DNA of 64,000 bases from Bacillota bacterium. Lineage in GTDB: Bacteria > Bacillota > Clostridia > Christensenellales > CAG-917. The stretch is from the NCBI GenBank assembly GCA_023665365.1, contig JAMPEA010000003.1, forward strand, positions 26,321 to 90,320, in the 5' to 3' direction. Of the stretch, positions 1 to 64,000 are shown one piece after another (position 1 is the stretch's first letter; the number at the start of each line of letters is the position of its first letter). The notes beneath the pieces were generated by a model that saw nothing but the letters and a program-made list of their open reading frames with translations, was not told the origin of the DNA and did no database searches. The position numbers were made by a program, and so were the translations under genes.

Positions 1-485
1 AAGCCTGCGAGAATTCCTCCGATTTTGTGAACCGCGTCCTTTTTTGCGAACATCATAACGAATGCGCCTATGCCCGCGAGGGCAGAGAACACGATAGTAG
101 TCGAAACGGAGTTTGCGCCGAACATGCCGAGGGCGACGATTTGTCCCGTCACCGTCGTGCCGATATTTGCGCCGAAGATAATCGTTGCGGCTTGCATAAG
201 GGTCATTATGCCCGCGTTGACGAAGCCTATCACCATGACCGTCGTCGCGCCCGAGCTTTGTATGGCGGCGGTCGCCACTGTGCCTATGCCTACGCCGATG
301 AGCTTGCTTTTGGAAGTCTTTGCGAACAGCGATTTTAGTCGGTTGGAACTTAAAGATTCGAGATTGGAACTCATCATCTTGCACGCAATGAGGAATACGC
401 CTATACCCGCAAGCAGTGAGAGAATAGACGTTGCAACCATTGTCGCGCTGACCCCTTGTGTAGCTGAAAGCGTAAATAAATTCAT
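1..485 (-). CDS. Na+/phosphate cotransporter family protein (N-terminal part; gene continues beyond left edge)
   Basis: Own translation of the minus strand from ATG at 485-483 gives MNLFTLSATQGVSATMVATSILSLLAGIGVFLIACKMMSSNLESL...IIFGANIGTTVTGQIVAL. It is hydrophobic with the GANIGTTxT motif typical of Na/Pi cotransporters. The + strand ORFs 27..338 and 70..492 are shadow frames. Confidence 0.7.
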   Translation of the reverse strand, partial: MNLFTLSATQGVSATMVATSILSLLAGIGVFLIACKMMSSNLESLSSNRLKSLFAKTSKSKLIGVGIGTVATAAIQSSGATTVMVIGFVNAGIMTLMQAATIIFGANIGTTVTGQIVALGMFGANSVSTTIVFSALAGIGAFVMMFAKKDAVHKIGGILAG

Positions 486-549
486 ATCGTAAGTAGGATA
501 GCAAAATTTCAATACAAAGTAAACTATTATTATATGCGTTTACCTATAA

Positions 550-1815
550 TCAAGTGGTTTGGGATTGGTGAAAGGGGCGGAAATCGTCGTCCTCGTGCAA
601 ATTTCCCGTGAGGTCGTCGTCGAGCAGTAAACCGCGCTTGACGGCGTTATAACCGTACTTGCCTCTGATTTTGTCTATGCTTTGTTCGAGTTTGTCGGCT
701 TTTTCGTTTGAGCCGTCGAAAAGACTGAGTTGTATATCCGTTTTGTCGCAGAGGCGTATCGCGCCGACTGTGATAGCTCTCAGCGGCGCGTCGAATTTGT
801 GCATTTTGAGCAGAAGTTCCATTGCCGCTTTCGCCAGATCGCCGGCGTTGGAAGTGGATGCTTGCAGGGGAGCTTGCTTGGATACCCATTTGAGATTCGG
901 GTCTTTTATGGAAAGCGAAACTCCGCTTGCGACAAGGTTGTATTTGCGAAGCCTCGTGGCGACCATCTCGGATAGGGCGTATACCACGACTTTTGCTTCG
1001 TCCTCGTTTGCTATATCGCGGGGAGTGGTAGTGCCGTTTGATACGCTTTTAGGTATTCTAACGTCGTCAAATCGCTTAACGTCGTCGTTTTCTATGCCGA
1101 GCGCAGAGTTTATCATATTGTCTGCGATTATGCCGAAATGATAGCGCAGCATCTCCCTATCTGCGTTTGCAAGCTGGGATATGGTGTGGATATTCAGCGT
1201 TTCGAGTTTCGCCGCGGTGCGTCTGCCTATCATGATAAACTCCGACGGCGACATATCTCCTATGCGTTGCATATAGGTTTTTCTATCGAGCACGGTGGTA
1301 GCGTCCGGCTTTTTGAGGTCGCTCCCGAGCTTTGCGAGCGTTTTTGTAAAGGATACGCCCACAGAAATCGTAAGCCCGAGCTCGCGCTTTATGCGTTCGC
1401 GCAGTTCGTCCGCAATCCGCTTGCCGTCGCCGAATAACTTTTTCGAGCCCGTCACGTCGAGCCAGCACTCGTCTATGCCGAAACTCTCCACTCTGTCGGT
1501 GTATTCCGTATATATCGAAAAGACGCGCTTCGAGATTTTTACGTATTCGCCGTAGTGCGGCGGCACGAATACTATGTCGGGGCATTTCTGTTTTGAAATC
1601 CAAATGGCTTCGCCCGTCTGTACGCCCGCCTGTTTTGCAAGTTGATTTTTTGCAAGCACTATGCCGTGGCGCATTTTCGGATTTCCGCAAACCGCAAGCG
1701 GCAACCCGTCGTACTCGGGATGCAGTTTCTGTTCCACCGAAGCGTAGAAGTTATTCAAATCGCAATGCAAAATTGTTTTGTCCACGCCATTATTATACAC
1801 AATTTTGGCTTGCAA
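550..1815 (-). CDS. dinB: DNA polymerase IV (Y-family translesion polymerase)
   Basis: 421-aa ORF. The N-terminal ILHCDLNNFYASVE motif and overall layout fit the Y-family. The first codon is TTG with no clear RBS, so the exact start is uncertain. Confidence 0.9.
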   Translation of the reverse strand: MQAKIVYNNGVDKTILHCDLNNFYASVEQKLHPEYDGLPLAVCGNPKMRHGIVLAKNQLAKQAGVQTGEAIWISKQKCPDIVFVPPHYGEYVKISKRVFSIYTEYTDRVESFGIDECWLDVTGSKKLFGDGKRIADELRERIKRELGLTISVGVSFTKTLAKLGSDLKKPDATTVLDRKTYMQRIGDMSPSEFIMIGRRTAAKLETLNIHTISQLANADREMLRYHFGIIADNMINSALGIENDDVKRFDDVRIPKSVSNGTTTPRDIANEDEAKVVVYALSEMVATRLRKYNLVASGVSLSIKDPNLKWVSKQAPLQASTSNAGDLAKAAMELLLKMHKFDAPLRAITVGAIRLCDKTDIQLSLFDGSNEKADKLEQSIDKIRGKYGYNAVKRGLLLDDDLTGNLHEDDDFRPFHQSQTT

Positions 1816-1912
1816 AACAACAAATTAGCGTATATAATATCTTATAGTATGATTTTTTATAACGCGAGCGCGCGCGTTTTCAGCGTATATATGCTCGCAT
1901 GAGGAGTTTTTT

Positions 1913-2899
1913 ATGATTTTGGTTACGGGAGGAGCAGGCTATATCGGCTCCCATTGCGTGAGAGAGCTCAAAGAACGCGGCATAGGCGTAGTGGTTTACG
2001 ACAATCTTGTCACGGGACATATCGAGTCCGTTCCGTCGGACGTTCCGTTTGTCAAGGGCGACATCTTCGACGTGGAACTTTTGCGAGAGACGTTCAAAAA
2101 GTACGGCGTGGATTCGGTCATTCACTTCGCGGCGTACTCGCTTGTGGGCGAGAGTATGTCAAACCCCGCAAAGTATTATCACAATAATGTCGCAGGCACG
2201 CTCGCGCTCCTCGACGCGATGATTGCCGAGAACGTCAAATATCTGGTGTTCTCCTCATCGGCGGCGACCTACGGCGACTGCGGCGACGGGCTCATCACAG
2301 AGGACAGCCCGCAAAATCCGACGAGCGTCTACGGTCAGACAAAGTTGATGATGGAGCAGTTTATGCAGGATTACGACAAGGCTTACGGGCTTAAATACGT
2401 CGCGCTTCGCTACTTCAACGCGGCGGGTGCGCATAAGAGCGGCGAGATAGGCGAGGCGCACAATCCCGAGTCGCACCTTATCCCTATTATCCTGCAAGTC
2501 GCAAACGGCACGCGCGACCATATCGGCATTTACGGCGACGACTATCCCACGCCCGACGGAACTTGCGTGCGCGACTATATACATATCACCGACCTTGCCG
2601 ACGCGCATATCCGTGCGCTCGACTATTTGAAGAAGGGCGGAAAGTCCACGCACTACAACCTCGGCAACGGCAATGGGTTCAGCGTGAAAGAGGTCATAGA
2701 TATGACCGAAAAGGTCACGGGACTTCAAATCAAGCGCAGCGTCGAGGGTCGTCGCGCGGGAGACCCCGCAACCTTAGTCGCTTCGAGCGAAAAGATAAAG
2801 CGCGAGCTCGGCTGGAAACCCCAATACGACAGCTTGGAGAGCATCATTTCCTCCGCTTGGAAGTGGCACTCCGCTCACAAAAACGGATATAATAAATAA
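1913..2899 (+). CDS. galE: UDP-glucose 4-epimerase
   Basis: 328 aa. Rossmann motif VTGGAGYIGSH and catalytic YGQTK are present. A GAGGAG RBS lies upstream. Confidence 0.95.
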   Translation: MILVTGGAGYIGSHCVRELKERGIGVVVYDNLVTGHIESVPSDVPFVKGDIFDVELLRETFKKYGVDSVIHFAAYSLVGESMSNPAKYYHNNVAGTLALLDAMIAENVKYLVFSSSAATYGDCGDGLITEDSPQNPTSVYGQTKLMMEQFMQDYDKAYGLKYVALRYFNAAGAHKSGEIGEAHNPESHLIPIILQVANGTRDHIGIYGDDYPTPDGTCVRDYIHITDLADAHIRALDYLKKGGKSTHYNLGNGNGFSVKEVIDMTEKVTGLQIKRSVEGRRAGDPATLVASSEKIKRELGWKPQYDSLESIISSAWKWHSAHKNGYNK

Positions 2900-2925
2900 A
2901 ACACAAATCGAGGATTGAGAGGGTT

Positions 2926-3789
2926 ATGAGTGTAAAAAAGGCTATTATTCCGTGCGCCGGCTTCGGCACGAGGTTTTTGCCCGTGACGAAAGTTCTGCCG
3001 AAGGAATTGCTTCCCATTGTGGATACCCCCGCGCTTTCCTATATAGTTGAGGAAGCCGCAACGTCGGGGATTGAGGAGATATTGGTCATCGTTTCTCCGC
3101 AAAAAAAATACATCAAAAATTTGTTTAAGGCGAATAAGCCGTTGAACTCGCTGTTGCTCGAAAAAAAGGACGATAAGAGTTTTGCGCTCGCAAATAAAAA
3201 GTACGACGTAAAAATCAAGTTCGCCGTGCAAAACGTCATGAACGGCAACGGCATGGCGGTGAGGCTCGGCAAGAGCTTTGCAAACGGCGAGCCAGTCGCG
3301 GTGCTTTTCGGCGACGACCTCATGTATACGGGCGATAAAACGCCCGTCACAAAACAGCTTATCGACGCTTATGAAAGCGTGGGCGGCAAGAGTATAGTAG
3401 GGTGTCAGTGTACGTCCGAAGCCGTCGCCCGCAGGTGCGGCGTTATGATTACGGGGAGCGTCGTTTCAGACAAAATCACGGAGATTTCGGGGATAAAGGA
3501 AAAGCCGCAGGACGAGCTCCCGAGCAATCTCGTATCGCTCGGAAGATTTGTGCTTTCGCCGAGCATCTTCGACGCTATCGACTGCGCGCCCCTATCGGAA
3601 AACGGCGAGGTCTATCTCACCGACGCAATCAACCTGCTCGCAAAAACCGAGGGCGTATGCGCGTATGAGTTCGAGGGACGAAGATACGACATAGGCAACA
3701 AAGAGGGCTTTTTGGAAGCTACCGTCGAGTACGCCTTGCGCGATGAAAACTTAAAGGACGAATTCGCCGAGTATCTGCGCACGAGATAA
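2926..3789 (+). CDS. galU: UTP--glucose-1-phosphate uridylyltransferase
   Basis: 287 aa. The N-terminal AIIPCAGFGTRFLPVTKVLPKELLPIVD signature is present. The gene sits directly after galE. Confidence 0.93.
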   Translation: MSVKKAIIPCAGFGTRFLPVTKVLPKELLPIVDTPALSYIVEEAATSGIEEILVIVSPQKKYIKNLFKANKPLNSLLLEKKDDKSFALANKKYDVKIKFAVQNVMNGNGMAVRLGKSFANGEPVAVLFGDDLMYTGDKTPVTKQLIDAYESVGGKSIVGCQCTSEAVARRCGVMITGSVVSDKITEISGIKEKPQDELPSNLVSLGRFVLSPSIFDAIDCAPLSENGEVYLTDAINLLAKTEGVCAYEFEGRRYDIGNKEGFLEATVEYALRDENLKDEFAEYLRTR

Positions 3790-3804
3790 ACTTTTATTTG
3801 AAAT

Positions 3805-5199
3805 ATGCAAAAGATATGCGATATATGCCATAGCCGCGCGGCGGAGCGATTTGACCGCGTGGTGGAAAACGGGAGCGCCGTCGAGTACGCCTATTGCGAG
3901 GCGTGTTATAACCGCGCCGTCAAGAGCGGCGTTCTGCCGCAGGAGGAAGCGAGGCGGAGCATCGCAAGACTGGGCAAGGAGTGTCCCGTTTGCGGATATA
4001 CCGCGGAGGAATTTACCGATACGCTTTTATTCGGCTGTCCCGACTGCTATCGTTATATGCGCGAAGTTGCGACCGACGCGGTCGAACGTACGCAGGGCGG
4101 CTGGGTGCGCGGCAACGCGAATTTGCAATTCGTAAGTCCCAAAGAATCGCAAAACGAGGGTTTTAAAAGCGCGGACGAGTGCAGTATAGACGACCTTACG
4201 CGCGATAACGTAGTATCTTCGAGGATAAGACTTGCGAGGAACGTCAACGGTCTGGAATTTACAAATTTCGCAAAAGACGTGGATTTGCGCTTCGCCGATA
4301 TGATAAAGGGCGCGAAAAGGGCGGCGGACGCTGCGTTCGATGCGCGGCTGTTCACTATGTCGGAGCTTTCCGATACAAAGAAAAAAGTTTTGCTCGAAAG
4401 GCATTTCATATCCCTTCCTCTCGCAAACAATCTGCGTAGCGGAGCGGTTATAATCGAAAAGGGCGACCGTCCGCAGATGTCGATTATGCTCGGCGAGGAG
4501 GACCACATACGCGAGCAGTGCGTGATAGACGGGCACTCGCTCGGCAAGGCGTACGCGCGTATAAAGGAATACGACGCGCGGCTTGCCCGCGAACTCGACC
4601 TTGCCTATGACGGACAGTTCGGCTATCTCACCGCGTGCCCGACAAACGTCGGGACGGGGATGCGAGCGTCCGAGATGCTTTTTCTGCCCGCTTTGAGGCG
4701 CGCGGGCGCTATCGACGACGCAATCAAGACGTTTAAAGACGCATACGGGCTCACCGTCAGAGGCTACTTCGGCGAGGATAGCGATTCCGCTTACGATATG
4801 TATCAAATATCCAATTCTCGCACCTACGGCGTGAGCGAGCAGGAGACGCTTTATCAGGTCGAGCAAGCCGTCGTAAGAATGTGCTATTGCGAAAGGGTTG
4901 CGCTCGAAAAGCTCGTCAGAGAGCAAAAAACCTCGCTTATCGACGGAATTTTCAGAAGTTACGCCGTGCTTACGGGCGCGTACAGTCTAAACGCGCAGGA
5001 GCTTATGAAGTTGCTCGTGGACGTAAAAATCGGCGTTATACTCGGCGTTTTGCCGATAAAGAGTACGCGCGTACTGAACAAAATCATCGAGCAATGCTCG
5101 TCATCGCTTGAAATTATCACTAACGGAATATCCGACGACGAGCGCAACAGAACGAGAGCGCAAATCGTGAAAGATATTCTTTCGGAGGAAAAATTATAA
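3805..5199 (+). CDS. mcsB: Protein arginine kinase McsB with fused N-terminal McsA-like zinc-finger module
   Basis: 464 aa. Residues 1-~85 carry CxxC pairs in the McsA pattern (CDICH..., CEACY, CPVCGYTAEEF, FGCPDCYRY). The rest is ATP:guanido phosphotransferase (RIRLARNVNGLEF, EEDHIREQC, CPTNVGTGMRAS). It lies immediately upstream of clpC. Confidence 0.85.
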   Translation: MQKICDICHSRAAERFDRVVENGSAVEYAYCEACYNRAVKSGVLPQEEARRSIARLGKECPVCGYTAEEFTDTLLFGCPDCYRYMREVATDAVERTQGGWVRGNANLQFVSPKESQNEGFKSADECSIDDLTRDNVVSSRIRLARNVNGLEFTNFAKDVDLRFADMIKGAKRAADAAFDARLFTMSELSDTKKKVLLERHFISLPLANNLRSGAVIIEKGDRPQMSIMLGEEDHIREQCVIDGHSLGKAYARIKEYDARLARELDLAYDGQFGYLTACPTNVGTGMRASEMLFLPALRRAGAIDDAIKTFKDAYGLTVRGYFGEDSDSAYDMYQISNSRTYGVSEQETLYQVEQAVVRMCYCERVALEKLVREQKTSLIDGIFRSYAVLTGAYSLNAQELMKLLVDVKIGVILGVLPIKSTRVLNKIIEQCSSSLEIITNGISDDERNRTRAQIVKDILSEEKL

Positions 5200-7709
5200 T
5201 GTATTCTGAAATCTCCAAAGCTGTGCTGAAAACCGCAAGCGACCTTGCCACGAGGACGGCGGGACTCATCTGTACCGAGCATCTGCTGTACGGGCTTTCG
5301 TGCGCAAACGGCAGCGACGCGCAAAGTCTGCTTACAAAGTGCGGGCTTACGTCAAACGTCTTGCTTACGTATTTCAAATCCACTCCGCCGACCGCCGCGG
5401 TGCGCATGTCGCCAAGAGCCGGCGTTGCGGTGGAGGAGGCGCAGGACGTGGCTATGCGGCTCGGCTCGCAGACGGTCGAACCCGAGCATATCCTCTATAC
5501 CATACTCGAAGACAAAACCTCCGCCGCGTGCGATATAATCCGCGGCATGGGCGTAGACCCCGAGCATTTGCAGAGGCTCACCTACAACGCGATAATAGGC
5601 GGCAATCATCCTTCGGCAAGTACGAACGGAGAGGAGCAGAGAAACGGACATCTCCCTACGCCTCCCTCTCAAACGCGCGGCGATATAAACGACATTTTAA
5701 GCGGATTGAATTATACTCGCTATAATTCCGCGCCCGTCGGCGAGGAGAAAAAGGAAAGCGATTTCGACCTTTTGAAGTTCGGCACGGATTTGACAGCCAA
5801 GGCAAAGGCGGGCAAACTCGACCCCGTTATAGGCAGAGGCAAGGAGACCGAGCGCGTGATACAGGTGCTTTGCCGCCGCACGAAAAATAATCCCGTGCTT
5901 ATAGGCGAACCGGGCGTAGGGAAGTCCGCCGTTATAGACGGGCTTGCGCAGGCAATCGTCGCGGGCGACGTTCCCGACGCGCTTAGGGATAAGATGGTGT
6001 TTTCGCTCGACCTTACCTCGCTTGTCGCAGGCACGAGATACCGCGGCGACTTCGAGGAGCGTTTGAAAACCACGCTCAACGGCATAAAGGAAAGGGGAAA
6101 CGTCATTCTTTTCATAGACGAAATACATACCATTTTAAAGGCGGGTTCGAGCGACGGCGGGCTGGACATAGCAAACGTTTTGAAGCCGATGCTCGCAAGG
6201 GGCGAGTTGCAGACGATAGGCGCGACAACGCTTGAAGAATTTCGCAAGCAGTTTGAGCAAGATAGCGCGTTAGAACGCCGCTTTCAGCCCGTTTTGGTTG
6301 AGGAGCCGACCCCGAGCGAAGCGATTGAAATATTGCAGGGCTTGCGTGAAAAATACGAAAATCACCACGGCGTGACGATAACCGACGAGGCAATTTCTGC
6401 GGCTGTGATACTGTCGGATAGATACGTGACGGATAGGTTTTTGCCCGACAAGGCAATCGACCTCATCGACGAGGCGGCTTCGAGGAAGAAGATTTTCACT
6501 TTTACGACTCCGCAGGAGCTTCGTGACCTCGACGCAAAGATAAAGCAAGCGGATTTGGAACTGCGCGAGGCTACTCGAAAGGAGCAGTTCGACAAGTGCA
6601 TAAAGCTCAAAAAACTGCGCGACGATTATATCGAGCAAAAGCAGAAAGCCGAAATCGCGTGGGAGCAAAAGCGCGAGAGTGTAAGTCTCACCGTCGGCGA
6701 GGAGGAGATTGCCGAGGTCGTCGGAAACTGGACGGGCATTCCCGTCAACAAGATTTCGGGCGGCGAAAGCGAGAAGCTCGCCGCGCTCGAACAGACTTTG
6801 CAAGCGAGAGTTATAGGGCAGGACGAGGCGTGCAGTGCGGTCGCAAGAGCGGTCAAACGCGCTCGCGCAGGACTTAAAGACCCAAAACGTCCCATCGGCT
6901 CGTTTATATTTTTAGGACCGACGGGCGTAGGCAAGACGGAGCTCGCAAAGGCGCTTGCGGGCGCGCTGTTCGGCGACGACGAGATGATTATAAGAGTGGA
7001 TATGTCCGAGTATATGGAAAAGGAAAGCGTATCCCGCCTTATAGGTTCTGCCCCCGGACTCGTCGGCTTCGAGGAGGGCGGACAGCTCACCGAAAAGGTG
7101 CGCAGAAAGCCCTATTCGGTCGTCCTATTCGACGAGATAGAAAAGGGACACTCGGATATATACAATCTGCTTTTGCAAATCCTCGAAGACGGCATTTTGA
7201 CGGATAGCCACGGACGCACCGTCAGCTTTAAAAACACCGTGATAATCTTGACGTCCAATATCGGCGCAAAGGAAGTCGGCGAGACTCGCGCGAGCGTGGG
7301 CTTCGGCGAAAACGTAAACAGCGTGATAGAGAGCGAGTGCGTCAAGGAGCGCCATATCCAAGCGCTTAAAAACTATATGAAACCCGAAATCATCAACCGC
7401 ATAGACGAGGTCGTCGTGTTTGAAAAACTCGGCAAGGAATCGCTTGTGAAGATAGCAAATCTAATGTTTGCGTCCCTTGCAAAGCGCCTTGACGAGCGCG
7501 GCATAAACGTGGAGTTCACGCCCGAGGCAAAGGCATACGTCGTCAACGCGGGCTACGACGCGGAGTACGGGGCAAGACCTCTGCGCCGCACGATACAGCG
7601 CCTCGTTGAGGATAAACTCAGCGAAAAACTCATACTCGGCGAGTTCGGCGAGGGCGATAAAATAAAAATCGATGCTGTCGACGGGGAATTGAATTTTTGT
7701 AGTATTTGA
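5199..7709 (+). CDS. clpC: ATP-dependent Clp protease ATP-binding subunit ClpC
   Basis: 836 aa with a Clp_N repeat region and two AAA+ modules (GEPGVGKSA, GPTGVGKTE). The start overlaps the mcsB stop (TAATG) and a GGAGG RBS is present. Confidence 0.95.
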   Translation: MYSEISKAVLKTASDLATRTAGLICTEHLLYGLSCANGSDAQSLLTKCGLTSNVLLTYFKSTPPTAAVRMSPRAGVAVEEAQDVAMRLGSQTVEPEHILYTILEDKTSAACDIIRGMGVDPEHLQRLTYNAIIGGNHPSASTNGEEQRNGHLPTPPSQTRGDINDILSGLNYTRYNSAPVGEEKKESDFDLLKFGTDLTAKAKAGKLDPVIGRGKETERVIQVLCRRTKNNPVLIGEPGVGKSAVIDGLAQAIVAGDVPDALRDKMVFSLDLTSLVAGTRYRGDFEERLKTTLNGIKERGNVILFIDEIHTILKAGSSDGGLDIANVLKPMLARGELQTIGATTLEEFRKQFEQDSALERRFQPVLVEEPTPSEAIEILQGLREKYENHHGVTITDEAISAAVILSDRYVTDRFLPDKAIDLIDEAASRKKIFTFTTPQELRDLDAKIKQADLELREATRKEQFDKCIKLKKLRDDYIEQKQKAEIAWEQKRESVSLTVGEEEIAEVVGNWTGIPVNKISGGESEKLAALEQTLQARVIGQDEACSAVARAVKRARAGLKDPKRPIGSFIFLGPTGVGKTELAKALAGALFGDDEMIIRVDMSEYMEKESVSRLIGSAPGLVGFEEGGQLTEKVRRKPYSVVLFDEIEKGHSDIYNLLLQILEDGILTDSHGRTVSFKNTVIILTSNIGAKEVGETRASVGFGENVNSVIESECVKERHIQALKNYMKPEIINRIDEVVVFEKLGKESLVKIANLMFASLAKRLDERGINVEFTPEAKAYVVNAGYDAEYGARPLRRTIQRLVEDKLSEKLILGEFGEGDKIKIDAVDGELNFCSI

Positions 7710-7732
7710 GTTTTAATTGTCTATATAAGAAA

Positions 7733-7756
7733 AAGCGACGGGTTTCCGTCGCTTCT
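7733..7756. terminator. Bidirectional hairpin terminator between clpC and the convergent 487-aa gene
   Basis: AAGCGACGG-GTTT-CCGTCGCTT flanked by A- and T-runs. Confidence 0.7.
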
Positions 7757-7763
7757 TGTATAT

Positions 7764-9227
7764 TTAGTTTTCAAATAAAATTCTGAATGCATCTAATTCA
7801 TACCACTCGCTACATAAATATAAACAGCCAATAGTAAACCCAATTATCACCAACATTATTGCTATTCTAATGATGTAATAAGGCATCGTATGTTTGCAAA
7901 ATTCACTAATAGATATATCATCGCTCATATAAGTATGTTCTTTTTCATATTTGATAAACTTTGTTTCTATTGGACCGAGTATAGAAATTATAATGAGATA
8001 AACTACTGCCGCTACGCCCATACATATCATAGTTGGAGCAAATATATATACTGTAAATGGTAAAGCCTCTAAATCATCCGTATAATTTGAAAAAAAGTGA
8101 TTCATTGCTAAACCTATTGATATTGATAAATATAGAACGCTTAATAAACTCGCTACAATTGTAATTACTCTGACAGGTAAAGACTTCATATCTAATTTTC
8201 TGTAAGCCTTTCGTTGTTCATAATAGTGTTTGCCATATTTATAAATAAAATTGTTTAATATTTTTCCTGTAATGGCATCTACATAATAGCTTTGGTTTTC
8301 AAAATCAAATTCATAAATCGGATAAAGATAGACCGACGTATTAACATCGAAGGAGTCTTTGTTTAGTTTTTGACCCCAAGGATCAGTCAAATTTACAAAT
8401 TCGCCAGAAAATGGAATGAGTGGTTTTACTTCTCCCGCTATCGCCCCATAAGCTATGGAGAAAGCATCTGAGGTGCTAGCAACAAGCGATTTTTTTATTG
8501 GGCCATATGTATGATAATCTTTTGGCAAGATATCTTGTTTAAAAATTAAAGAAAGTAGTTGTACATCCGGAGTATTGTAAAGACCAGTATACGGCAATAA
8601 ATTGGCGGTAATTTCTTCGGTTGAAAGAGAGTCCTTATAAGATTCAAAATCACTACGTAACGTTTTATTATTAAATACAATTGTATCAAGGAAATATTCA
8701 GTTTTAGTGCAGTCGATTTTAATTGTATGAAATGTTGTGCCATCTATTACATGATGCTCTATAACTCCTTTTTTACCATCGACGCTGATTTCATAAGAAT
8801 CTTTTTGTTTATCTTCAATTTTAAACGTCACAGCATCTTGATTTTTATTATCAATTTTTCCTTCATATATTTTTCCATATTCGTTATCGGTTGTTTTATC
8901 TAATCTGACTTTATCCCCATGGATTGTACCAGAGTAATAATCTGCCGAGCCAAAAAAACTTGTTTGAGAATAACAAAGTCCATATGCACGCGCAGTGCAA
9001 GCACCTACGAATGAATAGAAAGTTTTTAAATTTTCGGCAGTGCAGTTTTTGATAAAATTATTTTTAAATTCGTCTTCGCAAAAGGTTTTTGTGTTAATTT
9101 CGTCTATTAGCGTGTCACAGGCTTGCTGTTCGGTAATTTTTTTTACATATGCTGTTCCAGTTCCTTGGACAGTTTTATCATAGAGATTTGTGTTTTCAGA
9201 TTTTGAATTGGTTTTGTTTTTGCTCAC
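7764..9227 (-). CDS. Hypothetical membrane protein (large N-terminal soluble domain plus about 3-4 C-terminal TM helices)
   Basis: 487-aa ORF in a clearly AT-rich segment, with an Asn/Lys/Tyr/Ile-rich codon pattern unlike its neighbours. Hydrophobic stretches include VITIVASLLSVLYLSISIGLAM, FTVYIFAPTMICMGVAAVVYLIIISIL and YYIIRIAIMLVIIGFTIGCLYL. I recognise no family. Confidence 0.7.
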   Translation of the reverse strand: MSKNKTNSKSENTNLYDKTVQGTGTAYVKKITEQQACDTLIDEINTKTFCEDEFKNNFIKNCTAENLKTFYSFVGACTARAYGLCYSQTSFFGSADYYSGTIHGDKVRLDKTTDNEYGKIYEGKIDNKNQDAVTFKIEDKQKDSYEISVDGKKGVIEHHVIDGTTFHTIKIDCTKTEYFLDTIVFNNKTLRSDFESYKDSLSTEEITANLLPYTGLYNTPDVQLLSLIFKQDILPKDYHTYGPIKKSLVASTSDAFSIAYGAIAGEVKPLIPFSGEFVNLTDPWGQKLNKDSFDVNTSVYLYPIYEFDFENQSYYVDAITGKILNNFIYKYGKHYYEQRKAYRKLDMKSLPVRVITIVASLLSVLYLSISIGLAMNHFFSNYTDDLEALPFTVYIFAPTMICMGVAAVVYLIIISILGPIETKFIKYEKEHTYMSDDISISEFCKHTMPYYIIRIAIMLVIIGFTIGCLYLCSEWYELDAFRILFEN

Positions 9228-9465
9228 TTAGTTCTCCTTTTGCGCAAAAAATATAACAAGCGCATTTCGTTAGATTTCGCCAAAAACCTGTCTGTTCAAA
9301 TAGACAATAAACGATTTGCACTTGTTATCAAAATAAAAGTGCCTATTTGAACATATTAAGGTTTTTGGCAATTTCTAATTTATTCCACTTTTTGAATATT
9401 GTCAACAAATTTTACTGCGAGGTTGTATGTGATGAAATATCTTTTGCTTATTTGTGAGTTTTCTA

Positions 9466-9494
9466 TTGAATATATAAAATATATTTGTTATAAT
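9466..9494 (+). promoter_or_regulatory. Candidate SigA promoter of hpf
   Basis: TTGAAT at 9466-9471, a 17-nt spacer, then TATAAT at 9489-9494. It lies 30 nt upstream of the hpf ATG. Confidence 0.5.
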
Positions 9495-9524
9495 ATAATA
9501 AACTAAAAGCGAGGAGGTCCGTTT

Positions 9525-9857
9525 ATGAAACTCGAAATTTACGGAAAGAACTACAACCCGAGCGATTTGCTCAAAGCCGTCACCGAAAAGAAATCCGCTA
9601 AGCTCGCAAGACGTTTGAAGGACGACGACAATGCGCAGGTCAAATACACCGTTACGCTTGAAAACGGTGTGTACGCCACCGACCTTACGGTTGTTACTCG
9701 CGGGCAATCTTATCGAGCCGAGGCTGAGTCCGGTTCGCCGTTCGACAATATCGACGTGGTTATTCCGAGGCTGCTCGGGCAGATGAGAAAGCAAAAAGAC
9801 ATCAAGTGCAGAGGCAAAAAAGGGTCGCCGAGCGTTTACGCCGACCACGAGGAATGA
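9525..9857 (+). CDS. hpf: Ribosome hibernation promoting factor / RaiA family, short form
   Basis: 110 aa, MKLEIYGKNYNPSDLLKAVTEKKSAKLARRL...YRAEAESGSPFDNIDVVIPRLLGQMRKQK, which fits the sigma54-modulation/HPF fold. There is a GAGGAGG RBS. No long C-terminal dimerisation domain is present. Confidence 0.85.
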   Translation: MKLEIYGKNYNPSDLLKAVTEKKSAKLARRLKDDDNAQVKYTVTLENGVYATDLTVVTRGQSYRAEAESGSPFDNIDVVIPRLLGQMRKQKDIKCRGKKGSPSVYADHEE

Positions 9858-10645
9858 TGAGAGTCGGCATCTCGACAGCTACATTTTTTTTAAAGGAATT
9901 GACCGAGGATTCGTTCTCGGTCATTCAACGCTGTGGAGGCGAGACCTGCGAGGTGTTTTTGACGACGTATTCGGAGTATGAGCCCGAGTTTGTCGATACT
10001 TTAAAGGCAAAAAAGGGCGACCTTGACGTATATTCCGTCCATTCGCTCAATACGCAGTTCGAGCCGCAGCTTTTCAATCTCGCGCCGCGCACGCGCGCCG
10101 ACGCGGAAAAGTTATTCCGCAAAGTGCTTGCGGCAGGCATGACGCTCGGAGCGAGGGTGTATACTTTCCACGGGCTTTCGAGGTTGAAGAAAAACACCTA
10201 TTTCGACCCCGTTACGGTCGGGAAGCGCATGCGCGAGCTCGGCGAAATCGCAAACGAATACGGCATTACGCTATGCCTTGAAAACGTGCACTGGGCGACG
10301 TTCAACGCTCCGAGCTTTTATGCGGAGATGAAAAAATATTCGCCCAACTGCGGGTGCGTGCTCGACGTGAAGCAGGCGTGGCAGTCGGGCTACGACTGGC
10401 GCGAATATCTCGACGTCATGGGCGATACGCTCAAAAACGTGCACCTCAGCGACGTGGACAAGGACGGCAATATCGCTATGGTGGGCAAGGGCGCGTTCCC
10501 CTTCGAGGAGCTTATAAAACGCCTTGACGGGATAGGCTACGACGGTCCGCTTATGATAGAGCAGTATGCAAAAAATTACGACGGCTACGACGAGGTGGCG
10601 CAGTCTGTAAAATATTTGAAAAACATTGTCGGAGGACTAAGATGA
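9854..10645 (+). CDS. Sugar phosphate isomerase/epimerase (xylose isomerase-like TIM barrel)
   Basis: The track ORF starts at 9806, but the in-frame ATG at 9854 overlaps the hpf stop (ATGATGA) and gives MMRVGISTATFF. Motifs of the AP-endonuclease-2/TIM-barrel family are present (YTFHG, LCLENV, IEQY). Confidence 0.8.
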   Translation: MMRVGISTATFFLKELTEDSFSVIQRCGGETCEVFLTTYSEYEPEFVDTLKAKKGDLDVYSVHSLNTQFEPQLFNLAPRTRADAEKLFRKVLAAGMTLGARVYTFHGLSRLKKNTYFDPVTVGKRMRELGEIANEYGITLCLENVHWATFNAPSFYAEMKKYSPNCGCVLDVKQAWQSGYDWREYLDVMGDTLKNVHLSDVDKDGNIAMVGKGAFPFEELIKRLDGIGYDGPLMIEQYAKNYDGYDEVAQSVKYLKNIVGGLR

Positions 10646-12033
10646 TCAAATTCGATTTCAACAATATGATGGACGCTTACATAGGCGACGAGGGCATCAC
10701 CGAAAAGGAAATTGCCGAAGTCCAAGCAAAGACAGAGGACGCGTATTCCTATTTCGAGAAGAACCGCGGCACGGGCTGGATGGGCTGGTCGGAGCTTCCT
10801 TACAACCAAGAGGACGTTGTGCGCGACATTATTGTCACGGCGGCGGACGTGCGCGCAAAGTTTAAGAACTTCGTCGTGCTCGGCATCGGCGGAAGCGCGC
10901 TCGGACCTATGGCGGTCTTTAACGCGCTTTGCCATTTGAGATACAACGAGCTTGACGAAAACAAGCGCGGCGTTAAATTTTACGTAGAGGACAACGTAGA
11001 CCCCGAAAGAATGGTCGCCCTGCTTGACGTAATCAAACCCGAGGAAACTATGTTTAACGTCGTCACAAAGAGCGGCGCTACTTCCGAGACTATGAGCCAA
11101 TACCTCATAATCACCGACATTCTCAAAAAGAAATGCGGAAAGGATTGGGCAAAGCATATCATCGCCACTACTTCCGAGAGCAAGGGCAACCTCATCAAGC
11201 TCGCAAAGGAGGAGGGCTTTAAAACCTACTACATTCCCGACGGAGTGGGCGGAAGGTTCAGCGAGCTGTGTCCCGTGGGGCTTCTCCCCGCGGCGGTGCT
11301 CGGCATAGATATTATCGGGCTTTTGGTGGGCGCAAGCGAGATGGACAAAAAGTGCAACGGCTCCGACCCCTACAAAAACCCCGCGCTTATGGCGGCGGCG
11401 CTTCAATACCTCGCAATGACTAAAAAGGGCAAAAATATATCCGTTATGATGCCATATGCGGATTCTCTCAAACTAATGGCGGACTGGTACTGCCAACTTT
11501 GGGGCGAGAGCCTCGGCAAAGCCGTGGATTTCGACGGCAAGACTGTGCACGTAGGGCAGACTCCCGTCAAGGCGCTCGGAGTCACCGACCAACACTCGCA
11601 GGTGCAACTCTATACGGAAGGTCCGTTCGACAAGGTTATCACGATAATCGGCGTTGAAAAATTCAGAAAAGACGTTGTGATTTCAAACGGCGCGGAGCAG
11701 TTCGCCGACGTGAACTTCCTCTGCGGACATACGATGAGCGAGCTTATCAACACCGAGCGCAAGGCGACTGAGTACGCGCTCACTCGCTCCAAGCATATGA
11801 ACAGAACCATTCTCCTCGACGAGGTGAACGCTCGCTCGATCGGTCAGCTCCTTATGTTCTTCCAGCTCGAAACCGCCTACTGCGGCAAGATGCTCAATAT
11901 CGACACTTTCAATCAGCCCGGAGTCGAGGAGGGCAAAAACGCAACCTACGCCATGTTCGACAGGCACGGCTACGAAGCCAAAAAAGCCGAGCTTGAAAGC
12001 GCGCCCAAGAAGAGCGAAAAATATATTATTTGA
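10642..12033 (+). CDS. pgi: Glucose-6-phosphate isomerase
   Basis: 463 aa. Motifs VVLGIGGSALGP, KSGATSETM and DQHSQVQLYTEGP are characteristic of bacterial PGI. The start overlaps the upstream stop (ATGA). Confidence 0.93.
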   Translation: MIKFDFNNMMDAYIGDEGITEKEIAEVQAKTEDAYSYFEKNRGTGWMGWSELPYNQEDVVRDIIVTAADVRAKFKNFVVLGIGGSALGPMAVFNALCHLRYNELDENKRGVKFYVEDNVDPERMVALLDVIKPEETMFNVVTKSGATSETMSQYLIITDILKKKCGKDWAKHIIATTSESKGNLIKLAKEEGFKTYYIPDGVGGRFSELCPVGLLPAAVLGIDIIGLLVGASEMDKKCNGSDPYKNPALMAAALQYLAMTKKGKNISVMMPYADSLKLMADWYCQLWGESLGKAVDFDGKTVHVGQTPVKALGVTDQHSQVQLYTEGPFDKVITIIGVEKFRKDVVISNGAEQFADVNFLCGHTMSELINTERKATEYALTRSKHMNRTILLDEVNARSIGQLLMFFQLETAYCGKMLNIDTFNQPGVEEGKNATYAMFDRHGYEAKKAELESAPKKSEKYII

Positions 12034-12184
12034 CGAGATATGTCTTGCGTGTACCGTTTTCGGGACACGCAAGGTTGCATAATTACACCGTAAGCAAATC
12101 TTACGATAATAAATTTAGGATTGCGGCAAAAGTCGTCGGCGCTGTCGTGCGCGTCGGGATACTGCCAATATCGGCGAGGTCGTT

Positions 12185-12763
12185 ATGTATAATTTTTACG
12201 CGTTTATGAACAGAATGAAGCTCATTCAGAGGTGGAATCTCATGCGCTCCAATATCAAGGAGGACTTGATGCAACACTCCGCCTCGGTTGCGATATTCGG
12301 GCAGGCGCTCGGCATAATCCGCAACACGATATTCGGCGGCAACGTAAACGTCGATAAAATTGCGGCGCTCGCGCTGTATCACGATACGGCGGAGGTCGTC
12401 AGCGGCGATTTGCCCACTCCCGTCAAGTATTACAACGCGGGGATTAAGGGCGCGTACAGCGAAATCGAAAAGGCGATAAACGAACGGCTTTTGGAGTCCT
12501 TGCCCGACGAGCTCCGAGGCGAGTACAAAAATTATATCGAGCCCGACGAGGACAGCGAGGAATATAAAATCATGAAAATCGCCGATAAACTCTCGGCATA
12601 CATAAAGTGCGCAGAGGAGAGACTGCTCGGTAACCGAGAGTTCGACAAGGCTTTCGGCAGACTGCAAAAGGTGCTCGACGAGACCAAGGCGGATTATCCC
12701 GAGCTTGCCTATTTCCTCGACAACTTTATGGACGGATTCAATTCGTCGCTGGACATACTCTGA
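12185..12763 (+). CDS. HD-domain 5'-deoxynucleotidase (YfbR-like)
   Basis: 192 aa with RWNLMRS...EDLMQHS...LYHDTAEVVSGDLPTPVKY, the HD motif and the layout of YfbR-type nucleotidases. Confidence 0.8.
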   Translation: MYNFYAFMNRMKLIQRWNLMRSNIKEDLMQHSASVAIFGQALGIIRNTIFGGNVNVDKIAALALYHDTAEVVSGDLPTPVKYYNAGIKGAYSEIEKAINERLLESLPDELRGEYKNYIEPDEDSEEYKIMKIADKLSAYIKCAEERLLGNREFDKAFGRLQKVLDETKADYPELAYFLDNFMDGFNSSLDIL

Positions 12764-13836
12764 TGATAGAGTTAAGAGGCGTAACCAAACAGTATCTGTA
12801 CGGCGCGCGCGTTCTGGGCTCGACGGATATGACGGTCGGGGACGGCGAAATCGTTGCGCTCCTCGGCGATAAAGGGAGCGGCAAAACCACTTTGCTCAAA
12901 GTCGCGGCGGGCGTGACGGATTGCGAGGGCGAGGTGTTTATCGGCGGCAATCCGATAGCCAAACGCCCCGACGACGTACTTATGGTTTTCGACGACCTCG
13001 CAGTGTTTGAAAACCGCAGTTTTTACTATAATCTTGCCTATCCGCTCAGACTGCGCGGAGTGGAAAAAGACGCAATCGACAGGCGTGTAAAGGCTTGCGC
13101 CGAACGTATGGGCATCACGGCGTGCCTGTACGAAAGGGCGAAAAAAATGCCGCTCATCGACGTGAAGCGGCTTGCTATTGCAAGGTTGTTTTTGCGGGAG
13201 TATAAGGCGCTTTTTATAGACGATATTACAAGCGGACTCGACCGCGACGAAGCCGACGAGCTATGGGGCGAGGTTATGCCGATTATACTTCAAAAGGCGA
13301 GCGAGGGCGTAAGCGTGATATACTCTACGCACAGCGCGCACGAGGCTTTGTCGATAGCGGACAGGATTGCAGTTATGCACTACGGCGAGCTTAAACAAAT
13401 CGGCACGGCTAAGCAGATTTACGACAATCCGTCCAACGTATGGGCGGCGCAGGCGCTTGACAGATACTACCACTTCGAGCAAGCGAGGTTGGAAAGGCGC
13501 GGCGGCGAGCTAAAACTTATACTCGGCGTTGAAACTCCCGTGTCTGAGGGCAGTGAAATCGCGATAGACGGAAGCGTATTCGAGGGCAGAATTGCAAACG
13601 GATATGAGGGCGAAAAGGTCTTTATCGGCTGGCACTCGGACGACTTTGCAGATAGCGGCGAGCGCGAGGAAAACGTAAGTTATGCAGTGCGCGAGGGCGA
13701 CGCATACGTTTTGCATACGGAGTGCGGAATTTGCGTCAAGCGCAATGACAAAGCCGAGAGTGTTTGCACTCTGCCCAAAATAGAGCGCGCTTATCTTTTC
13801 GACTATACGAACGAAAACAATATTTTTATAAAATAA
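12763..13836 (+). CDS. ABC-type ATPase, MalK-like, with degenerate catalytic motifs and no adjacent permease
   Basis: 357 aa. Walker A (GDKGSGKTT) and the H-loop (YSTHSAHEA) are kept. The Q-loop Q is replaced (MVFDDLAVF), LSGGQ is replaced by MPLIDVK, and Walker B reads FIDDITSGLD. A C-terminal MalK/TOBE-like domain follows. The start overlaps the yfbR-like stop by 1 nt (TGATG). Confidence 0.75.
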   Translation: MIELRGVTKQYLYGARVLGSTDMTVGDGEIVALLGDKGSGKTTLLKVAAGVTDCEGEVFIGGNPIAKRPDDVLMVFDDLAVFENRSFYYNLAYPLRLRGVEKDAIDRRVKACAERMGITACLYERAKKMPLIDVKRLAIARLFLREYKALFIDDITSGLDRDEADELWGEVMPIILQKASEGVSVIYSTHSAHEALSIADRIAVMHYGELKQIGTAKQIYDNPSNVWAAQALDRYYHFEQARLERRGGELKLILGVETPVSEGSEIAIDGSVFEGRIANGYEGEKVFIGWHSDDFADSGEREENVSYAVREGDAYVLHTECGICVKRNDKAESVCTLPKIERAYLFDYTNENNIFIK

Positions 13837-13847
13837 CAAAGGTGGAT

Positions 13848-14345
13848 ATGACAATCCTCGGCATCGACCCAGGTCTTGCGACTATGGGCTACGGAGTTAT
13901 AGAAGCGCAACACGGCAATTTTCAAGTTGTCGATTATGGCGTTGTCACGACTCCCAAGGAGTGCACCTTGCCCGAGCGACTTTGCCAAATCGAGGAGGGC
14001 GTAAGCGAGCTCATATCCGCCTACAAGCCGCAAAGCGTAGCCATAGAGGAGCTGTTTTTCAGCAAGAACATTACGACGGGCATACCCGTTGCAGAGGCGC
14101 GCGGCGTGATTTTGCTAACCGCAGTCAAAAGCCTCGGCGAGGAAGTCTACGAGTATACGCCAAACCAGATTAAGCAGGCGATTACCGGCTACGGCGGGGC
14201 GGACAAAATACAGATGCAACATATGGTGCAGGCGCTTTTGAGACTCAAAAGCGTACCGCGTCCCGACGACGCGGCGGACGCGCTCGCGGTCGCCCTCTGT
14301 CACGCGCAGACAAGCAGATTGCAATCGGGATTCAAAGTGCGTTAA
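13848..14345 (+). CDS. ruvC: Crossover junction endodeoxyribonuclease RuvC
   Basis: The in-frame ATG at 13848 follows AAAGGTGGA and gives MTILGIDPGLATMGYGV..., the canonical RuvC N-terminus. The 13764 start in the track overlaps the upstream gene. Confidence 0.9.
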   Translation: MTILGIDPGLATMGYGVIEAQHGNFQVVDYGVVTTPKECTLPERLCQIEEGVSELISAYKPQSVAIEELFFSKNITTGIPVAEARGVILLTAVKSLGEEVYEYTPNQIKQAITGYGGADKIQMQHMVQALLRLKSVPRPDDAADALAVALCHAQTSRLQSGFKVR

Positions 14346-14368
14346 TCAAAAAAGGATAAAGGTGAGAT

Positions 14369-14947
14369 ATGTACAGTTATATTTCGGGCAAAATTGTAGG
14401 CAAGACTGCAAGCGGAATAGTTGTCGAAAACAACGGAATAGGCTATGATATAGGCGTGAGCGGCAACACGCTTTACGACGTGGATTTGGGCGAGATTGTA
14501 AAAATCTACACCTATTTATACGTGCGCGAGGACGAAATGTCGCTATACGGCTTCTCCCGCGAGGAGGAGAAAAAGCTGTTTTTGCGTCTCATCGACATAA
14601 GCGGGATAGGTCCTAAGATGGCGATGCAGATACTCGGCGGCTACGACCTCAAAACGCTTACCGTCGCTATTGCAAGCGGCGACGTCAAGACGCTTTGCAA
14701 GATAAAGGGACTCGGCAAAAAGACGGCGGAGCTTATCGTGCTCAATCTGCGCGAGGTCGCGGCGGAGGATATAAGCGGCGCGGATGACGGCGTAGGCATA
14801 GCGGGCGACGATATAGCGGACGCGGTGAACGCGCTCGAATCGCTCGGCATTGCAAAAACCGACGCTGTACGCGCGGTCAGCGAAGCGCAAAAATCCGTCA
14901 GCGGAGTTGAAAATATCATTGCATACTGCTTAAAACAGTTGCTTTAA
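14369..14947 (+). CDS. ruvA: Holliday junction branch migration complex subunit RuvA
   Basis: 192 aa. MYSYISGKIV...GIGYDI gives the OB domain, and HhH motifs are present (ISGIGPKMA, IKGLGKKTAE). Confidence 0.93.
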   Translation: MYSYISGKIVGKTASGIVVENNGIGYDIGVSGNTLYDVDLGEIVKIYTYLYVREDEMSLYGFSREEEKKLFLRLIDISGIGPKMAMQILGGYDLKTLTVAIASGDVKTLCKIKGLGKKTAELIVLNLREVAAEDISGADDGVGIAGDDIADAVNALESLGIAKTDAVRAVSEAQKSVSGVENIIAYCLKQLL

Positions 14948-14956
14948 GAGGATATT

Positions 14957-15997
14957 ATGATAAAATCACAGTTTTCAAAAGAGAACGGCGAGGGTTTCGA
15001 CGCAGAAAACAGACTGATGAGCAGTCTGACAATAGAGGAGGACGAGGCGGAAACTTCGCTCAGACCTCATACTATGAGCGAGTACGTAGGGCAGTCCAAA
15101 ATCAAAAAAAACTTGGACGTTTACATAACCGCCGCAAAGGACAGAAAGGACGCGCTCGACCACGTTTTGCTGTACGGACCTCCCGGACTTGGCAAGACTA
15201 CGCTTGCGCATGTTATCGCCTGCGAGCTCGGAGCGCAAATCCGCGTGACGAGCGGCCCCGCAATAGAGCGCGCCGCCGACCTTGCCGCGATACTTACAAA
15301 CCTCGAAAAGGGCGACATTCTGTTTATCGACGAAATCCACCGCCTAAACCGCAATATCGAGGAGGTGCTTTATCCCGCTATGGAGGATTTTTCACTCGAC
15401 TTCGTATCCGGAAAAGGACCTATGGCAAGGAGTATTCGTCTGCCGCTTAAACGCTTTACGCTCATAGGCGCGACCACGAGGGCAGGCATGCTGTCGAGTC
15501 CGCTTCGCGACAGATTCGGCATGATGCTTCGCCTCGAAATGTATACGCCCGAGGAGTTGACAAGCATAGTCACGCGCTCGGCGAGGATACTCGGCATAGC
15601 AATCGAGCCGTCCGCCGCTTTGGAGCTTGCAAAGCGCAGTAGGGGAACGCCGCGTATCGCAAACAGATTGCTTCGCCGCGTGCGCGACTTTGCGCAGTAT
15701 GAAAAACTCGATTGCATAAATCTCGCCGTCACAAAGAAGGCGCTAACGCTTATGGACGTTGACGAGTTGGGGCTTGACATAACCGACCGAACCGTCCTCG
15801 AAGCGATAATCGACAAATTTGCAGGCGGACCCGTCGGGCTTGACACTCTGTCGGCGGCGACGGGCGAGGAGGCATCGACAATAGAGGACGTTGTTGAACC
15901 ATTCCTCATTCAGCTTGGATTTATCACGCGCACTCCGCGAGGCAGAATGTGCACTAAAAACGCCTACGAGCATTTGAATAAGCAATATATAGAGTAG
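14957..15997 (+). CDS. ruvB: Holliday junction DNA helicase RuvB
   Basis: 346 aa with [12 protein letters not shown], Walker [12 protein letters not shown], Walker B FIDEIHRL and sensor GATTRAG. Confidence 0.96.
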
Positions 15998-16076
15998 CGC
16001 ATATACTACGATGAAAACTTCGATTTATACGCAAATCGGGTTTTAAGTGTATAAATTGACAGATAAACTATTGATT

Positions 16077-17117
16077 ATGCAAAACGAACGGAATTTATCC
16101 ACGCACGATTTTTATTACGACCTTCCCGAGGAGCTCATTGCGCAGATTCCCGTCGAGCCGCGCGACAGCTCCCGTCTTTTGGTGTATCTGAAAGAGGAAG
16201 ATAAGATTTTGCATAGGCATTTTTACGACCTGCCCGATTTTTTAAAGAAGGGCGATTTGCTTGTGATAAACAACACGAGGGTAATCCCCGCGCGCATTTT
16301 CGGACATATCGAAAATCACGAAAGCGTGCTTGAAACGCTGCTTCTCAAACGCATAGACTATACGCACTGGGAAACCATTATGAAGCCCGCAAGAAAGGCG
16401 CGTATGGGAAGCGTCATACATTATACCGAGGGGCTGAGCGCAGTCGTCACAAACGTAGGCGAGTACGGCGCGCGCACGATAGAGTTTAAATTCGACGGAG
16501 TGTTTGAGGACATTCTCGACAAGGTGGGCAATATGCCTCTGCCTCCGTATATCAAAGAAAAGCTGCGCGATAAGGAAAGGTATCAGACCGTGTATAGCAA
16601 AATCGACGGGTCTGCCGCCGCGCCTACCGCGGGCTTGCACTTTACGCCCGAGCTGATGAAAAAAATAGAGGATATGGGCGTTGAGTTTGCAAACGTGCTT
16701 TTGCATATCGGGCTTGGCACTTTCCGCCCCGTCAAAGAGGAAAATATCCTCGACCACAAGATGCACACGGAGTACTACGAGATAGACGAGGTTGCCGCCG
16801 ACAAGATAAATAGGGCGGTGCGCGAGGGCAGGCGCGTCATCTGCGTAGGCACTACAAGCGTGCGCACTCTCGAAACCGTCGCCGACGAAAACGGCTACGT
16901 CAAGCCCTGCAAGGGAGAAACGGATATTTTTATATATCCCGGCTACCGCTTCAAGTGCGTCAAGGGGCTTATAACCAACTTCCATCTGCCAGAAAGCACG
17001 CTGATTATGCTTGTGTCGGCGTTTGTCGGCAGAGAAAGAACGCTTGAAATTTACAAAACGGCTGTCGAGGAAAGATACAGATTTTTTTCATTTGGGGATG
17101 CCTGTTTCTTCCAATAA
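16077..17117 (+). CDS. queA: S-adenosylmethionine:tRNA ribosyltransferase-isomerase
   Basis: The track ORF starts with GTG at 16047, but the ATG at 16077 gives MQNERNLSTHDFYYDLPEELIAQ, the typical QueA start. The C-terminal FFSFGDACF motif is present. Confidence 0.94.
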   Translation: MQNERNLSTHDFYYDLPEELIAQIPVEPRDSSRLLVYLKEEDKILHRHFYDLPDFLKKGDLLVINNTRVIPARIFGHIENHESVLETLLLKRIDYTHWETIMKPARKARMGSVIHYTEGLSAVVTNVGEYGARTIEFKFDGVFEDILDKVGNMPLPPYIKEKLRDKERYQTVYSKIDGSAAAPTAGLHFTPELMKKIEDMGVEFANVLLHIGLGTFRPVKEENILDHKMHTEYYEIDEVAADKINRAVREGRRVICVGTTSVRTLETVADENGYVKPCKGETDIFIYPGYRFKCVKGLITNFHLPESTLIMLVSAFVGRERTLEIYKTAVEERYRFFSFGDACFFQ

Positions 17118-17149
17118 GCGGCGCAATTTAATATGAAAATTTTAGGTGA

Positions 17150-18256
<1,107 letters not shown>

Positions 18257-18367
18257 TCGGCGCGGATAAAATTAAATCGAGTTTAATGTTTTAAAGTTAT
18301 CTCAAATATATTGCTTTTTTTTCAAGCATAGTGTATGATAACTAAAAACAGTTAAAAAGGAGCAACT

Positions 18368-18868
18368 ATGTTATACAATCTTCTCGCAGCCGATAGCGGC
18401 GATACAAAAAGCCAAATTATAATGTGGGTTATCATCGCCGTCGTGATCGTGCTGATGGTAGTTCTTACGATTATACCTCAAAGAAAGCGCAGAAAAGAGC
18501 AGGAGAAAATGATGAGTTCTCTTGCCGTCGGCACAAAACTTATGACCGTAGGCGGTCTCGTCGGCAGAATAACTCAGGTCAACAACGACAATACGCTCAT
18601 CATCAACGTCGGCACAGAGAGCAATCCTACGCTTATCGTCATCGACAAAAAGGCAGTCGGCTACGTGCTTGAAAATGTCAACGCACCCGCACCCGTGCCT
18701 GCACCCGAGGCGACGCCTCTCGTCCCCGAGACTCCCGCAGTCGCCGACGAGCCTGTGAAAGAGGAAGAAAAGGTCGAGGAGCACGACCATATCGAAAACA
18801 TCTACACGGAGGACGGCTCGCTTCCCGAGGAAAAATCCTCGCTTTCCGACCTCGACAATCCGTTCTGA
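18368..18868 (+). CDS. yajC: Preprotein translocase subunit YajC with an extended acidic/Pro-rich C-terminal tail
   Basis: 166 aa. It has an N-terminal TM helix and the YajC core (RKRRKEQEKMMSSLAVGTKLMTVGGLVGRI...). About 60 extra residues follow (APAPVPAPEATPLVPETPAVADEPVKEEEKVEE...). It sits in the conserved tgt-yajC position. Confidence 0.85.
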   Translation: MLYNLLAADSGDTKSQIIMWVIIAVVIVLMVVLTIIPQRKRRKEQEKMMSSLAVGTKLMTVGGLVGRITQVNNDNTLIINVGTESNPTLIVIDKKAVGYVLENVNAPAPVPAPEATPLVPETPAVADEPVKEEEKVEEHDHIENIYTEDGSLPEEKSSLSDLDNPF

Positions 18869-18896
18869 TCGGATAGAAAAAATTATAAGCAAAACC

Positions 18897-18927
18897 AAAA
18901 TCACGCGTTTAAAGCGCGTGATTTTTT
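18897..18927 (+). terminator. Rho-independent terminator after yajC
   Basis: AAAATCACGCG-TTTAAAG-CGCGTGATTTTTT. Confidence 0.85.
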
Positions 18928-18935
18928 ATAAACTT

Positions 18936-18966
18936 CTGGATTGCTTCACTGCGTTCGCAATGACGA
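18936..18966 (+). repeat. R3 repeat (CTGGATTGCTTC...CGCAATGACGA type)
   Basis: CTGGATTGCTTCACTGCGTTCGCAATGACGA, 30/31 identical to the reverse complement of 63091-63121. Confidence 0.85.
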
Positions 18967-19063
18967 ATGGAAAAACATATCCATATTCCCCCTTAAAGAA
19001 TAAGGGGGTTAGGGGGATATGAGGAGTTTTCAGGTATCATCCGTCACTGTTTTGTGGAGCGCA

Positions 19064-19462
19064 TTATCTTGGATTGCGTCTGTGTCCTTTTACGTTTACC
19101 GCCAGTATCCCCGAAATCGCGCCGACTATCGGCAGGGTTATGAGGTCAATCCAGCTGAACTTCACGTCCTTGAACGCGGCAAGCGCGGCAAAAATGAAAA
19201 ACGTAAACAGCATATACAGCAATCCGCTTATCGCGCCTTTGAGCAATCCGTTGGACAGGTGCTTGAAGCCGAGCAGTATGCCCGCAAGCAGGGAGATTAT
19301 CTTTATCGCTATGTTCACCGGCATAATCACGTTGTTGGGCAGGGATGCAAACTTGATGATTATCGCAAATATCAAAATCAGTCCGAGCGAAATCAGCGTC
19401 GAAAACAGCACGGCTTTGAGTACGTCAAGCAAATCGTTTTTAAAATTATTCGTCTTTTCCAT
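19064..19462 (-). CDS. Small multi-pass membrane protein (YrzE/TIGR04086-like)
   Basis: The track ORF starts with TTG at 19498, so the ATG at 19462 (MEKTNNFKNDLLDVLKAV...) is preferred. Four hydrophobic helices are visible. The family assignment is from memory of similar small Firmicute proteins. Confidence 0.55.
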   Translation of the reverse strand: MEKTNNFKNDLLDVLKAVLFSTLISLGLILIFAIIIKFASLPNNVIMPVNIAIKIISLLAGILLGFKHLSNGLLKGAISGLLYMLFTFFIFAALAAFKDVKFSWIDLITLPIVGAISGILAVNVKGHRRNPR

Positions 19463-19630
19463 ACCAAACGTTATGCGCGGCGGGGGCAGAGTATGCAATA
19501 TTTTGAATTTCGACCTGTTTTTAGATTAAAATTTGTCAATAGGGCAAACTTATTTGTTGACTTAACTAAGTATTATAGTTATAATATTTATGTTTTACTA
19601 TATATAGCCCTACAAATATAGCCCTAAATT

Positions 19631-19653
19631 AGGGACGTCTTTGCGGGGACCCC
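19631..19653 (-). repeat. R1 repeat family, partial copy (left arm + loop)
   Basis: The reverse complement reads GGGGTCCCCGCAAAGACGTCCCT. It lies immediately upstream of the secD ATG. Confidence 0.6.
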
Positions 19654-19654
19654 T

Positions 19655-21031
19655 ATGGAGGCTCATCCTGTGAACAAAAAGAAATCAATCGTCGTCCTAA
19701 CCGTCATAGGCATCTTCGTCATCTTGATGGCGGTGTTTGCGGTCGTATCATTCCCGATAGGCGATACGGTCTATGACTACACGGGCTACGCCAAGACAAT
19801 CAAGCTCGGTCTCGATATGTCGGGCGGCGTATCCGCAGTGTTTGAAGTGCTTCCCGATGAATATGGCGATTTGGACTCGCGTGTAGACGGCACAATCAGT
19901 TCTCTTCAAAGTCTGCTTGTGTCAAAAGGCTATACTGAGTCAACTGTAACAAAAGGTACAAACAGCAACGGCAATACGACAATCCGCGTAGAAGTCCCCG
20001 ACGTCGAGAAGCCCGAAAAAGTTTTGAGCCTCATCGGACGTCCCGCTTCGCTCGAATTCAAGGGCGAAAATTCCGCCACGGCGGAAAATCTTATCGTCGG
20101 ACGCGACCACCTCGAAACTGCGTACGTCACCCTCGACGACAACAACAACTACGCTGTCGGGTTGAAATTCAACTCGGCTGGCGCGGATAAGTTTTCGCAG
20201 GTCACGAGCGACTATCTCAATAAGTCAATTTATATCTTTATCGACGGCGAGCTTTATACGAACGTCAACGTCAATTCGCAGATTACAAACGGCAACGCAA
20301 TCATCACAAGCGGCTCAACGGGTTATACCTATCAAGAAGCGCTCGACTTTGCAACGCGTCTGCAATCAGGTACGTTCGGCGTTAGCCTCAAACAGACCGA
20401 GGTCAGAAATATCTCGGCTACGCTCGGCGAAAACTCCATAAATATCGCGCTCATCGCCGGTATCGTAGGCGTTGCGCTTATCTTTATCTTCCTTGCAATC
20501 GTCTATCGCGGGCTCGGCATTGCCGCCGACCTCGCGCTTTGCGTGTATATCGTTCTGTTGCTTTGGTTCTGCGCAATGCTCCCGTGGGTACAGCTTACGC
20601 TCCCGGGCATCGCGGGTCTGTTGCTTTCAATAGGTATGGCTGTTGACGCAAACGTCATCATATTCGAGAGGATAAAGGACGAGTACAGGCGCACCAACAA
20701 GCCCATTCAAACCGCAATCAAGGACGGCTTCAAGCGTTCGACCGCGGCTATCATCGACGGCAACGTCACGACCCTTATCGGCGCAATCGTGCTGTGGATT
20801 TTGGGCTCGGCTTCAATCGTCGGCTTCGCCGTGACACTGTTTATAGGTATTATTCTTTCAATGTTCACCTCGCTCGTTATGACGAGGCTTATCCTCAAAG
20901 CGTTTATGCCGCTCAACAGCAAGAGCGAAAAGTTCTACGGGCTTAAACGCGCCAAGATTGAGGACGACGAGTTTGAGGAGGAAGCCGAAAATGTCAAATC
21001 CTCAAACAAAACCGCAAAGGAGGGTATTTGA
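19655..21031 (+). CDS. secD: Protein translocase subunit SecD
   Basis: 458 aa with the SecD periplasmic domain and a C-terminal 6-TM bundle (GLGIAADLALCVYIVLLL..., DANVIIFERIKDE). An alternative start is GTG at 19670, preceded by GGAGG at 8-nt spacing. Confidence 0.92.
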   Translation: MEAHPVNKKKSIVVLTVIGIFVILMAVFAVVSFPIGDTVYDYTGYAKTIKLGLDMSGGVSAVFEVLPDEYGDLDSRVDGTISSLQSLLVSKGYTESTVTKGTNSNGNTTIRVEVPDVEKPEKVLSLIGRPASLEFKGENSATAENLIVGRDHLETAYVTLDDNNNYAVGLKFNSAGADKFSQVTSDYLNKSIYIFIDGELYTNVNVNSQITNGNAIITSGSTGYTYQEALDFATRLQSGTFGVSLKQTEVRNISATLGENSINIALIAGIVGVALIFIFLAIVYRGLGIAADLALCVYIVLLLWFCAMLPWVQLTLPGIAGLLLSIGMAVDANVIIFERIKDEYRRTNKPIQTAIKDGFKRSTAAIIDGNVTTLIGAIVLWILGSASIVGFAVTLFIGIILSMFTSLVMTRLILKAFMPLNSKSEKFYGLKRAKIEDDEFEEEAENVKSSNKTAKEGI

Positions 21032-21033
21032 TT

Positions 21034-22215
21034 ATGACTAAGCAAAAATTCCGCAACCTTTGCAAAAATTTCAGTGTAAACAAACATTCCAAGATATTTG
21101 CGATAGTGCCGTTTGTCATACTTCTCATTGCGCTTATCGTCATCGTGGCAATCGGCGCGCCGTCGGGCAACTTCTCGGACGCGGTCGGCATAGGTATCGA
21201 CTTCGAGGGCGGCACTATTCTCGAAGTTACGCTTGGGCAAGAGGCATTAGACAATTACGAAATTAACCGTGCAAATATCAAAAGAACGATTGAAAGCGTC
21301 ACCGACGACAACGGGCGCAGTGTAGTCGTCAGCGTCGAGCAGTTGCAAAAGGCAAGGGCGGTCGAAAAAACTTCGATTTCGTTCAGATATAAAAACGTAT
21401 CCGACGACGACAAAGAAATCACGGCGCTCAACGAAAAAATTCTCACCGCCGTCAAAGAACTTTATTCGAATAAGTACAGCGTTGATTATCAGTCAATCGG
21501 CGCGACCGCCGCGCGCGACCTGCTTTCAAAGGCGGGCATCGCTCTTGCGGTTTCGGTTGTGTTGATACTTATCTATATCATCATAAGATTTACGCTGATG
21601 AGCGGTTTTGCCGCTATCATCGCGCTTATCCACGACGTGGTTATTATGTTTGCTCTCACCGTCATTTGCAGAGTGCAGATAAACAGCTCCTACGTCGCGG
21701 CGATGATTACGATTATCGCGTACTCAATCAACAACACGATTATCATTTTCGACCGCTGCCGCGAGTCGCTCAAACCCCTTAAAGGTCAAAAGAATATCGA
21801 CTACGCGGGTATCGGCGATATGGCTGTGCGCAGTACGTTTACGCGTTCGGTGTACACCACGTTCACGACGATGATTACGGTTATATTCCTTGCCATACTC
21901 GGAAGCGACTCGATAAGAGAGTTCTGCGTGCCGATTATCCTCGGCTTGCTTGCGGGTATGTATTCCTCCGTGTGTCTCGCCACTCCGCTTTGGGCGGCGA
22001 TGAGCGCGTCCTTCGACAAGACGAGGGCGAAATACTCAAAGCGTCACGCCGTCACCTATGAAAAGGCAGATGACGAGGAAGAAATCGTGTATACAAACAA
22101 AAATACGGGTTCATCTGCTCCCGTAGCGGCAGGCGGCATTAAACCCGTGCAAAAGCAGCCGCAACGTCCGATTTACAAGTATAAAAAGAAAAATACGACG
22201 TTCAAAAAGAAATAA
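21034..22215 (+). CDS. secF: Protein translocase subunit SecF
   Basis: The ATG at 21034 is about 10 nt after AAGGAGGG, whereas the track starts at TTG 21028. The SecF TM bundle is present (HDVVIMFALTVICRVQINSSYVAAMITIIAYSINNTIIIFDR), followed by a Lys-rich C-terminal tail. Confidence 0.9.
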   Translation: MTKQKFRNLCKNFSVNKHSKIFAIVPFVILLIALIVIVAIGAPSGNFSDAVGIGIDFEGGTILEVTLGQEALDNYEINRANIKRTIESVTDDNGRSVVVSVEQLQKARAVEKTSISFRYKNVSDDDKEITALNEKILTAVKELYSNKYSVDYQSIGATAARDLLSKAGIALAVSVVLILIYIIIRFTLMSGFAAIIALIHDVVIMFALTVICRVQINSSYVAAMITIIAYSINNTIIIFDRCRESLKPLKGQKNIDYAGIGDMAVRSTFTRSVYTTFTTMITVIFLAILGSDSIREFCVPIILGLLAGMYSSVCLATPLWAAMSASFDKTRAKYSKRHAVTYEKADDEEEIVYTNKNTGSSAPVAAGGIKPVQKQPQRPIYKYKKKNTTFKKK

Positions 22216-22220
22216 GCAAA

Positions 22221-22277
22221 CGCCCTTGCCGTAAGGCGAGGGCGCAATTATATAAGTCGGCTATATAGCCGATTTTC
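22221..22277 (+). terminator. Tandem hairpins after secF
   Basis: CGCCCTTGCC-GTAA-GGCGAGGGCG is followed by the palindrome TCGGCTATATAGCCGA and then TTTT. Confidence 0.65.
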
Positions 22278-22294
22278 GTTAGGATAAGCAGGTT

Positions 22295-24607
22295 ATGGGT
22301 TACGTCGTCCGCACTCAAAATTTCGATTTGACCGACGCTCAAAAGCAGGTCGCAAAAAGTCTCGGAATATCCGAGACGTTTATGCGTTTACTGCTCGGGC
22401 GCGGCTTTGGCGCGGACGAGTTGGAAGCGTATCTCAATCCGTCCGTTGGCGATATGTCGTCCCCCTATGACTTTGAGGGAATGACCGCCGCTGTCGCTCG
22501 CGTGCGTGAGGCGATAGATAAGCGGCAGAAGATACTCGTTTACGGAGATTACGACTGCGACGGGATTTGCGCGGTTTCAATCCTTATGCTGTTTTTGAAA
22601 GATAAGGCGGACGCGTCCTATTTTATCCCCGACCGCAACTGCGACGGATACGGCGTGTCGCTATCCGCACTTGAAAGATTGATTTCCTCAAAACGTCCCG
22701 ATTTGGTTATAACCGTCGATTGCGGCATAACCGCCGTAAAAGAGGTGGAATATTTAAAATCGCAGGGCATAAACGTTATAATCACCGACCACCACGAGCC
22801 GCAGGAGCAAATCCCAAACTGTATAGTTTTGGACGCAAAGGTGCAACGGCGCGGGTTTTGCGAGTATTGCGGGGCGGGCGTCGCGCTTAAACTCATCGAG
22901 GCGCTCGCGGGCAGAGAGGAGGCTTGCAAGTATTTCGATATTGCGGCGATTGCGACGGTTGCGGACGTAGTGCCGCTCAAAGGCGACAACAGAATTATCG
23001 CATATTACGGCATTAAACAAATGCAAAAATCTCCGCGTAAAGGGATAAAGATGCTGCTCGGCGACGACTCCGTTTCGTCGCATAATATAATGTTCCGTCT
23101 TGCGCCTCGTATAAACGCCGCCGGCAGACTGAACTCGGCAATGAAAGTGGTTGATTTGTTTTTGCAAGACGATTACTTTATGCTGAAATCGCTTGCGGAG
23201 GAGCTTATCCGCGACAATCTAAGGCGGCAGGAGTTTTGCGATAACGTAGTGCGCGAAGCTAAGGAAGCCTTGCACGGCGTAGACTTTGCAAGCGTCGGAA
23301 TAATTGCGCTTTTCAATGAAAATTGGGAGGCGGGCGTGCTCGGCATTGCGGCGGCAAAACTCGTTGAAGAATTTAAACGTCCCGCCGTGCTGTTTTCAAA
23401 AAGCGGCGATACGCTAAAAGGCTCGGCGCGCAGTGTGCCGTCTATCAATATTTTTGAGCTTTTCAGCGAACTAAACGGATATTTCGTCTCGTTCGGAGGG
23501 CACGCGCAAGCGGCGGGAGTCAGCATAAAAGAGGGCGACTTCGAGGATTTCAAGAAAGAGGCAAACAGGTTGATTTTGGCTTCGCACTCGCTTGCGGAGT
23601 TCATCCCCGACACCGTATGCGAAATGCAACTGCCTCTCGATTTCGACTTTCTGTCATTCGCAAAAGAACTCGAAAGGTTAGAACCTGTCGGCTATGGCAA
23701 TCCGCGTCCTGATTTTTTGATTGAGGGCAACGGATTGAAATTTGAAAAAATAGGGTTTTCGAAGCACGTCAAATGCTCGACCCGCAACCTTGATTTGCTC
23801 GGCTTTTACGACTACGCGGACGCGCTTTACGCCAAGACGGACAGAGTAAAATTCGACGTTGCGCTCGACATAAACTGTTTTAGAAATATCCTCACCGCGC
23901 AGGGCGTTTTGAACTCGCTCGAATTTGTGGATATACGCCTAAGCGAGGACGAGGCGATTTGCCTAAATCTCCATCATCTCGACTTTGAGGGCGGCGCGTA
24001 CGTTTCAAGCGCGAGTGTCGAAACCGCGGAAAGCGACCTCGACGCCTCGCCGTTCGGCACGGTCATAGTATGTTTTTCAAAAGAGGATTATTTGAGAGTG
24101 CGCGTGGCGAGCGATAAAATAGATAAGTTGCCCGTATTTATAGGAAACGCACCCGAGCTTAACCCTCGCAACTGCGTCATTGTGTGTCCTTGCGCCGAAT
24201 TTGACTTTTCCTATTACAGTACAGTCGTTTTTGCGGGCGCGCCGCTTTGCGAGGGATACATCGGATACGTGGCGGAAAAAGCCCCGAGATGCGTATCGCT
24301 TTTCGACTGTCGCTGTAAGCAGATTGAAGCGAGCGACTCGGAACTCCGCGAAATATATAAGGCTATCGTGACCGTCGCAAGCGGCAGGATAAAGGCAAGC
24401 AATATGCATGCGCTATATCTGCAAGCGAACGAGAGATACAAGACGACCGAAAGTAAGTTTTTGCTTGCCATGAAGATATTTTCCCAGCTCGGACTGGTCG
24501 AACTCGGCGAGCGAGGGACGCTCAATATATCGCGTAAATCCGTACAACTTGAAAACTCTGTCGCGTATAGGAATATTTTGCATAGCAAAAATCTATTGAG
24601 AAATTGA
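22295..24607 (+). CDS. recJ: Single-stranded-DNA-specific exonuclease RecJ
   Basis: 770 aa with DHH motifs (VYGDYDCDGICA, ITVDCGI, IITDHH) and the DHHA1 motif (FGGHAQAAG). Confidence 0.92.
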   Translation: MGYVVRTQNFDLTDAQKQVAKSLGISETFMRLLLGRGFGADELEAYLNPSVGDMSSPYDFEGMTAAVARVREAIDKRQKILVYGDYDCDGICAVSILMLFLKDKADASYFIPDRNCDGYGVSLSALERLISSKRPDLVITVDCGITAVKEVEYLKSQGINVIITDHHEPQEQIPNCIVLDAKVQRRGFCEYCGAGVALKLIEALAGREEACKYFDIAAIATVADVVPLKGDNRIIAYYGIKQMQKSPRKGIKMLLGDDSVSSHNIMFRLAPRINAAGRLNSAMKVVDLFLQDDYFMLKSLAEELIRDNLRRQEFCDNVVREAKEALHGVDFASVGIIALFNENWEAGVLGIAAAKLVEEFKRPAVLFSKSGDTLKGSARSVPSINIFELFSELNGYFVSFGGHAQAAGVSIKEGDFEDFKKEANRLILASHSLAEFIPDTVCEMQLPLDFDFLSFAKELERLEPVGYGNPRPDFLIEGNGLKFEKIGFSKHVKCSTRNLDLLGFYDYADALYAKTDRVKFDVALDINCFRNILTAQGVLNSLEFVDIRLSEDEAICLNLHHLDFEGGAYVSSASVETAESDLDASPFGTVIVCFSKEDYLRVRVASDKIDKLPVFIGNAPELNPRNCVIVCPCAEFDFSYYSTVVFAGAPLCEGYIGYVAEKAPRCVSLFDCRCKQIEASDSELREIYKAIVTVASGRIKASNMHALYLQANERYKTTESKFLLAMKIFSQLGLVELGERGTLNISRKSVQLENSVAYRNILHSKNLLRN

Positions 24608-24644
24608 CAATCCTTTGATAGAATATCAATAGGAAGTTTGGCTT

Positions 24645-26792
24645 ATGGAAGAACTGCTCGTAAAACTCAGAAGAATCTATCCCGATAAGTACGCCGAGAT
24701 GAAAAAGGCGCACGATTTTGCCAAGGTCGCGCACGAGGGGCAAAAAAGAAGCTCCGGCGAGGACTACTTTACTCACCCCTGCGCGGTTGTAGACATACTG
24801 TCGAACTTCGGCTTTGATAGTTCGACGGTGACAGCCGCATTTTTACACGACGTGCTCGAAGACACCGAGGTCACTCCCGAGCAGTTGAAGGAGCAATTCG
24901 GCGAGGAGATACTCGAACTCGTCGAGGGCGTGACCAAGCTCGACAAGTTGCAGTTCGTCAACCGCGAGGAGGCGCAAGCCGAGAACTTCCGCAAGATATT
25001 CGTTGCGATGGCAAAGGACCTTCGCGTCATCATCATAAAACTCGCCGACCGCTTGCACAATATGCGCTCTCTTCAATACCTGTCAAAGGACAGACAGGAC
25101 CGCATCGCAAGGGAAACGCTGGATATTTACGCTCCGCTCGCGGGACGACTGGGCATTTCGTTTTTCAAGTGCGAGCTCGAAGATTTGGCGATGAAGTATC
25201 TTCTCCCGACCGAATACAAGTACATAAGCGAATCCGTCAACGCAAAGCGCAGTGAAAGACAAAAGTTTTTGGACGCGGTTTGCGCTCAGATTGTCGAAAA
25301 GCTAAAAGAGATGGGCATAGCGGGCGAGGTCAACGGCAGACCGAAGCATTTTTATTCCGTCTATAAAAAGATGCACAACGCGCATATCGACATAGATCAG
25401 ATTTACGATTTGCTCGCGGTGCGCATAATCGTGGATTCCGTCAAGGACTGCTATACGATGCTCGGCGAGATACACACTATGTGGAAGCCGATACCGGGCA
25501 GATTTAAAGACTATATCGCAATGCCGAAAGCCAACAACTATCAGTCGTTGCATACGACGGTCGTTACGCCGTTCAACGAGACGTTTGAAATACAAATCCG
25601 CACCCACGAGATGCACCGAATAGCCGAGTACGGCATCGCGGCGCACTGGAAGTATAAAGAGGGGACGACCGGCAACGACAGCGCGCTCGATAACAAAGTG
25701 CGATGGCTGCGCGAAGTCATGGACGCTCAACAGGACATCGACGGCGCAAAGGAGTTTATGGACGCAATCAAAATCAACGTCTTTGACGACGAGGTGTTTG
25801 TGTTCACTCCAAAGGGCGACGTGCACGGCTTGCCTATCGGCTCGACCCCCGTGGACTTGGCGTATAAAATTCACTCGCAGATAGGAAATAAGTGCGTCGG
25901 CGCAAAGGTCAATAAGAAGATAGTGCCGCTGTCCACCAAACTCGCAAACGGCGACATAGTCGAAATTATAACTTCGCCGACCTCAAAAGGTCCGAGCTTC
26001 GACTGGCTCAAATTTGTGCGTTCGGCGTCTGCGCGTTCCAAAATCCGCGCGTACTTCAAAAAGGAAAAGCGCGACGAAAATATCGAACGCGGAAGGGATA
26101 TGTTGGAGCGCGAGGCAAAGCGCAGGGGATATGCGCTCGGCGACATAATGACGCACGATATGATGCAGAGGTTTTTACAGCGTCACGGGCTCGAAACCGA
26201 GGAGGACTTGTATGCCGAAGTCGGCTACGGCGGATTGACCACCAATCAAGTGCTTTCAAAGATTATCGAGACGTTTAAAAAGGAAGCGCCCGCGCCCGAG
26301 ATAGAGGATTTCGTCTCAACCCAAAAGATAGAGCAAAAGCCCGCCCGACACTCAAAGAGCGGCGTGCTTGTAAACGGCAATGCAAACTTCACGGTTCGCA
26401 TGGCGCAGTGCTGTTCGCCAATCCCCGGCGACCCGATAGTGGGATATATTTCGAGGGGCAGAGGCGTATCGGTGCATCGCGCGGATTGCCCCAATATAAA
26501 GGGAATGGAGGACGAACGCCTCATTCAAGTCAGCTGGGACAACGACGGCAACGAGTATTTCAACGCGATGCTCATCATCAAATGCGAAAACAGGGCGGGA
26601 CTGCTTGCGTCAATCACATCGTATATTGCGGGGGCGAAACTCGAAATAACTTCGGCGAGCGCAAGGGCGGACGACAAGGACAGTCGCCTTGGCGAGATAG
26701 ATATAAGCGTGAGAATAAAGCGCGTAGAACAGCTTGAAGAGCTCGTGAAGAAACTGAAAACAATCAAAGGAATAATCGAAATTCGCCGCTAA
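24645..26792 (+). CDS. relA: Bifunctional (p)ppGpp synthetase/hydrolase Rel
   Basis: 715 aa with the HD hydrolase (HPCAVVDIL...FLHDVLEDT), the synthetase domain (YSVYKKM, DLLAVRIIV, SLHTTV), and TGS and ACT-like C-terminal domains. Confidence 0.95.
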   Translation: MEELLVKLRRIYPDKYAEMKKAHDFAKVAHEGQKRSSGEDYFTHPCAVVDILSNFGFDSSTVTAAFLHDVLEDTEVTPEQLKEQFGEEILELVEGVTKLDKLQFVNREEAQAENFRKIFVAMAKDLRVIIIKLADRLHNMRSLQYLSKDRQDRIARETLDIYAPLAGRLGISFFKCELEDLAMKYLLPTEYKYISESVNAKRSERQKFLDAVCAQIVEKLKEMGIAGEVNGRPKHFYSVYKKMHNAHIDIDQIYDLLAVRIIVDSVKDCYTMLGEIHTMWKPIPGRFKDYIAMPKANNYQSLHTTVVTPFNETFEIQIRTHEMHRIAEYGIAAHWKYKEGTTGNDSALDNKVRWLREVMDAQQDIDGAKEFMDAIKINVFDDEVFVFTPKGDVHGLPIGSTPVDLAYKIHSQIGNKCVGAKVNKKIVPLSTKLANGDIVEIITSPTSKGPSFDWLKFVRSASARSKIRAYFKKEKRDENIERGRDMLEREAKRRGYALGDIMTHDMMQRFLQRHGLETEEDLYAEVGYGGLTTNQVLSKIIETFKKEAPAPEIEDFVSTQKIEQKPARHSKSGVLVNGNANFTVRMAQCCSPIPGDPIVGYISRGRGVSVHRADCPNIKGMEDERLIQVSWDNDGNEYFNAMLIIKCENRAGLLASITSYIAGAKLEITSASARADDKDSRLGEIDISVRIKRVEQLEELVKKLKTIKGIIEIRR

Positions 26793-26914
26793 ATTAGAAT
26801 AACAGTGTTCTAAAAAACGGCAAAATTTATAAAACTATTCTAAAATTCAGCGAATTTTAGAGGAAAATTGGCAAAACGTACACCTTTTTAGCTGCAAATG
26901 CGGCAGAGGGACAT

Positions 26915-27547
26915 ATGAGAGTATTTACGCTTAAAACGTCTAAGATGCAAACAAATACCTACGTCGTCGTAAACGGCGATAGGGCTTTTGCAGTGGACGC
27001 GGGCGGCGACGCCGAGGGCATAAAGAAAATACTTGACGATAACGGAGCAAGGCTTGAAGCTATACTTCTCACGCATGCGCATTTCGACCATATAGGAGGG
27101 GTAGCCGAGCTTTTGACGCTTACAAAGTCCAATGACGAAAACGCTGTGGCGGTGTTTTTGCATAGGGACGAAGCGGACAAAATTTCCTCATATAAAAACT
27201 TGGGTTTCGCGGTCGGCGTAAAGGTCGAGCCCTTTGTGCCCGACGTGTTGCTTAGAGGCGGCGAAAGCATAACGGTTGCCGGCATAAAGATAAAAGTCAT
27301 ACACACAGCGGGACACACGGCGGGCGGAGTTTGCTACGTTGCGGACGATAAAATCTTTTCTGGCGACACGCTGTTTTTGACCTCGTACGGCAGGACGGAC
27401 TTTTATGACGGGAGCTTTGCCGAAATCAAAAATTCGATTGTAAACAAGCTGTTCCGTTTAAAGGGCGATTATACCGTTCTGCCCGGTCACGGCGACCCTA
27501 CCACGCTTGACTTCGAGCGCAAAAACAATATGGTTTTATTATCCTGA
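26915..27547 (+). CDS. MBL-fold metallo-hydrolase
   Basis: 210 aa with the THAHFDHIGG motif and downstream HTAGHT and GD...HG metal ligands. Confidence 0.85.
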   Translation: MRVFTLKTSKMQTNTYVVVNGDRAFAVDAGGDAEGIKKILDDNGARLEAILLTHAHFDHIGGVAELLTLTKSNDENAVAVFLHRDEADKISSYKNLGFAVGVKVEPFVPDVLLRGGESITVAGIKIKVIHTAGHTAGGVCYVADDKIFSGDTLFLTSYGRTDFYDGSFAEIKNSIVNKLFRLKGDYTVLPGHGDPTTLDFERKNNMVLLS

Positions 27548-27607
27548 ATAATAGCGACGCTCGGCTTTGCCGCGCTAAACTTATCTAACACGTTTAAAGG
27601 ACAAAAG

Positions 27608-29020
27608 ATGATAGACTTTTCAATATCCAAGCAAGAATATCAAAACGATTTGATGGAGCTTGTCCGCCTGTTTGATGGAGCTACGGACGATAACCTTGCT
27701 TTGAGCGTGGATTACGAGACGAGCGACAATTCGTTTACGGTGCGACTGTCGTCTGATAAGTTTGACGGTTTTAAAAAGAATTTTTATTTCCCTGTTGCTT
27801 CTTACAGCGACGAGCTTATGCGTAAGCGCGTAGAAAAGCGATATTTGAAAGTCGCCGTTTATCGCACGTTGTGTTTTCTGACGGGCGCGGAATTGCCGTA
27901 CGGATGCCTTACAGGCATACGTCCCACAAAGTTGTACGTCGAGATACAAAACGACCGCGAGCACTACGGCAAGTCGGCGAGGGAAGTGTTTTTAAACGAC
28001 TACGGCGTCAGCCTCGAAAAGATAAATCTAATCGAGCGGATTGTGGACGTGCAGCGCCCGCTTCGCAACAAAAACGACAACGAGCGCGATGTGTTTGTGT
28101 TCATTCCGTTTTGCCCTACGAAGTGCGCGTACTGCTCGTTTGTAAGCCTGCCTCTCGACAAGCAGAGGAAACTCGTCGAACCTTACGTGGACTGCCTTAT
28201 ACGCGAGCTCGAACAGACTAAGGCGCTCATCAAGCGCAAGAAGTGGAAGATAAGGGCGGTGTACATAGGCGGAGGCACGCCTACGTCGATTGGCGTAGAG
28301 TTGCTCGATAAGGTGCTTGCGCATTGCCATTTCAAGGCAAAGGAATTCACCGTCGAGGCGGGCAGACCCGATACGATAGACAAAGCGACGATAGATATGC
28401 TGTTAAAGCACGGCGTAACGCGCATATCCGTCAATCCGCAGACGTTCAACGCGGCGACGCTCGAAAGGATTGGCAGAAAGCACAAGGTAGGCGACGCGGT
28501 CAACGCCTATGCGCTCGCAAAGGGCAAGCTGGATATAAATATGGATTTAATTGCGATGCTTCCCGAGGAAACTTTCGACGATTTCAAATTCAGCGTCGAT
28601 ACCGCGGTCGCGCTCGCGCCCGAGAATATCACCGTACATACGCTTTATCTCAAAAAGGGCTCGGCGTTAAAGCTCGACGGCTATGACAATACCGACTGCG
28701 CTACCGCTACGAAAATGGTGGATTATGCCTACAAAAAGCTGACGGACGCGGGCTACGTGCCATACTATATGTATCGCCAAAAATACACAAGCGGCAACCT
28801 TGAAAACGTGGGCTACGCAAAGCCTGGCAAGGAGTGCCTATACAATATCGACATAATGGAGGAGGACACCTCGATTATCGCAAACGGCGCGAATGCAATC
28901 TCCAAAAAATACGACCGAGGCGCAAACTTGATAACGCGTTGCGCCAACTATAAAGAGCCGTTAGAATACGTAAAAAACATAGATTTGATGCTCGAAAGAC
29001 AACGCGAATTTTGGAAATAG
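27608..29020 (+). CDS. hemZ: Radical SAM coproporphyrinogen dehydrogenase-like protein (HemZ type)
   Basis: 470 aa. It has an N-terminal HemZ-type extension, the radical SAM cluster motif PFCPTKCAYCSF, and the HemN-like core YIGGGTPT. Confidence 0.8.
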   Translation: MIDFSISKQEYQNDLMELVRLFDGATDDNLALSVDYETSDNSFTVRLSSDKFDGFKKNFYFPVASYSDELMRKRVEKRYLKVAVYRTLCFLTGAELPYGCLTGIRPTKLYVEIQNDREHYGKSAREVFLNDYGVSLEKINLIERIVDVQRPLRNKNDNERDVFVFIPFCPTKCAYCSFVSLPLDKQRKLVEPYVDCLIRELEQTKALIKRKKWKIRAVYIGGGTPTSIGVELLDKVLAHCHFKAKEFTVEAGRPDTIDKATIDMLLKHGVTRISVNPQTFNAATLERIGRKHKVGDAVNAYALAKGKLDINMDLIAMLPEETFDDFKFSVDTAVALAPENITVHTLYLKKGSALKLDGYDNTDCATATKMVDYAYKKLTDAGYVPYYMYRQKYTSGNLENVGYAKPGKECLYNIDIMEEDTSIIANGANAISKKYDRGANLITRCANYKEPLEYVKNIDLMLERQREFWK

Positions 29021-29130
29021 AATTTTATTTTTAATTTTTGTCATAAATCCTTGTTATTCGGTTGATAATATGTTATGCTTGTTTCGAAAAAAAGTTGCAA
29101 ATACATACAATTTCGAAATAGAGACATATT

Positions 29131-30423
29131 ATGCGAGAAATAAAAAGGGACTATTATCTTAATCAACTGATAAGTAGGCGTGAAAATGGCGCGGTCAAAA
29201 TCGTAACAGGCGTGCGTAGATGCGGTAAAAGTTATTTGCTGTTTGAGTTGTTTCGCAATTATTTATATCAAAACGGAGTTGATGAAAAACATATCATTGC
29301 TCTTTCGCTCGATGAAGAGAAGAATAGGATATACAGGAATCCCGAGAAACTTAACGCGTATATAGATTCGCAGATAGCGAGTGACAAAGAGCAGTACTAC
29401 GTTTTATTGGATGAAGTTCAGTTTGCTATCGACGACGATGAAATCAGGGGGAAGAGTGCGCCGATTAGGTTGTATGGGGTTCTCAACGGTTTGTTGAGAA
29501 AACGGAACGTTGACATATATATCACAGGGAGCAATTCGAAATTTTTATCATCGGACGTGATGACTGAGTTCCGTGGACGTGGCGATGAAGTGAGGCTTAT
29601 GCCATTGTCATTTGCGGAGTTTATGTCTGTATACGATGGGGATAAACAGGACGGCTATGACGAGTATTCGTTGTATGGCGGATTGCCTTTTGTTTTAACT
29701 AAAAAGACCGATGCCGAAAAAGCGCGCTATTTGCGCGATTTGTTTAAATCAACTTATACTCGGGATGTCGTTGAGCGTTATAAACTAAGAGGAAACAATA
29801 TTTTAGAAAACCTCGTCGATGTGTTGGCTTCCGATATCGGGACATTGACTAATCCGAACAAATTGGCAAATACATTTGTGTCAAACGGTATAAAAACAAA
29901 CGAAAGGACAATAGCATCGTATATAGAATATTTGGAGGATGCATTTATAATAACTAAGGCACAACGATACGATATAAAGGGAAAGAGATATATCGGTTCA
30001 CCGATGAAATATTATTTTTCGGATATGGGTTTACGAAATGCAAGATTAAATTTCAGACAGGTTGAGCCGACGCATTTAATGGAAAATATCATTTATAATG
30101 AACTGCTGGTGCGTGGATATAGTGTTGATGTCGGTATTGTTGAATCGTATAAAACGGACGCTAACAGTCAGAGGGTACTTGTAAGAAATGAGGTGGATTT
30201 CGTTTGTAATATGGGAAGCAAGCGATACTATATCCAATCGGCGTTTTCTATTCCCACCAAAGAAAAAATGCAACAGGAAGAGGCTTCTCTTAATAGGATT
30301 TCCGATTCTTTCAAGAAAATATTGGTTGTACAGGACAGAACAAAGCCATGGTATAACGATAACGGCTATCTTATTATCAACTTATTTGATTTTTTGCTCA
30401 ATCCAAATAGCATGGAAATATAG
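29131..30423 (+). CDS. AAA ATPase, AAA_14 + DUF4143 family
   Basis: 430 aa with Walker A GVRRCGKSYLL, Walker B YVLLDEVQ and the C-terminal module NEVDFVCNMGSKRYYIQSA. The gene is AT-rich relative to flanking hemZ and rpsO. Confidence 0.8.
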   Translation: MREIKRDYYLNQLISRRENGAVKIVTGVRRCGKSYLLFELFRNYLYQNGVDEKHIIALSLDEEKNRIYRNPEKLNAYIDSQIASDKEQYYVLLDEVQFAIDDDEIRGKSAPIRLYGVLNGLLRKRNVDIYITGSNSKFLSSDVMTEFRGRGDEVRLMPLSFAEFMSVYDGDKQDGYDEYSLYGGLPFVLTKKTDAEKARYLRDLFKSTYTRDVVERYKLRGNNILENLVDVLASDIGTLTNPNKLANTFVSNGIKTNERTIASYIEYLEDAFIITKAQRYDIKGKRYIGSPMKYYFSDMGLRNARLNFRQVEPTHLMENIIYNELLVRGYSVDVGIVESYKTDANSQRVLVRNEVDFVCNMGSKRYYIQSAFSIPTKEKMQQEEASLNRISDSFKKILVVQDRTKPWYNDNGYLIINLFDFLLNPNSMEI

Positions 30424-30520
30424 TCTGCATAAAAATTTAGTAAATAATGTATTAAACAAATGATAATTCTATCAAAATCATTTTACTTTATATTTTTATT
30501 GTGATAATATATCTATCGTA

Positions 30521-30567
30521 CTTTAAACGAGGTTCGGTCAATCTCCAAGTCCCTACTTGGTTTAAAG
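30521..30567 (+). promoter_or_regulatory. Structured rpsO 5' leader (candidate S15 autoregulatory element)
   Basis: CTTTAAAC at 30521-30528 pairs with GTTTAAAG at 30560-30567 and encloses the CCAAGT-CCCT-ACTTGG hairpin. It lies about 33 nt upstream of the rpsO ATG. S15 leaders are known in Firmicutes, but this was not tested against a model. Confidence 0.35.
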
Positions 30568-30600
30568 CGAATTATCTATCCAGCGAAGGAGGTTAAATCA

Positions 30601-30864
30601 ATGGATAAGGAAACAAAGCAACAGATCATCGCAACTTATGCCCGCAGCGAGGGCGACACGGGTTCGCCCGAAGTGCAAATCGCGCTTCTCACAAAGCGTA
30701 TTCAAGAGCTTACGGAGCACCTCAAAGTGCACCACAAGGACCACCACAGCCGCAGAGGTCTGCTTATGATGGTCGGACACAGAAGAAGCCTGCTCAACTA
30801 CTTGAAGGATACGGACATCGAGAGATACCGCGCAATCGTCAACTCGCTCGGACTCAGAAAGTAA
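30601..30864 (+). CDS. rpsO: 30S ribosomal protein S15
   Basis: 87 aa with [50 protein letters not shown] is present. Confidence 0.97.
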
Positions 30865-30931
30865 AATTAAAAGAGTGTGGATTTTTCCGCACTTTTTTAA
30901 CGTAGTAACGTCAGCCGCCGCAACTTATTTC

Positions 30932-30964
30932 GCAAAATGGGGGGATTGACTTCCCTCATTTTGC
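30932..30964 (+). repeat. R2 repeat family hairpin
   Basis: GCAAAATGGGGGGATTGACTTCCCTCATTTTGC in the rpsO-pnp intergenic region. Confidence 0.7.
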
Positions 30965-31050
30965 ACCTTATGAGTTTGCGCTCAAAGCACGTCTTGCGAG
31001 TAAATATAATTTGATTAGAATTTGCTATTCTCGCAAACGTGCGTCCCCGC

Positions 31051-31083
31051 GGGGTCCCCACAAAACGTCCCTGTTTTGAGGGG
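31051..31083 (+). repeat. R1 repeat family hairpin
   Basis: GGGGTCCCCACAAAACGTCCCTGTTTTGAGGGG in the pnp 5' leader. Confidence 0.8.
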
Positions 31084-31157
31084 TAGAGGGGTTGACGTTT
31101 GGCGCAAAATTAAAAAATATAGGGAATGACGGAATTCCCAGAATAGGAGTAAAACTT

Positions 31158-33272
31158 ATGGAAAGAAAAATTTTCAAAACAACTGTCGGCGGCAGAGAAC
31201 TCGTCGTCGAAACAGGCGCTTATTGCGGTCAGGCAAACGGCTCGTGCGTGGTGCGTTGCGGAGATACCGTCGTTATGGTCAACGCTACGATGTCCAAAAC
31301 TCCGCGCGACGGAATGGACTTTTTCCCGCTCAGCGTCGACTACGAAGAGAAGATGTACGCAATCGGCAAAATCCCCGGCGGATTTAAGAAGAGAGAGGGC
31401 AGAGCAAGCGATAAAGCTATCCTCACCTCCCGCCTCATCGACCGCCCGATTCGCCCCTTGTTCCCAAAGGGCATATACAACGACGTGACGGTCATCGCAA
31501 CCGTTTTGTCCGTGGATACGAATATCCCGCCCGAAGTGTTCGGCATGATCGGCTCGTCCGTTGCGCTTAGCATATCCGACATTCCTTGGGCAGGTCCTAC
31601 GGGCTCGGTCGTAGTGGGAATGGTTGACGGGCAGTACGTCATCAATCCCGACTCCGAACAGCGCGCAAAATCCAGACTTACGCTCAACCTCAGCGGCACG
31701 AAAGACGCAATTATGATGGTTGAGGCGGGTTCGGAGGAAATCTCCGAGCAGGAAATGCTCGGCGCTATCCTCTTCGGACACGAGGAAATCAAAAAGATTG
31801 TCGCGTTCATCGAGGGCATACAAGCCGAGGTCGGCAAAAAGAAGCTCGATATTGAGCTCGAACACGTCCCCGAGGACATCGACGCGGCGGTGCGCGCATA
31901 TGCGGATAAGAAGATGGACTACGTCCTCGAAGCCTTCGACCGCTACGAGCGCGAGGCGAGAGAGGACGCGCTCAATGAGGACGTACTCGCTCACTTCATC
32001 AACGAGTATAACGACGTTCCCAAGAAGGTCAAGTTCATTCTCGACAGCCTCTACTATCTCAAAAAAGAGAAAGTCCGCGCAAAGATTTTGAATGACGGCG
32101 TTCGTCCCGACGGCAGAAAACTTACCGAAATCCGTCCAATTTGGTGCGAAGTCGGTATGCTCCCTCGCGTTCACGGAAGCGCCATCTTTACAAGAGGTCA
32201 GACGCAGGCTATGACGACTTGTACGCTCGGCACAATCTCCGAGGCGCAAAGGCTCGAAGGTCTCGACGACGACTACTACAAGAGATATATGCACCAGTAC
32301 AATATGCCCGGATACTCCACAGGCGAGGCGAAATCCCTCAAAAGCCCCGGCAGACGCGAAATCGGTCACGGCGCACTCGCCGAGCGCGCTCTCGAACCCG
32401 TTCTTCCGAGCGAGGAGGAGTTCCCGTACGCAATCCGTACCGTGTCGGACATTTTGAGCTCCAACGGCTCGACTTCGCAGGCCTCCGTGTGCGGCAGTAC
32501 GCTCGCGCTTATGGACGCAGGCGTTCCGATTAAAGCTCCCGTCGCGGGCATCGCAATGGGTCTTATCAAAAACGAGGAGCTGGGCAAGGTCGCTGTCCTT
32601 TCGGACATTCAAGGCTTAGAGGACTTCCTCGGCGATATGGACTTCAAAGTTGCGGGTACGTCAAAAGGCATCACCGCAATCCAAATGGATATAAAAATCA
32701 AGGGCATTGACGAAAATATCCTCACTCGCGCGCTTGAACAGGCAAGGCTCGGCAGGCTCGAAATCCTCGACAAGATGCTCGCAACGCTTCCCGCGCCTCG
32801 CGCGGACCTCAGCAAGTGGGCGCCTAAAATCGTGTCCTTCTCAATCGACCCCGACAAGCTCGGCGACGTAATCGGCAAGGGCGGAAAGACTATCAACAAG
32901 ATTATCGAGGATACCGGCGTTAAGATTGACCTCAACGACGAGGGCACTGTGTTTATCGCCTCCAACGACGATGCCGCAATCAAAAAGGCTCGCTCCATCA
33001 TCGAGAATATAGTGCGCGACGTGGAAATCGGCGACGTTTACGAGGGCATCGTAACCAAGATTATGGAAAACGACAAGGGGCAGTTCGGCGCAAGCGTCAA
33101 CTTCGCTCCCGGCAAGGACGGAATGATACACATTTCCAAGCTCTCCGAAAAGCGCGTCGATAAAGTCACCGACGTCGTAAACGTAGGCGATATAGTCATC
33201 GTCAAGGTGATTAAGATTGATGAGAAGCATCGTGTGGATTTGCGCCTCAAAGAAGTTGTCCGCAAAGCCTAA
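31158..33272 (+). CDS. pnp: Polyribonucleotide nucleotidyltransferase (PNPase)
   Basis: The ATG at 31158 follows AGGAG and gives MERKIFKTTVGGREL. The track start at 31092 is TTG. Two RNase PH domains plus KH (GKGGKTINKI) and S1 domains are present. Confidence 0.97.
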   Translation: MERKIFKTTVGGRELVVETGAYCGQANGSCVVRCGDTVVMVNATMSKTPRDGMDFFPLSVDYEEKMYAIGKIPGGFKKREGRASDKAILTSRLIDRPIRPLFPKGIYNDVTVIATVLSVDTNIPPEVFGMIGSSVALSISDIPWAGPTGSVVVGMVDGQYVINPDSEQRAKSRLTLNLSGTKDAIMMVEAGSEEISEQEMLGAILFGHEEIKKIVAFIEGIQAEVGKKKLDIELEHVPEDIDAAVRAYADKKMDYVLEAFDRYEREAREDALNEDVLAHFINEYNDVPKKVKFILDSLYYLKKEKVRAKILNDGVRPDGRKLTEIRPIWCEVGMLPRVHGSAIFTRGQTQAMTTCTLGTISEAQRLEGLDDDYYKRYMHQYNMPGYSTGEAKSLKSPGRREIGHGALAERALEPVLPSEEEFPYAIRTVSDILSSNGSTSQASVCGSTLALMDAGVPIKAPVAGIAMGLIKNEELGKVAVLSDIQGLEDFLGDMDFKVAGTSKGITAIQMDIKIKGIDENILTRALEQARLGRLEILDKMLATLPAPRADLSKWAPKIVSFSIDPDKLGDVIGKGGKTINKIIEDTGVKIDLNDEGTVFIASNDDAAIKKARSIIENIVRDVEIGDVYEGIVTKIMENDKGQFGASVNFAPGKDGMIHISKLSEKRVDKVTDVVNVGDIVIVKVIKIDEKHRVDLRLKEVVRKA

Positions 33273-33302
33273 GCGGTTTATTTAGCGAAATACTTTGTCA
33301 AA

Positions 33303-33374
33303 CGCCTATCTCTTCACCGTCACGTACAATTTAGTACGTTAGGCGGTTTGAGATAGGCGCTTTTCGCGTCTTTT
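33303..33374 (+). terminator. pnp terminator (core of a longer palindrome)
   Basis: CGCCTATCTC at 33303-33312 pairs with GAGATAGGCG at 33350-33359. An inner ACGTAC/GTACGT stem is present, and CTTTTCGCGTCTTTT follows. Confidence 0.6.
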
Positions 33375-33460
33375 ACTAAATATTTTCGCTTGGGCTTTGC
33401 GGACAATATTATTGCCTTACGCCATTTGATATTATCGGTTTTAATGTGTAGCCAAATATG

Positions 33461-33487
33461 AAAAAGCGCGTCAAGCGACACGCTTTT
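33461..33487 (-). terminator. Terminator of the bPH_2 gene
   Basis: On the minus strand the sequence reads AAAAGCGTGTC-GCTT-GACGCGCTTTTT. The single non-Watson-Crick pair is G-U only in this orientation. Confidence 0.65.
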
Positions 33488-33511
33488 GTAGGGTTAGAAC
33501 ATAAAAACTAC

Positions 33512-34063
33512 TCATACTTGCTTGTTAGGCTCTGCAATATTTTCAACAGAGATAATAGGCTCAGCAGGGCGAAGCGTTTTTGCGTTTTCATAATTGTCAA
33601 GCGCATACATAACAGCAGTTTTAATACTTTTAAAGTTTGTTACGCCGTTCCACCTGTGTCCGATAATTCCATATACGCTGTTAGATATTACAATAGTGCC
33701 ATATTTGAATATCCTTTGCCAAATGGTTTGTATGCATCTCACCACCTGAATTTTGTTAAGCGGAATGTCTAAGTATCTATGAGTCAAAAATCCGCAAAAG
33801 TATATTATGCGTTTGTTTGTCACAACGAAAGTGCGAGATAGATATGTAGCTGTATATATACCGCATACAACAAAAAGGATAAATATAACTAAAACCACAA
33901 TTAACCATCCAATGTCGTCGATAACGGTGGCGGCACTTACAGCGATTAGGATAATCGTTATTAACGCCGTTACTGCCCAAAGGATGATTATCGGGATTTT
34001 GGTGAAGGTCATTTCTTTCAAGATTTTTTCATCATCGTATAGAATATCGCTGATATGTTGCAA
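33512..34063 (-). CDS. Membrane protein with bacterial PH domain (bPH_2, YdbS/YdbT-like)
   Basis: 183 aa with a TTG start preceded by GGAGAA. Two TM helices are followed by FVVTNKRIIYFCGFLTHRYLDIPLNKIQ...GTIVI, typical of bPH_2. The gene is AT-rich. Confidence 0.7.
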   Translation of the reverse strand: MQHISDILYDDEKILKEMTFTKIPIIILWAVTALITIILIAVSAATVIDDIGWLIVVLVIFILFVVCGIYTATYLSRTFVVTNKRIIYFCGFLTHRYLDIPLNKIQVVRCIQTIWQRIFKYGTIVISNSVYGIIGHRWNGVTNFKSIKTAVMYALDNYENAKTLRPAEPIISVENIAEPNKQV

Positions 34064-34174
34064 TTTTGTTCTCCAAAGTGTTTTTTATTAAAGTTTAATC
34101 TAAAACAGGTTAACCGTCAAGAGGTTAGAAATAATTACATTATAATTTTTTTAATAATTCACAGGATTTGGTTG

Positions 34175-34387
34175 ATGTATAGAAGAATAAGAGATTTACG
34201 CGAGGATTGCGACCTAAATCAGACAGCCGTTGCCAAAATGCTCGGAATGTCGCAAACCGGATATTCGAAGTACGAAACGGGGGAGAACGACGTGCCTACC
34301 GCGGTTTTGATAAAGCTCGCGGATTTTTACGGTACAAGCGTAGATTATCTTTTAGGGCTTACAAACAATCCCAAGCGAAATATTTAG
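34175..34387 (+). CDS. XRE-family HTH transcriptional regulator (70 aa)
   Basis: The in-frame ATG at 34175 gives MYRRIRDLREDCDLNQTAVAKMLGMSQTGYSKYETGENDVPTAVLIKLADFYGTSVDYLLGL, a classic HTH_3. It is divergent from the bPH gene and lies 80 nt upstream of the RF-like operon. Confidence 0.8.
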   Translation: MYRRIRDLREDCDLNQTAVAKMLGMSQTGYSKYETGENDVPTAVLIKLADFYGTSVDYLLGLTNNPKRNI

Positions 34388-34432
34388 CCGCTATTTCAGG
34401 GATAGGTAAGTTTTCTATTTTCAAAGTTATTA

Positions 34433-34461
34433 ATGACTTTTTAATTATATAGTGGTATACT
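34433..34461 (+). promoter_or_regulatory. Candidate extended -10 promoter placing the TSS at or next to the RF-like ATG (leaderless)
   Basis: ATGACT at 34433-34438, a 17-nt spacer, TG at 34453-34454, and TATACT at 34456-34461. The ATG at 34468 is only 6 nt downstream, and no Shine-Dalgarno sequence is present. Confidence 0.4.
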
Positions 34462-34467
34462 AATTTT

Positions 34468-35475
34468 ATGTACGGTATTTACGGCGATATAATCGTGGCG
34501 GCGGAGAGGGCGCTTGAATGCTTCGAGGAGACGGAAGAACTCTTGGAATATCCCGAAGTACAGGCGGACAAAGCGTATTATTTGTCCGTCTTGTCAAAGT
34601 ATAACGGACTTAAAGTTTTAAAGGACAATCTGACGGCGTTAAAGGCGGCTCTTGACGACGAGAAGGCGACGCTCGCACTGCTTGCCGACGCAAGTTCGGA
34701 TAAGGAGCGCGACGCGGTGTATGCCGAATTGACGGCTTTGAAGAGGAGCGCGTCCGAATTATCCGCGTCGCTGTCCGACGCGCTTGGGTGCAGACACGCG
34801 GAAGAACGCGCGTACCTCCGAATGAGATTTAAAGAGGTCTCGTCGAAGTTCGGGACTGAATTGTTTGCGCTTATAAAGGCGGATATGTCGTCGCGCGGCG
34901 TGAAGATTTTAAGCGAAAATGCCGTTTCATCGAAAGACGGATACGTGCAAGAGATTTCCTGCATATTCGAGGGCGTTGACGTAATCGCGCGGCTAAGTCC
35001 GCTTTCGGGAGCGCACAAGGTGTATATAGCCAAGGCGCAATCCGAGGAGATTTGCTTTGCGGTTACGCCGTCCGCTAAGGCGGAAGCGGTGTCTGAAAAC
35101 GATTTGAAAATAGACGTTTTCCATTCGAGCGGAGCGGGCGGACAAAACGTAAATAAGGTGGAAACGGCGGTGCGCGTCACGCATATTCCCACGGGACTTA
35201 GCGTGGTTTGTCAGGACGAGCGTTCGCAGTTGAAAAACAAGAGGCGCGCTTTGGAAACTATTGAAAAGCGACTCAACGAGATGAACGAGCAGGCTGAGAA
35301 AAGCCGCATAGAAGCCGACGTGCGCGCGCAGTTCGCGCATAAGAATACTCCGTTGTCGTTCGATTCGGCGCGGCGCACTTTGACGGATACGAGGCTCAAA
35401 GCGTTTTCGCAAATTCCGTTTCCGCTAACAAACGAGCAGTTCACCTCGTATTTAAACGGACTTATGGCGTTATGA
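34468..35475 (+). CDS. Class-I peptide chain release factor paralogue (RF1-like, GGQ intact, codon-recognition loop missing)
   Basis: 335 aa. The N-terminal helical domain is RF1-like (ELLEYPEV...). Domain 3 reads [43 protein letters not shown]. The region equivalent to the RF1 PxT loop is shortened ([22 protein letters not shown]). Confidence 0.8.
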   Translation: [335 protein letters not shown]

Positions 35476-37859
35476 ACAGGATTACGGTTGACACAAAAAA
35501 GATAGCTTTATCTTCAAACCGAAGCGTTTATAAGACGGAGGGCTTCATCAATCAGACGCGCAAAGTGCTGGCAATCGACGCGTTTATTTCGCGTATAGCG
35601 GAGGGCGTATTCGGCGCGAATATCGAGCTTTCTTACGGCTGTCATACGGCGCAAACCGCAGACGGGCTTTATACGCTGTTTTTATGCCGCAGGCGCGCGG
35701 ACGAGAGACTTGGCGAGGGCGATATAGTCTTTTACAAATTTCTAAGCGCAAACCCGTCGGACGGAGGCACTGACAGGCGACTCGGCGACTATATTTTGAA
35801 CAACGACCAAATCGAAGTCGTTCTCAAAGGCGTGTCCGACGACGCAGTGACCGACGAGGACCTCACAAGGCTTTATCTCGTATCGGGTTCGGACGGCATA
35901 GTAAACTTTCCCTATCTCAACGAGACGCAACGCAGGATTGTTGAGACAGAGGACGCAAATATGCTCGTGCAAGGCATCGCGGGCAGCGGCAAGACCAACG
36001 TTTGCATAGAAAAAATCGTATATTGCGCCTGTCGAAATTATCGCGGCACTGTGCTGTATACGACCTTTTCACGAGGGCTGCTCAGCGAGACTCGCAATCG
36101 CGTGGAGTTATTTTCGAGAAATATCGACGGCTTTATCTCAGCATACGAGGGCGGGAACGTGGTGTTCCTCGACGAAAACCACAAAAAAGCGGTCGAAAAC
36201 AAGTTGGGGATTTTATTTTCCGTGGACGAGGACTGCGAAATAATCTCCGCACTCAAACGCATTTCGACGTTTTTGAAAGAAAAAGTGGAGTATCGCCTTA
36301 TCGAGGATATATACGCCGAGCTATTCCCAAAGAAGCGAGTCGCGGGCGAAAGCGTATTTTTAAATCAGTATCTCGGCGCGGGCAAAAACTACAAGCTGTC
36401 CGGCGCGCTCGACAGAATAAAGCACATTGCGCCCGAAATCATATACAAAGAGATTTACGGAATGATTTTCGGCAAGTACGAGCTTGAAACCCCGCAAGAT
36501 ATGATGGGACGGGACGAGTACGCCGAGGCGAGGAGCGACAGCTTTACGCGGCGCGAGTGCGACGTAATATACTCGGTTGCGACGGACTACGCGGAGTTTT
36601 TAAGGAAGCGCGATTACACGGATAACAACCTTATGAGCCGCGAGATTTTGAATACCGTTACGTCGCCGAAGTATTCCGTCGGCGTCATCGACGAGGCGCA
36701 GGATTTCACGCAAGTCAACCTTTGTCTTATGAAAAAACTTTGCAGAAAGCTATTCTGTGTAGGCGACGCGTTGCAGATGATAAATCCGTCCTATTTCAAT
36801 TTCGGATATTTGAAGCGCATTATGTACGGCGACGTCACAGGCGTAAACGAATTGCGCCACAACTATCGCAGTACTCAGACGATAGAGAAAATCGCGGAAA
36901 AGCTCGGCGAGATGAATATGCAACGCTTCGGCACGCACAGCTTTGTATTGAAAGGCGAAAGCGTTCCGTCGCCTCTTCCGTCGGCGGCGGTGCTGGTCAA
37001 GGATAGAAGTTTTGCGCAATCGCTGAGCGACAGGAGATTTGAAAACGTCACGGTGGTCGTATCCTCGCAACAGAAAAAGGAGAAGTTGCGCAAGGTCCTC
37101 GGCAAGACCGAAATTCTAACGGTAGCCGAGGCAAAGGGTTTGGAGCGAAACACAGTCATACTCGCCGACGTGCTGAGCGACAATGCGGATAAGTGGAAAT
37201 ATCTGCACAATATGTCCCTCAACAGAAAGACTGCCGACGAGAACTCGGTTTTCAGATACTACTTCAATCTGTTTTACGTGGGCATATCGCGCGCAAAGCA
37301 GTATCTGTTCGTTGCCGAGTCTGACTATCCTGAGTTTTTCAATCCGCTATTCAACGAGTGTTTCGAGCGCATGAGCAAGGACGACGCGCTTGCGTACTTA
37401 AAAGATATTGTCGGCAGTTTGGAGATTGACGACGACGAGTTCATCGAGCGTATTGAAAAATTCTGCTCGCTCGAACAGTACGACAACGCGCGCAACACCG
37501 CCGACAGGCTGTCGTCCGAGGAACTGCGTAAAAAACAGCTTGTATATATATCCGTGCACGAAAAATATCTGCGCTACGGCAGGACGCGCGACGCAGGCGT
37601 AGAGTATTGGCGGCAGGGCATGGACGCAGAAGCAAGGGAAATGTTCACTCTCTCGGGCGACCAAAAGCTGTTTCCGCTTATGGACGCGTGCAAGCAGGGC
37701 GGCGGAGCGCTCGACCCCGAAATCGTCAAATTTTATCCGCTCGTCGAGGATAACGACGTTGCGAAGAGGATAATAATAGATACGCTAAACAGAGACAGCG
37801 GCGAAATCGCGGCAAATTTGAAAACCGCAAACGCAAGTCTTAGGAGGAAAAAACAATGA
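35472..37859 (+). CDS. UvrD/PcrA-like superfamily-1 helicase with unassigned N- and C-terminal domains
   Basis: 795 aa with SF1 motifs LNETQRRIV, GIAGSGKTN, VIDEAQDF, CVGDALQMI, NYRST, AEAKGLERNTVIL and YVGISRAKQYLFV. The start overlaps the RF-like stop (ATGA). Confidence 0.85.
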   Translation: MNRITVDTKKIALSSNRSVYKTEGFINQTRKVLAIDAFISRIAEGVFGANIELSYGCHTAQTADGLYTLFLCRRRADERLGEGDIVFYKFLSANPSDGGTDRRLGDYILNNDQIEVVLKGVSDDAVTDEDLTRLYLVSGSDGIVNFPYLNETQRRIVETEDANMLVQGIAGSGKTNVCIEKIVYCACRNYRGTVLYTTFSRGLLSETRNRVELFSRNIDGFISAYEGGNVVFLDENHKKAVENKLGILFSVDEDCEIISALKRISTFLKEKVEYRLIEDIYAELFPKKRVAGESVFLNQYLGAGKNYKLSGALDRIKHIAPEIIYKEIYGMIFGKYELETPQDMMGRDEYAEARSDSFTRRECDVIYSVATDYAEFLRKRDYTDNNLMSREILNTVTSPKYSVGVIDEAQDFTQVNLCLMKKLCRKLFCVGDALQMINPSYFNFGYLKRIMYGDVTGVNELRHNYRSTQTIEKIAEKLGEMNMQRFGTHSFVLKGESVPSPLPSAAVLVKDRSFAQSLSDRRFENVTVVVSSQQKKEKLRKVLGKTEILTVAEAKGLERNTVILADVLSDNADKWKYLHNMSLNRKTADENSVFRYYFNLFYVGISRAKQYLFVAESDYPEFFNPLFNECFERMSKDDALAYLKDIVGSLEIDDDEFIERIEKFCSLEQYDNARNTADRLSSEELRKKQLVYISVHEKYLRYGRTRDAGVEYWRQGMDAEAREMFTLSGDQKLFPLMDACKQGGGALDPEIVKFYPLVEDNDVAKRIIIDTLNRDSGEIAANLKTANASLRRKKQ

Positions 37860-38581
37860 GCGAAATGAACGAAAATTCGATTAAGGAGCTTATAGACAGC
37901 TTTATCGCGTACCGCAACTTGATTGCGCCCTTGCAGGACAGTTTGAACTCTGTCGGCAAGGCGTACGAGGAGATCAGAAGCGACCTCGACAACCTCGCAA
38001 AGAGCTTTTCGGGCAATGCGGCGAGTCAGCTTGAAAAGGTGCATGCCACGCTCAATGCGCAGGCGAAAAGCGGACAGGAGCTTACAAGACGCATAGAGGA
38101 GTATGCCGCGTCGGGCGAGAAGTACGCGCAGTCGGTTGAAAAAATGTCGTCGAGTTTCGCAGAGGTCGTCAACAGGATAGATTCGCTAAGCGAAATCGAA
38201 AAGAGCGCGCAGGCACAGCTTGCGAGGATAGACGCGCTCATCGCTGACAAACGCTCGTCGTACAACCTCAAAGAACTGCAAAAATCGCTTGACGGCTACA
38301 ACGTGAACGTCGAAAAAATCAGCGCGTTTATCAACAAGGATATAGCGTCCGTTTTGAAGCAGAACGCCGATAAAATCGAGGCAATTCGCAAGGAAAATCA
38401 AGAGCTGTCCGCGGCGGTCGCCGAGCAGGGCAAGGACATAGCTACGCTCATTGCGGAGTTTTCCGCTACGTCCGCGCTCCTCAAAAAGCTGGTCGAGGGC
38501 AGTACGGTCAACGAGGAGTATCTCTTTGACGCGTTCGACAAATGGGCGGCGGACAGAAAGGTGAAAATTAAGAAAAAATAA
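37856..38581 (+). CDS. Coiled-coil protein of unknown function
   Basis: 241 aa, almost entirely helical with heptad-like character (Ala/Glu/Lys/Ser/Leu-rich), no TM helix and no catalytic motif. The start overlaps the helicase stop (ATGA). Confidence 0.6.
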   Translation: MSEMNENSIKELIDSFIAYRNLIAPLQDSLNSVGKAYEEIRSDLDNLAKSFSGNAASQLEKVHATLNAQAKSGQELTRRIEEYAASGEKYAQSVEKMSSSFAEVVNRIDSLSEIEKSAQAQLARIDALIADKRSSYNLKELQKSLDGYNVNVEKISAFINKDIASVLKQNADKIEAIRKENQELSAAVAEQGKDIATLIAEFSATSALLKKLVEGSTVNEEYLFDAFDKWAADRKVKIKKK

Positions 38582-38773
38582 CCGTCTTTCATACGCTAAG
38601 GCGCGTAAAAAATAGTCTTTGCGGTGCTTTTTCGCCTTATGTCACTTGATATAGCGCTGCTATACCGGCAATCCATAAGACAAAAAATCGCGCGCAAATC
38701 CTTACTTTTAACCCACCGGCGCATGTAATCCGATTATAAATAGAACAAAATAGTTAGCAACTTATATAAGATT

Positions 38774-40900
38774 ATGGCAACGATAGAATTCGAGTTATTT
38801 AAAGCCGTCAAAAAGGACGATATAAAGGCGTTTGAAGGCTTGATGGAAAGGGCTCAGTGCGGCGCGTACCGACTGGGCAGATTTCCCGTGCTGTCGCTTT
38901 TGTATCTTTATAAGTCGCGCAAAATACTTGCCGAATACGAGGAGAATTTTTTGAAAATCTCCGCCTACGAGGAGCTGCGCGAGCCAATCGAGGTGTCGAA
39001 CAGGTTTTCAAAAAAGGCGGGCAAGTGTCTTAGGCTTTATCTCGACGAGGTAGTATCTCCGCTTGAAATGCTCCTCATTTTGGATAGGACTACGCATTTG
39101 AAGCGCGTGTTCCCAATAGCAAAGCCGTCGTCGGCAATCAGAGGCAGACTGAAAGCTATATATTCCATAAAGTACGCGCTCGGGGTGAGGTTCGCAGGGG
39201 ATGGCATATCGCTCGACAGACGACCGCTAAGCTATCGTGAAAAGAAAAAGTTGTCCACGATATGTATAAGCGCGATTTTGATTATAGCGATTGCAATCGG
39301 CGTACCCGTGACCACCGTCTCGCTTTTGCCGAAGTCTGAGGAAGGCATAGTAAAGACGTTCGAAGATATAAAATTCGGCGAAGATACGCAGTTTACGTTG
39401 AAAAACGACGTGCGCGTGCCCGAGCACTTCGTCGCCGAAAAGATGAACTGCTCGATTGCAGGCAACGGCAAAAAACTCGTTTTAGGCAAGGGCGCGTCGC
39501 TCGGAGAACTCAACGGCACGCTGTCCGATATGACGATAGAAAGCGCGGGCAACCCGATATTCACGTCGTTGACCGTTGCCGCAGAGATAAAAAATGTGAC
39601 GATAAACGTCACCGCCGATGTCACGACGACGGACAGCAGTGCGTTCGTTGCGCTGACAAACTACGGCTTAATTGACGGCGTAACCGTCAATATCAGCGGC
39701 AGTATCAACGCGCTTGCAAAGGCGGATAACGTCGATAACGAAAACCCTGCGGAGCTCGCGTTCGGCGGAATCGTGCAACATAATCACTATAAATACAACA
39801 ATCTCACTGGACAGATTTACAGGAGAGGCGCTGTCACCGATTGCACGGTGAATTACTCCGACTTTACGCTAAGCGGCGAGTCTGCGGCAAACGCGACGTT
39901 CGGCGGAGTAGTCGGACTAAACGATGGATATTTGGAGGATTGCACCGTAAACGGCGAAATAATCGCAGATACCTTTGACTTGGCGGGATTATGCGCTACT
40001 AATAATTTTGGCGTGGTGAATAACGTAAACAACGCAAATCTCGCGCAGACCTCGGCGGGCGAGTGGTATCCCAACACTGCGGGAATAGTCTTAAACAACG
40101 CGTATGGCGTGGAAAACTGCACGAATAACGGCAACGTCTCGGCAATCTCGACCTATGAAATAAGCGGCGAAAACACGGATGAACTCGACACCCGCGACGC
40201 AATAGTTGCAGGAATTGCCTGCATAAATACAAGTCAGATAAGCAAATGCACAAACTTAGGCAACGTCACCGCAAAGGCAAAGGGCATAGCGTACGGCGGA
40301 GGAATATCCGCGCGGTCGTATTCGCGCATAGCGTACTGCTCGTCAAGCGGAAATATCTCGGCAGACGCGCGGACGGTGTACGCAGGCGGAATAATCGCAA
40401 ATAGCGAAGTGACTACTTCCGGACCGTACGTGTACTTCGGCACTGCGGAGTATTGCATAAGCGATGCGACGATAAGCGCTATCGCGCTCGACGACGCGTA
40501 CGTGGGAGGCATTGCGGGTTGCCTCAACGAGCGAGCGTTTACGCAACAGTCCTACGACGAAAACAGAAATCCCGTAGAAACCACCGTTTATTTCGGCGGC
40601 GGTGTGACGAACTGCTATTTTATAGGAGAAAGCGCGTTTGCGGATTTCGGCGCAATCGTAGGCGTGTGCGGCGCAAACATTTACAAAACCAATTCGTACA
40701 GTTCCACTTCGGGCGAGAATTATAAAAATTTGAACGAAAACTTCTATCTGAATAAATTTTCAAAAGCAATCGGGGCGATAGTGAATTCGGACGGCGAATT
40801 TGCCACTGCCGCAGATAAGGGCGCGACCGCGGCAAGCCTCGAATATATCCAAAATTCCGAATATTACAAAGCCATTTTGAGTGAGCTTGCAAGCGATTAG
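38774..40900 (+). CDS. Single-pass membrane protein with extracytoplasmic GLUG-motif repeat (beta-helix-like) domain
   Basis: 708 aa. About 160 aa form an N-terminal helical cytoplasmic domain, followed by a TM helix (LSTICISAILIIAIAIGVPVTTVSLL). At least 8 GLUG-like repeats follow (FGGVVGLNDGYLEDCTVNGEI, AGIVLNNAYGVENCTNNGNVS, VAGIACINTSQISKCTNLGNVTA, YVGGIAGCLNE...). Confidence 0.7.
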   Translation: MATIEFELFKAVKKDDIKAFEGLMERAQCGAYRLGRFPVLSLLYLYKSRKILAEYEENFLKISAYEELREPIEVSNRFSKKAGKCLRLYLDEVVSPLEMLLILDRTTHLKRVFPIAKPSSAIRGRLKAIYSIKYALGVRFAGDGISLDRRPLSYREKKKLSTICISAILIIAIAIGVPVTTVSLLPKSEEGIVKTFEDIKFGEDTQFTLKNDVRVPEHFVAEKMNCSIAGNGKKLVLGKGASLGELNGTLSDMTIESAGNPIFTSLTVAAEIKNVTINVTADVTTTDSSAFVALTNYGLIDGVTVNISGSINALAKADNVDNENPAELAFGGIVQHNHYKYNNLTGQIYRRGAVTDCTVNYSDFTLSGESAANATFGGVVGLNDGYLEDCTVNGEIIADTFDLAGLCATNNFGVVNNVNNANLAQTSAGEWYPNTAGIVLNNAYGVENCTNNGNVSAISTYEISGENTDELDTRDAIVAGIACINTSQISKCTNLGNVTAKAKGIAYGGGISARSYSRIAYCSSSGNISADARTVYAGGIIANSEVTTSGPYVYFGTAEYCISDATISAIALDDAYVGGIAGCLNERAFTQQSYDENRNPVETTVYFGGGVTNCYFIGESAFADFGAIVGVCGANIYKTNSYSSTSGENYKNLNENFYLNKFSKAIGAIVNSDGEFATAADKGATAASLEYIQNSEYYKAILSELASD
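40874..40895 (+). repeat. Direct repeat A, copy 1 (3' end of the GLUG gene)
   Basis: ATTTTGAGTGAGCTTGCAAGCG, identical to 42881-42902. With the three preceding bases, 24/25 positions match. Confidence 0.9.
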
Positions 40901-40920
40901 TCGAAATCAATTCTGCCGAG
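40899..40920 (+). repeat. Direct repeat B, copy 1
   Basis: AGTCGAAATCAATTCTGCCGAG, identical to 42413-42434. The preceding AGCGAT(T)AGTC is also similar. Confidence 0.9.
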
Positions 40921-40940
40921 TATAAATAAATAATCATCGC

Positions 40941-40969
40941 TTGACATATATGAGATGACAAATTATAAT
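40941..40969 (+). promoter_or_regulatory. Perfect-consensus SigA promoter upstream of the cassette ATPase gene
   Basis: TTGACA at 40941-40946, an exactly 17-nt spacer, then TATAAT at 40964-40969. Confidence 0.6.
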
Positions 40970-41058
40970 ATAGAAAAGTATAAATTTTTAAAGTAAATTT
41001 TATTAGAAAAGTGTATTTTTACTATAATTAGTTAATAGTAAAAGTGTTGAGGTGATTG

Positions 41059-42402
41059 ATGCTATATCGTAAAATAGAAAGTTATATAGAAAATTTTTTG
41101 CAGTCGGAAACCAACAAGGTGCTTGTTGTAGACGGAGCGCGGCAGATTGGCAAAACGTATATAATCAGACATGTTGGGAAAAAGTTATTTTCAAACTTTA
41201 TAGAAATAAATCTTCTTCAAGATTATTTGAGCGATAAGCTATTTGCAAATACAAAAACCGTCGATGATTTTTATTTGCAGATGAGTATGATTGCAGGAGA
41301 TAGGATGAAAGACAAAGAAAACACTTTGATTTTCCTTGATGAAATTCAGGCATATCCTCATCTTTTGACGCTTTTGAAATTTTTAAAACAGGATGACAAG
41401 TTCACTTATATATCAAGCGGTTCTTTACTGGGCGTTACGCTTTCAAAGACGACTTCGATACCTATCGGAAGCATTGAAGTTAAACATATGTTCCCTTTGG
41501 ATTTTGAGGAATTTCTTATTGCAAACGGATTTAGCGCGTTTGCGATACAAGGTCTTTATAACAAGTTTGTAAATTTGCAAAGTTTGGATGAGCCTATTCA
41601 TGCAAAACTTATGGATTTATTCAAGAAATATCTTTTAGTAGGCGGCTTGCCTGATGCGGTAAATTCATATTTGGCAGATAAAAACATTGTGAACGTCAGA
41701 ACTATTCAAAACGAAATTCACGAGTATTATGCAATGGATGCCTCTAAATACGACAGCTCGAATAGACTGAAAATACGTAGAATTTACGATATGATTCCGT
41801 CAACTTTGGAAAATAAAAAGAAGCGAATCGTAGTACAGAATATCGAAGAAAAGAAGGGCAAACGTTACTGCGATTATAGAGATGAGTTTGATTATCTTAT
41901 AAATTCCGGAATTGCGCTTGACGTGAATGCAATTTCCACACCTGTTTTTCCTTTGATTGAATCAAGCGGAAAAAATCTTTTGAAATTATATCTTAACGAC
42001 GTAGGAATTTTGACAAATATTCTATATCATCATAACGTGCGAGCGATATTAGACGACCAAAGAAGTATCAATCTTGGCACGGTTTATGAATCCGTTGTGG
42101 CTTCCGAATTAAAGGCACACGGTTTTAAACTTTTCTATTATGATAACAAAGCGAAAGGAGAGGTTGATTATTTGATTGACGATTATGACGAACTATCGGT
42201 CGTTCCAATCGAGGTAAAGTCCGGAAAAGATTACACGGTTCACAGCGCGTTAAATCACTTTATGAAAACTGACGAATATAAAATTAAGAAAGCATACGTT
42301 TTATCCAACGAGAGACAAATCATGGTCAAAAACAAAATTATATATATGCCCATCTATTTCGTAATGTTTTTCGGCTGGGAAAACGTTAATGCGCAGCAGT
42401 AG
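41059..42402 (+). CDS. AAA ATPase, AAA_14 + DUF4143 family with PD-(D/E)xK-like C-terminal motif
   Basis: The ATG at 41059 follows GAGGTG, whereas the track starts one codon earlier at TTG. Walker A is GARQIGKTYII and Walker B is LIFLDEIQ. The C-terminus reads GEVDYLIDD...VPIEVKSGKDY. The gene is strongly AT-rich. Confidence 0.8.
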   Translation: MLYRKIESYIENFLQSETNKVLVVDGARQIGKTYIIRHVGKKLFSNFIEINLLQDYLSDKLFANTKTVDDFYLQMSMIAGDRMKDKENTLIFLDEIQAYPHLLTLLKFLKQDDKFTYISSGSLLGVTLSKTTSIPIGSIEVKHMFPLDFEEFLIANGFSAFAIQGLYNKFVNLQSLDEPIHAKLMDLFKKYLLVGGLPDAVNSYLADKNIVNVRTIQNEIHEYYAMDASKYDSSNRLKIRRIYDMIPSTLENKKKRIVVQNIEEKKGKRYCDYRDEFDYLINSGIALDVNAISTPVFPLIESSGKNLLKLYLNDVGILTNILYHHNVRAILDDQRSINLGTVYESVVASELKAHGFKLFYYDNKAKGEVDYLIDDYDELSVVPIEVKSGKDYTVHSALNHFMKTDEYKIKKAYVLSNERQIMVKNKIIYMPIYFVMFFGWENVNAQQ

Positions 42403-42410
42403 AGCGATAG

Positions 42411-42854
42411 TCAGTCGAAATCAATTCTGCCGAGCACGAAATCAATAGAGCAATCAAGAGCTTTTGCAAGTTTTATGACGTTATCCATTGTGGGCTTGTT
42501 TTTCCCTTTTTGCCAATAATACATTGTGGATTTTGAGATCTCGGTCAATTTTTGCAACTTATATCTGCTTATTTTAAAACGGTCTAATAAGTATAAGAAC
42601 TGTTTGCTAAACGGCGGGTACTCGTGATATGTTTTATCTTTATAGTTATCCTCAAATCCCAGCAAATAGTCCACGGAACAATCGAAATAATCCGCTATTT
42701 TTACGGCGACCTCAATGTCGGGTGTTTGTTTTTCCAATAAATATCTGGAAATAGTAGAACTTCCCAATCCTAACTTTTCCGAAAGCTCGGACTGCTTTAA
42801 ATCATTCTCAATCAATAGTTCTTTTAGCGTATAAACAAAATTCGATAAATACAT
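42411..42854 (-). CDS. XRE-family regulator with two tandem HTH_3 domains
   Basis: 147 aa. HTH 1 is LKQSELSEKLGLGSSTISRYLLEKQTPDIEVAVKIADYFDCSVDYLLG. HTH 2 is ISRYKLQKLTEISKSTMYYWQKGKNKPTMDNVIKLAKALDCSIDFVLG. It is convergent with the ATPase gene. Confidence 0.8.
   Translation of the reverse strand: MYLSNFVYTLKELLIENDLKQSELSEKLGLGSSTISRYLLEKQTPDIEVAVKIADYFDCSVDYLLGFEDNYKDKTYHEYPPFSKQFLYLLDRFKISRYKLQKLTEISKSTMYYWQKGKNKPTMDNVIKLAKALDCSIDFVLGRIDFD
42413..42434 (+). repeat. Direct repeat B, copy 2 (covers the last codons of the dual-HTH XRE gene)
   Basis: AGTCGAAATCAATTCTGCCGAG encodes ...GRIDFD on the minus strand. Confidence 0.9.
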
Positions 42855-42880
42855 TTTTTAATTCCATAAAATGTAATGCT

Positions 42881-42902
42881 ATTTTGAGTGAGCTTGCAAG
42901 CG
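42881..42902 (+). repeat. Direct repeat A, copy 2 (upstream of the dual-HTH XRE gene)
   Basis: ATTTTGAGTGAGCTTGCAAGCG. Confidence 0.9.
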
Positions 42903-42916
42903 TTGCCTTGTGATTT

Positions 42917-42949
42917 GGGGTCCCCGCAAAACGTCCCTGTTTTGTGGGG
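42917..42949 (+). repeat. R1 repeat family hairpin (best copy)
   Basis: GGGGTCCCCGCAAAACGTCCCTGTTTTGTGGGG forms an 11-bp stem (CCCCGCAAAAC/GTTTTGTGGGG, one G-U) with loop GTCCCT. It lies between the XRE cassette and the trkH stop. Confidence 0.85.
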
Positions 42950-42965
42950 TAAATTTGCGCCGATT

Positions 42966-44438
42966 TTATATCCGAGTCCACGATTTAGGCGAGAACATAA
43001 GCAATATCGGCAAAATTTCAAGTCGTCCGAGGAGCATGTCGAGCGATAACACAATCTTCGAGAACGCTCCGTAACCCGCGAAGTTGCCCGCAGGTCCTAC
43101 TGCGCCGAGCCCCGGTCCTATATTGTTAAAGCAGGATATGACCGCGGTGAAATTCGCCTCGAATATGCTTCCCGAAAGATTGGGCGTTTCGATTGATACG
43201 AGCAGGGTGGAGAGCGCAATCAAGATGACGTACAAAATAAAGAAGTTCTTTACGGACGTTATCGTTTCCTCGCCGACGGGCTTTTTGTCTATCTTTATCG
43301 CGTAGACCGAGCGGGGCGAGAGGGTTTTTCTGAGGTTCATAAAGGATGATTTTGATATTATCATAAGCCTTGACACTTTCATTCCGCCCGAGGTCGAGCC
43401 TGCCGAGCCGCCTATCATCATAACTCCGAGCAGTATGACCTGCGACAGCGTAGACCAGCCTGTGAAATCCGCCGTGCCGAAGCCCGTAGTGGACATGACC
43501 GAGGCTATGTTGAAACTGCTGTATCTAAGCGCTTCGCCCACGCTTGCGTAGGTATGTCGCAGGCACAAATCTAGCGTCACGGCGAATAAGGCGACGAAGT
43601 ATATGATAAACATACAGCGGAGTTCCTCGCTTTTAATCGCCTTTGTGAATTGTCCGATGAGTATCATAAAATAGATGTTGAAGTTGACTGAAAAGATAAT
43701 CATAAAGATTGTCAAAACGACCTCTATGCTTATCGAGTTATATGCCGCAATACTTGCGTTTTTCACGGAAAAACCGCCTGTTGACGCCGTCGAAAACGCG
43801 TGGCAGAAGCTGTCGAAAACGGGCATCTTGCAGGCGCAGAGGATAACTACGAGCAAAAGCGTCAGCGCAATGTATATCGCATACAGTATGCGCGAGGTGA
43901 AGCGCAGTTTGCTTACAAGTTTTCCGAACTGCGGTCCGGGGATTTCCGCTTTGGCGAGCGCGGTTGACATTTTGTCGCTGCTGGGGAGTATGGCTATTGC
44001 AAACACGAGTACGCCCATTCCGCCGAGCCACTGCGTGAGCGCGCGCCAAAACAGCAGGGATTTGGGCATAATTTCCACGTTTGTGAGGATGCTCGAACCA
44101 GTCGTTGTGAAGCCCGATATAGTCTCAAACAGTGCGTCTACGTAGCTCGGAATTGCGCCCGATATACAGTAGGGCATCGCGCCTATGAGCGAGATGATTA
44201 TCCATACGAGTCCGCATATGGCAAAGCCGCTTGACGGACGCAGGTCGCGCTTATCCTTTGGCGGGCGCAGGGCAAGCCCGATGCCGCCGAGCGCGACGCA
44301 GACCGCTATCGCTATGCCGTACGCCGCTATGGTGTGACTCTCGTGATAGCCGAGCGCCATAAAGAGCGGGATGCACATAAGCGCTCCCATAAGCACACAT
44401 ATTTCTCCGAATACAAATGCGATAAGTCGATAATTCAT
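42966..44438 (-). CDS. trkH: Potassium uptake protein TrkH (Trk/Ktr family membrane subunit)
   Basis: 490 aa and polytopic, with repeated selectivity-filter-like motifs (SGFTTTGSS, STASTGGFS, MSTTGFGTAD, GGSAGSTSGGMK). Confidence 0.9.
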   Translation of the reverse strand: MNYRLIAFVFGEICVLMGALMCIPLFMALGYHESHTIAAYGIAIAVCVALGGIGLALRPPKDKRDLRPSSGFAICGLVWIIISLIGAMPYCISGAIPSYVDALFETISGFTTTGSSILTNVEIMPKSLLFWRALTQWLGGMGVLVFAIAILPSSDKMSTALAKAEIPGPQFGKLVSKLRFTSRILYAIYIALTLLLVVILCACKMPVFDSFCHAFSTASTGGFSVKNASIAAYNSISIEVVLTIFMIIFSVNFNIYFMILIGQFTKAIKSEELRCMFIIYFVALFAVTLDLCLRHTYASVGEALRYSSFNIASVMSTTGFGTADFTGWSTLSQVILLGVMMIGGSAGSTSGGMKVSRLMIISKSSFMNLRKTLSPRSVYAIKIDKKPVGEETITSVKNFFILYVILIALSTLLVSIETPNLSGSIFEANFTAVISCFNNIGPGLGAVGPAGNFAGYGAFSKIVLSLDMLLGRLEILPILLMFSPKSWTRI

Positions 44439-44441
44439 AGC

Positions 44442-45794
44442 TTACAAATCAAGTATATCGTTGAGGTTTGCCAACGTAGTATCTTTGGTGACGATAATCA
44501 CGTTGTCGTCTTTTTCGATTGTGTCCTGTCCGGACGGGGTGATAAGCGTGCCGCCGCGAATTATGCCCGCAACGAGCAGGTGTTTTTTGAGCTCCATATC
44601 TCTGATTGCAACGCCGAATTTTTTGAAGCTGTCCGTCGCGCGGAATTCCAAAACTTCGGTCGTGTGGTCGATAATCTGAAATATGCGCTGGACGGATTCG
44701 CTTTCCTTGTTGCCGATGATGCGAACGAAGCGGATAATTTGGTCGGCGGTGGAGTTCTTTGTGGATACTGCGCTGTAAATGCCGCTTTTTTGCAACATAT
44801 CGTAGTAGCTGAGTTGGTCTATCTTTGTGATGACCTTCGGTACGTCGTGGGAGGCGGCGAACATACTCATAATGATATTTTGCTCGTCGAGACTGCTCAA
44901 CGCGACGAACGCGTCGGTGTGGTCAAGCCCCTCGTCAATCAAAAGCTGTTGGTCGGTGCCGTCGCCGCAGAGTATTTCAGTCTTATCCAAAACCTCCGCA
45001 AGAGAGGTGCATCTCTTCTTATTTTTTTCGATGACTTTTGCGTGTATTCCCGCGCGTTCGAGCTGTTCGCAGAGATAGAACGCCGTGCGCGAGCCGCCTA
45101 CAATCATAACGTTGCGCGCTTGTTTATTCCACCCGAGTTGCTTGAAGAACGCGGTGATATTTCTCGTAGTCGCGGTGAGGAATAGCCTGTCCTCCGCCTC
45201 TATCGCAAAATTGCCCGTGGGAATGATTGCCTTGCCGTCGCGCTGAACCGCGCATATAAGCACCTTGGCTTTAAACGACTTGCCGAGGTCTTTAAGCGAT
45301 ATTCCGACGAGAGGGGAGTTTTCGTCTACGCGGAACTCCACCAGCTCGACCTTGCCTCTGCTGAAATTGTTGACGGTGATTGCCGAGGGGAAGCGGAGCA
45401 TTCGGCTGATTTCCATTGCCGCTTCGTACTGCGGGTTGACCATAAGGCTAAGCCCCAAATCGCCCTCGTTTTTGAAAAGTTCGAGATATTCGGGCTTGGA
45501 AGCTCGCGCAATCGTCTTTTTTACGCCGAGCTTGTTTGCTATGATACAGCAAAGTATATTCAACTCGTCGTCGGAGGTGGACGCGATAAGCAAATCCGCA
45601 GAGCCTACGCGCGCTTCCTTTAAAACCTCGCTGCTTGCGCAGTTGCCTATGACTCCCTTGACGTCGCAGGAGTTGATTGCGTCTTCGATTTTTTGGCTGT
45701 TTGAGTCGATGACTACTATGTTGTGACCCTCTTTCGAGAGCTGGTTCATAAGCGTAGTGCCGACCGAGCCGAGACCTGAAATGATGATATCCAT
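44442..45794 (-). CDS. trkA: Trk system potassium uptake protein TrkA (two RCK modules)
   Basis: 450 aa with two Rossmann starts (MDIIISGLGSVGTTL, VMIVGGSRTAFYL), each followed by an RCK_C-like domain. It lies immediately upstream of trkH. Confidence 0.92.
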   Translation of the reverse strand: MDIIISGLGSVGTTLMNQLSKEGHNIVVIDSNSQKIEDAINSCDVKGVIGNCASSEVLKEARVGSADLLIASTSDDELNILCCIIANKLGVKKTIARASKPEYLELFKNEGDLGLSLMVNPQYEAAMEISRMLRFPSAITVNNFSRGKVELVEFRVDENSPLVGISLKDLGKSFKAKVLICAVQRDGKAIIPTGNFAIEAEDRLFLTATTRNITAFFKQLGWNKQARNVMIVGGSRTAFYLCEQLERAGIHAKVIEKNKKRCTSLAEVLDKTEILCGDGTDQQLLIDEGLDHTDAFVALSSLDEQNIIMSMFAASHDVPKVITKIDQLSYYDMLQKSGIYSAVSTKNSTADQIIRFVRIIGNKESESVQRIFQIIDHTTEVLEFRATDSFKKFGVAIRDMELKKHLLVAGIIRGGTLITPSGQDTIEKDDNVIIVTKDTTLANLNDILDL

Positions 45795-46140
45795 AAGTTC
45801 CTTTTGTATGCGATTATAATTTGTTTGTTGATTGTTATATATTTAGCGTCGTGTACTCTAAATAGAATGCCCCCTCTTTCCCTACGGGCTTTTCTCCCAC
45901 CACTCGAATAGGACGCTCCTCGTAGCTCGCTCTTTCTCTATTTAAGTATTCGTCGCTCGCGGGGGCGACAATCGGCGCGCGCACGTCGAGTATCGTCCCC
46001 TCATTATGCCACTCGTTCGCAGACCAAAAACAACACGGTCTGCTCACTTGTACTAATTCTGGTGCTTGGCACTCCCTTCCTCCGCGCCCTGCGCGTCGCA
46101 TTCTAAGCTTCGCAACAGCTATCTATTTTGTTTTGCGCGG
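45795..46140 (-). promoter_or_regulatory. Long G-rich structured 5' leader of trkA-trkH; candidate riboswitch (c-di-AMP/ydaO class is the hypothesis to test)
   Basis: About 345 nt lie between the upstream small ORF/yhbY and the trkA ATG with no credible ORF. The minus-strand RNA is purine/G-rich with several stems (GCAGACC...GGUCUGC; GCGACGCGCAGGGCGCGGAGGAAGGGAG; ACGAGGAGCGUCC; GUAGGGAAAGAGGGGGC). K+ transporter genes in Firmicutes are frequent c-di-AMP riboswitch targets. I could only match fragments of the ydaO consensus by eye. Confidence 0.3.
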
Positions 46141-46215
46141 TAGCAGGTGAAAAATCAAGCTAAGTCTTTGCGTTTGCCCGAATTAGGGCGAACGCGTGAC
46201 ATATGCGCCGATTTT

Positions 46216-46395
46216 TCACCAGTCCTCGCGGTGATTTATTTTCACGTCGTCGTAGTATTCAAAATACTTCTTTTTGTACTGCTGAGTTTGAGCGCGCTGT
46301 CGTTTGAGCTGTTCGCGCGCTTCGCGTTGCGCGGCAGTGGAGGGTTCGTCCTGCGGCTCGTTCTCGGGCGTTAGCTTTATTTTTTCGTAGTCCAT
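46216..46395 (-). CDS. Possible small charged protein (59 aa), below the ORF-track cutoff
   Basis: Own translation gives MDYEKIKLTPENEPQDEPSTAAQREAREQLKRQRAQTQQYKKKYFEYYDDVKINHREDW*. An AAGGA lies about 8 nt upstream. It sits 46 nt downstream of yhbY on the same strand. There is no homology support. Confidence 0.3.
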   Translation of the reverse strand: MDYEKIKLTPENEPQDEPSTAAQREAREQLKRQRAQTQQYKKKYFEYYDDVKINHREDW

Positions 46396-46441
46396 AGTTT
46401 GTCCTTACGCTTTTACTTTGCGTAAATAGCGCGATTGCATA

Positions 46442-46735
46442 CTAAATTTCGATATGCTCCACGTCGGCGCGCGAGCTTCTGCGATATATCACGAATTTGC
46501 TCCCGATGGCGGTCACGGGCTCGCAGTCGAGTGCGTCGCAGAGCAGGGACATACTTGACTTTGCGTCGAGGTCGCTGTTGCGAAGCACCGCAATTTTTAT
46601 GAGTTCGTGCAGTCCGAGCGCGCCGTCCACGTCCTTGATAAAATTGTCGTTTATGCCGTTTTTACCCACGTGGAATATCGGATTTAACGTCTGCGCCATC
46701 GAACGCAATTTTGCACGCTGTCCGCTTGTAATCAT
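46442..46735 (-). CDS. yhbY: Ribosome assembly RNA-binding protein YhbY (CRM domain)
   Basis: 97 aa with GQRAKLRSMAQTLNPIFHVGKNGINDNFIKDVDGALGLHELIKI, typical of YhbY. Confidence 0.88.
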   Translation of the reverse strand: MITSGQRAKLRSMAQTLNPIFHVGKNGINDNFIKDVDGALGLHELIKIAVLRNSDLDAKSSMSLLCDALDCEPVTAIGSKFVIYRRSSRADVEHIEI

Positions 46736-46887
46736 AAACGTTGCTCCTTTTTTTAATTTTGAATTTTTAGTTCTGCACGGCGATAATTTTAATTAGCATG
46801 GTGCAAAGCGAGCGATTTTGCGATAATATCGAGGCAAACGATCGCTTTAAGACGCGCTATTGAGATTATCGCCGTGTTATATAATAA

Positions 46888-46914
46888 CACGATTGCATTT
46901 AGAATGCAATCGTG
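46888..46914 (-). terminator. Hairpin downstream of potD
   Basis: Perfect 11-bp stem CACGATTGCAT-TTAGA-ATGCAATCGTG, followed by a U-rich tract on the minus strand. Confidence 0.5.
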
Positions 46915-46968
46915 CGAGAGTAAATTGTATTTTAAACGTAAATGCGATACGCAGGGCGCAGGAGCGGG

Positions 46969-48489
46969 CTATGCTTGCTCGCGCGTTTCTAAATCCGTAT
47001 CTTTTATTTTCCTCGGGCGGAGTTTGAGCGCCTGCGCAAGATAATATCCGCCGACTGCAACGCCTATTGCGAGCACGACTGCAAGCAGACACCACCATAG
47101 AGCATGGGATACGCCTTTGCCCGATTTTGCGCGTTGCCACATCTGTACTACGGCATCGTTTTTTTCGCCGAAGTCGCGCATAACGCCGAGGGTATCGTCA
47201 ATCTCGGGGTATCTGCGCTCGTCTGCAAAGTATTCGGATACGTCGTACAAAATTACGTTGCCGTCGTTGTCCACCTCAAAAGGCTTGCCGTCCTCGTCGT
47301 AGGAGTAGCTTTCGACGATAAAATCGCAAACGTCCTCGTCCTCGCTCAGCAAATCCCTTGCCACGGCGGAGGTGTAGCCGACTTCCATAGAGTTGCGAAT
47401 TCCGTTTATTGGGTTGCACATATATTCGATAAACATCATCGCGGCGAGCTTGTTTTTGACCGTCTTTGGAATCACCCAGCCGTCGTACCATATGTTGCTT
47501 GCAATCGGCGGGACGTAATAATCGAGCTGATAGGTGTCGGTGTCCTCGTCGTAGTCGCCCTCCTCGATTGCGAACATTGCGTCGCCGCTCCATGCGAGGT
47601 CTGCGTAGACGATTTCGTTGACCATATCGTCCTTGCCGAAGTCCACCTCGTAGCCGGATATGTGTTCGCGCTGTTCGGTGAGTACGCGCTCGGCGGCTTC
47701 GAGCATAACGTCGTCGGTGCAGTTGATGAGGTCCTGTACGGTGGCGTTCTCGTAGCCGTCGGGGAGCAGACCGTATTCGTACATATAGAATATCGCGGCG
47801 GCGTAACTGTCGCGCACGCTGTCCTTCATCAGAATTTTGTTTTCGAGCTTCTTATTGTTTTGCACGTTCCAAAGCACGCCCCAGCCGTATTCTTCGAGTT
47901 CCTCCTGCGAGACTACGCTCGTATTATACAGTATCCCGAGCGTCCCGTAGAAGTAGGGCACCATATAATTCGTCATATCGTAAGTATTGCCGTTTCCGTC
48001 ATCTAACCCACTGAAAATGCCTTTTACAGCGTCTATGACGCTCGGCTCGATATTGCCGTAGCCGTCGGGATTTATACTGCTCATTCCGCTTAGAGTAATG
48101 TCGTACTGTTCGAGTTGAGGCTTAATTTGTTCGTATATATCGAGGTGGTTTTCAAGACAGCCCGCGAGCATGAGTTTTTGTATGGAATACTCCGACGGAC
48201 ATATCAAATCGACGTTCGCGTCGTTTTTGAGGACCTTTGTCATCATCGTCTCGTTTGTGTCGTAGGTGGTGTAGGTTATATCGAGCGAGCGTCCGGTGAC
48301 CTCTTTATAATAGTCCGCAAAGTCGTCGCACATATTTAGGTCGATATAGTCCTCCCAGTTGTATATGACAAGCCTGTCGGTTGCGCCCGCTTCGCCTTTG
48401 TTGCAGGCGGCGAGGGTAGGAAGAAGCAGACACGCAAATAGCGCAATAAGCGAGGAAAGCAGAGCGGTTTTTTTAGTGATTTTTTTCAT
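46969..48489 (-). CDS. potD: Spermidine/putrescine ABC transporter substrate-binding lipoprotein with extra C-terminal TM helix
   Basis: The ATG at 48489 overlaps the potC stop (ATGA) and gives MKKITKKTALLSSLIALFACLLLPTLAACN, a lipobox. The PotD-type LVIYNWEDYID motif is present. The C-terminus ALWWCLLAVVLAIGVAVGGYYLA is hydrophobic. The track start at 48597 lies inside potC. Confidence 0.85.
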   Translation of the reverse strand: MKKITKKTALLSSLIALFACLLLPTLAACNKGEAGATDRLVIYNWEDYIDLNMCDDFADYYKEVTGRSLDITYTTYDTNETMMTKVLKNDANVDLICPSEYSIQKLMLAGCLENHLDIYEQIKPQLEQYDITLSGMSSINPDGYGNIEPSVIDAVKGIFSGLDDGNGNTYDMTNYMVPYFYGTLGILYNTSVVSQEELEEYGWGVLWNVQNNKKLENKILMKDSVRDSYAAAIFYMYEYGLLPDGYENATVQDLINCTDDVMLEAAERVLTEQREHISGYEVDFGKDDMVNEIVYADLAWSGDAMFAIEEGDYDEDTDTYQLDYYVPPIASNIWYDGWVIPKTVKNKLAAMMFIEYMCNPINGIRNSMEVGYTSAVARDLLSEDEDVCDFIVESYSYDEDGKPFEVDNDGNVILYDVSEYFADERRYPEIDDTLGVMRDFGEKNDAVVQMWQRAKSGKGVSHALWWCLLAVVLAIGVAVGGYYLAQALKLRPRKIKDTDLETREQA

Positions 48490-49307
48490 TTTGCGCCCTC
48501 CCTGTCCTTTTTCTTTTGCTTGCTGATTTTGACGAGGTTTATCGACAGCACGAGCGCAAGCACCGCTACGAAGATTATGCTGAATATCGCATACCAAAAC
48601 GGCTCCAAGCCCTGCACGCGCGCGTCTGAGTATATGTAGGTGGAAAGCGTGTTTATGCCCGTTGCCGCGCCCTTGTTGATTTGGGTGATAATGAAGTCGT
48701 CCATCGACATTATAAACGCCATAGCAAAGCCGCTTACGATGCCGGGGGTGATGATGGGTATCATAACCTTAGTAAGCGCTTTAAAGGGATTTGCGCCGAG
48801 GTCGAGTGCGGCTTCGTAGATGTTGGCGTCCATGGATTCGAGTTTAGGCAGGACGTTGAGCACTACATAGGGAGTGCAGAACGCGATATGAGCGATTATC
48901 AACCTCAAATATCCCTCGGGGAATGCGAACGTCACGAAGAACACCATAAGCGATACCGCCATGACGATTTCGCTGTTGATGATGGGGAACTGATTTACGT
49001 TTTCGACAACTCTGCGCATGCGTTTGCCGAGGTGGAATATTCCGATTGAGGCAAACGTACCCATAACCGTTGCGATAATCGACGACACAGACGCGATGAG
49101 AACCGTGTTGCCGATAGCTCGCCAGAGGTCGGGGGATTTGTCGGAAGTGAATATCGCAAGATACGCCTTGAAGTTGAAGCCTTGGTCGAAGTTGAAGTTG
49201 GAGCTGTTTGAAAACGAGTATATTATAAGCAATATAATCGGCGCGTAAAGTATGGCGAGTATGACGAAGAGATACGCTTTTTCAAAGAAACCTTTTATCT
49301 TTACCAT
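48486..49307 (-). CDS. potC: Spermidine/putrescine ABC transporter permease PotC
   Basis: 273 aa with 6 TM helices and an EAA-like loop (YEAALDLGANPFKALTKVMIP). Confidence 0.9.
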   Translation of the reverse strand: MVKIKGFFEKAYLFVILAILYAPIILLIIYSFSNSSNFNFDQGFNFKAYLAIFTSDKSPDLWRAIGNTVLIASVSSIIATVMGTFASIGIFHLGKRMRRVVENVNQFPIINSEIVMAVSLMVFFVTFAFPEGYLRLIIAHIAFCTPYVVLNVLPKLESMDANIYEAALDLGANPFKALTKVMIPIITPGIVSGFAMAFIMSMDDFIITQINKGAATGINTLSTYIYSDARVQGLEPFWYAIFSIIFVAVLALVLSINLVKISKQKKKDREGAK

Positions 49308-50104
49308 AACGACCTCCTTGCCGCGTTGCCTTGGCGGTTGAACTTGTTCATAATAAAGTTGGACAGAAGCACGAAAATGAGCATAACTATACTCATAATC
49401 GAGCCCACTCCGTACATGCCTTGCTCGAAACTCAGTTGAATAGAATCACCGAAAAGGAAGATTTTGCCGTTTGAAAGCAGTTGCGAAATGGCGTAGGTCG
49501 AAATGGTTGGGATAAATACCATTGTGATGCCGCTTATAATGCCGCTCACCGACAGCGGCAGGGTGGTTTTGACAAATACGGTAGCCCTGTCCGCGCCGAG
49601 GTCCTGCGCGGCTTCCGCATAGCTTTTGTCTATGCTCGAAAGGGTTGTGTGCAGGGGCATAATCATAAACGGAAGATAGTTGTAGACCATGCCGAATATG
49701 ACCGTGCCCATGCCGAGTTCCACGCCCATTGCGATGAAGATAGCCTTTGTCGCAAGCGTGCGAATGAGGAAGTTTACTCCCATCGGAATGAGATAGAGAA
49801 GCACGATGATTTTCCCGCTACTCATCTTTGAGAGTATGTACGCCACGGGATAGCCTATCACGAGGCAGAGCAGCGTCGTAATTATGCCTACGAGCAGGGA
49901 ATTCCCAAGCACCGTGAGGCTCGCAGACGATGAGAAAAACACTTTGAAGTTGTCAAACGTCAGATTGTTTTGACTGTCGAGAAAGGCGTTTACGAGAATG
50001 AGCACCAGCGGAATTATCACAAACAGCAATAAAAACAGCATATAGGGCACACTGAACGCTTTTTTCGTCAGGCGAAAGGGCTTGCGTTTTAGGGTTGCTT
50101 TCAC
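49301..50104 (-). CDS. potB: Spermidine/putrescine ABC transporter permease PotB
   Basis: 267 aa with an EAA loop ([22 protein letters not shown]). It overlaps both potA and potC. Confidence 0.9.
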
Positions 50105-51726
50105 TCTTGCGTGTCCTCCTTGTCGTCGTTAGTTTCGGCGTTTAATACACCCGCGAAGTTGTCGTCGGCTTCGAGTTTGGCGATTTCGTCTGTCAAAACG
50201 ATTTCCTCTTCCTCGCGGTCGTACTCGTTTAAAGTCTCGTCCTCTACTACGGTTTCTACTGGCTTTTCGTCCTCCTCGCGCCTTTCGATGATAATCTTTT
50301 CGGGCGCGATTTTGATGCCTACGCGGTCGCCTTTGAGCCACTCGTAATCGGTATCTGCAAAGAAGTTGTAGTGGTCGTCGGCGGAGAGTATCGCTTGATA
50401 GTAACTGCCTTTGTATATGGACGAAAGCACGTTTGCGCCGATTTGTCCGTCCTCCTCGTCGTCGGTGATTTCCACGTCGTCGAAATCCACCTGCACCTTG
50501 ACGGGAGTGCCGACGGGCAGGTCGGTGATACAAGCGAAATCCTCTCCGCAAATCTCGACGAGGTTCTCGCCCGTGATATAGGTGTCGATTTCGTTGATGA
50601 TGCGCGTCTTGTGCATTATGTGCAGGTCAAACGGCTTGATATAAAGTCCGACAACGTCATCCGCGTCGTAGGACTCCGTGTCGTGCGCGACGAGCTCGTT
50701 TCCGCCGGCAAGCATTGTCACTTGATAGTGGTCGCCTTTGAAAACGGAGGAGAGCACCGTCGCCGAGATGAGCGCCTTTTGGTCGTCCTTGTCGAGGATT
50801 TTCAAGTCCTCGGGGCGGATTATGACGTCGATAGGCTCGTTCTTTTTGAAGCCCTTATCCACGCACTCGAAAACGGTGTCGCAAAACTCCACCTTGAAGT
50901 CGTCGAGCATAACGCCAGAGAGTATCGTGCTTTCGCCGATGAAGTCGGCAACGAACGCGTTTGCGGGCTCGTCGTAAATCTTTTCGGGGGAGGCTATTTG
51001 CTGTATCTCGCCAAGGCGCATAACTACTATTTTATCGGACATCGTGAGCGCTTCCTCTTGGTCGTGCGTGACGTAGATAAAGGTGATGCCGAGGCGCTTG
51101 TGCATATCCATAAGTTCGAGTTGCATATCCTTACGCATTTTGAGGTCGAGCGCGCCGAGCGGCTCGTCGAGCAAAAGCACCTTAGGCTCGTTTACGAGCG
51201 CGCGGGCAATCGCTACGCGCTGTTGCTGTCCGCCCGAAAGCGAAGCGACGTTGCGGTGACCGTAGTCTTCGAGGTCAACCATTTTAAGGGCGTTGTCAAC
51301 CTTCTCTTTTATTTCGTCCTTGGTGTACTTTCTGAAAAGCTGAACGGCTTCGCCCTTGCGATTTTTCTTTGTGCCGTTGGGAATGGTTTTCAGTTTGAGC
51401 CCGAACGCGATATTGTTAAACACGTTGAGGTGAGGGAAGAGCGCGTACTTTTGAAACACCGTGTTGACCTGTCTAAGGTGGGGCGGAAGGTTGGTTATAT
51501 CCTGCCCGTCAAAGATAATCTGCCCGCTTGTAGGCATCTCGAAGCCCGCAATCATACGAAGCGTCGTAGTCTTTCCGCAACCGCTCGGACCGAGCAAAGT
51601 CACAAACTCGCCGCGCTTAATGGAGAGGCTTGCGTTTTTGACGACAGTCTTGTCGTCGTACGTCTTGTAGACGTTTTTGAGTTCGATGATGTTGTCAACG
51701 TTGTTTTTGTCAATCATAGTCGGCAC
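50101..51726 (-). CDS. potA: Spermidine/putrescine import ATP-binding protein PotA, extended form (duplicated C-terminal domain + acidic tail)
   Basis: 541 aa with [35 protein letters not shown] and VTHDQEEA. Two TOBE-like segments follow ([17 protein letters not shown]..., [17 protein letters not shown]...), then a Glu/Asp-rich tail. Confidence 0.92.
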
Positions 51727-51826
51727 ATATCCTTTTGTTTATTTTGTTTATTATCTATATCTGTTTGCAAGCATTGTATATAAATTTCATTTTCTGCCAC
51801 TCGCGCGAAGCGCATCATATCATTTC

Positions 51827-51857
51827 CAAAAAGTGGGAATTGACTTCCCGCTTTTTG
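51827..51857 (+). repeat. R2 repeat family hairpin
   Basis: CAAAAAGTGGGAATTGACTTCCCGCTTTTTG, between the XRE-cupin regulator and potA. It shares the ATTGACTTCCC core with the copy at 30932. Confidence 0.7.
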
Positions 51858-51974
51858 TGCCGCCAGACGATTGCGCTCGAAGTGAGCCTTGCAAAACTAA
51901 ACTACATATTTGACGTTATGTATATTTTTGCAAGCGAGCGTACCGTGCTTGCACGGGGCGACACTCGGCGCAAA

Positions 51975-52508
51975 TTAAAAAGTCGGCGGCGAGGCTACCC
52001 ACAATATCACCGCTTTCTCGGCGGTGCGGTTTTCTATGCGATGCACCTTGCTCGACGAAAAGTAGAACGCCTCGCCTTTTTTGACGGAGTAGGCGGCTTT
52101 GCCGAGGTGCAGCCATATCGAGCCTTTCAGCACGTAGCCGAACTCGTCGCCCTCGTGCGGCACGTCCTCTTCGAGTATGGCGTGCGGCTCTATCGTCACG
52201 CGGATTGGCTCCATTTCGTTTTTCTGCGCGTTGGGGACAAGCCATTCGATAGTGTGACCGTCGGCGACCTTCTCGATGAACTCGGCTTCGGTGAACACGA
52301 TTTTCTCGTCCTTTTCGTCGCTGAAAAATTCCGCAGGGGTAGTGCCGAGCGCGTTTAAAATGTCTTCGAGCGTGGCGATAGAGGGCGAAGTCAGTTCGTT
52401 TTCAAGCTGGGATATATATCCCTTTGTAAGTTCGCACCTGTCGGCAAGCTCTTCCTGCGTGAGATTGTTGCGCAGTCTAAGGCGTTTGATTTTGATACCG
52501 AGTTCCAT
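51975..52508 (-). CDS. XRE-family HTH + cupin transcriptional regulator (PuuR-like), likely pot operon regulator
   Basis: The ATG at 52508 follows GAGGTG, whereas the track start at 52523 is GTG. The HTH is LTQEELADRCELTKGYISQLENE. The C-terminal cupin region is GDEFGYVLKGSIWLHLG...GEAFYF. Confidence 0.85.
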   Translation of the reverse strand: MELGIKIKRLRLRNNLTQEELADRCELTKGYISQLENELTSPSIATLEDILNALGTTPAEFFSDEKDEKIVFTEAEFIEKVADGHTIEWLVPNAQKNEMEPIRVTIEPHAILEEDVPHEGDEFGYVLKGSIWLHLGKAAYSVKKGEAFYFSSSKVHRIENRTAEKAVILWVASPPTF

Positions 52509-52548
52509 ATACACCTCAAACACGAAACGTGTTTTTTGTTTACCTCAT

Positions 52549-52637
52549 CTAAACTTTTGCGGCGGTTTAGGCAAAAATGACGCGCGGTTTAGAAAGTTTC
52601 GGAATTTTAATCAAAAAGTTTAGCAAAACTAAACTTT
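52549..52637. promoter_or_regulatory. Operator-like array of CTAAACTTT/AAAGTTTAG motifs upstream of the XRE-cupin regulator
   Basis: CTAAACTTT occurs at 52549-52557 and GTTTAG at 52565-52570. GTTTAGAAAGTTT spans 52587-52599. The perfect palindrome AAAGTTTAG-CAAAA-CTAAACTTT spans 52615-52637. Confidence 0.4.
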
Positions 52638-52805
52638 TATCTTAATTGAAAGCATTATATACACGCATACGCACGCGTGTCAAGAATATTGTATAAATTT
52701 TTTCGACAAATTTTTTTTGAAAAAATATTGCGATTAGCCAATTACAGTTGGCTAAATATTTTTGTGACTAATTTATAATGCAATTACAAAAAATTGGAGG
52801 TAATT

Positions 52806-53033
52806 ATGATTTGCGGAGAGAATACTTACAAAGTGATTGTTAAACTTTGTGAGGACAGAGGATTAAGTGTATCAAAGTTAGCCAAGATATGCGGAATGAA
52901 TAAAAGGTCAATTTACAATATCAAATATTTTGTAAAAGTGAAAATTACAACAATACTTAAAATTTGCCAAGGCTTGGAAATTAGCACACAGGAGTTTTTT
53001 AACAATCCGATTTTCGCCGAGCCAATGGCTTGA
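52806..53033 (+). CDS. Small HTH (XRE-like) protein
   Basis: The ATG at 52806 lies 5 nt after GGAGG, and the TTG start in the track overlaps that RBS. The sequence LCEDRGLSVSKLAKICGMNKRSIYNIK...KICQGLEISTQEFF fits an HTH. The gene is AT-rich. Confidence 0.55.
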   Translation: MICGENTYKVIVKLCEDRGLSVSKLAKICGMNKRSIYNIKYFVKVKITTILKICQGLEISTQEFFNNPIFAEPMA

Positions 53034-53113
53034 CATAAAGTTCTGTGTCATAGAGAGTAAATTTTTGCTTTGTCGATAATTGACTTTGAGGTATATATTG
53101 CTATAATTTACTT

Positions 53114-55036
53114 ATGAGCTATTTTATAGTATTGTTATTTGTTTTGTTAGTCGGCGTGGATTTGGCGTATCTGTTTAAACGCGGGTTTGGACAGACTGCC
53201 GCGCTTACGAATTTCATCTTGATTTTTATGCTGTATCTCGGCGGACTGTTTTTAAATCTGAGGATTGCGGCATACGTGTTTTTGATATGCGCGGTTCTGC
53301 TTACGGGGTTCGTAGGGTACAAGGTTGTGCGCAACAAGGACTTGGACGGAATTAGAACGGTTGTGATAAACCCTGCGTTTTACATATACGCGATTATCGG
53401 ATTTGCGTTGGGCTTTATCTTTTTGAGATACGAGACTTCTTTCACGGACGAGTTTTCGCATTGGGCGTTGGTTTCCAAAAATATGTTTTTGCACGACAAC
53501 TTCGGCAATGTCGGCGACGTGACTACAATGTTCAACCAGTACGTTCCCGCGACGGGGATATTTATGTACGCGTTTCAGATTTTCGGCAGCGAGTTTTCAA
53601 ACGGAGCGCTATACAGTGCGTTTAATCTGCTGTTATTGTCCCTGCTTTTGCCGATTATCGAAAGATTTGACAAGAAAGTCACTTGGGTTGCGATTTTATT
53701 TACCGTTTTGACGCTTGCGCTTCCCGTCGCGTTTAAGGCAAGCGTGTATATGACGCTTATGGTTGACCCGCTGCTTGCGATACTTTGCGCATACATATAT
53801 CTTTCATACTCGCTCGACAAGGGCAGGTCGGACGGCTTTACGATTATAAATATCTCGCTTGCGTGCCTTGTGATTACACTTACAAAATCGTCGGGCTTGG
53901 CGTTTGGGATTTTCGGCATTATATTTATCTTCATCGACGCGCTTACTCGCGGGAGAGAGGGACTTAAAACTTTCTTCTCAAACAAAATAAATTTCGCGCT
54001 TGTGCTTTTGCCCGTCGTGCTTATTGCGTTTGCAAAGCTGTCTTGGTCGTGGTATGTGGATTTTTACAACGTGCGCGCCGGTTGGGAAACGGGCGAGATG
54101 ACCCTTGCAAATATCTTGGAATGGATTAAAAATGCCAATCCTTATCAAAGCGCGGTCACGGCAAGGTTTTTCAAAAACTTCTTCGTAGGGAGCATAAAAT
54201 ACGACGGCGGATTGCAACTGCCTCAAATTTTGGTGCTTGCGGTTATCGCGGGTATAAACGTTTTATTTGGTTTCCGTACCAAAAATAAGGCGTTTGCCAT
54301 TACGCAAGGCGTGGTCATGTACGTTATGGTCATCGGCTATGGACTTGTGCTGTTGCTGATGTATCTGTTCAGCTTTTCGTACAGGGAAGGGCTTGCGCTT
54401 GCGTCCTATCCGCGATACAACATATCAATGATGCTTTCTATCGTGCTCGTATTCCTCTATCAGTTTGCTGAGCTGTACGGCGTAGGGTGGAGCGAAAAAG
54501 ACCACGGATGCAACAATCGAGAAACCCGCAAGAGATTGGTTAAACTCACTCACGCTAAATTCGTATCCGTCGCGGCGGTGCTGGCGGTGGCGTTTATTAT
54601 CGGCGGATTGGTGTACGACCAAAGCAAGCTCACAAGCCCCTATGACGTTTGGCGCGAGACGCTTGCTACGCTAAACCCGTCCGAGGATAGCGTTTATATC
54701 GTTGTCACCGACGAGGACGTCGAAGCGCAGTCGCAGGTATATATCCGTATGCGCTTTTACGCCACGCCGTTGCAGGCTTCGGGTTACTTGGAGGGCGGCT
54801 CGTACGCTGAGGGCAGAGACGCCCAAGTTTGTTGGACTGGCAATCCGTTTTCTATGAAATTATCCGTGGATGAGCTGGCGCAGGAAATGTCAAGCTATAC
54901 GCACGTCTATCTGCACGACGTGTGGGCGGAGTTCGAGGACAAGTACGGCGAACTGTTTGCAAGCCCTATCGAGGACGATACGCTGTACGAAATCACCTAC
55001 GACGGCGGAAATCTAAAACTCGTAAAAGCGCAATAG
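53114..55036 (+). CDS. Polytopic membrane protein (about 12+ TM) with C-terminal soluble domain; possible GT-C-type glycosyltransferase
   Basis: 640 aa with many hydrophobic helices. An acidic loop motif (FTDEFSHW) follows the early TM helices, as in GT-C enzymes. The functional call is weak. Confidence 0.55.
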   Translation: MSYFIVLLFVLLVGVDLAYLFKRGFGQTAALTNFILIFMLYLGGLFLNLRIAAYVFLICAVLLTGFVGYKVVRNKDLDGIRTVVINPAFYIYAIIGFALGFIFLRYETSFTDEFSHWALVSKNMFLHDNFGNVGDVTTMFNQYVPATGIFMYAFQIFGSEFSNGALYSAFNLLLLSLLLPIIERFDKKVTWVAILFTVLTLALPVAFKASVYMTLMVDPLLAILCAYIYLSYSLDKGRSDGFTIINISLACLVITLTKSSGLAFGIFGIIFIFIDALTRGREGLKTFFSNKINFALVLLPVVLIAFAKLSWSWYVDFYNVRAGWETGEMTLANILEWIKNANPYQSAVTARFFKNFFVGSIKYDGGLQLPQILVLAVIAGINVLFGFRTKNKAFAITQGVVMYVMVIGYGLVLLLMYLFSFSYREGLALASYPRYNISMMLSIVLVFLYQFAELYGVGWSEKDHGCNNRETRKRLVKLTHAKFVSVAAVLAVAFIIGGLVYDQSKLTSPYDVWRETLATLNPSEDSVYIVVTDEDVEAQSQVYIRMRFYATPLQASGYLEGGSYAEGRDAQVCWTGNPFSMKLSVDELAQEMSSYTHVYLHDVWAEFEDKYGELFASPIEDDTLYEITYDGGNLKLVKAQ

Positions 55037-55095
55037 TTTTTAGGCGCTCTTGCAAGGATAAATAAATTAGATAAATAATCAAATCAACTTATAAT

Positions 55096-55120
55096 AAAGG
55101 AGCGCAACGCGCTCCTTTTT
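55096..55120 (+). terminator. Rho-independent terminator after the 640-aa membrane protein gene
   Basis: AAAGGAGCGC-AAC-GCGCTCCTTTTT. Confidence 0.8.
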
Positions 55121-55175
55121 ATATTTCGCATTTTAGAGTTCTCGTAAATGCCCGCTGTTTGCAGGGTTTATATTC

Positions 55176-55205
55176 GGGGTCCCCGCAAAATGCCATTTTG
55201 TGGGG
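55176..55205 (+). repeat. R1 repeat family hairpin (short-loop variant)
   Basis: GGGGTCCCCGCAAAATGCCATTTTGTGGGG, abutting the comEB stop codon. Confidence 0.8.
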
Positions 55206-55655
55206 TTACTCATTAAACTGTTCCACTTTGATACCCGCTTCCGAGAAAAGCTGCATAGAAAACTCGTCCGGATACGGATACTTGTACACAACGCGAGTTA
55301 TGCCGCTGTTTATGATAAGCCTCGTGCAAATAGTGCAGGGCTGATGAGTGCAGTATAGCGTCGCGCCCTCTACCGATACTCCGAGTTTCGCCGCCTGACA
55401 GATTGCGTTTTGCTCGGCGTGTACGGCGTAGCATTTCTCTGCGCAAGTGCCGCTCGCTATGCCGAGCCTGTCGCGCATGCAGTAGCCCTTTTCGCGGCAG
55501 GTGGTTATCCCCGACGGCGCGCCGTTATAGCCCGTGGTGAGTATGCGCTTGTCCTTGACGATGACCGCGCCAATCGCTCTGCCTTCGCGCGCACAACTCG
55601 TCCAAGTGGACACAAATTGCGCCATATCCATAAACCTCTTATCCCATTTATCCAT
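55206..55655 (-). CDS. comEB: dCMP deaminase (ComEB family)
   Basis: The internal ATG at 55655 gives MDKWDKRFMDMAQFVSTW.... The zinc motifs HAEQNAI and PCTICTRLI are present. The upstream 58 codons of the track ORF run into the groES promoter. Confidence 0.88.
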   Translation of the reverse strand: MDKWDKRFMDMAQFVSTWTSCAREGRAIGAVIVKDKRILTTGYNGAPSGITTCREKGYCMRDRLGIASGTCAEKCYAVHAEQNAICQAAKLGVSVEGATLYCTHQPCTICTRLIINSGITRVVYKYPYPDEFSMQLFSEAGIKVEQFNE

Positions 55656-55782
55656 AATTCCCTCATACGCGCAAATCGCGCGTTTTACGTAATCTTTTTT
55701 GATAGTATCACATTTTTCCTTATTATTCAACAAGCGCTTTAAAATTGTTTCCAAATTTTTCAAAAAAACATTGCATAATATA

Positions 55783-55811
55783 TTGACATTTGGCAACCGT
55801 TGTACTAAACT
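55783..55811 (+). promoter_or_regulatory. SigA-type promoter of groES-groEL
   Basis: TTGACA at 55783-55788, a 17-nt spacer, then TAAACT at 55806-55811. It lies directly upstream of the CIRCE element. Confidence 0.6.
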
Positions 55812-55812
55812 G

Positions 55813-55839
55813 TTAGCAATCAAGCACATAGAGTGCTAA
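55813..55839 (+). promoter_or_regulatory. CIRCE operator (HrcA binding site)
   Basis: TTAGCAATC-N9-GAGTGCTAA against the consensus TTAGCACTC-N9-GAGTGCTAA, with 1 mismatch. It sits 33 nt upstream of the groES ATG. Confidence 0.9.
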
Positions 55840-55871
55840 AATCAAAAAAATATTAAATTCGGAGGCATTAT

Positions 55872-56156
55872 ATGGCAATCAAACCGTTGTTTGACAAAGT
55901 GGTCATCAAGGCAATCGAGACAAACGAAAAGACGGCAAGCGGGATAGTTCTTCCCGGCGCCGCCAAAGAAAGACCTCAGCTCGCTACCGTTGTTGCGGTA
56001 GGTCCCGGGGGAAGCGTCGACGGAAACGAAATCAAAATGCAAGTGAAAGTCGGCGATACCGTACTTTACAGCAAGTACGCAGGCAGTGAGTTTAAAATCG
56101 ACGGGCAGGAGGTCGTCATCGTAAGACAGGCGGACATTCTTGCTATCGTAGAGTAA
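55872..56156 (+). CDS. groES: Co-chaperonin GroES
   Basis: 94 aa, MAIKPLFDKVVIKAIETNEKTASGIVLPGAAKE.... Confidence 0.97.
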   Translation: MAIKPLFDKVVIKAIETNEKTASGIVLPGAAKERPQLATVVAVGPGGSVDGNEIKMQVKVGDTVLYSKYAGSEFKIDGQEVVIVRQADILAIVE

Positions 56157-56167
56157 TATCGTTATAA

Positions 56168-57808
<1,641 letters not shown>

Positions 57809-57837
57809 GCCTCGGCAAATTGATACGAAAACTTTTG

Positions 57838-57865
57838 GGAAAAACAGGCGGTTACGCCTGTTTTT
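57838..57865 (+). terminator. Rho-independent terminator after groEL
   Basis: AAAACAGGCG-GTTA-CGCCTGTTTTT. Confidence 0.9.
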
Positions 57866-57966
57866 CCAATTTAATGCACTTGACAAGCGTTGTCTTAGTA
57901 TACTAAGATTATTTAAATTATTTAAATATTAAAAAGTTAAAATACAGATGATTTTCGGAGGAAACG

Positions 57967-59286
57967 GTGAAAAAATCGAAGAGAATTTTGATATTATTTA
58001 CGCTGATTTTGCTTGTAACGACGCTGATATTGCTATGCGCCTGCGGCGACAAAGACAGTAATAAAGTGACTTTGCAATACTTCGCGTCGTCAAACGGACA
58101 TATTGACGGGGAAGCGAAGCAGATTGTCGAGCGTAATTCAAGCGGAAGTACGGTCACGGCAGTCGCGGACAGTGGTTATATGTTTGACAAGTGGTCGGAC
58201 GGGGTACTTAGCGCCGAGCGCACCGATACAGACGTTGTTGAAGATAAAAATATAATTGCGCAATTTAAAAAAGTTGAAACGTATTTCGACGTTACTCTAA
58301 ATTACGACCGAAACGATTTTGATATTTATGATAACGTTTCCGAGATGCGAATTGTAAACGGCGGTAAAATCGAATTGCCTACTCCTACACGTTTAGGATA
58401 TGAGTTTAATGGTTGGCAAGATGATGATGAAAATCGTTATGACGGCGGTGAAAAAATCGAAATCACAAAAGATATTACTTTTACGGCAAGTTGGGAGATA
58501 ATCGAGTATACGATAACTTATCATCTCAATGGTGGAACTTTGGAAAATCCTAAAACTAAGTTTACAATAAATGATCTCCCGTTTACTTTACCAATGCCCG
58601 AAGCGCAGGACGATAACTATGGTTTTGACAAATGGACAACCGACGAACAGGGTAAAAACGTTGTGCTTGACGATTATTTGTACGCCGAATACTTGAAAGA
58701 TCTAACGTTATATGCCCATTATGCGGAAAGTTTAGAGCTTATGTCTTTTGATTATGCCGATAGTAACCACGATTCGTTAGTACTAAGTGGGGTGAGTAAC
58801 GCAAGGTGTGTGGTAATTCCCGATACATTTAACGGCTTGCCCGTAGAACATATAGGTAGAAAGGCTTTTTTCAATCACACTAACTTGACAAGCGTTACGA
58901 TACCGAATACTGTGTATTATATTAAAGATGAGGCGTTTTACGGTTGTGTAAGCCTCACGAGTATTCATATTCCCGAAATCCTAATTTGTGGTGACAATGC
59001 TTTTTATAATTGTTGTAGCCTGTCTACCGTGTACGTTGACTCGTTGGACATTGCAAATAGAGTGAGTCATCATCTATTCGACAGTGCAAAGGATGTGTAT
59101 ATTCTTGATACGATAGAGATTTACGAGGGAATTTATCCAAATCCATCAATGGAGCAATGGGATGTTGGACAAAGTTACGACTTATTTACAAACTCATTTG
59201 AAAAGCAAGCTGAGCCGGTTATTGTAAACGGACAATCGTATAACCATTACGTTCGCAAGAACGTCGAGGAAGAAAATCAAAATTAA
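57967..59286 (+). CDS. Surface lipoprotein with Listeria-Bacteroides (InlB B-type) repeats and BspA-type leucine-rich repeats
   Basis: A GTG start lies 7 nt after GGAGGA. The signal peptide and lipobox are LILLCAC. Three repeats are present (GYMFDKWSDG, GYEFNGWQDD, YGFDKWTTDE). The LRR_5-like segment reads IPDTFNGLPVEHIGRKAFFNHTNLTSVTIPNTVYYIKDEAFYGCVSLTSIHIP. The gene is AT-rich. Confidence 0.75.
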   Translation: MKKSKRILILFTLILLVTTLILLCACGDKDSNKVTLQYFASSNGHIDGEAKQIVERNSSGSTVTAVADSGYMFDKWSDGVLSAERTDTDVVEDKNIIAQFKKVETYFDVTLNYDRNDFDIYDNVSEMRIVNGGKIELPTPTRLGYEFNGWQDDDENRYDGGEKIEITKDITFTASWEIIEYTITYHLNGGTLENPKTKFTINDLPFTLPMPEAQDDNYGFDKWTTDEQGKNVVLDDYLYAEYLKDLTLYAHYAESLELMSFDYADSNHDSLVLSGVSNARCVVIPDTFNGLPVEHIGRKAFFNHTNLTSVTIPNTVYYIKDEAFYGCVSLTSIHIPEILICGDNAFYNCCSLSTVYVDSLDIANRVSHHLFDSAKDVYILDTIEIYEGIYPNPSMEQWDVGQSYDLFTNSFEKQAEPVIVNGQSYNHYVRKNVEEENQN

Positions 59287-59310
59287 AAATAAATATACAA
59301 GGAGATTATT

Positions 59311-59601
59311 ATGGATCCAAGAAAAGTAGTTTCGCCGAAGGGCAAAGTGAGCAATTTACAGGTCATTTACGTAGACAAAGAGGGTGGATATTCGATTGCC
59401 ACGCTCGATTGGGAGAACGTAAAGAGGGTTGCAATCCGTTGGAACGGAGCAAACGAAAACAGCAAAGGCTATCCGCACTCGTTCGGTCGTCCGACGTGGT
59501 TTATCATGCCAAAGCAAATAGCGCTTGCGTTTGCTATGCACACCAACAATTTGGAAATGGTGCAAAGTATAAAAGCCTGCGACGACTCTGCATTTTGCTG
59601 A
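59311..59601 (+). CDS. Hypothetical 96-aa protein
   Basis: The ORF has a GGAGA RBS and lies 24 nt after the LRR lipoprotein gene. It has no TM helix and no motif I can assign (…IRWNGANENSKGYPHSFGRPTWFIMP…). Confidence 0.45.
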   Translation: MDPRKVVSPKGKVSNLQVIYVDKEGGYSIATLDWENVKRVAIRWNGANENSKGYPHSFGRPTWFIMPKQIALAFAMHTNNLEMVQSIKACDDSAFC

Positions 59602-59654
59602 TAAGGCGGATTGATTGAAATCAGCGCGGCTTTTGCCGATATAAAAAGTTTACA

Positions 59655-59685
59655 ATGCACCCGCCGATAAAGCGGGTGCATTTGT
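59655..59685 (+). terminator. Hairpin terminator after the 96-aa ORF
   Basis: ATGCACCCGC-CGATAAA-GCGGGTGCAT followed by TTGTATT. Confidence 0.6.
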
Positions 59686-59870
59686 ATTCGCCTATAATTT
59701 AGTAAATTATCGCAAGCAGTGCATAATTATAAGAAAAATTAGCTTGACAGATAGATATTTATACATTACACTTGTAACAATATAAATTTATATATACTAT
59801 TTTAAACAAAACATATTTTTATAGATTTGGTGTCGGGCGTCCGACGCAATTTTTATAAGAGGAGGCAGGT

Positions 59871-62800
59871 ATGAAGAGAAAAGTATTTTCAGCGGCATGT
59901 TTGATTATCGCGCTCGTGCTTTTGGTGTGCTTGGTCGCTTGCGGCGAGAAGCCCGAAAAGTACAACGTGACCGCCGAATACAATTCCGAGCAAGGCACGG
60001 TTGTCATTGCCGACGCCGAGGGCAACGTCAAGACGACGTTCGAGTCGGGCAAGAAAGCGGTCGTTACCGTGACGGCAAACGGCGGATATGCTGTTGACTC
60101 GTTCAAAGTCAATGACGAAGCCGCTCAGCTCAGCGGCGGCTCGTATTCGTTTGGCGTGACGAAGAATACCGTCGTCAAGGTGACGTTCAAGGTAAACGGG
60201 GGGGGGGTATCTCTTTCTGATACTGCTCTCAACAGCGTTAAAACGACGCTTAAAGTTTCGGGACAGTACATCTATACGAGAGAGGGCGAAACTCCCGAAA
60301 TCAACAACGTTACGACGATTTTCGGAACGAACGCGGTCAACCTGTTGGAAACGACCCCGCAAGGAGAAGTAAACTACGACGACGTATACGTGGACAAAGA
60401 CGGCAAGCTCGCAATGCCGTACCATACGTTGAACAATGAAATTGCATATCAGTATCCCGCGGGCGACGAGGATTTTGCCGAGTACGGCAATCCGTTTAAG
60501 GCGCTCAGCGTAGCGGATTTCGAGGCTACTGCCGAACCCGACGTTTTCGCGCTCACCGACGCAAGCAAGATGAAAGTAGCCGCAACCGCAATCACGGGAT
60601 ATAACGAGAGTATCGCGTCTTTCACCGTCACGGTCGAGGACGACAAAGTGATTATGATTGACATCACCACCGAGCGTATCAAGCGCGGCAGTGACGAAAA
60701 CGAATTTTATTACGTTGCTACTTATTCGCTTTCCGTATCCGATTGGGGCACTGCGGAGGTGGACTCCGACAAACTCAATCCCTATGCGACAGCTCCCGAG
60801 CATACCGCTCTTAAAGAAGCTCTTTCGGCGGCGTACGACGCACACAACTATAAAATTCACGTTTACGAAATCGAGCCGTATTCCGATTACGAGGACGTAG
60901 AATATTACACCTATGTGACCGATACGGCAATCTACTACGACTGCTTGGATTGGGAAGAGGGCTACGTCGAGATGGGCGATGCGGTGAAATCCGTCTATCC
61001 TTTCGATTACGACCCCGAAACGTACGTTGTCAACCTCTATGACCCCAGCAAAAACTTCCCGACGTTGAGGTCGATGCGCGCGAGCTTCAACAAATTTAAC
61101 GATTTCGCGCCCGAGGTGTTCGAGTATCAAACCGAGCAGGACGGCTCCGTTACGTATACGTTGCACTACGACGTGAATACTACGGATAACGTTCGCAACG
61201 TCCTCTTGAACTTCGCCGACGGCATCGACGTGATAAGGCTTTACACGGGCTATACCTACGACGTGATTATCACCGTCAAGGACGGCGCGCTCCATCAAGT
61301 GGCTTTGTCCTATTTGGTCGGCGACGCGTACGTTATCCGCACGCTTACGTATTCGGACTTCGACAACACTGCGATGCCCATTAGCTTTGACAACTGCCAC
61401 AAGGTGAGCGTCTTGGACGAGTATGCCGGCACTTATACCGACGGAACGATTACGTTGGTAGTGGACGATGAGGGCATTACAATCAATGGCGCTGATTACG
61501 ACGTGACCGATTACAGCATCCAGTACGACATGTTCACAGGCGATTGGAACGGCGGCGAATGGTATATCGCAAGGACAAGTTTAAAACAACTCGTCCTGCT
61601 CAATCTCGATGAGGATATAACCTACGTACTTACGAGCACCGCAATCGACCCCGTTGAAATCCCGAGCGAGTTTGTCGGCGTATGGAAGGGCGAAACCAAT
61701 TCCAACGTCTCCGCGTTCGCGTACGGCAAAATCGAGCTTAACGGCAAGATGCTCAAAGTGCTTTCCTACGACGAGAAAGAGGGGCTTTACGCCATTGACG
61801 GCAATTATACCTATCGCTTCCTCGCGGACGAGATAGAGGACGAACCCGTCGTCAGCGTGATTGTGTACGAGGACGGCATATCGTCGAGCGCCTACGTACT
61901 GTACAAGGACGACCAAGCCGTGCTTATCCCCGAGGTTTTAGTAGGCACGTGGGAGAAAGAAGAATATGATCACGGATATTTATATCCTACAATTTATAAA
62001 GCTGTTGTAGGCTTGACAACTGTGTCGCTTAATTTTGACGGCAATGTCCCGACGGTTACGATTGTTTCGATAACAAACAATGGCTATACAGAACTTACGC
62101 TTGACGTAGATGGTGTTGAATACGGATTGGCGGAAGGCTATTCTTCAAGTCAAATTGAAATTTACTCAATAGCAGAACGTTTTAGTGTTACATTGGATAA
62201 AGTCGAAGAAAGCGAAGTCCAACCGCCCGCGGTTGAAATTCCAGACACTTTCTACGGCACTTATGCAGGTAGTGACAATAAGGGAACTCAATATATTGTA
62301 ACTATAAGCGAAAGTGGCATTGTTGTAAATATCGACGGTGTAGATTATAACGCGGTCGTAACTGAATATGGTTCGGAATATGATGAGCTTCTTTTTGAAC
62401 TCAATAGCGGAGAGTATTGTATTACTCACGATGATTTAAATCCTCTTGCAATATATTTTGCAAATACTGACTATGACAGTTATGCAAATTATATTTATGG
62501 TACTTTTGCCCCGTATGTAGAAATCCCCGCAAGTTGGTATGGCACTTACTCGTATGATAATGAGGGCGATTTATATACAGTAAGTATCAGTGCAAGTGGA
62601 GTTGCAGTGGAAATAGGCGGAGTTGAAAAAACAGTTGTCGTATTATCGTATGATAGCTCATTTGGCGGCACTATTACCATAAATATGGATGATGAAGACT
62701 ATTATATTGCATACAAATCTCAGACCGAAATGTATTTCAATAACGATGATTTTAGTGTGAATCTTATTTTAGTAAAATCTTCCGATAACGGCGGTATCGA

Positions 62801-63083
62801 AATTCCCGATAGTTTTATTGGAACATTTGAGGGAACAGATTATATAAACAGTGTACCCGTACAAATTATAATTACGCAAGATGGTATCGAAGTTTCTATA
62901 AACGGCGAAGTAAAAAGCGCAAGTGTAGAAAAAATTGAAGAAGTTCTTGGGGTAGTGGACTTTTATATAATTGTCGACGGTATGGAATGCAAAATTTATA
63001 ACACATCAGGTAACAGTTATCTTTTCAGTTCTGTTACAGACGATGGCGAATCCTTGTATGCAATGATATCCAAGCAAGCGTAA
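59871..63083 (+). CDS. Large surface lipoprotein with N-terminal Ig-like/B-repeat domain and about six tandem 80-100-aa modules
   Basis: 1070 aa with a GGAGG RBS. The signal peptide and lipobox are LLVCLVACG. Recurrent modules begin (V/I)EIPxxFxGT(Y/W/F). The gene contains a G10 tract at 60198-60207. The last ~1.1 kb is visibly more AT-rich. Confidence 0.75.
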   Translation: MKRKVFSAACLIIALVLLVCLVACGEKPEKYNVTAEYNSEQGTVVIADAEGNVKTTFESGKKAVVTVTANGGYAVDSFKVNDEAAQLSGGSYSFGVTKNTVVKVTFKVNGGGVSLSDTALNSVKTTLKVSGQYIYTREGETPEINNVTTIFGTNAVNLLETTPQGEVNYDDVYVDKDGKLAMPYHTLNNEIAYQYPAGDEDFAEYGNPFKALSVADFEATAEPDVFALTDASKMKVAATAITGYNESIASFTVTVEDDKVIMIDITTERIKRGSDENEFYYVATYSLSVSDWGTAEVDSDKLNPYATAPEHTALKEALSAAYDAHNYKIHVYEIEPYSDYEDVEYYTYVTDTAIYYDCLDWEEGYVEMGDAVKSVYPFDYDPETYVVNLYDPSKNFPTLRSMRASFNKFNDFAPEVFEYQTEQDGSVTYTLHYDVNTTDNVRNVLLNFADGIDVIRLYTGYTYDVIITVKDGALHQVALSYLVGDAYVIRTLTYSDFDNTAMPISFDNCHKVSVLDEYAGTYTDGTITLVVDDEGITINGADYDVTDYSIQYDMFTGDWNGGEWYIARTSLKQLVLLNLDEDITYVLTSTAIDPVEIPSEFVGVWKGETNSNVSAFAYGKIELNGKMLKVLSYDEKEGLYAIDGNYTYRFLADEIEDEPVVSVIVYEDGISSSAYVLYKDDQAVLIPEVLVGTWEKEEYDHGYLYPTIYKAVVGLTTVSLNFDGNVPTVTIVSITNNGYTELTLDVDGVEYGLAEGYSSSQIEIYSIAERFSVTLDKVEESEVQPPAVEIPDTFYGTYAGSDNKGTQYIVTISESGIVVNIDGVDYNAVVTEYGSEYDELLFELNSGEYCITHDDLNPLAIYFANTDYDSYANYIYGTFAPYVEIPASWYGTYSYDNEGDLYTVSISASGVAVEIGGVEKTVVVLSYDSSFGGTITINMDDEDYYIAYKSQTEMYFNNDDFSVNLILVKSSDNGGIEIPDSFIGTFEGTDYINSVPVQIIITQDGIEVSINGEVKSASVEKIEEVLGVVDFYIIVDGMECKIYNTSGNSYLFSSVTDDGESLYAMISKQA
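60198..60207 (+). repeat. G10 homopolymer inside the lipoprotein CDS
   Basis: AAACGGGGGGGGGGTATC encodes ...VNGGGV.... Confidence 0.95.
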
Positions 63084-63090
63084 TAAACGC

Positions 63091-63121
63091 TCGTCATTGC
63101 GAACGTAGTGAAGCAATCCAG
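63091..63121 (-). repeat. R3 repeat, inverted copy
   Basis: The plus strand reads TCGTCATTGCGAACGTAGTGAAGCAATCCAG. Confidence 0.85.
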
Positions 63122-63139
63122 ACCCAAAAGCTGTACATT

Positions 63140-63176
63140 CTGGATTGCTTCGCCAACAAGTTGACTCGTAATGACA
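63140..63176 (+). repeat. R3 repeat, longer variant forming an inverted pair with 63091-63121
   Basis: CTGGATTGCTTCGCCAACAAGTTGACTCGTAATGACA. The 12-bp GAAGCAATCCAG/CTGGATTGCTTC arms are 18 nt apart. Confidence 0.75.
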
Positions 63177-63185
63177 ATTCTACTA

Positions 63186-63220
63186 AAATAACCGACACAG
63201 GTTGTGTCGGTTATTTTTTG
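63186..63220 (+). terminator. Rho-independent terminator after the 1070-aa lipoprotein gene
   Basis: ATAACCGACAC-AGGTT-GTGTCGGTTAT followed by TTTTT. An extended -10 (TGGTATAAT, 63219-63227) for the SPOR gene follows directly. Confidence 0.85.
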
Positions 63221-63254
63221 GTATAATGTGGCGAAAAGCGTCGTAAACTTTATT

Positions 63255-63968
63255 ATGCGAAAGGCGGCAAAGGAAAATATCATCGTCGTATGCACGATTG
63301 TACTGTGCTTTATGGTGACTATCGGGCTATGCACGGTGCTTTCGGGTGGGGGAATACTCGGGGTATTTTCGGCGAGCAAAAGCGCGGACAGTTGCGCTTA
63401 CGCGGTGGCGGTCGGCGGATACAGCGATATGACGCTTGCGCGTTCGACGGCGGATTTAATAAAAAATCGCGGAGGCGCGGGCTACGTGATTGGCGGCGAC
63501 AGCATAGAAATCATATACGCCGTGTATCCCGACGGCGACAGCGCGAAAAAGGTGCTCGACGGGCTTGGCGACAACAGCGCGTACGTAAAGGAGATAAGCA
63601 TAAATTCTTACGATTTGAAGTGGGCGAGCGGAAATATCAAAACAGCAGCGCAAACGGCGCTAGGCTATTATAATAAGGCGTTCGACGCGCTTTACGACAC
63701 GGCGAATTTGCTTGCGGACGGAAGCATAGGCGCTGAGGACGCTCGCACGAAAATCGGCGTTCTAACCGCGCAAATCGGCGATATAAAGTCAAATTTTTAT
63801 CAAAGCACCATTGACGTGGACGACGAAAACGTCACAAATATCAAGCTCGCGCTGATAACCGCGCTTGCGCTTTTGGACAACGTAAAGACGACGGGCACGA
63901 CGGTGCAGTTTGTGTCGTCTATGCGCTACGCGCTCGTGCAGTTGACGCTGTGCAGGCAGGCGTTATAA
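63255..63968 (+). CDS. Membrane-anchored SPOR-domain protein
   Basis: The ATG at 63255 gives MRKAAKENIIVVCTIVLCFMVTIGLCTVL, a TM helix. A SPOR-like segment follows (YAVAVGGYSDMTLARSTADLIKNRGGAGYVI...IIYAVYPDGDSAKKVLDGL). The track start at 63204 overlaps the upstream terminator and promoter. Confidence 0.65.
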   Translation: MRKAAKENIIVVCTIVLCFMVTIGLCTVLSGGGILGVFSASKSADSCAYAVAVGGYSDMTLARSTADLIKNRGGAGYVIGGDSIEIIYAVYPDGDSAKKVLDGLGDNSAYVKEISINSYDLKWASGNIKTAAQTALGYYNKAFDALYDTANLLADGSIGAEDARTKIGVLTAQIGDIKSNFYQSTIDVDDENVTNIKLALITALALLDNVKTTGTTVQFVSSMRYALVQLTLCRQAL

Positions 63969-64000
63969 TCGGCAGTCGGATAAGATTTTTCTTGCTATAA

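Follow-up and report, generated by a model that had tools for sequence, protein, structure and literature searches.

The question raised by this locus is what a peptide release factor (RF) paralogue that keeps its catalytic motif, while lacking the codon-reading loop, would do at the head of an operon whose second gene codes for a helicase. The locus lies in the window, meaning the whole 64-kb stretch of DNA analysed here (contig JAMPEA010000003.1 of a Christensenellales bacterium, lineage CAG-917), and comprises the following features:

34433-34461, + strand: predicted operon promoter (-35 ATGACT at 34433-34438, -10 TATACT at 34456-34461)
34468-35475, + strand: g1, RF1 paralogue of 335 aa (Pfam RF-1 and PCRF)
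35472-35475, + strand: g1/g2 ATGA stop/start overlap, kept in 42 of 50 orthologous loci
35472-37859, + strand: g2, SF1A helicase (UvrD/PcrA/Rep-like) of 795 aa (Pfam UvrD-helicase and UvrD_C)
37856-37859, + strand: g2/g3 ATGA stop/start overlap, kept in 41 of 49 orthologous loci
37856-38581, + strand: g3, coiled-coil protein of 241 aa with no assignable family
38774-40900, + strand: g4, bitopic membrane protein of 708 aa following g3 (AlphaFold, hydropathy)

The open reading frames g1 to g3 and their two ATGA overlaps, as described in the original prediction, are confirmed at these positions, and the recurrence of the 4-nt overlaps at 42/50 g1/g2 and 41/49 g2/g3 orthologous junctions indicates that they are not due to chance. 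The idea of a translationally coupled trio stands in so far as the three genes are co-conserved, but the unit has to be enlarged to four: g4, the GLUG gene left outside the trio, belongs to it and comes after g3 in all 45 loci that reach far enough, usually behind a gap of 3-27 nt. Together the four genes make up a self-contained operon with a predicted promoter of its own.

The geometry of this promoter is unusual with respect to the first gene. Its 17-nt spacer bears a TGn extension and 6 nt separate its -10 element from the g1 ATG, so that the predicted transcript would begin at the A of the AUG. With a -10 scored as at least five of six matches and exactly 6 nt between it and the ATG, 44 of 50 orthologous loci present the same arrangement with the 17-nt spacer; the TG extension is found upstream of g1 in 42 of them, and a Shine-Dalgarno-like motif in 1 of the 50. 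This leaderless-type pattern concerns 40 of 48 g1 genes versus 13 of 488 other genes, and g1 is accordingly predicted, from promoter geometry, to be set up for leaderless translation. Upstream of g2, a Shine-Dalgarno-like motif is seen in none of 51 loci, so that translation of the helicase should depend on ribosomes terminating g1 at the ATGA overlap. The g3 gene combines its own ATGA overlap with a strong Shine-Dalgarno sequence (AGGAGG) inside the end of g2, such a motif being found in 47 of 50 loci.

Regarding the g1 protein, Pfam recognises RF-1 (2.5e-28) and PCRF (2.8e-6) in the same order as in canonical RF1, all four RF1 domains are present, and the GGQ is intact (residues 224-226, nt 35137-35145). 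Across 50 orthologues, no variation is seen in the GGQ or in 22 residues of its domain. The best PDB matches are RF1 structures (~135 bits), with gaps at the positions of GTGGDEA and PxT..GRIHTS. Alignment with solved RF1 structures and with canonical RF1 of the same clade reveals a 7-residue deletion of the PxT/GRxHTS loop, together with loss of the alpha5-tip GTGGDEA and of the switch-loop motif GSGDRSE..RTYNFPQ; the C-terminal helix is shortened. The canonical RF1 of a relative, L010, served for the residue-level comparison. Identity to canonical RF1 reaches 48% over the GGQ domain and 16-21% in the other regions. The g1 protein still has the 'PEV..AD' motif of domain 1 as well as 'TD.R', and since its prfA score exceeds its prfB score, it is clearly derived from RF1. 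Every one of its domains is conserved within the family under purifying selection, at an evolutionary rate higher than that of g2. The description of an RF1 architecture with an intact GGQ and no codon-reading loop is thereby borne out and extended: g1 has a GGQ domain predicted to be catalytically intact, and every RF1 element that would couple it to a stop codon is gone.

That g1 might simply be the divergent housekeeping RF1 of the organism could be argued from its being the only RF homologue within the 64-kb window. Nevertheless, g1 reaches 133.5 bits against TIGR00019 prfA, far below the equivalog cutoff of 423, is not adjacent to prmC, and has all its codon-reading elements deleted. Besides, the L010 contig that bears the g1 orthologue also has, 5 kb away, a genuine prmC-prfA pair (508 bits for prfA, cutoff 423). 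TAG also still serves as a stop codon. The housekeeping explanation is effectively refuted, and g1 is an additional, degenerate paralogue, as had been supposed.

The SF1 motifs quoted for g2 are all present, including the Walker A GIAGSGKT (residues 168-175, nt 35973-35996), and are invariant in 50 orthologues. The AlphaFold model (pLDDT 75, pTM 0.71) places an alpha/beta domain at the N-terminus (~1-140), which is family-specific, and a helical domain at the C-terminus (~620-795). PDB and Pfam searches found relatives of neither, in agreement with the earlier failure to assign them. In Foldseek, the best matches are PcrA, UvrD and Rep (TM 0.36-0.46), HelD from HelD-RNAP complexes being also listed, while the NCBIfam HelD profile gives a weak match (32 bits, cutoff 419). 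Within PADLOC, GajB-type UvrD helicases score best, with partial matches of 50-70 bits. Like GajB and other defence UvrD-like helicases, g2 is an SF1A ATPase with extra terminal domains; the analogy with Gabija fails, however, as the GajA partner (an OLD-family ATPase-nuclease) has no counterpart in the operon, where the partners are entirely different.

The two remaining proteins would connect the helicase to the membrane. The g3 product is conserved in every locus (59-87% identity) and gives only sub-threshold, generic coiled-coil matches in Pfam, NCBIfam, PADLOC and PDB searches, consistent with the view that it is almost pure coiled coil. In g4, modelled with a pLDDT of 90.9, an ankyrin-like helical-repeat domain (1-150), predicted to be cytoplasmic and the best-conserved part, precedes a single transmembrane helix located by conservation profile and hydropathy (residues 154-176, nt 39233-39301) and a predicted extracellular right-handed beta-helix of GLUG/IgA1-protease type and variable length. 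Foldseek matches are weak only (IgA1 protease beta-helix, E 6.6e-3; DARPin/ankyrin, E ~0.6-1), and the Pfam Glug motif exceeds its cutoff in distant g4-like proteins. Indels and Glug/Flg_new domain swaps mark the ectodomain as fast-evolving, and the whole family numbers only 216 matches, all named 'hypothetical'.

The co-conservation expected of a single system is found: g1 to g4 are strictly kept together and their order is unchanged across 48 species-level genomes from uncultured gut Clostridia of Christensenellales type, whose helicases are 63-83% identical. The flanks of the operon almost always differ (339 flanking proteins fall into 281 clusters), and those of this window are common to none of 48 other genomes; flanks shared by closely related species suggest vertical inheritance. 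The accessory stretch in which the locus had been placed turns out to be peculiar to this window, where the operon is bordered by low-GC XRE, bPH and AAA_14/DUF4143 genes, whereas elsewhere it sits among ordinary chromosomal genes that show no enrichment in integrase or defence functions. Its G+C is native and tracks the host (r = 0.54). Phage, plasmid and viral collections contain no relatives of the operon. As to novelty, PADLOC-DB v2 does not hold the combination, with no model matching g1 and sub-threshold matches only for g3 and g4, and neither a survey of RF paralogues published in 2019 nor the literature searched contains it. The claim that no described system pairs a class-I RF paralogue with an SF1 helicase holds across these sources, and the combination of a decoding-dead RF1 copy, a helicase, a coiled coil and a membrane surface protein is undescribed.

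More distant relatives possess the helicase, the coiled coil and the membrane protein with no RF. In these RF-less modules (L055, L058/59 and L060), g2, g3 (44-81 bits) and g4 are all recognisable, the helicases aligning only from about residue 66-80 onward; the first ~75 residues are common only to RF-linked versions. In the helicase tree, the RF-linked modules form one clade, which the RF tree mirrors, as expected of a single capture. One branch has a PadR regulator in the RF position, while all distant RF-like partners retain the GGQ and have scrambled decoding regions. Since distant relatives carry the g2-g4 set without an RF, an RF1 copy was captured by an older three-gene module: judged from these sequences, helicase, coiled coil and membrane protein are the older core, and an RF1 duplicate was put before the helicase in one sublineage. 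The view of RF, helicase and coiled coil as one system thus keeps its co-conservation, but the RF paralogue joined the module late.

To our knowledge, all characterised GGQ proteins (RF1/2, ArfB/ICT1, PrfH, mtRF-R) hydrolyse peptidyl-tRNA on the ribosome. Moreover, those that no longer decode function in rescue and often team up with the product of an adjacent gene, as for PrfH-RtcB (PMC6514570, PMC9304027). The likeliest reading of the operon, which we favour tentatively, is that a helicase complex tethered to the membrane directs peptide release independently of the codon. According to this reading, g1 would be a peptidyl-tRNA hydrolase still working in the peptidyl-transferase centre and, being blind to the codon in the A site, would rely on its partners for targeting and activation, most likely on the helicase, whose first ~75 residues are specific to the RF-linked versions. 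The helicase complex, anchored to the membrane by g4 with g3 as the link, would engage nucleic acid bearing stalled or unwanted translation complexes. The nascent chain would then be freed by g1, either on those ribosomes or on the 50S-peptidyl-tRNA that remains once they are dislodged. The system may serve the cell's normal physiology by clearing ribosomes or transcripts, or it may act in a conflict, for instance against phages. Several points argue against it: the modelled g2 fold is of DNA type (PcrA/UvrD/Rep) and not obviously that of an RNA helicase, g3 and the extra helicase domains are devoid of detectable relatives, and the outward, fast-evolving domain of g4 is hard to fit to a pure ribosome-rescue role. 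In addition, since the core functions without an RF elsewhere, and once with PadR in its position, the primary job of the helicase need not concern ribosomes.

It is conceivable, albeit unlikely, that the operon is above all an anti-phage or other conflict system of abortive-infection type, in which the surface beta-helix of g4 or the helicase would sense the invader and g1, as a codon-blind release factor, would abort translation in the infected cell. Such a role is favoured by the fast evolution of the g4 ectodomain with its indels and Glug/Flg_new swaps, by the faster evolution of g1 relative to g2, and by the modular build in which the first position holds an RF, PadR or nothing. It is also consistent with the variable genomic position of the operon, its low-GC XRE, bPH and AAA_14/DUF4143 neighbours here, a rolling-circle Rep and a large serine recombinase 3-5 kb from one RF-less module, and the GajB-type helicases topping the PADLOC matches of g2, albeit at ~70 bits. 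Nonetheless, PADLOC offers no match for g1 and only sub-threshold ones for g3 and g4, and neither a GajA-like protein nor any other nuclease or toxin partner is encoded. The presence in 48 species-level genomes at 63-83% helicase identity, the native G+C, the ordinary neighbourhood free of integrase or defence enrichment, the absence of relatives on phage, plasmid or viral contigs and the flanks suggestive of vertical inheritance also speak against it.

Improbable in our view is a DNA-centred machine, in which g2 would be a UvrD/PcrA/HelD-like motor removing RNA polymerase or resolving conflicts on DNA that coupled transcription, translation and insertion tie to the membrane. The part left to g1 would be mere clean-up, namely the release of nascent peptides from ribosomes attached to the displaced transcripts. 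Although the SF1A fold nearest to PcrA/UvrD/Rep, the HelD-RNAP complexes among the Foldseek matches, the weak HelD profile match, the membrane anchor supplied by g4 and the RF-less core, which makes the RF an accessory, all agree with such a machine, HelD-type arm domains are not detected, 32 bits remain remote from a cutoff of 419, polymerase or replication genes are not linked, and the variable extracellular domain is left unexplained. Less probable again is that g1 acts off ribosomes, be it as a structural or regulatory subunit or as an upstream ORF gating helicase synthesis, the conserved GGQ being used on another ester substrate or simply retained. The dependence of g2 translation on that of g1, the 16-21% identity to RF1 outside the GGQ domain and the PadR regulator found once in the same position point that way, but the invariance of the GGQ and 22 residues of its domain in 50 orthologues, and its retention by every distant RF-like partner, are unlikely without catalytic selection, and 335 aa conserved over their full length are more than a gating ORF.

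The preferred reading, membrane-tethered and codon-independent release, can be set beside known arrangements. In eukaryotes, Upf1 with eRF1/eRF3, and Ski2/Slh1 with Dom34-Hbs1, join an SF1/SF2 helicase to a release factor or its decoding-dead paralogue in the handling of aberrant translation complexes. The logic resembles that suggested for g1 and g2, but the release-factor part is not homologous, since eRF1 and Dom34 are unrelated to bacterial RF1, so that these pairs may serve as a general-knowledge analogy only. ArfB, ICT1 and mtRF-R (C12orf65) share with g1 a GGQ domain without stop-codon reading, and mtRF-R acts with its partner MTRES1 on split large subunits, which offers a possible analogy for g1. 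These proteins are nevertheless small (~140-170 aa, GGQ domain and tail), whereas g1 keeps domains 1, 2 and 4 and lacks a basic tail at its C-terminus; ArfB is reported to be absent from Firmicutes (PMC6514570). PrfH-RtcB2 comes close, with a class-I RF paralogue whose GGQ is intact and whose stop-codon recognition is altered or lost, situated beside a nucleic-acid enzyme and coexisting with canonical RF1/RF2. However, PrfH is ~200 aa long and lacks domain 1, g1 scores 84 bits against its profile (cutoff 167), and the partner is an RtcB ligase in place of an SF1A helicase, a coiled-coil and a membrane protein. Finally, PrfH-RtcB is sporadic and horizontally spread, whereas the g1 operon looks resident in one clade.

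The trio of plus-strand open reading frames recognized in the original prediction, and the two ATGA overlaps joining them, were recovered in the window as described. The coupling of these three genes stands, but the gene count does not, as the conserved unit comprises four genes and includes g4:

34468-35475, plus strand: g1, RF1 paralogue, 335 aa
35472-37859, plus strand: g2, SF1A helicase, 795 aa
37856-38581, plus strand: g3, coiled-coil protein, 241 aa
38774-40900, plus strand: g4, predicted membrane protein with a putatively ankyrin-like domain, a transmembrane (TM) helix and a beta-helix

Co-conservation is observed throughout: the order g1-g2-g3-g4 is held in every locus of sufficient length, and g4 is present in 45 out of 45 loci reaching far enough. 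A 4-nt overlap occurs at the g1/g2 junction in 42 of 50 loci and at the g2/g3 junction in 41 of 49. The start of g4 mostly lies 3-27 nt past g3 in orthologous loci, compared to a spacer of 192 nt (38582-38773) in the window, where no Shine-Dalgarno (SD) motif was found in front of the g4 start. Homologues of g1 form more than 120 clusters (62-73% identity, all of ~335 aa) from uncultured Clostridia MAGs, and alignment of the helicase against one genome per GTDB species retrieved 48 species, all labelled uncultured Clostridia, Clostridiales or 'Christensenella sp.'. The four genes recur on three long contigs whose settings are unrelated to one another, coding for an RF-like protein, a helicase, a protein of ~238 aa and one of 764-797 aa that has no Pfam match; the adjacency is also seen in NCBI MAG locus tags (e.g., K2O08_01715 for g1 and K2O08_01730 for g4). 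Identity to the window proteins amounts to 63-83% for g2, 59-87% for g3, 42-73% for g1 and 37-61% for g4. This four-gene system is real and conserved, and apparently undescribed.

The g1 protein matches the Pfam families RF-1 (2.5e-28) and PCRF (2.8e-6), scores higher on the prfA than on the prfB profile, and belongs to a family whose profile retrieves RF1 structures at about 135 bits. It stays below both prfA equivalog cutoffs, with 133.5 bits on TIGR00019 (cutoff 423) and 130.6 bits on NF001859 (cutoff 400). In RF1, UAA and UAG are read by the PxT tripeptide 'anticodon', the GRxHTS loop and the alpha5-tip motif G(T/A)GG(D/E)E. They have been deleted or substituted in g1 as in all 50 orthologues, the profile alignment placing gaps in g1 at the GTGGDEA (alpha5 tip) and PxT..GRIHTS of RF1, and the catalytic GGQ motif of domain 3 is invariant in the 50 orthologues; the predicted combination of an intact GGQ and a missing codon-reading loop is hence confirmed by alignment. 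Compared to the canonical RF1 encoded in L010, a locus carrying a g1 orthologue, g1 is missing AGxGGEE, the reading-loop core (7 residues), the GSGDRSE..RTYNFPQ switch-loop motif and ~17 C-terminal residues. The GGQ domain of g1 is 48% identical to canonical RF1 and the remaining domains 16-21%; within the g1 family, all domains are conserved (mean majority fraction 0.71-0.81). As read from these alignments, g1 is a decoding-dead RF1 paralogue, distinct from the housekeeping factor.

prfA is a single housekeeping copy usually adjoining prmC, and no RF homologue besides g1 was found within the 64-kb window. That g1 itself could be the housekeeping prfA is ruled out both by its score, far below the cutoff, and by L010, where a canonical prmC-prfA pair lies on the same contig, 5 kb upstream of the g1 orthologue:

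L010 60-4733: prmC-prfA-thrC-trpS, just upstream of the operon

This canonical prfA reaches 508 bits on TIGR00019, carries PET and GRVHTS, and is 29% identical to its g1 orthologue. Since the two share a contig, the expected coexistence of a canonical RF1 and the paralogue is directly shown in this relative. In addition, TAG stop codons are in use in these genomes, which requires a genuine RF1 elsewhere in the genome.

ArfB and PrfH are bacterial GGQ proteins devoid of stop-codon reading, and each revealed a distinct ribosome-rescue route. PrfH together with RtcB is the nearest concept, being an RF paralogue with an operon partner acting on nucleic acid. However, PrfH has ~200 aa without domain 1, at least 166.65 bits on TIGR03072 and an adjacent RtcB ligase gene, whereas g1 reaches 84 bits and contains domain 1, and RtcB was not found in any of ~50 operon neighbourhoods. 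ArfB and ICT1 consist of a stand-alone GGQ domain with a basic C-terminal tail (~140 aa); g1, in contrast, has 335 aa with RF1 domains 1, 2 and 4, and reaches 40 bits (cutoff 100), the GGQ segment alone matching. Judged by its sequence, g1 is a third type beside ArfB and PrfH, full-length and RF1-derived, in which all decoding and switch elements are gone.

Its partner g2 matches UvrD-helicase (49.8 bits, cutoff 23) and UvrD_C (40.4 bits, cutoff 25.6), and possesses the Walker A, Walker B (DExx), motifs III-VI and RecA-like 1A/2A fold of SF1A UvrD/PcrA/Rep-like helicases; the helicase motifs listed in the original prediction are present and invariant in 50 orthologues. The structural model (pLDDT 75, pTM 0.71) comprises an alpha/beta N-terminal domain, the SF1A core and a helical C-terminal domain. 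PcrA, UvrD and Rep come top in Foldseek (TM 0.36-0.46, probability 1.0), followed at lower ranks by HelD, Upf1-like proteins and RecB/AddA. Assignment to the UvrD, PcrA, Rep, HelD or helicase IV equivalogs was rejected (20-50 bits versus NCBIfam cutoffs of 419-1144), TM-scores to these proteins being no higher than 0.25-0.46, and no relatives of the N- and C-terminal domains were detected when profiles were run against PDB sequences and the whole family was scanned with Pfam.

Gabija associates a GajB-type helicase with the adjoining GajA, an OLD-family ATPase/TOPRIM nuclease. The GajB matches of g2 are partial (at most 71 bits), PADLOC gave no GajA hit for g1, g3 or g4, and no GajA neighbour was found in the window or related loci. 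Membership of another catalogued defence system was also discarded, PADLOC giving nothing for g1, for which PADLOC-DB v2 has no model. A survey of release-factor evolution from 2019 distinguishes RF1, RF2, ArfB and PrfH as bacterial GGQ types, helicases going unmentioned (PMC6514570). No RF-helicase pairing was found in the literature searched either, and the statement that no described system pairs an RF paralogue with an SF1 helicase holds against this literature, the survey and PADLOC-DB v2.

Regarding the two remaining proteins, g3 shows at best sub-threshold coiled-coil matches in Pfam and NCBIfam, in agreement with its initial description, and its family returns coiled-coil noise or nothing in the PDB profile searches and the Pfam scans of the whole family. 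A PspA-like nature was considered and dropped, the PspA_IM30 match being absent. In the g4 model (pLDDT 90.9), helical repeats make up the N-terminal domain, a single TM helix spans residues 154-176, and a long, right-handed beta-helix follows. Foldseek matches are weak, with IgA1 protease as the best one for the beta-helix (E 6.6e-3) and DARPin/ankyrin proteins for the N-terminal domain (E ~0.6-1, probability 0.5-0.97). The window g4 has no Pfam hit, and neither do its residues 1-160 alone; distant g4-like proteins pass Pfam Glug (PF07581) with 39 and 23.6 bits (cutoff 20.5). Conservation is highest over the first 160 residues and the outer domain bears indels; the N-terminal domain is predicted to be cytoplasmic because a positively charged stretch and the TM helix come after it. 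The g4 family has 216 detectable members, all named hypothetical. A 974-aa protein of the Shigella dysenteriae plasmid pSLG231 (CP006737.1; L053 3515-6439) combines an SF1 helicase core with a C-terminal ankyrin repeat; with ~25% identity to the g2 core, this 'Rosetta stone' fusion is a weak parallel to g2 and the ankyrin-like g4, and was set aside.

The expression signals are conserved as well. A -10 hexamer matching at 5 or more of 6 positions lies upstream of g1 in 44 of 50 loci, its end exactly 6 nt from the ATG; a 17-nt spacer separates it from a TTGAC(T/A)-like -35, and a TGn extension precedes it in 42 loci:

Window 34433-34468: operon promoter abutting the g1 start, -10 ending 6 nt before the ATG, SD absent

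An SD-like motif lies upstream of g1 in a single locus out of 50, and the same promoter geometry is rare at other genes of these loci (13/488). Leaderless mRNAs lack an SD and have their 5' end on the start codon or no more than a few nt from it; the geometry found here predicts such a transcript for g1. Having its own promoter of this kind, the cassette would stay functional in many different locations. Besides, an SD precedes g2 in none of 51 loci and g3 in 47 of 50, so that helicase synthesis should depend on ribosomes completing g1. A riboswitch or other RNA leader was dismissed, no Rfam match being found in 30000-43000 at E up to 0.1.

The genomic setting is as originally described, with rpsO-pnp upstream, bPH_2 and XRE genes adjoining g1, and low-GC AAA_14/DUF4143 and HTH genes before trkH-trkA downstream:

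33512-34063, minus strand: bPH_2 membrane protein gene, directly upstream of g1 in a stretch of 41-44% G+C
34175-34387, plus strand: small XRE-family HTH gene, directly upstream of g1 in the same stretch
29131-30423 and 41056-42402: paralogous AAA_14/DUF4143 ATPase genes, in low-GC patches (34-40% versus ~50%)
42411-42854, minus strand: double-HTH (XRE/CI-like) gene, after the second AAA_14/DUF4143 gene

The two AAA_14/DUF4143 genes flank the stretch from rpsO-pnp to the operon, one on each side, and look, together with the double-HTH gene, like separately inserted accessory genes. Further low-GC patches (32-41% versus ~50%) at 8001-10000, 58001-60000 and 62001-63000 suggest additional inserted DNA. 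In none of the 48 other genomes does the operon keep the flanks it has in the window, the bPH_2 and XRE genes included. The 339 flanking proteins fall into 281 clusters, context being shared by close relatives only; the genes next to the operon are of ordinary kinds (metabolism, transport, two-component systems), and no enrichment in integrases or defence genes was found among them. The operon G+C (43-55%) correlates with that of the flanks (r = 0.54, p = 3e-4). A phage, plasmid or viral origin was rejected, these collections holding no close relatives: phage records gave partial g1 matches only (at most 38% identity), plasmids 25% core matches to g2 only, and viral contigs nothing. Given these varied flanks, ordinary neighbours, host-tracking composition and missing mobile relatives, the operon looks like a long-standing resident of the chromosome, in a clade of low synteny, and not like an island that moved recently.

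An exhaustive helicase profile search separated full-length relatives (first tier, 600-860 bits) from a second tier (260-390 bits) aligning only from about residue 66-80 onward; a metagenome scan with generic helicase patterns contained only ~9 true relatives among 76 loci. In first-tier loci L054, L056, L057, L062, L063, L066/67 and L090, an RF-like gene precedes the helicase (cut by the contig end in L054). These genes are RF1-derived (172-197 bits on prfA), and their products keep GGQ, lack PxT, have a scrambled decoding region and are far more diverged than their helicases. The partner in L066 (6622-7464) bears a low-complexity GSGGTSGTGGKSGTGGKS insert in place of the codon-reading loop, and its domain 4 is missing the C-terminal part, but GSGGQ is kept. 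Two first-tier loci, L064 and L075, have another gene in the RF position, and both also bear an NlpC/P60-type lipoprotein gene divergently upstream:

L064 1736-2335 and L075 7132-7716: PadR-type transcriptional regulator gene, in front of the helicase

The second-tier loci L055, L058/59 and L060/61 encode a helicase together with g3-like and g4-like proteins, the latter combining the conserved N-terminal domain with repeats of Glug or Flg_new type; no RF gene was found in them, the upstream gene of L060 lying on the opposite strand. In neighbour-joining trees, these RF-less modules are the outgroup, and a single clade unites the RF-linked modules and, nested among them, the PadR pair; the RF tree mirrors the helicase tree. 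Most simply read, an older three-gene module captured a duplicate of RF1 once, the two then diversified together, and the RF was replaced a single time. One RF-less lineage lies close to mobility genes, which suggests carriage on an integrative element:

L058 7875-10421 and L059 7475-9679: RF-less module, 3-5 kb from a REP_ORF2-G2P rolling-circle initiator and a large serine recombinase

Gene order, coupled translation and joint diversification tie g1 to the helicase. We infer that g1 would act as a codon-independent peptidyl-tRNA hydrolase whose targeting is supplied by a helicase complex, itself tethered to the membrane through g4. Its physiological role may be the clearance or rescue of translation complexes, a maintenance function for which the residency of the operon, its composition and its neighbours argue, or else a conflict function, to which the modularity, the fast-evolving g4 ectodomain and the one mobile-element context point. 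The core idea of the original prediction is partly supported and extended, around a mechanism that is hypothetical. It is conceivable, though rather unlikely, that this is the first bacterial pathway combining a helicase with a decoding-dead class-I RF paralogue, arisen independently by capture of an RF1 duplicate and expressed from leaderless mRNA. Such a pathway would parallel in function the eukaryotic systems in which helicases pair with eRF1 or Dom34: problem translation complexes would be found or stripped by the SF1 motor anchored in the membrane, the codon-blind RF1 copy would free their nascent chains, and leaderless synthesis of the operon would itself report the state of the translation apparatus.

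If the two proteins do cooperate, they would represent a helicase-dependent branch of bacterial translation quality control or translation-targeting immunity, and a natural example of an RF activated by a protein partner rather than by a codon. The carriers are common in the gut communities of mouse, rabbit and other hosts and, as they are uncultured, the proteins would need heterologous study. In evolutionary terms, the capture of a duplicated essential translation factor by a pre-existing membrane-anchored helicase module would be a clean event, and the operon is a well-conserved case of predicted leaderless expression in Clostridia. Under a generous criterion, leaderless-type promoter geometry is also seen at 53114-55033 (plus strand), 553-1815 (minus strand) and 14369-14944 (plus strand) of the window.

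Follow-up and report, generated by a model that had tools for sequence, protein, structure and literature searches.

The segment 40896-42880 of the window, that is, of the whole stretch of 64,000 nucleotides that was analysed, probably represents accessory DNA acquired through two insertions, one nested in the other and each with duplication of its target, by a non-site-specific route that does not depend on a recombinase in the insert. In the first layer, an XRE reading frame would have entered a GLUG-like gene at its end, where both sides are now flanked by a copy of a repeat here called A; in the second, a complete PDC-S01 transcription unit would have entered the last seven codons of the XRE gene, between the two copies of a repeat called B. 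In both steps the insertion would have fallen in the last codons of the target gene, with the target directly duplicated as a result, and both target genes would have been kept open by new stop codons drawn from the insert ends. The elements of the locus are the following.

38774-40900, plus strand: GLUG-like surface-protein gene, an ORF whose present end reads ...ILSELASD*
40853-40873, plus strand: the 21 nt 5' of A1, 13/21 identical to the 21 nt 5' of A2
40874-40895, plus strand: A1 (ATTTTGAGTGAGCTTGCAAGCG), native GLUG codons 701-707 (ILSELAS) plus 1 nt
40896-40898: 3-nt joint ATT between A1 and B1, read directly
40899-40920, minus strand: B1 (AGTCGAAATCAATTCTGCCGAG), the last 7 XRE codons (LGRIDFD), a copy detached from the gene
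40921-42412, plus strand: ATPase module, 1492 nt, with promoter, boxes, ORF and 10 nt after the stop
40941-40969, plus strand: ATPase promoter TTGACA-17-TATAAT, from the sequence
41059-42402 (TTG 41056 possible), plus strand: ATPase ORF, Pfam AAA_14 and DUF4143
42411-42854, minus strand: XRE-family regulator of 147 aa, two HTH_3 stretches, Pfam E 3.8e-24
42413-42434, minus strand: B2 (AGTCGAAATCAATTCTGCCGAG), the 3' end of the intact XRE gene
42855-42880, minus strand: XRE leader, 26 nt, with AATTCC within (GGAATT on the coding strand)
42881-42902, plus strand: A2 (ATTTTGAGTGAGCTTGCAAGCG), GLUG codons, displaced copy
42903-42913, plus strand: TTGCCTTGTGA, presumed original GLUG end (VAL*), the joining read in the sequence
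42917-42950, no strand assigned: REP-like hairpin GGGGTCCCCGCAAAACGTCCCTGTTTTGTGGGGT, in the gap between GLUG and trkH, which converge
42966-44438, minus strand: trkH, from Pfam, 68-87% aa identity in the genus, conserved right flank
44442-45794, next to trkH: trkA, conserved right flank

The repeats follow the layout A-B-[ATPase]-B-[XRE]-A, which the sequence-only reading had already recognized, and each of the two 22-mers is present in two exact copies. Even with three mismatches allowed, both have exactly two matches in the window (the chance expectation was 0 in 100 shuffles) and two copies in the whole 1.59-Mb genome, none of them beyond the locus; the search for further core copies that the same reading had suggested thus returned only the two of each. 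The copies of A are 2.0 kb apart and those of B 1.5 kb, far from the contig ends. Repeat B can be extended to 24 nt with a single mismatch, which is the stop codon (TAA vs TGA), and A can be extended leftwards to 43 nt at 81% identity, with 13/21 matches past the exact part, a value reached by 0/2079 other 21-mers of the GLUG gene. Since A extends so far, the equal 22-nt length of A and B is probably a coincidence. No motif common to A and B was found, nor were terminal inverted repeats at either boundary pair or any Rfam match in 40700-43100.

Judging from its sequence, A originates from the GLUG-like gene, and the repeat is therefore derived from the target. This gene is the last one in a conserved operon (RF1-like / UvrD-like / coiled-coil / GLUG), the order of which is also present in a sister species. 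The GLUG homologues (37-62% identity) carry a variable tail after YKAIL..L, and A encodes ILSEL, matching this C-terminal stretch of the family, and aligns with the 3' end of the GLUG gene of the sister species. The idea that A is the spacer of an XRE tandem array was rejected on this same fit and alignment. Joining 40895 to 42903 gives ...GCA AGC GTT GCC TTG TGA, so that the ending ILSELASVAL* proposed by the sequence-only reading can indeed be read, with the hairpin beginning 3 nt further on; this junction would be the empty site. The hairpin GGGGTCCCCGCAAAACGTCCCTGTTTTGTGGGGT has 52 copies in the genome, often clustered, and relatives carry it too. We also considered TTGCCTTGTGA as a part of this dispersed repeat and rejected it, the left flanks of the 52 copies being unrelated. 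At present, the GLUG stop TAG (40898-40900) arises from the joint ATT together with the first bases of B1, which in the opposite orientation also provide the stop TAA (40899-40897) of the B1 relic.

In the same way, the sequence of B indicates that it is native to this XRE gene, which makes this repeat target-derived as well. As the sequence-only reading had stated, B2 is the 3' end of the XRE gene (GRIDFD*), corresponding to the last seven codons of the ORF 42411-42854(-), LGRIDFD then TGA, and B1 is a duplicate encoding the same peptide, followed by TAA. In the alignment of the XRE family the conserved C terminus is SIDFVxGRVDF, and the codons ATT, TTC and GAC (GRIDFD) are common to B1 and B2, unlike all relatives (GRVDF). 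These private codons make it unlikely that B1 is an old XRE paralogue. For two bases of its present stop TGA, the XRE gene relies on the end of the ATPase insert.

The outer unit is a nearly bare XRE reading frame with no promoter of its own, and no promoter-like site was found upstream of it in 42855-42965; the GGAATT in its leader, which is likely the ribosome-binding site, falls inside the weak extension of repeat A. The two-HTH family to which this regulator belongs is specific to Christensenellales, and the similarity with the gene of the sister species (72% nucleotide identity) is confined to the ORF. Other species of the genus have a member of this XRE family immediately behind trkH, so that the site is a hotspot or else in part ancestral. 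From the same order it follows that a part of the arrangement might be inherited and not inserted.

The composition of the insert differs from that of its surroundings (GC 0.27-0.38 inside vs about 0.5 outside), and the only Pfam matches in the interior are AAA_14 with DUF4143 and two HTH_3 domains. Neither an integrase nor a transposase was detected by Pfam in the insert, and none occurs in the neighbours (GLUG operon, trkAH); the earlier reading of an AT-rich, inserted, nested and recombinase-less segment of 2.0 kb is supported, and the segment is foreign.

The inner unit, with a GC of about 0.34, carries three boxes spaced 33 nt. The XRE regulator was considered as the regulator of the ATPase, which is unsupported, as the three 33-nt-spaced boxes accompany the ATPase module also where this XRE is absent. 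The encoded protein matches Pfam AAA_14 (PF13173, 1.3e-23) and DUF4143 (PF13635, 6.4e-20), and PADLOC assigns it to PDC-S01 (PDLC04792, 4.3e-180 over residues 2-443); its architecture, an N-terminal AAA_14 P-loop and a C-terminal DUF4143 in one protein of about 400-450 aa, fits the family. In the translation we could read the Walker A (GARQIGKT) and Walker B (FLDEIQ) motifs and D...EVK, with a nuclease-type motif GEVDYLI...IEVKSG, and DUF4143 has been placed in the PD-(D/E)XK superfamily (PMC3424549). PDC-S01 reportedly ranks fourth in frequency among the candidate defence systems of prokaryotes, and it is described as highly abundant, with transfer across domains (PMC12988326), whereas for protection against phages validation is awaited for the majority of PDCs and none is reported for PDC-S01 (PMC12988326); it is a candidate anti-phage ATPase-nuclease. 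We found no relative in viral contigs and no match among PDB sequences.

The ATPase module is foreign and promiscuous. Its DNA is ~79% identical to copies in unrelated contigs over 40963-42382, and the DNA homology among the copies spans only from promoter to stop. Homologues with 75-91% aa identity occur in many contigs, some of them labelled Lachnospiraceae, Agathobacter and Monoglobaceae, and others with 61-67% on Segatella/Prevotella replicons; COG1373 has been listed among the genes shared between gut genera (PMC10782964). Genomes of the genus have between 0 and 11 DUF4143 ATPase copies, those of the class up to 17.

Flanking repeats are not restricted to this locus. In its own genome they occur at 3/7 DUF4143 ATPase genes (22, 47 and 124 nt), vs 4/416 other ORFs, all of the latter being REP or terminator hairpins; in the genus they flank 4/27 and in the class 4/21 DUF4143 genes, and 4/157 control loci of other genomes have them. 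Pooling gives 11/55 DUF4143 genes vs 8/573 controls (Fisher p = 4e-8), so that across genome, genus and class target-derived repeats are about 14 times commoner at the ATPase family than at other genes. The repeats at the other DUF4143 genes are unrelated sequences of 22 to about 170 nt, and the one in contig C12 consists, as here, of the upstream gene's 3' end. In all three repeat-flanked cases of this genome the downstream copy begins 7-14 nt past the stop, and a recent 1.7-kb duplicate of the ATPase module in L034 ends 15 nt past the stop. About 80% of the tested family members are without flanking repeats. Four close homologues of the ATPase in other contigs have none of at least 13 nt, and none was found in L034, L035 and L037 or in G029. 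GCGATAG was rejected as a conserved right-end motif of the ATPase modules: it was seen in three cases, but only 6/61 ends are of the GATAG type. Because the footprints are far commoner at this family than at other genes, we suggest, on the basis of these sequence comparisons, that the ATPase family may spread without a recombinase of its own, which so far has been described only for restriction-modification (RM) genes.

The repeats would have been made by the insertion itself, which would be neither site-specific nor reliant on a recombinase in the insert. A possible route is a widely staggered break to which a foreign fragment was joined, the gaps being filled in; another one is a replication template switch that re-entered the target upstream of the point of exit. 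The sequence-only reading had proposed two successive insertions, as we do, and had allowed for their being site-specific, which does not agree with the lack of a common motif in A and B and with their uniqueness in the genome. The order that it favoured, XRE before ATPase, is a parsimonious one and the one that we infer, even though it is possible that the ATPase entered the XRE gene elsewhere and that the composite then entered the GLUG-like gene.

Relatives in which the locus is empty, or has the intermediate form A-B-XRE-A, were the check proposed for this history, and neither form was found with protein look-ups, GLUG homologues and two metagenome scans. Exact-protein look-ups of GLUG, TrkH and XRE returned nothing or a single further assembly, in which the arrangement is identical, and the search for GLUG homologues, the nearest of which are 59-62% identical, showed no empty site. 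Scanning metagenomes returned 0 matches for A and, for B, one chance match inside a YebC-type gene. As for empty sites of the sister cases, the left-flank gene of G030 and the SLOG-like gene of C12 are without a close orthologue in the genus.

It is possible to hypothesize that PDC-S01 is itself a one-gene mobile element, whose AAA+ ATPase and PD-(D/E)xK nuclease would make staggered breaks, with the ATPase first entering the XRE gene elsewhere (B) and the composite B1-ATPase-B2-XRE then entering the GLUG-like gene (A). The excess of flanking repeats specific to the DUF4143 family, its patchy, often high copy number, the minimal module with its downstream repeat so close behind the stop in all three own-genome cases, the end of the recent duplicate in L034, the equal exact length of both duplications here and the nuclease-type motif of a PD-(D/E)XK domain all fit with it. 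The repeats, however, show no fixed stagger, terminal inverted repeats and a conserved end motif are lacking, close homologues are without repeats, the argument from equal lengths is weakened by the 43-nt reach of A, and Pfam revealed no DDE or other strand-transfer domain in the ATPase; we regard this explanation as unlikely. Quite unlikely, in our opinion, is also a site-specific integration in trans, with A and B as the att cores of CIME-type elements mobilized by tyrosine or serine recombinases encoded elsewhere. Direct repeats at the 3' ends of genes are typical of att sites, the similarity around A spans 43 nt, as between attP and attB, and the genome contains, elsewhere, 4-5 tyrosine and 3 serine recombinases as well as tRNA-linked islets with 21-25-nt repeats, one ATPase homologue moreover adjoining an integrase and a Mob_Pre relaxase. 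Nevertheless, A and B are not the att cores of one system, being unrelated in sequence, and neither recurs elsewhere in the genome; no B-like sequence was found beside ATPase modules elsewhere, at the other family members the repeats are each of a different sequence and length, and no recombinase lies within the 11-kb contig stretch common to the two assemblies. The att-like cores envisaged by the sequence-only reading are unsupported in view of these same observations.

An explanation by rearrangement scars would take the XRE gene as the ancestral neighbour of trkH, B1 as the remnant of a second tandem XRE replaced by the ATPase, and the copies of A as the result of joining the GLUG operon at this place. 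It can draw on other species of the genus, where the order trkA-trkH-(small gene)-XRE is found and XRE is present once or three times, on the XRE family's frequent occurrence in tandem arrays (2-4 copies, with relics of partial genes), whose members have 19-21-nt identical 3' ends, and on the adjacency of GLUG and trkH, which is specific to this genome. Yet B1 has the private codons of B2, so that a very recent duplicate would be required, and the GLUG-derived piece (A2 and tail) between trkH and XRE is left unexplained. In addition, this XRE is without the partner gene and operator region that all its relatives have: in the nearest relative (LysS 90%, GreA 96% identical) the XRE gene is found elsewhere, accompanied by a 61-aa partner gene, and the nearest XRE relative (69% aa), which belongs to a sister species, is at a different locus, the trkH-linked copies reaching 60-61%. 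We consider such scars very unlikely. The least credible of the explanations is an artefact of assembly, whether by a chimeric join or by duplication of a k-mer overlap. The genome is a 58-contig draft, and 22 equals 21 + 1, a word size that some assemblers use, but a second assembly (GCA_023666605.1) carries the same 11.2 kb at 100% identity, in a contig that differs in length and boundaries, and the repeats are widely spaced and far from contig ends, all of which speaks against the artefact that had been named as a possible refutation. Moreover, the joints keep both target ORFs open and the same footprint is seen in other genomes.

Two nested insertions with duplicated targets, the reading that we prefer, would make this locus a clean, doubly nested case of gene gain without a recombinase. 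PDC-S01 is among the most abundant uncharacterised families in prokaryotic "defence" catalogues, and in the literature on the family we found no account of its spread, of movement or of flanking duplications. The locus would extend the little-studied "insertion with long target duplication" from RM genes to another nuclease-bearing family and raises the question of whether its own nuclease drives the insertion or a host repair route captures such genes. On the unlikely one-gene reading, PDC-S01 genes would be, or include, autonomous mobile elements, and the same enzyme would have made both footprints. Recent gains and losses could be traced in metagenomes by the marker of a DUF4143 gene directly followed by a repeated gene end. 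To our knowledge, the molecular mechanism of insertion with long target duplication has been demonstrated for no cargo.

Among known systems, the closest published analogue appears to be the "insertion with long (and variable) target duplication" of RM genes, attributed to Nobusato et al. 2000 as cited in PMC2853133. For such genes, unique target duplications of 45-47 bp and longer were described at gene 3' ends, around low-GC inserts with no mobility genes (Furuta, Abe and Kobayashi 2010, PMC2853133). As in those cases, a low-GC unit without a mobility gene is found here between repeats that are unique target sequence, often overlap a gene 3' end and vary in length from case to case. Different from them, the cargo is a PDC-S01 ATPase-nuclease with a regulator ORF and not R and M genes, two nested events are seen, and the exact repeats of 22 nt are below the operational cut-off of Furuta et al. 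2010, a duplication longer than 30 bp (PMC2853133); the published cases rest on a genome with the empty site, whereas here the target origin comes from the match to the GLUG 3' end and the private XRE codons. With PDC-S01 (AAA_14 + DUF4143, COG1373) the inner unit shares a full-length match, both Pfam domains and the organization as a single gene with its own promoter. CIMEs and other 3'-end integrating elements resemble the locus in the direct repeats around a recombinase-less cargo, the insertion in a gene 3' end and the restored frame; however, theirs is one conserved att core for a known integrase family, while here each repeat is different and unique. Integron gene cassettes are likewise one-gene units, and the promoterless XRE unit, read from outside, recalls them, but an attC-like imperfect inverted repeat is absent from the ends and an integrase gene from the 11-kb contig around the locus, the ATPase unit has its own promoter, and the repeats are target duplications. 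Finally, different from transposons and insertion sequences, the locus has no inverted repeats at its boundaries and no transposase domain, and the family's repeats vary in length between 22 and about 170 nt.

At the 3' end of a GLUG-like surface-protein gene, we identified a nested case of recombinase-free gene gain with target duplication, in which the outer unit is a two-HTH regulator gene (XRE) and the inner unit an ATPase gene, arranged as A1-B1-[ATPase]-B2-[XRE]-A2.

Features of the locus (window coordinates)
38774-40900, plus strand: GLUG-like surface-protein gene (ORF, Pfam)
40874-40895 and 42881-42902: 22-mer A, exact copies (A1, A2)
40899-40920 and 42413-42434: 22-mer B, exact copies (B1, B2)
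41059-42402, plus strand: AAA_14 + DUF4143 ATPase gene (ORF, Pfam)
42411-42854, minus strand: regulator gene with two HTH_3 domains, XRE (ORF, Pfam)
Right flank, minus strand: trkH and trkA (Pfam)

Exact matching in the window found A and B, two copies each, where the sequence-only reading had placed them, and no third copy even at three mismatches, none being expected from shuffles. The window spans positions 26321 to 90320 of contig C33 of a 58-contig, 1.59-Mb genome, and the search of the whole genome for further cores, which that reading had proposed, returned A exactly twice and B exactly twice. In agreement with the AT-rich interior lacking integrase or transposase described there, the segment between the repeats has a GC content of 27 to 38% versus about 50% in the flanks, and the domain search detected no integrase or transposase domain within it. 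Furthermore, an identical stretch of 11.2 kb (100%) is present in a second assembly with different contig boundaries, which makes a chance assembly error unlikely and argues against the repeats being assembly artefacts.

Each repeat duplicates the end of its target gene. Repeat A codes for ILSELAS, and all GLUG homologues (37 to 62% identity) terminate with a tail, short and variable, that is preceded by ...YK(A/S)IL..L; moreover, the DNA alignment with a sister species (GLUG 62% and helicase 81% identical) runs through A. It follows that A1 is native, whereas A2, with the tail TTGCCTTGTGA, is the displaced gene end. The present GLUG stop, TAG, is made by the joint ATT plus B1. Leftward of A, the two copies match at 13 of 21 positions, a value that no other 21-mer of the GLUG gene reaches, so that the duplication of A may originally have spanned about 43 nt; this extension weakens the argument from the equal length of the repeats (22 = 22). 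The decay of this stretch (42860-42880, inside A2 as so extended, compared with GLUG 40853-40873) is uneven, the adjoining 22 nt being perfect, and selection on the XRE leader is one possibility. The ribosome-binding site of the XRE gene (GGAATT) may be derived from GLUG codons.

Repeat B codes for LGRIDFD, within a C terminus that is strongly conserved in the XRE family, SIDFVxGRVDF(D/E). All relatives of the window XRE carry GRVDF, with different codons, and the codons ATT, TTC and GAC are common to B1 and B2, which indicates that B1 is a recent copy of the window XRE's own end; these private codons make an old XRE paralogue unlikely as the source of B1. The XRE gene now ends with TGA, formed by the final two bases of the ATPase insert and the first base of B2, while the TAA kept at B1 is presumably the original stop. 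Both target genes stay open across the joints.

The XRE family is widespread in Christensenellales-type metagenome-assembled genomes, often as tandem arrays of 2 to 4 copies accompanied by a partner gene that is small and divergent, and its expansion in Christensenellales includes such arrays of paralogues as well as truncated relics (80 loci, L059 to L138). The nearest homologue (69% amino acid identity) is found in the greA-lysS locus of a sister species (LysS 90% and GreA 96% identical), together with the partner gene and the operator region, and its nucleotide homology with the window extends from the ATG to 4 nt before the stop. Partner gene, operator and promoter-like site were all lacking for the window XRE, which is probably transcribed by read-through from trkAH.

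Elsewhere in the genus, trkA-trkH precedes a small gene plus XRE in one or three copies, and in yet another species a restriction-modification pair (DNA methyltransferase and endonuclease), so that the stretch behind trkH can be regarded as a variable spot. Among four loci from relatives (L025 in genome G023, L026 in genome G025, L045 and L051), the DNA after trkH varies, one species having the methyltransferase-endonuclease pair and others one or three tandem XRE genes with a divergent partner of 62 amino acids; the genes that come next, two for ABC transporters plus TetR and ClpB, do not differ between them. The XRE copies behind trkH in the genus would suit an XRE that was partly inherited beside trkH rather than inserted; however, we assign this explanation low odds, since a GLUG-derived piece separates trkH from XRE, the trkH-linked copies are merely 60 to 61% identical to the window XRE, and the GLUG-trkH adjacency is found in this genome only.

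The inner unit matched the PADLOC candidate PDC-S01 along the full ATPase length (E 4e-180). PDC-S01, which combines ATPase and PD-(D/E)XK domains, is reportedly the fourth most common defence candidate and lacks experimental validation (PMC12988326); DUF4143 has been placed in the PD-(D/E)XK nuclease fold (PMC3424549). The gene is preceded by a perfect TTGACA-17-TATAAT promoter and three boxes (GAAAAGTGT) at 33-nt spacing. Relatives at 75 to 91% amino acid identity are extremely numerous, with contigs labelled Lachnospiraceae, Agathobacter and Monoglobaceae among them, and others at 61 to 67% reside on Segatella/Prevotella replicons; Bacteroides is a further carrier of close homologues. Nucleotide homology (about 79%) with copies on three unrelated contigs is confined to the region from the -35 box through the last codons; those copies adjoin a DprA-like trio, adjoin an integrase and a Mob_Pre relaxase, or occur in multiple copies. 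Since they keep the boxes without any XRE, a role of XRE as the regulator of the module is not supported.

Some relatives of the module were also recorded. A further AAA_14/DUF4143-type paralogue, without flanking repeats, lies at 29131-30423 of the window. In locus L034, a 1.7-kb ATPase module (beginning 303 nt before the start and ending 15 nt past the stop) is duplicated with 95.5% identity (1697-3349 and 5658-7352) around a trio including a DprA-like gene, after which comes a third, inverted DUF4143 gene. Upstream of the ATPase homologue of genome G029 (L032, 6544-6656), TTTCATTGACTT repeats at 33-34 nt spacing occupy the position of the window module's boxes.

The window's own genome contains nine DUF4143 matches, seven of them genes with usable flanks, and direct repeats bracket three of the seven.

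Bracketed DUF4143 ATPase genes of the genome
Window copy: repeat of 22 nt
C12:14905-16107, outside the window: repeat of 124 nt, 96% identical; bracketed locus C12:14641-16244
C33:110761-111954, about 20 kb past the window end: repeat of 47 nt, exact; locus C33:110706-112008

On C12, a SLOG/YoqJ-like gene contributes its 3' end as the upstream copy, and the downstream copy, an orphan, precedes the terminator hairpin of the SLOG/YoqJ-like gene. In the 47-nt case, the upstream copy is the ATPase gene's own 5' leader, directly after a TTGACT-17-TACAAT promoter. The downstream copy starts 7 to 14 nt past the ATPase stop in all three cases. Among other ORFs of the genome (300 to 600 amino acids), 4 of 416 reach the same score, all four being REP or terminator hairpins. 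Elsewhere in the genus, 4 of 27 ATPase loci likewise have repeats (56 to >160 nt), as do 4 of 21 in a class-wide sample, versus 4 of 157 control ORFs at other Christensenellales loci; pooled, the figures are 11/55 versus 8/573 (p = 4e-8). The repeats vary in sequence and length from locus to locus, and neither terminal inverted repeats nor a conserved end motif of the modules was found. At L146 (genome G062, contig C4), positions 5200-7322 contain a decayed ATPase locus surrounded by a direct repeat of 214 nt (95% identical) that corresponds to a GntR gene 3' end; in between are a gene for a GNAT acetyltransferase, a fragment of a transporter gene, and the promoter and first 27 codons of the DUF4143 ATPase gene. 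In the sister genome G029, by comparison, both the ATPase gene and the GntR gene are intact. The flanking-repeat footprint belongs to the ATPase family, and the wider interest of the window locus lies in that family rather than in the locus alone.

The genome also contains other repeats and islets. A REP-like hairpin family (GGGGTCCCC-stem-loop-GGGGT), found in relatives too, is represented at 42917-42950 of the window and at 51 further genomic sites, with several sequence variants and often in clusters of 2 to 4 units at the ends of genes and of contigs. A CRISPR array (C55:1300-4600) has a 36-nt repeat, GTTTTCATTCCTTATTAAACTACATTGCTCTCAAAC, with a period of 66 nt. Low-GC islets bracketed by repeats of 21 to 25 nt or longer adjoin tRNA genes for Glu, Arg and Ser (C24:1478-4203, C29:429-2606 and C37:2397-3837), the C24 islet alone having an integrase.

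Regarding the mechanism, the feature stands and the sequence-only reading holds in part, but the site-specific insertion that it allowed is unlikely, given that the repeats show no relationship to each other, are each unique and vary in length. Campbell-type integration would require a circle containing the 22 nt private to this XRE, which only defers the question of where they came from. A duplicative, non-site-specific insertion is thus favoured over both routes, and it could have proceeded through a staggered break followed by fill-in or through a template switch with re-entry upstream. The AGTC|AGTC at the right-end joint of the ATPase insert is possibly a 4-nt microhomology, though as evidence it is weak. 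We consider it improbable that the breaks were made by the ATPase family's own nuclease. As for the order of events, XRE may have entered GLUG first, as originally proposed, or the composite may have moved after the ATPase had inserted into XRE at another place; either order calls for two events and for an identical boundary at the XRE stop.

What comes closest in the literature is the "insertion with long target duplication" described for restriction-modification genes, in which low-GC inserts without mobility genes are flanked by unique repeats of 45 to 47 bp and longer, often overlapping gene 3' ends, the mechanism being unknown (PMC2853133). The feature that decides membership would be an empty site. 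Different from those insertions, the cargo here consists of an ATPase and an XRE gene, and the 22-nt repeats fall short of the 30-bp cut-off used in that study; the window locus nevertheless shares the qualitative features of the restriction-modification insertions as regards repeats, insert and mobility genes.
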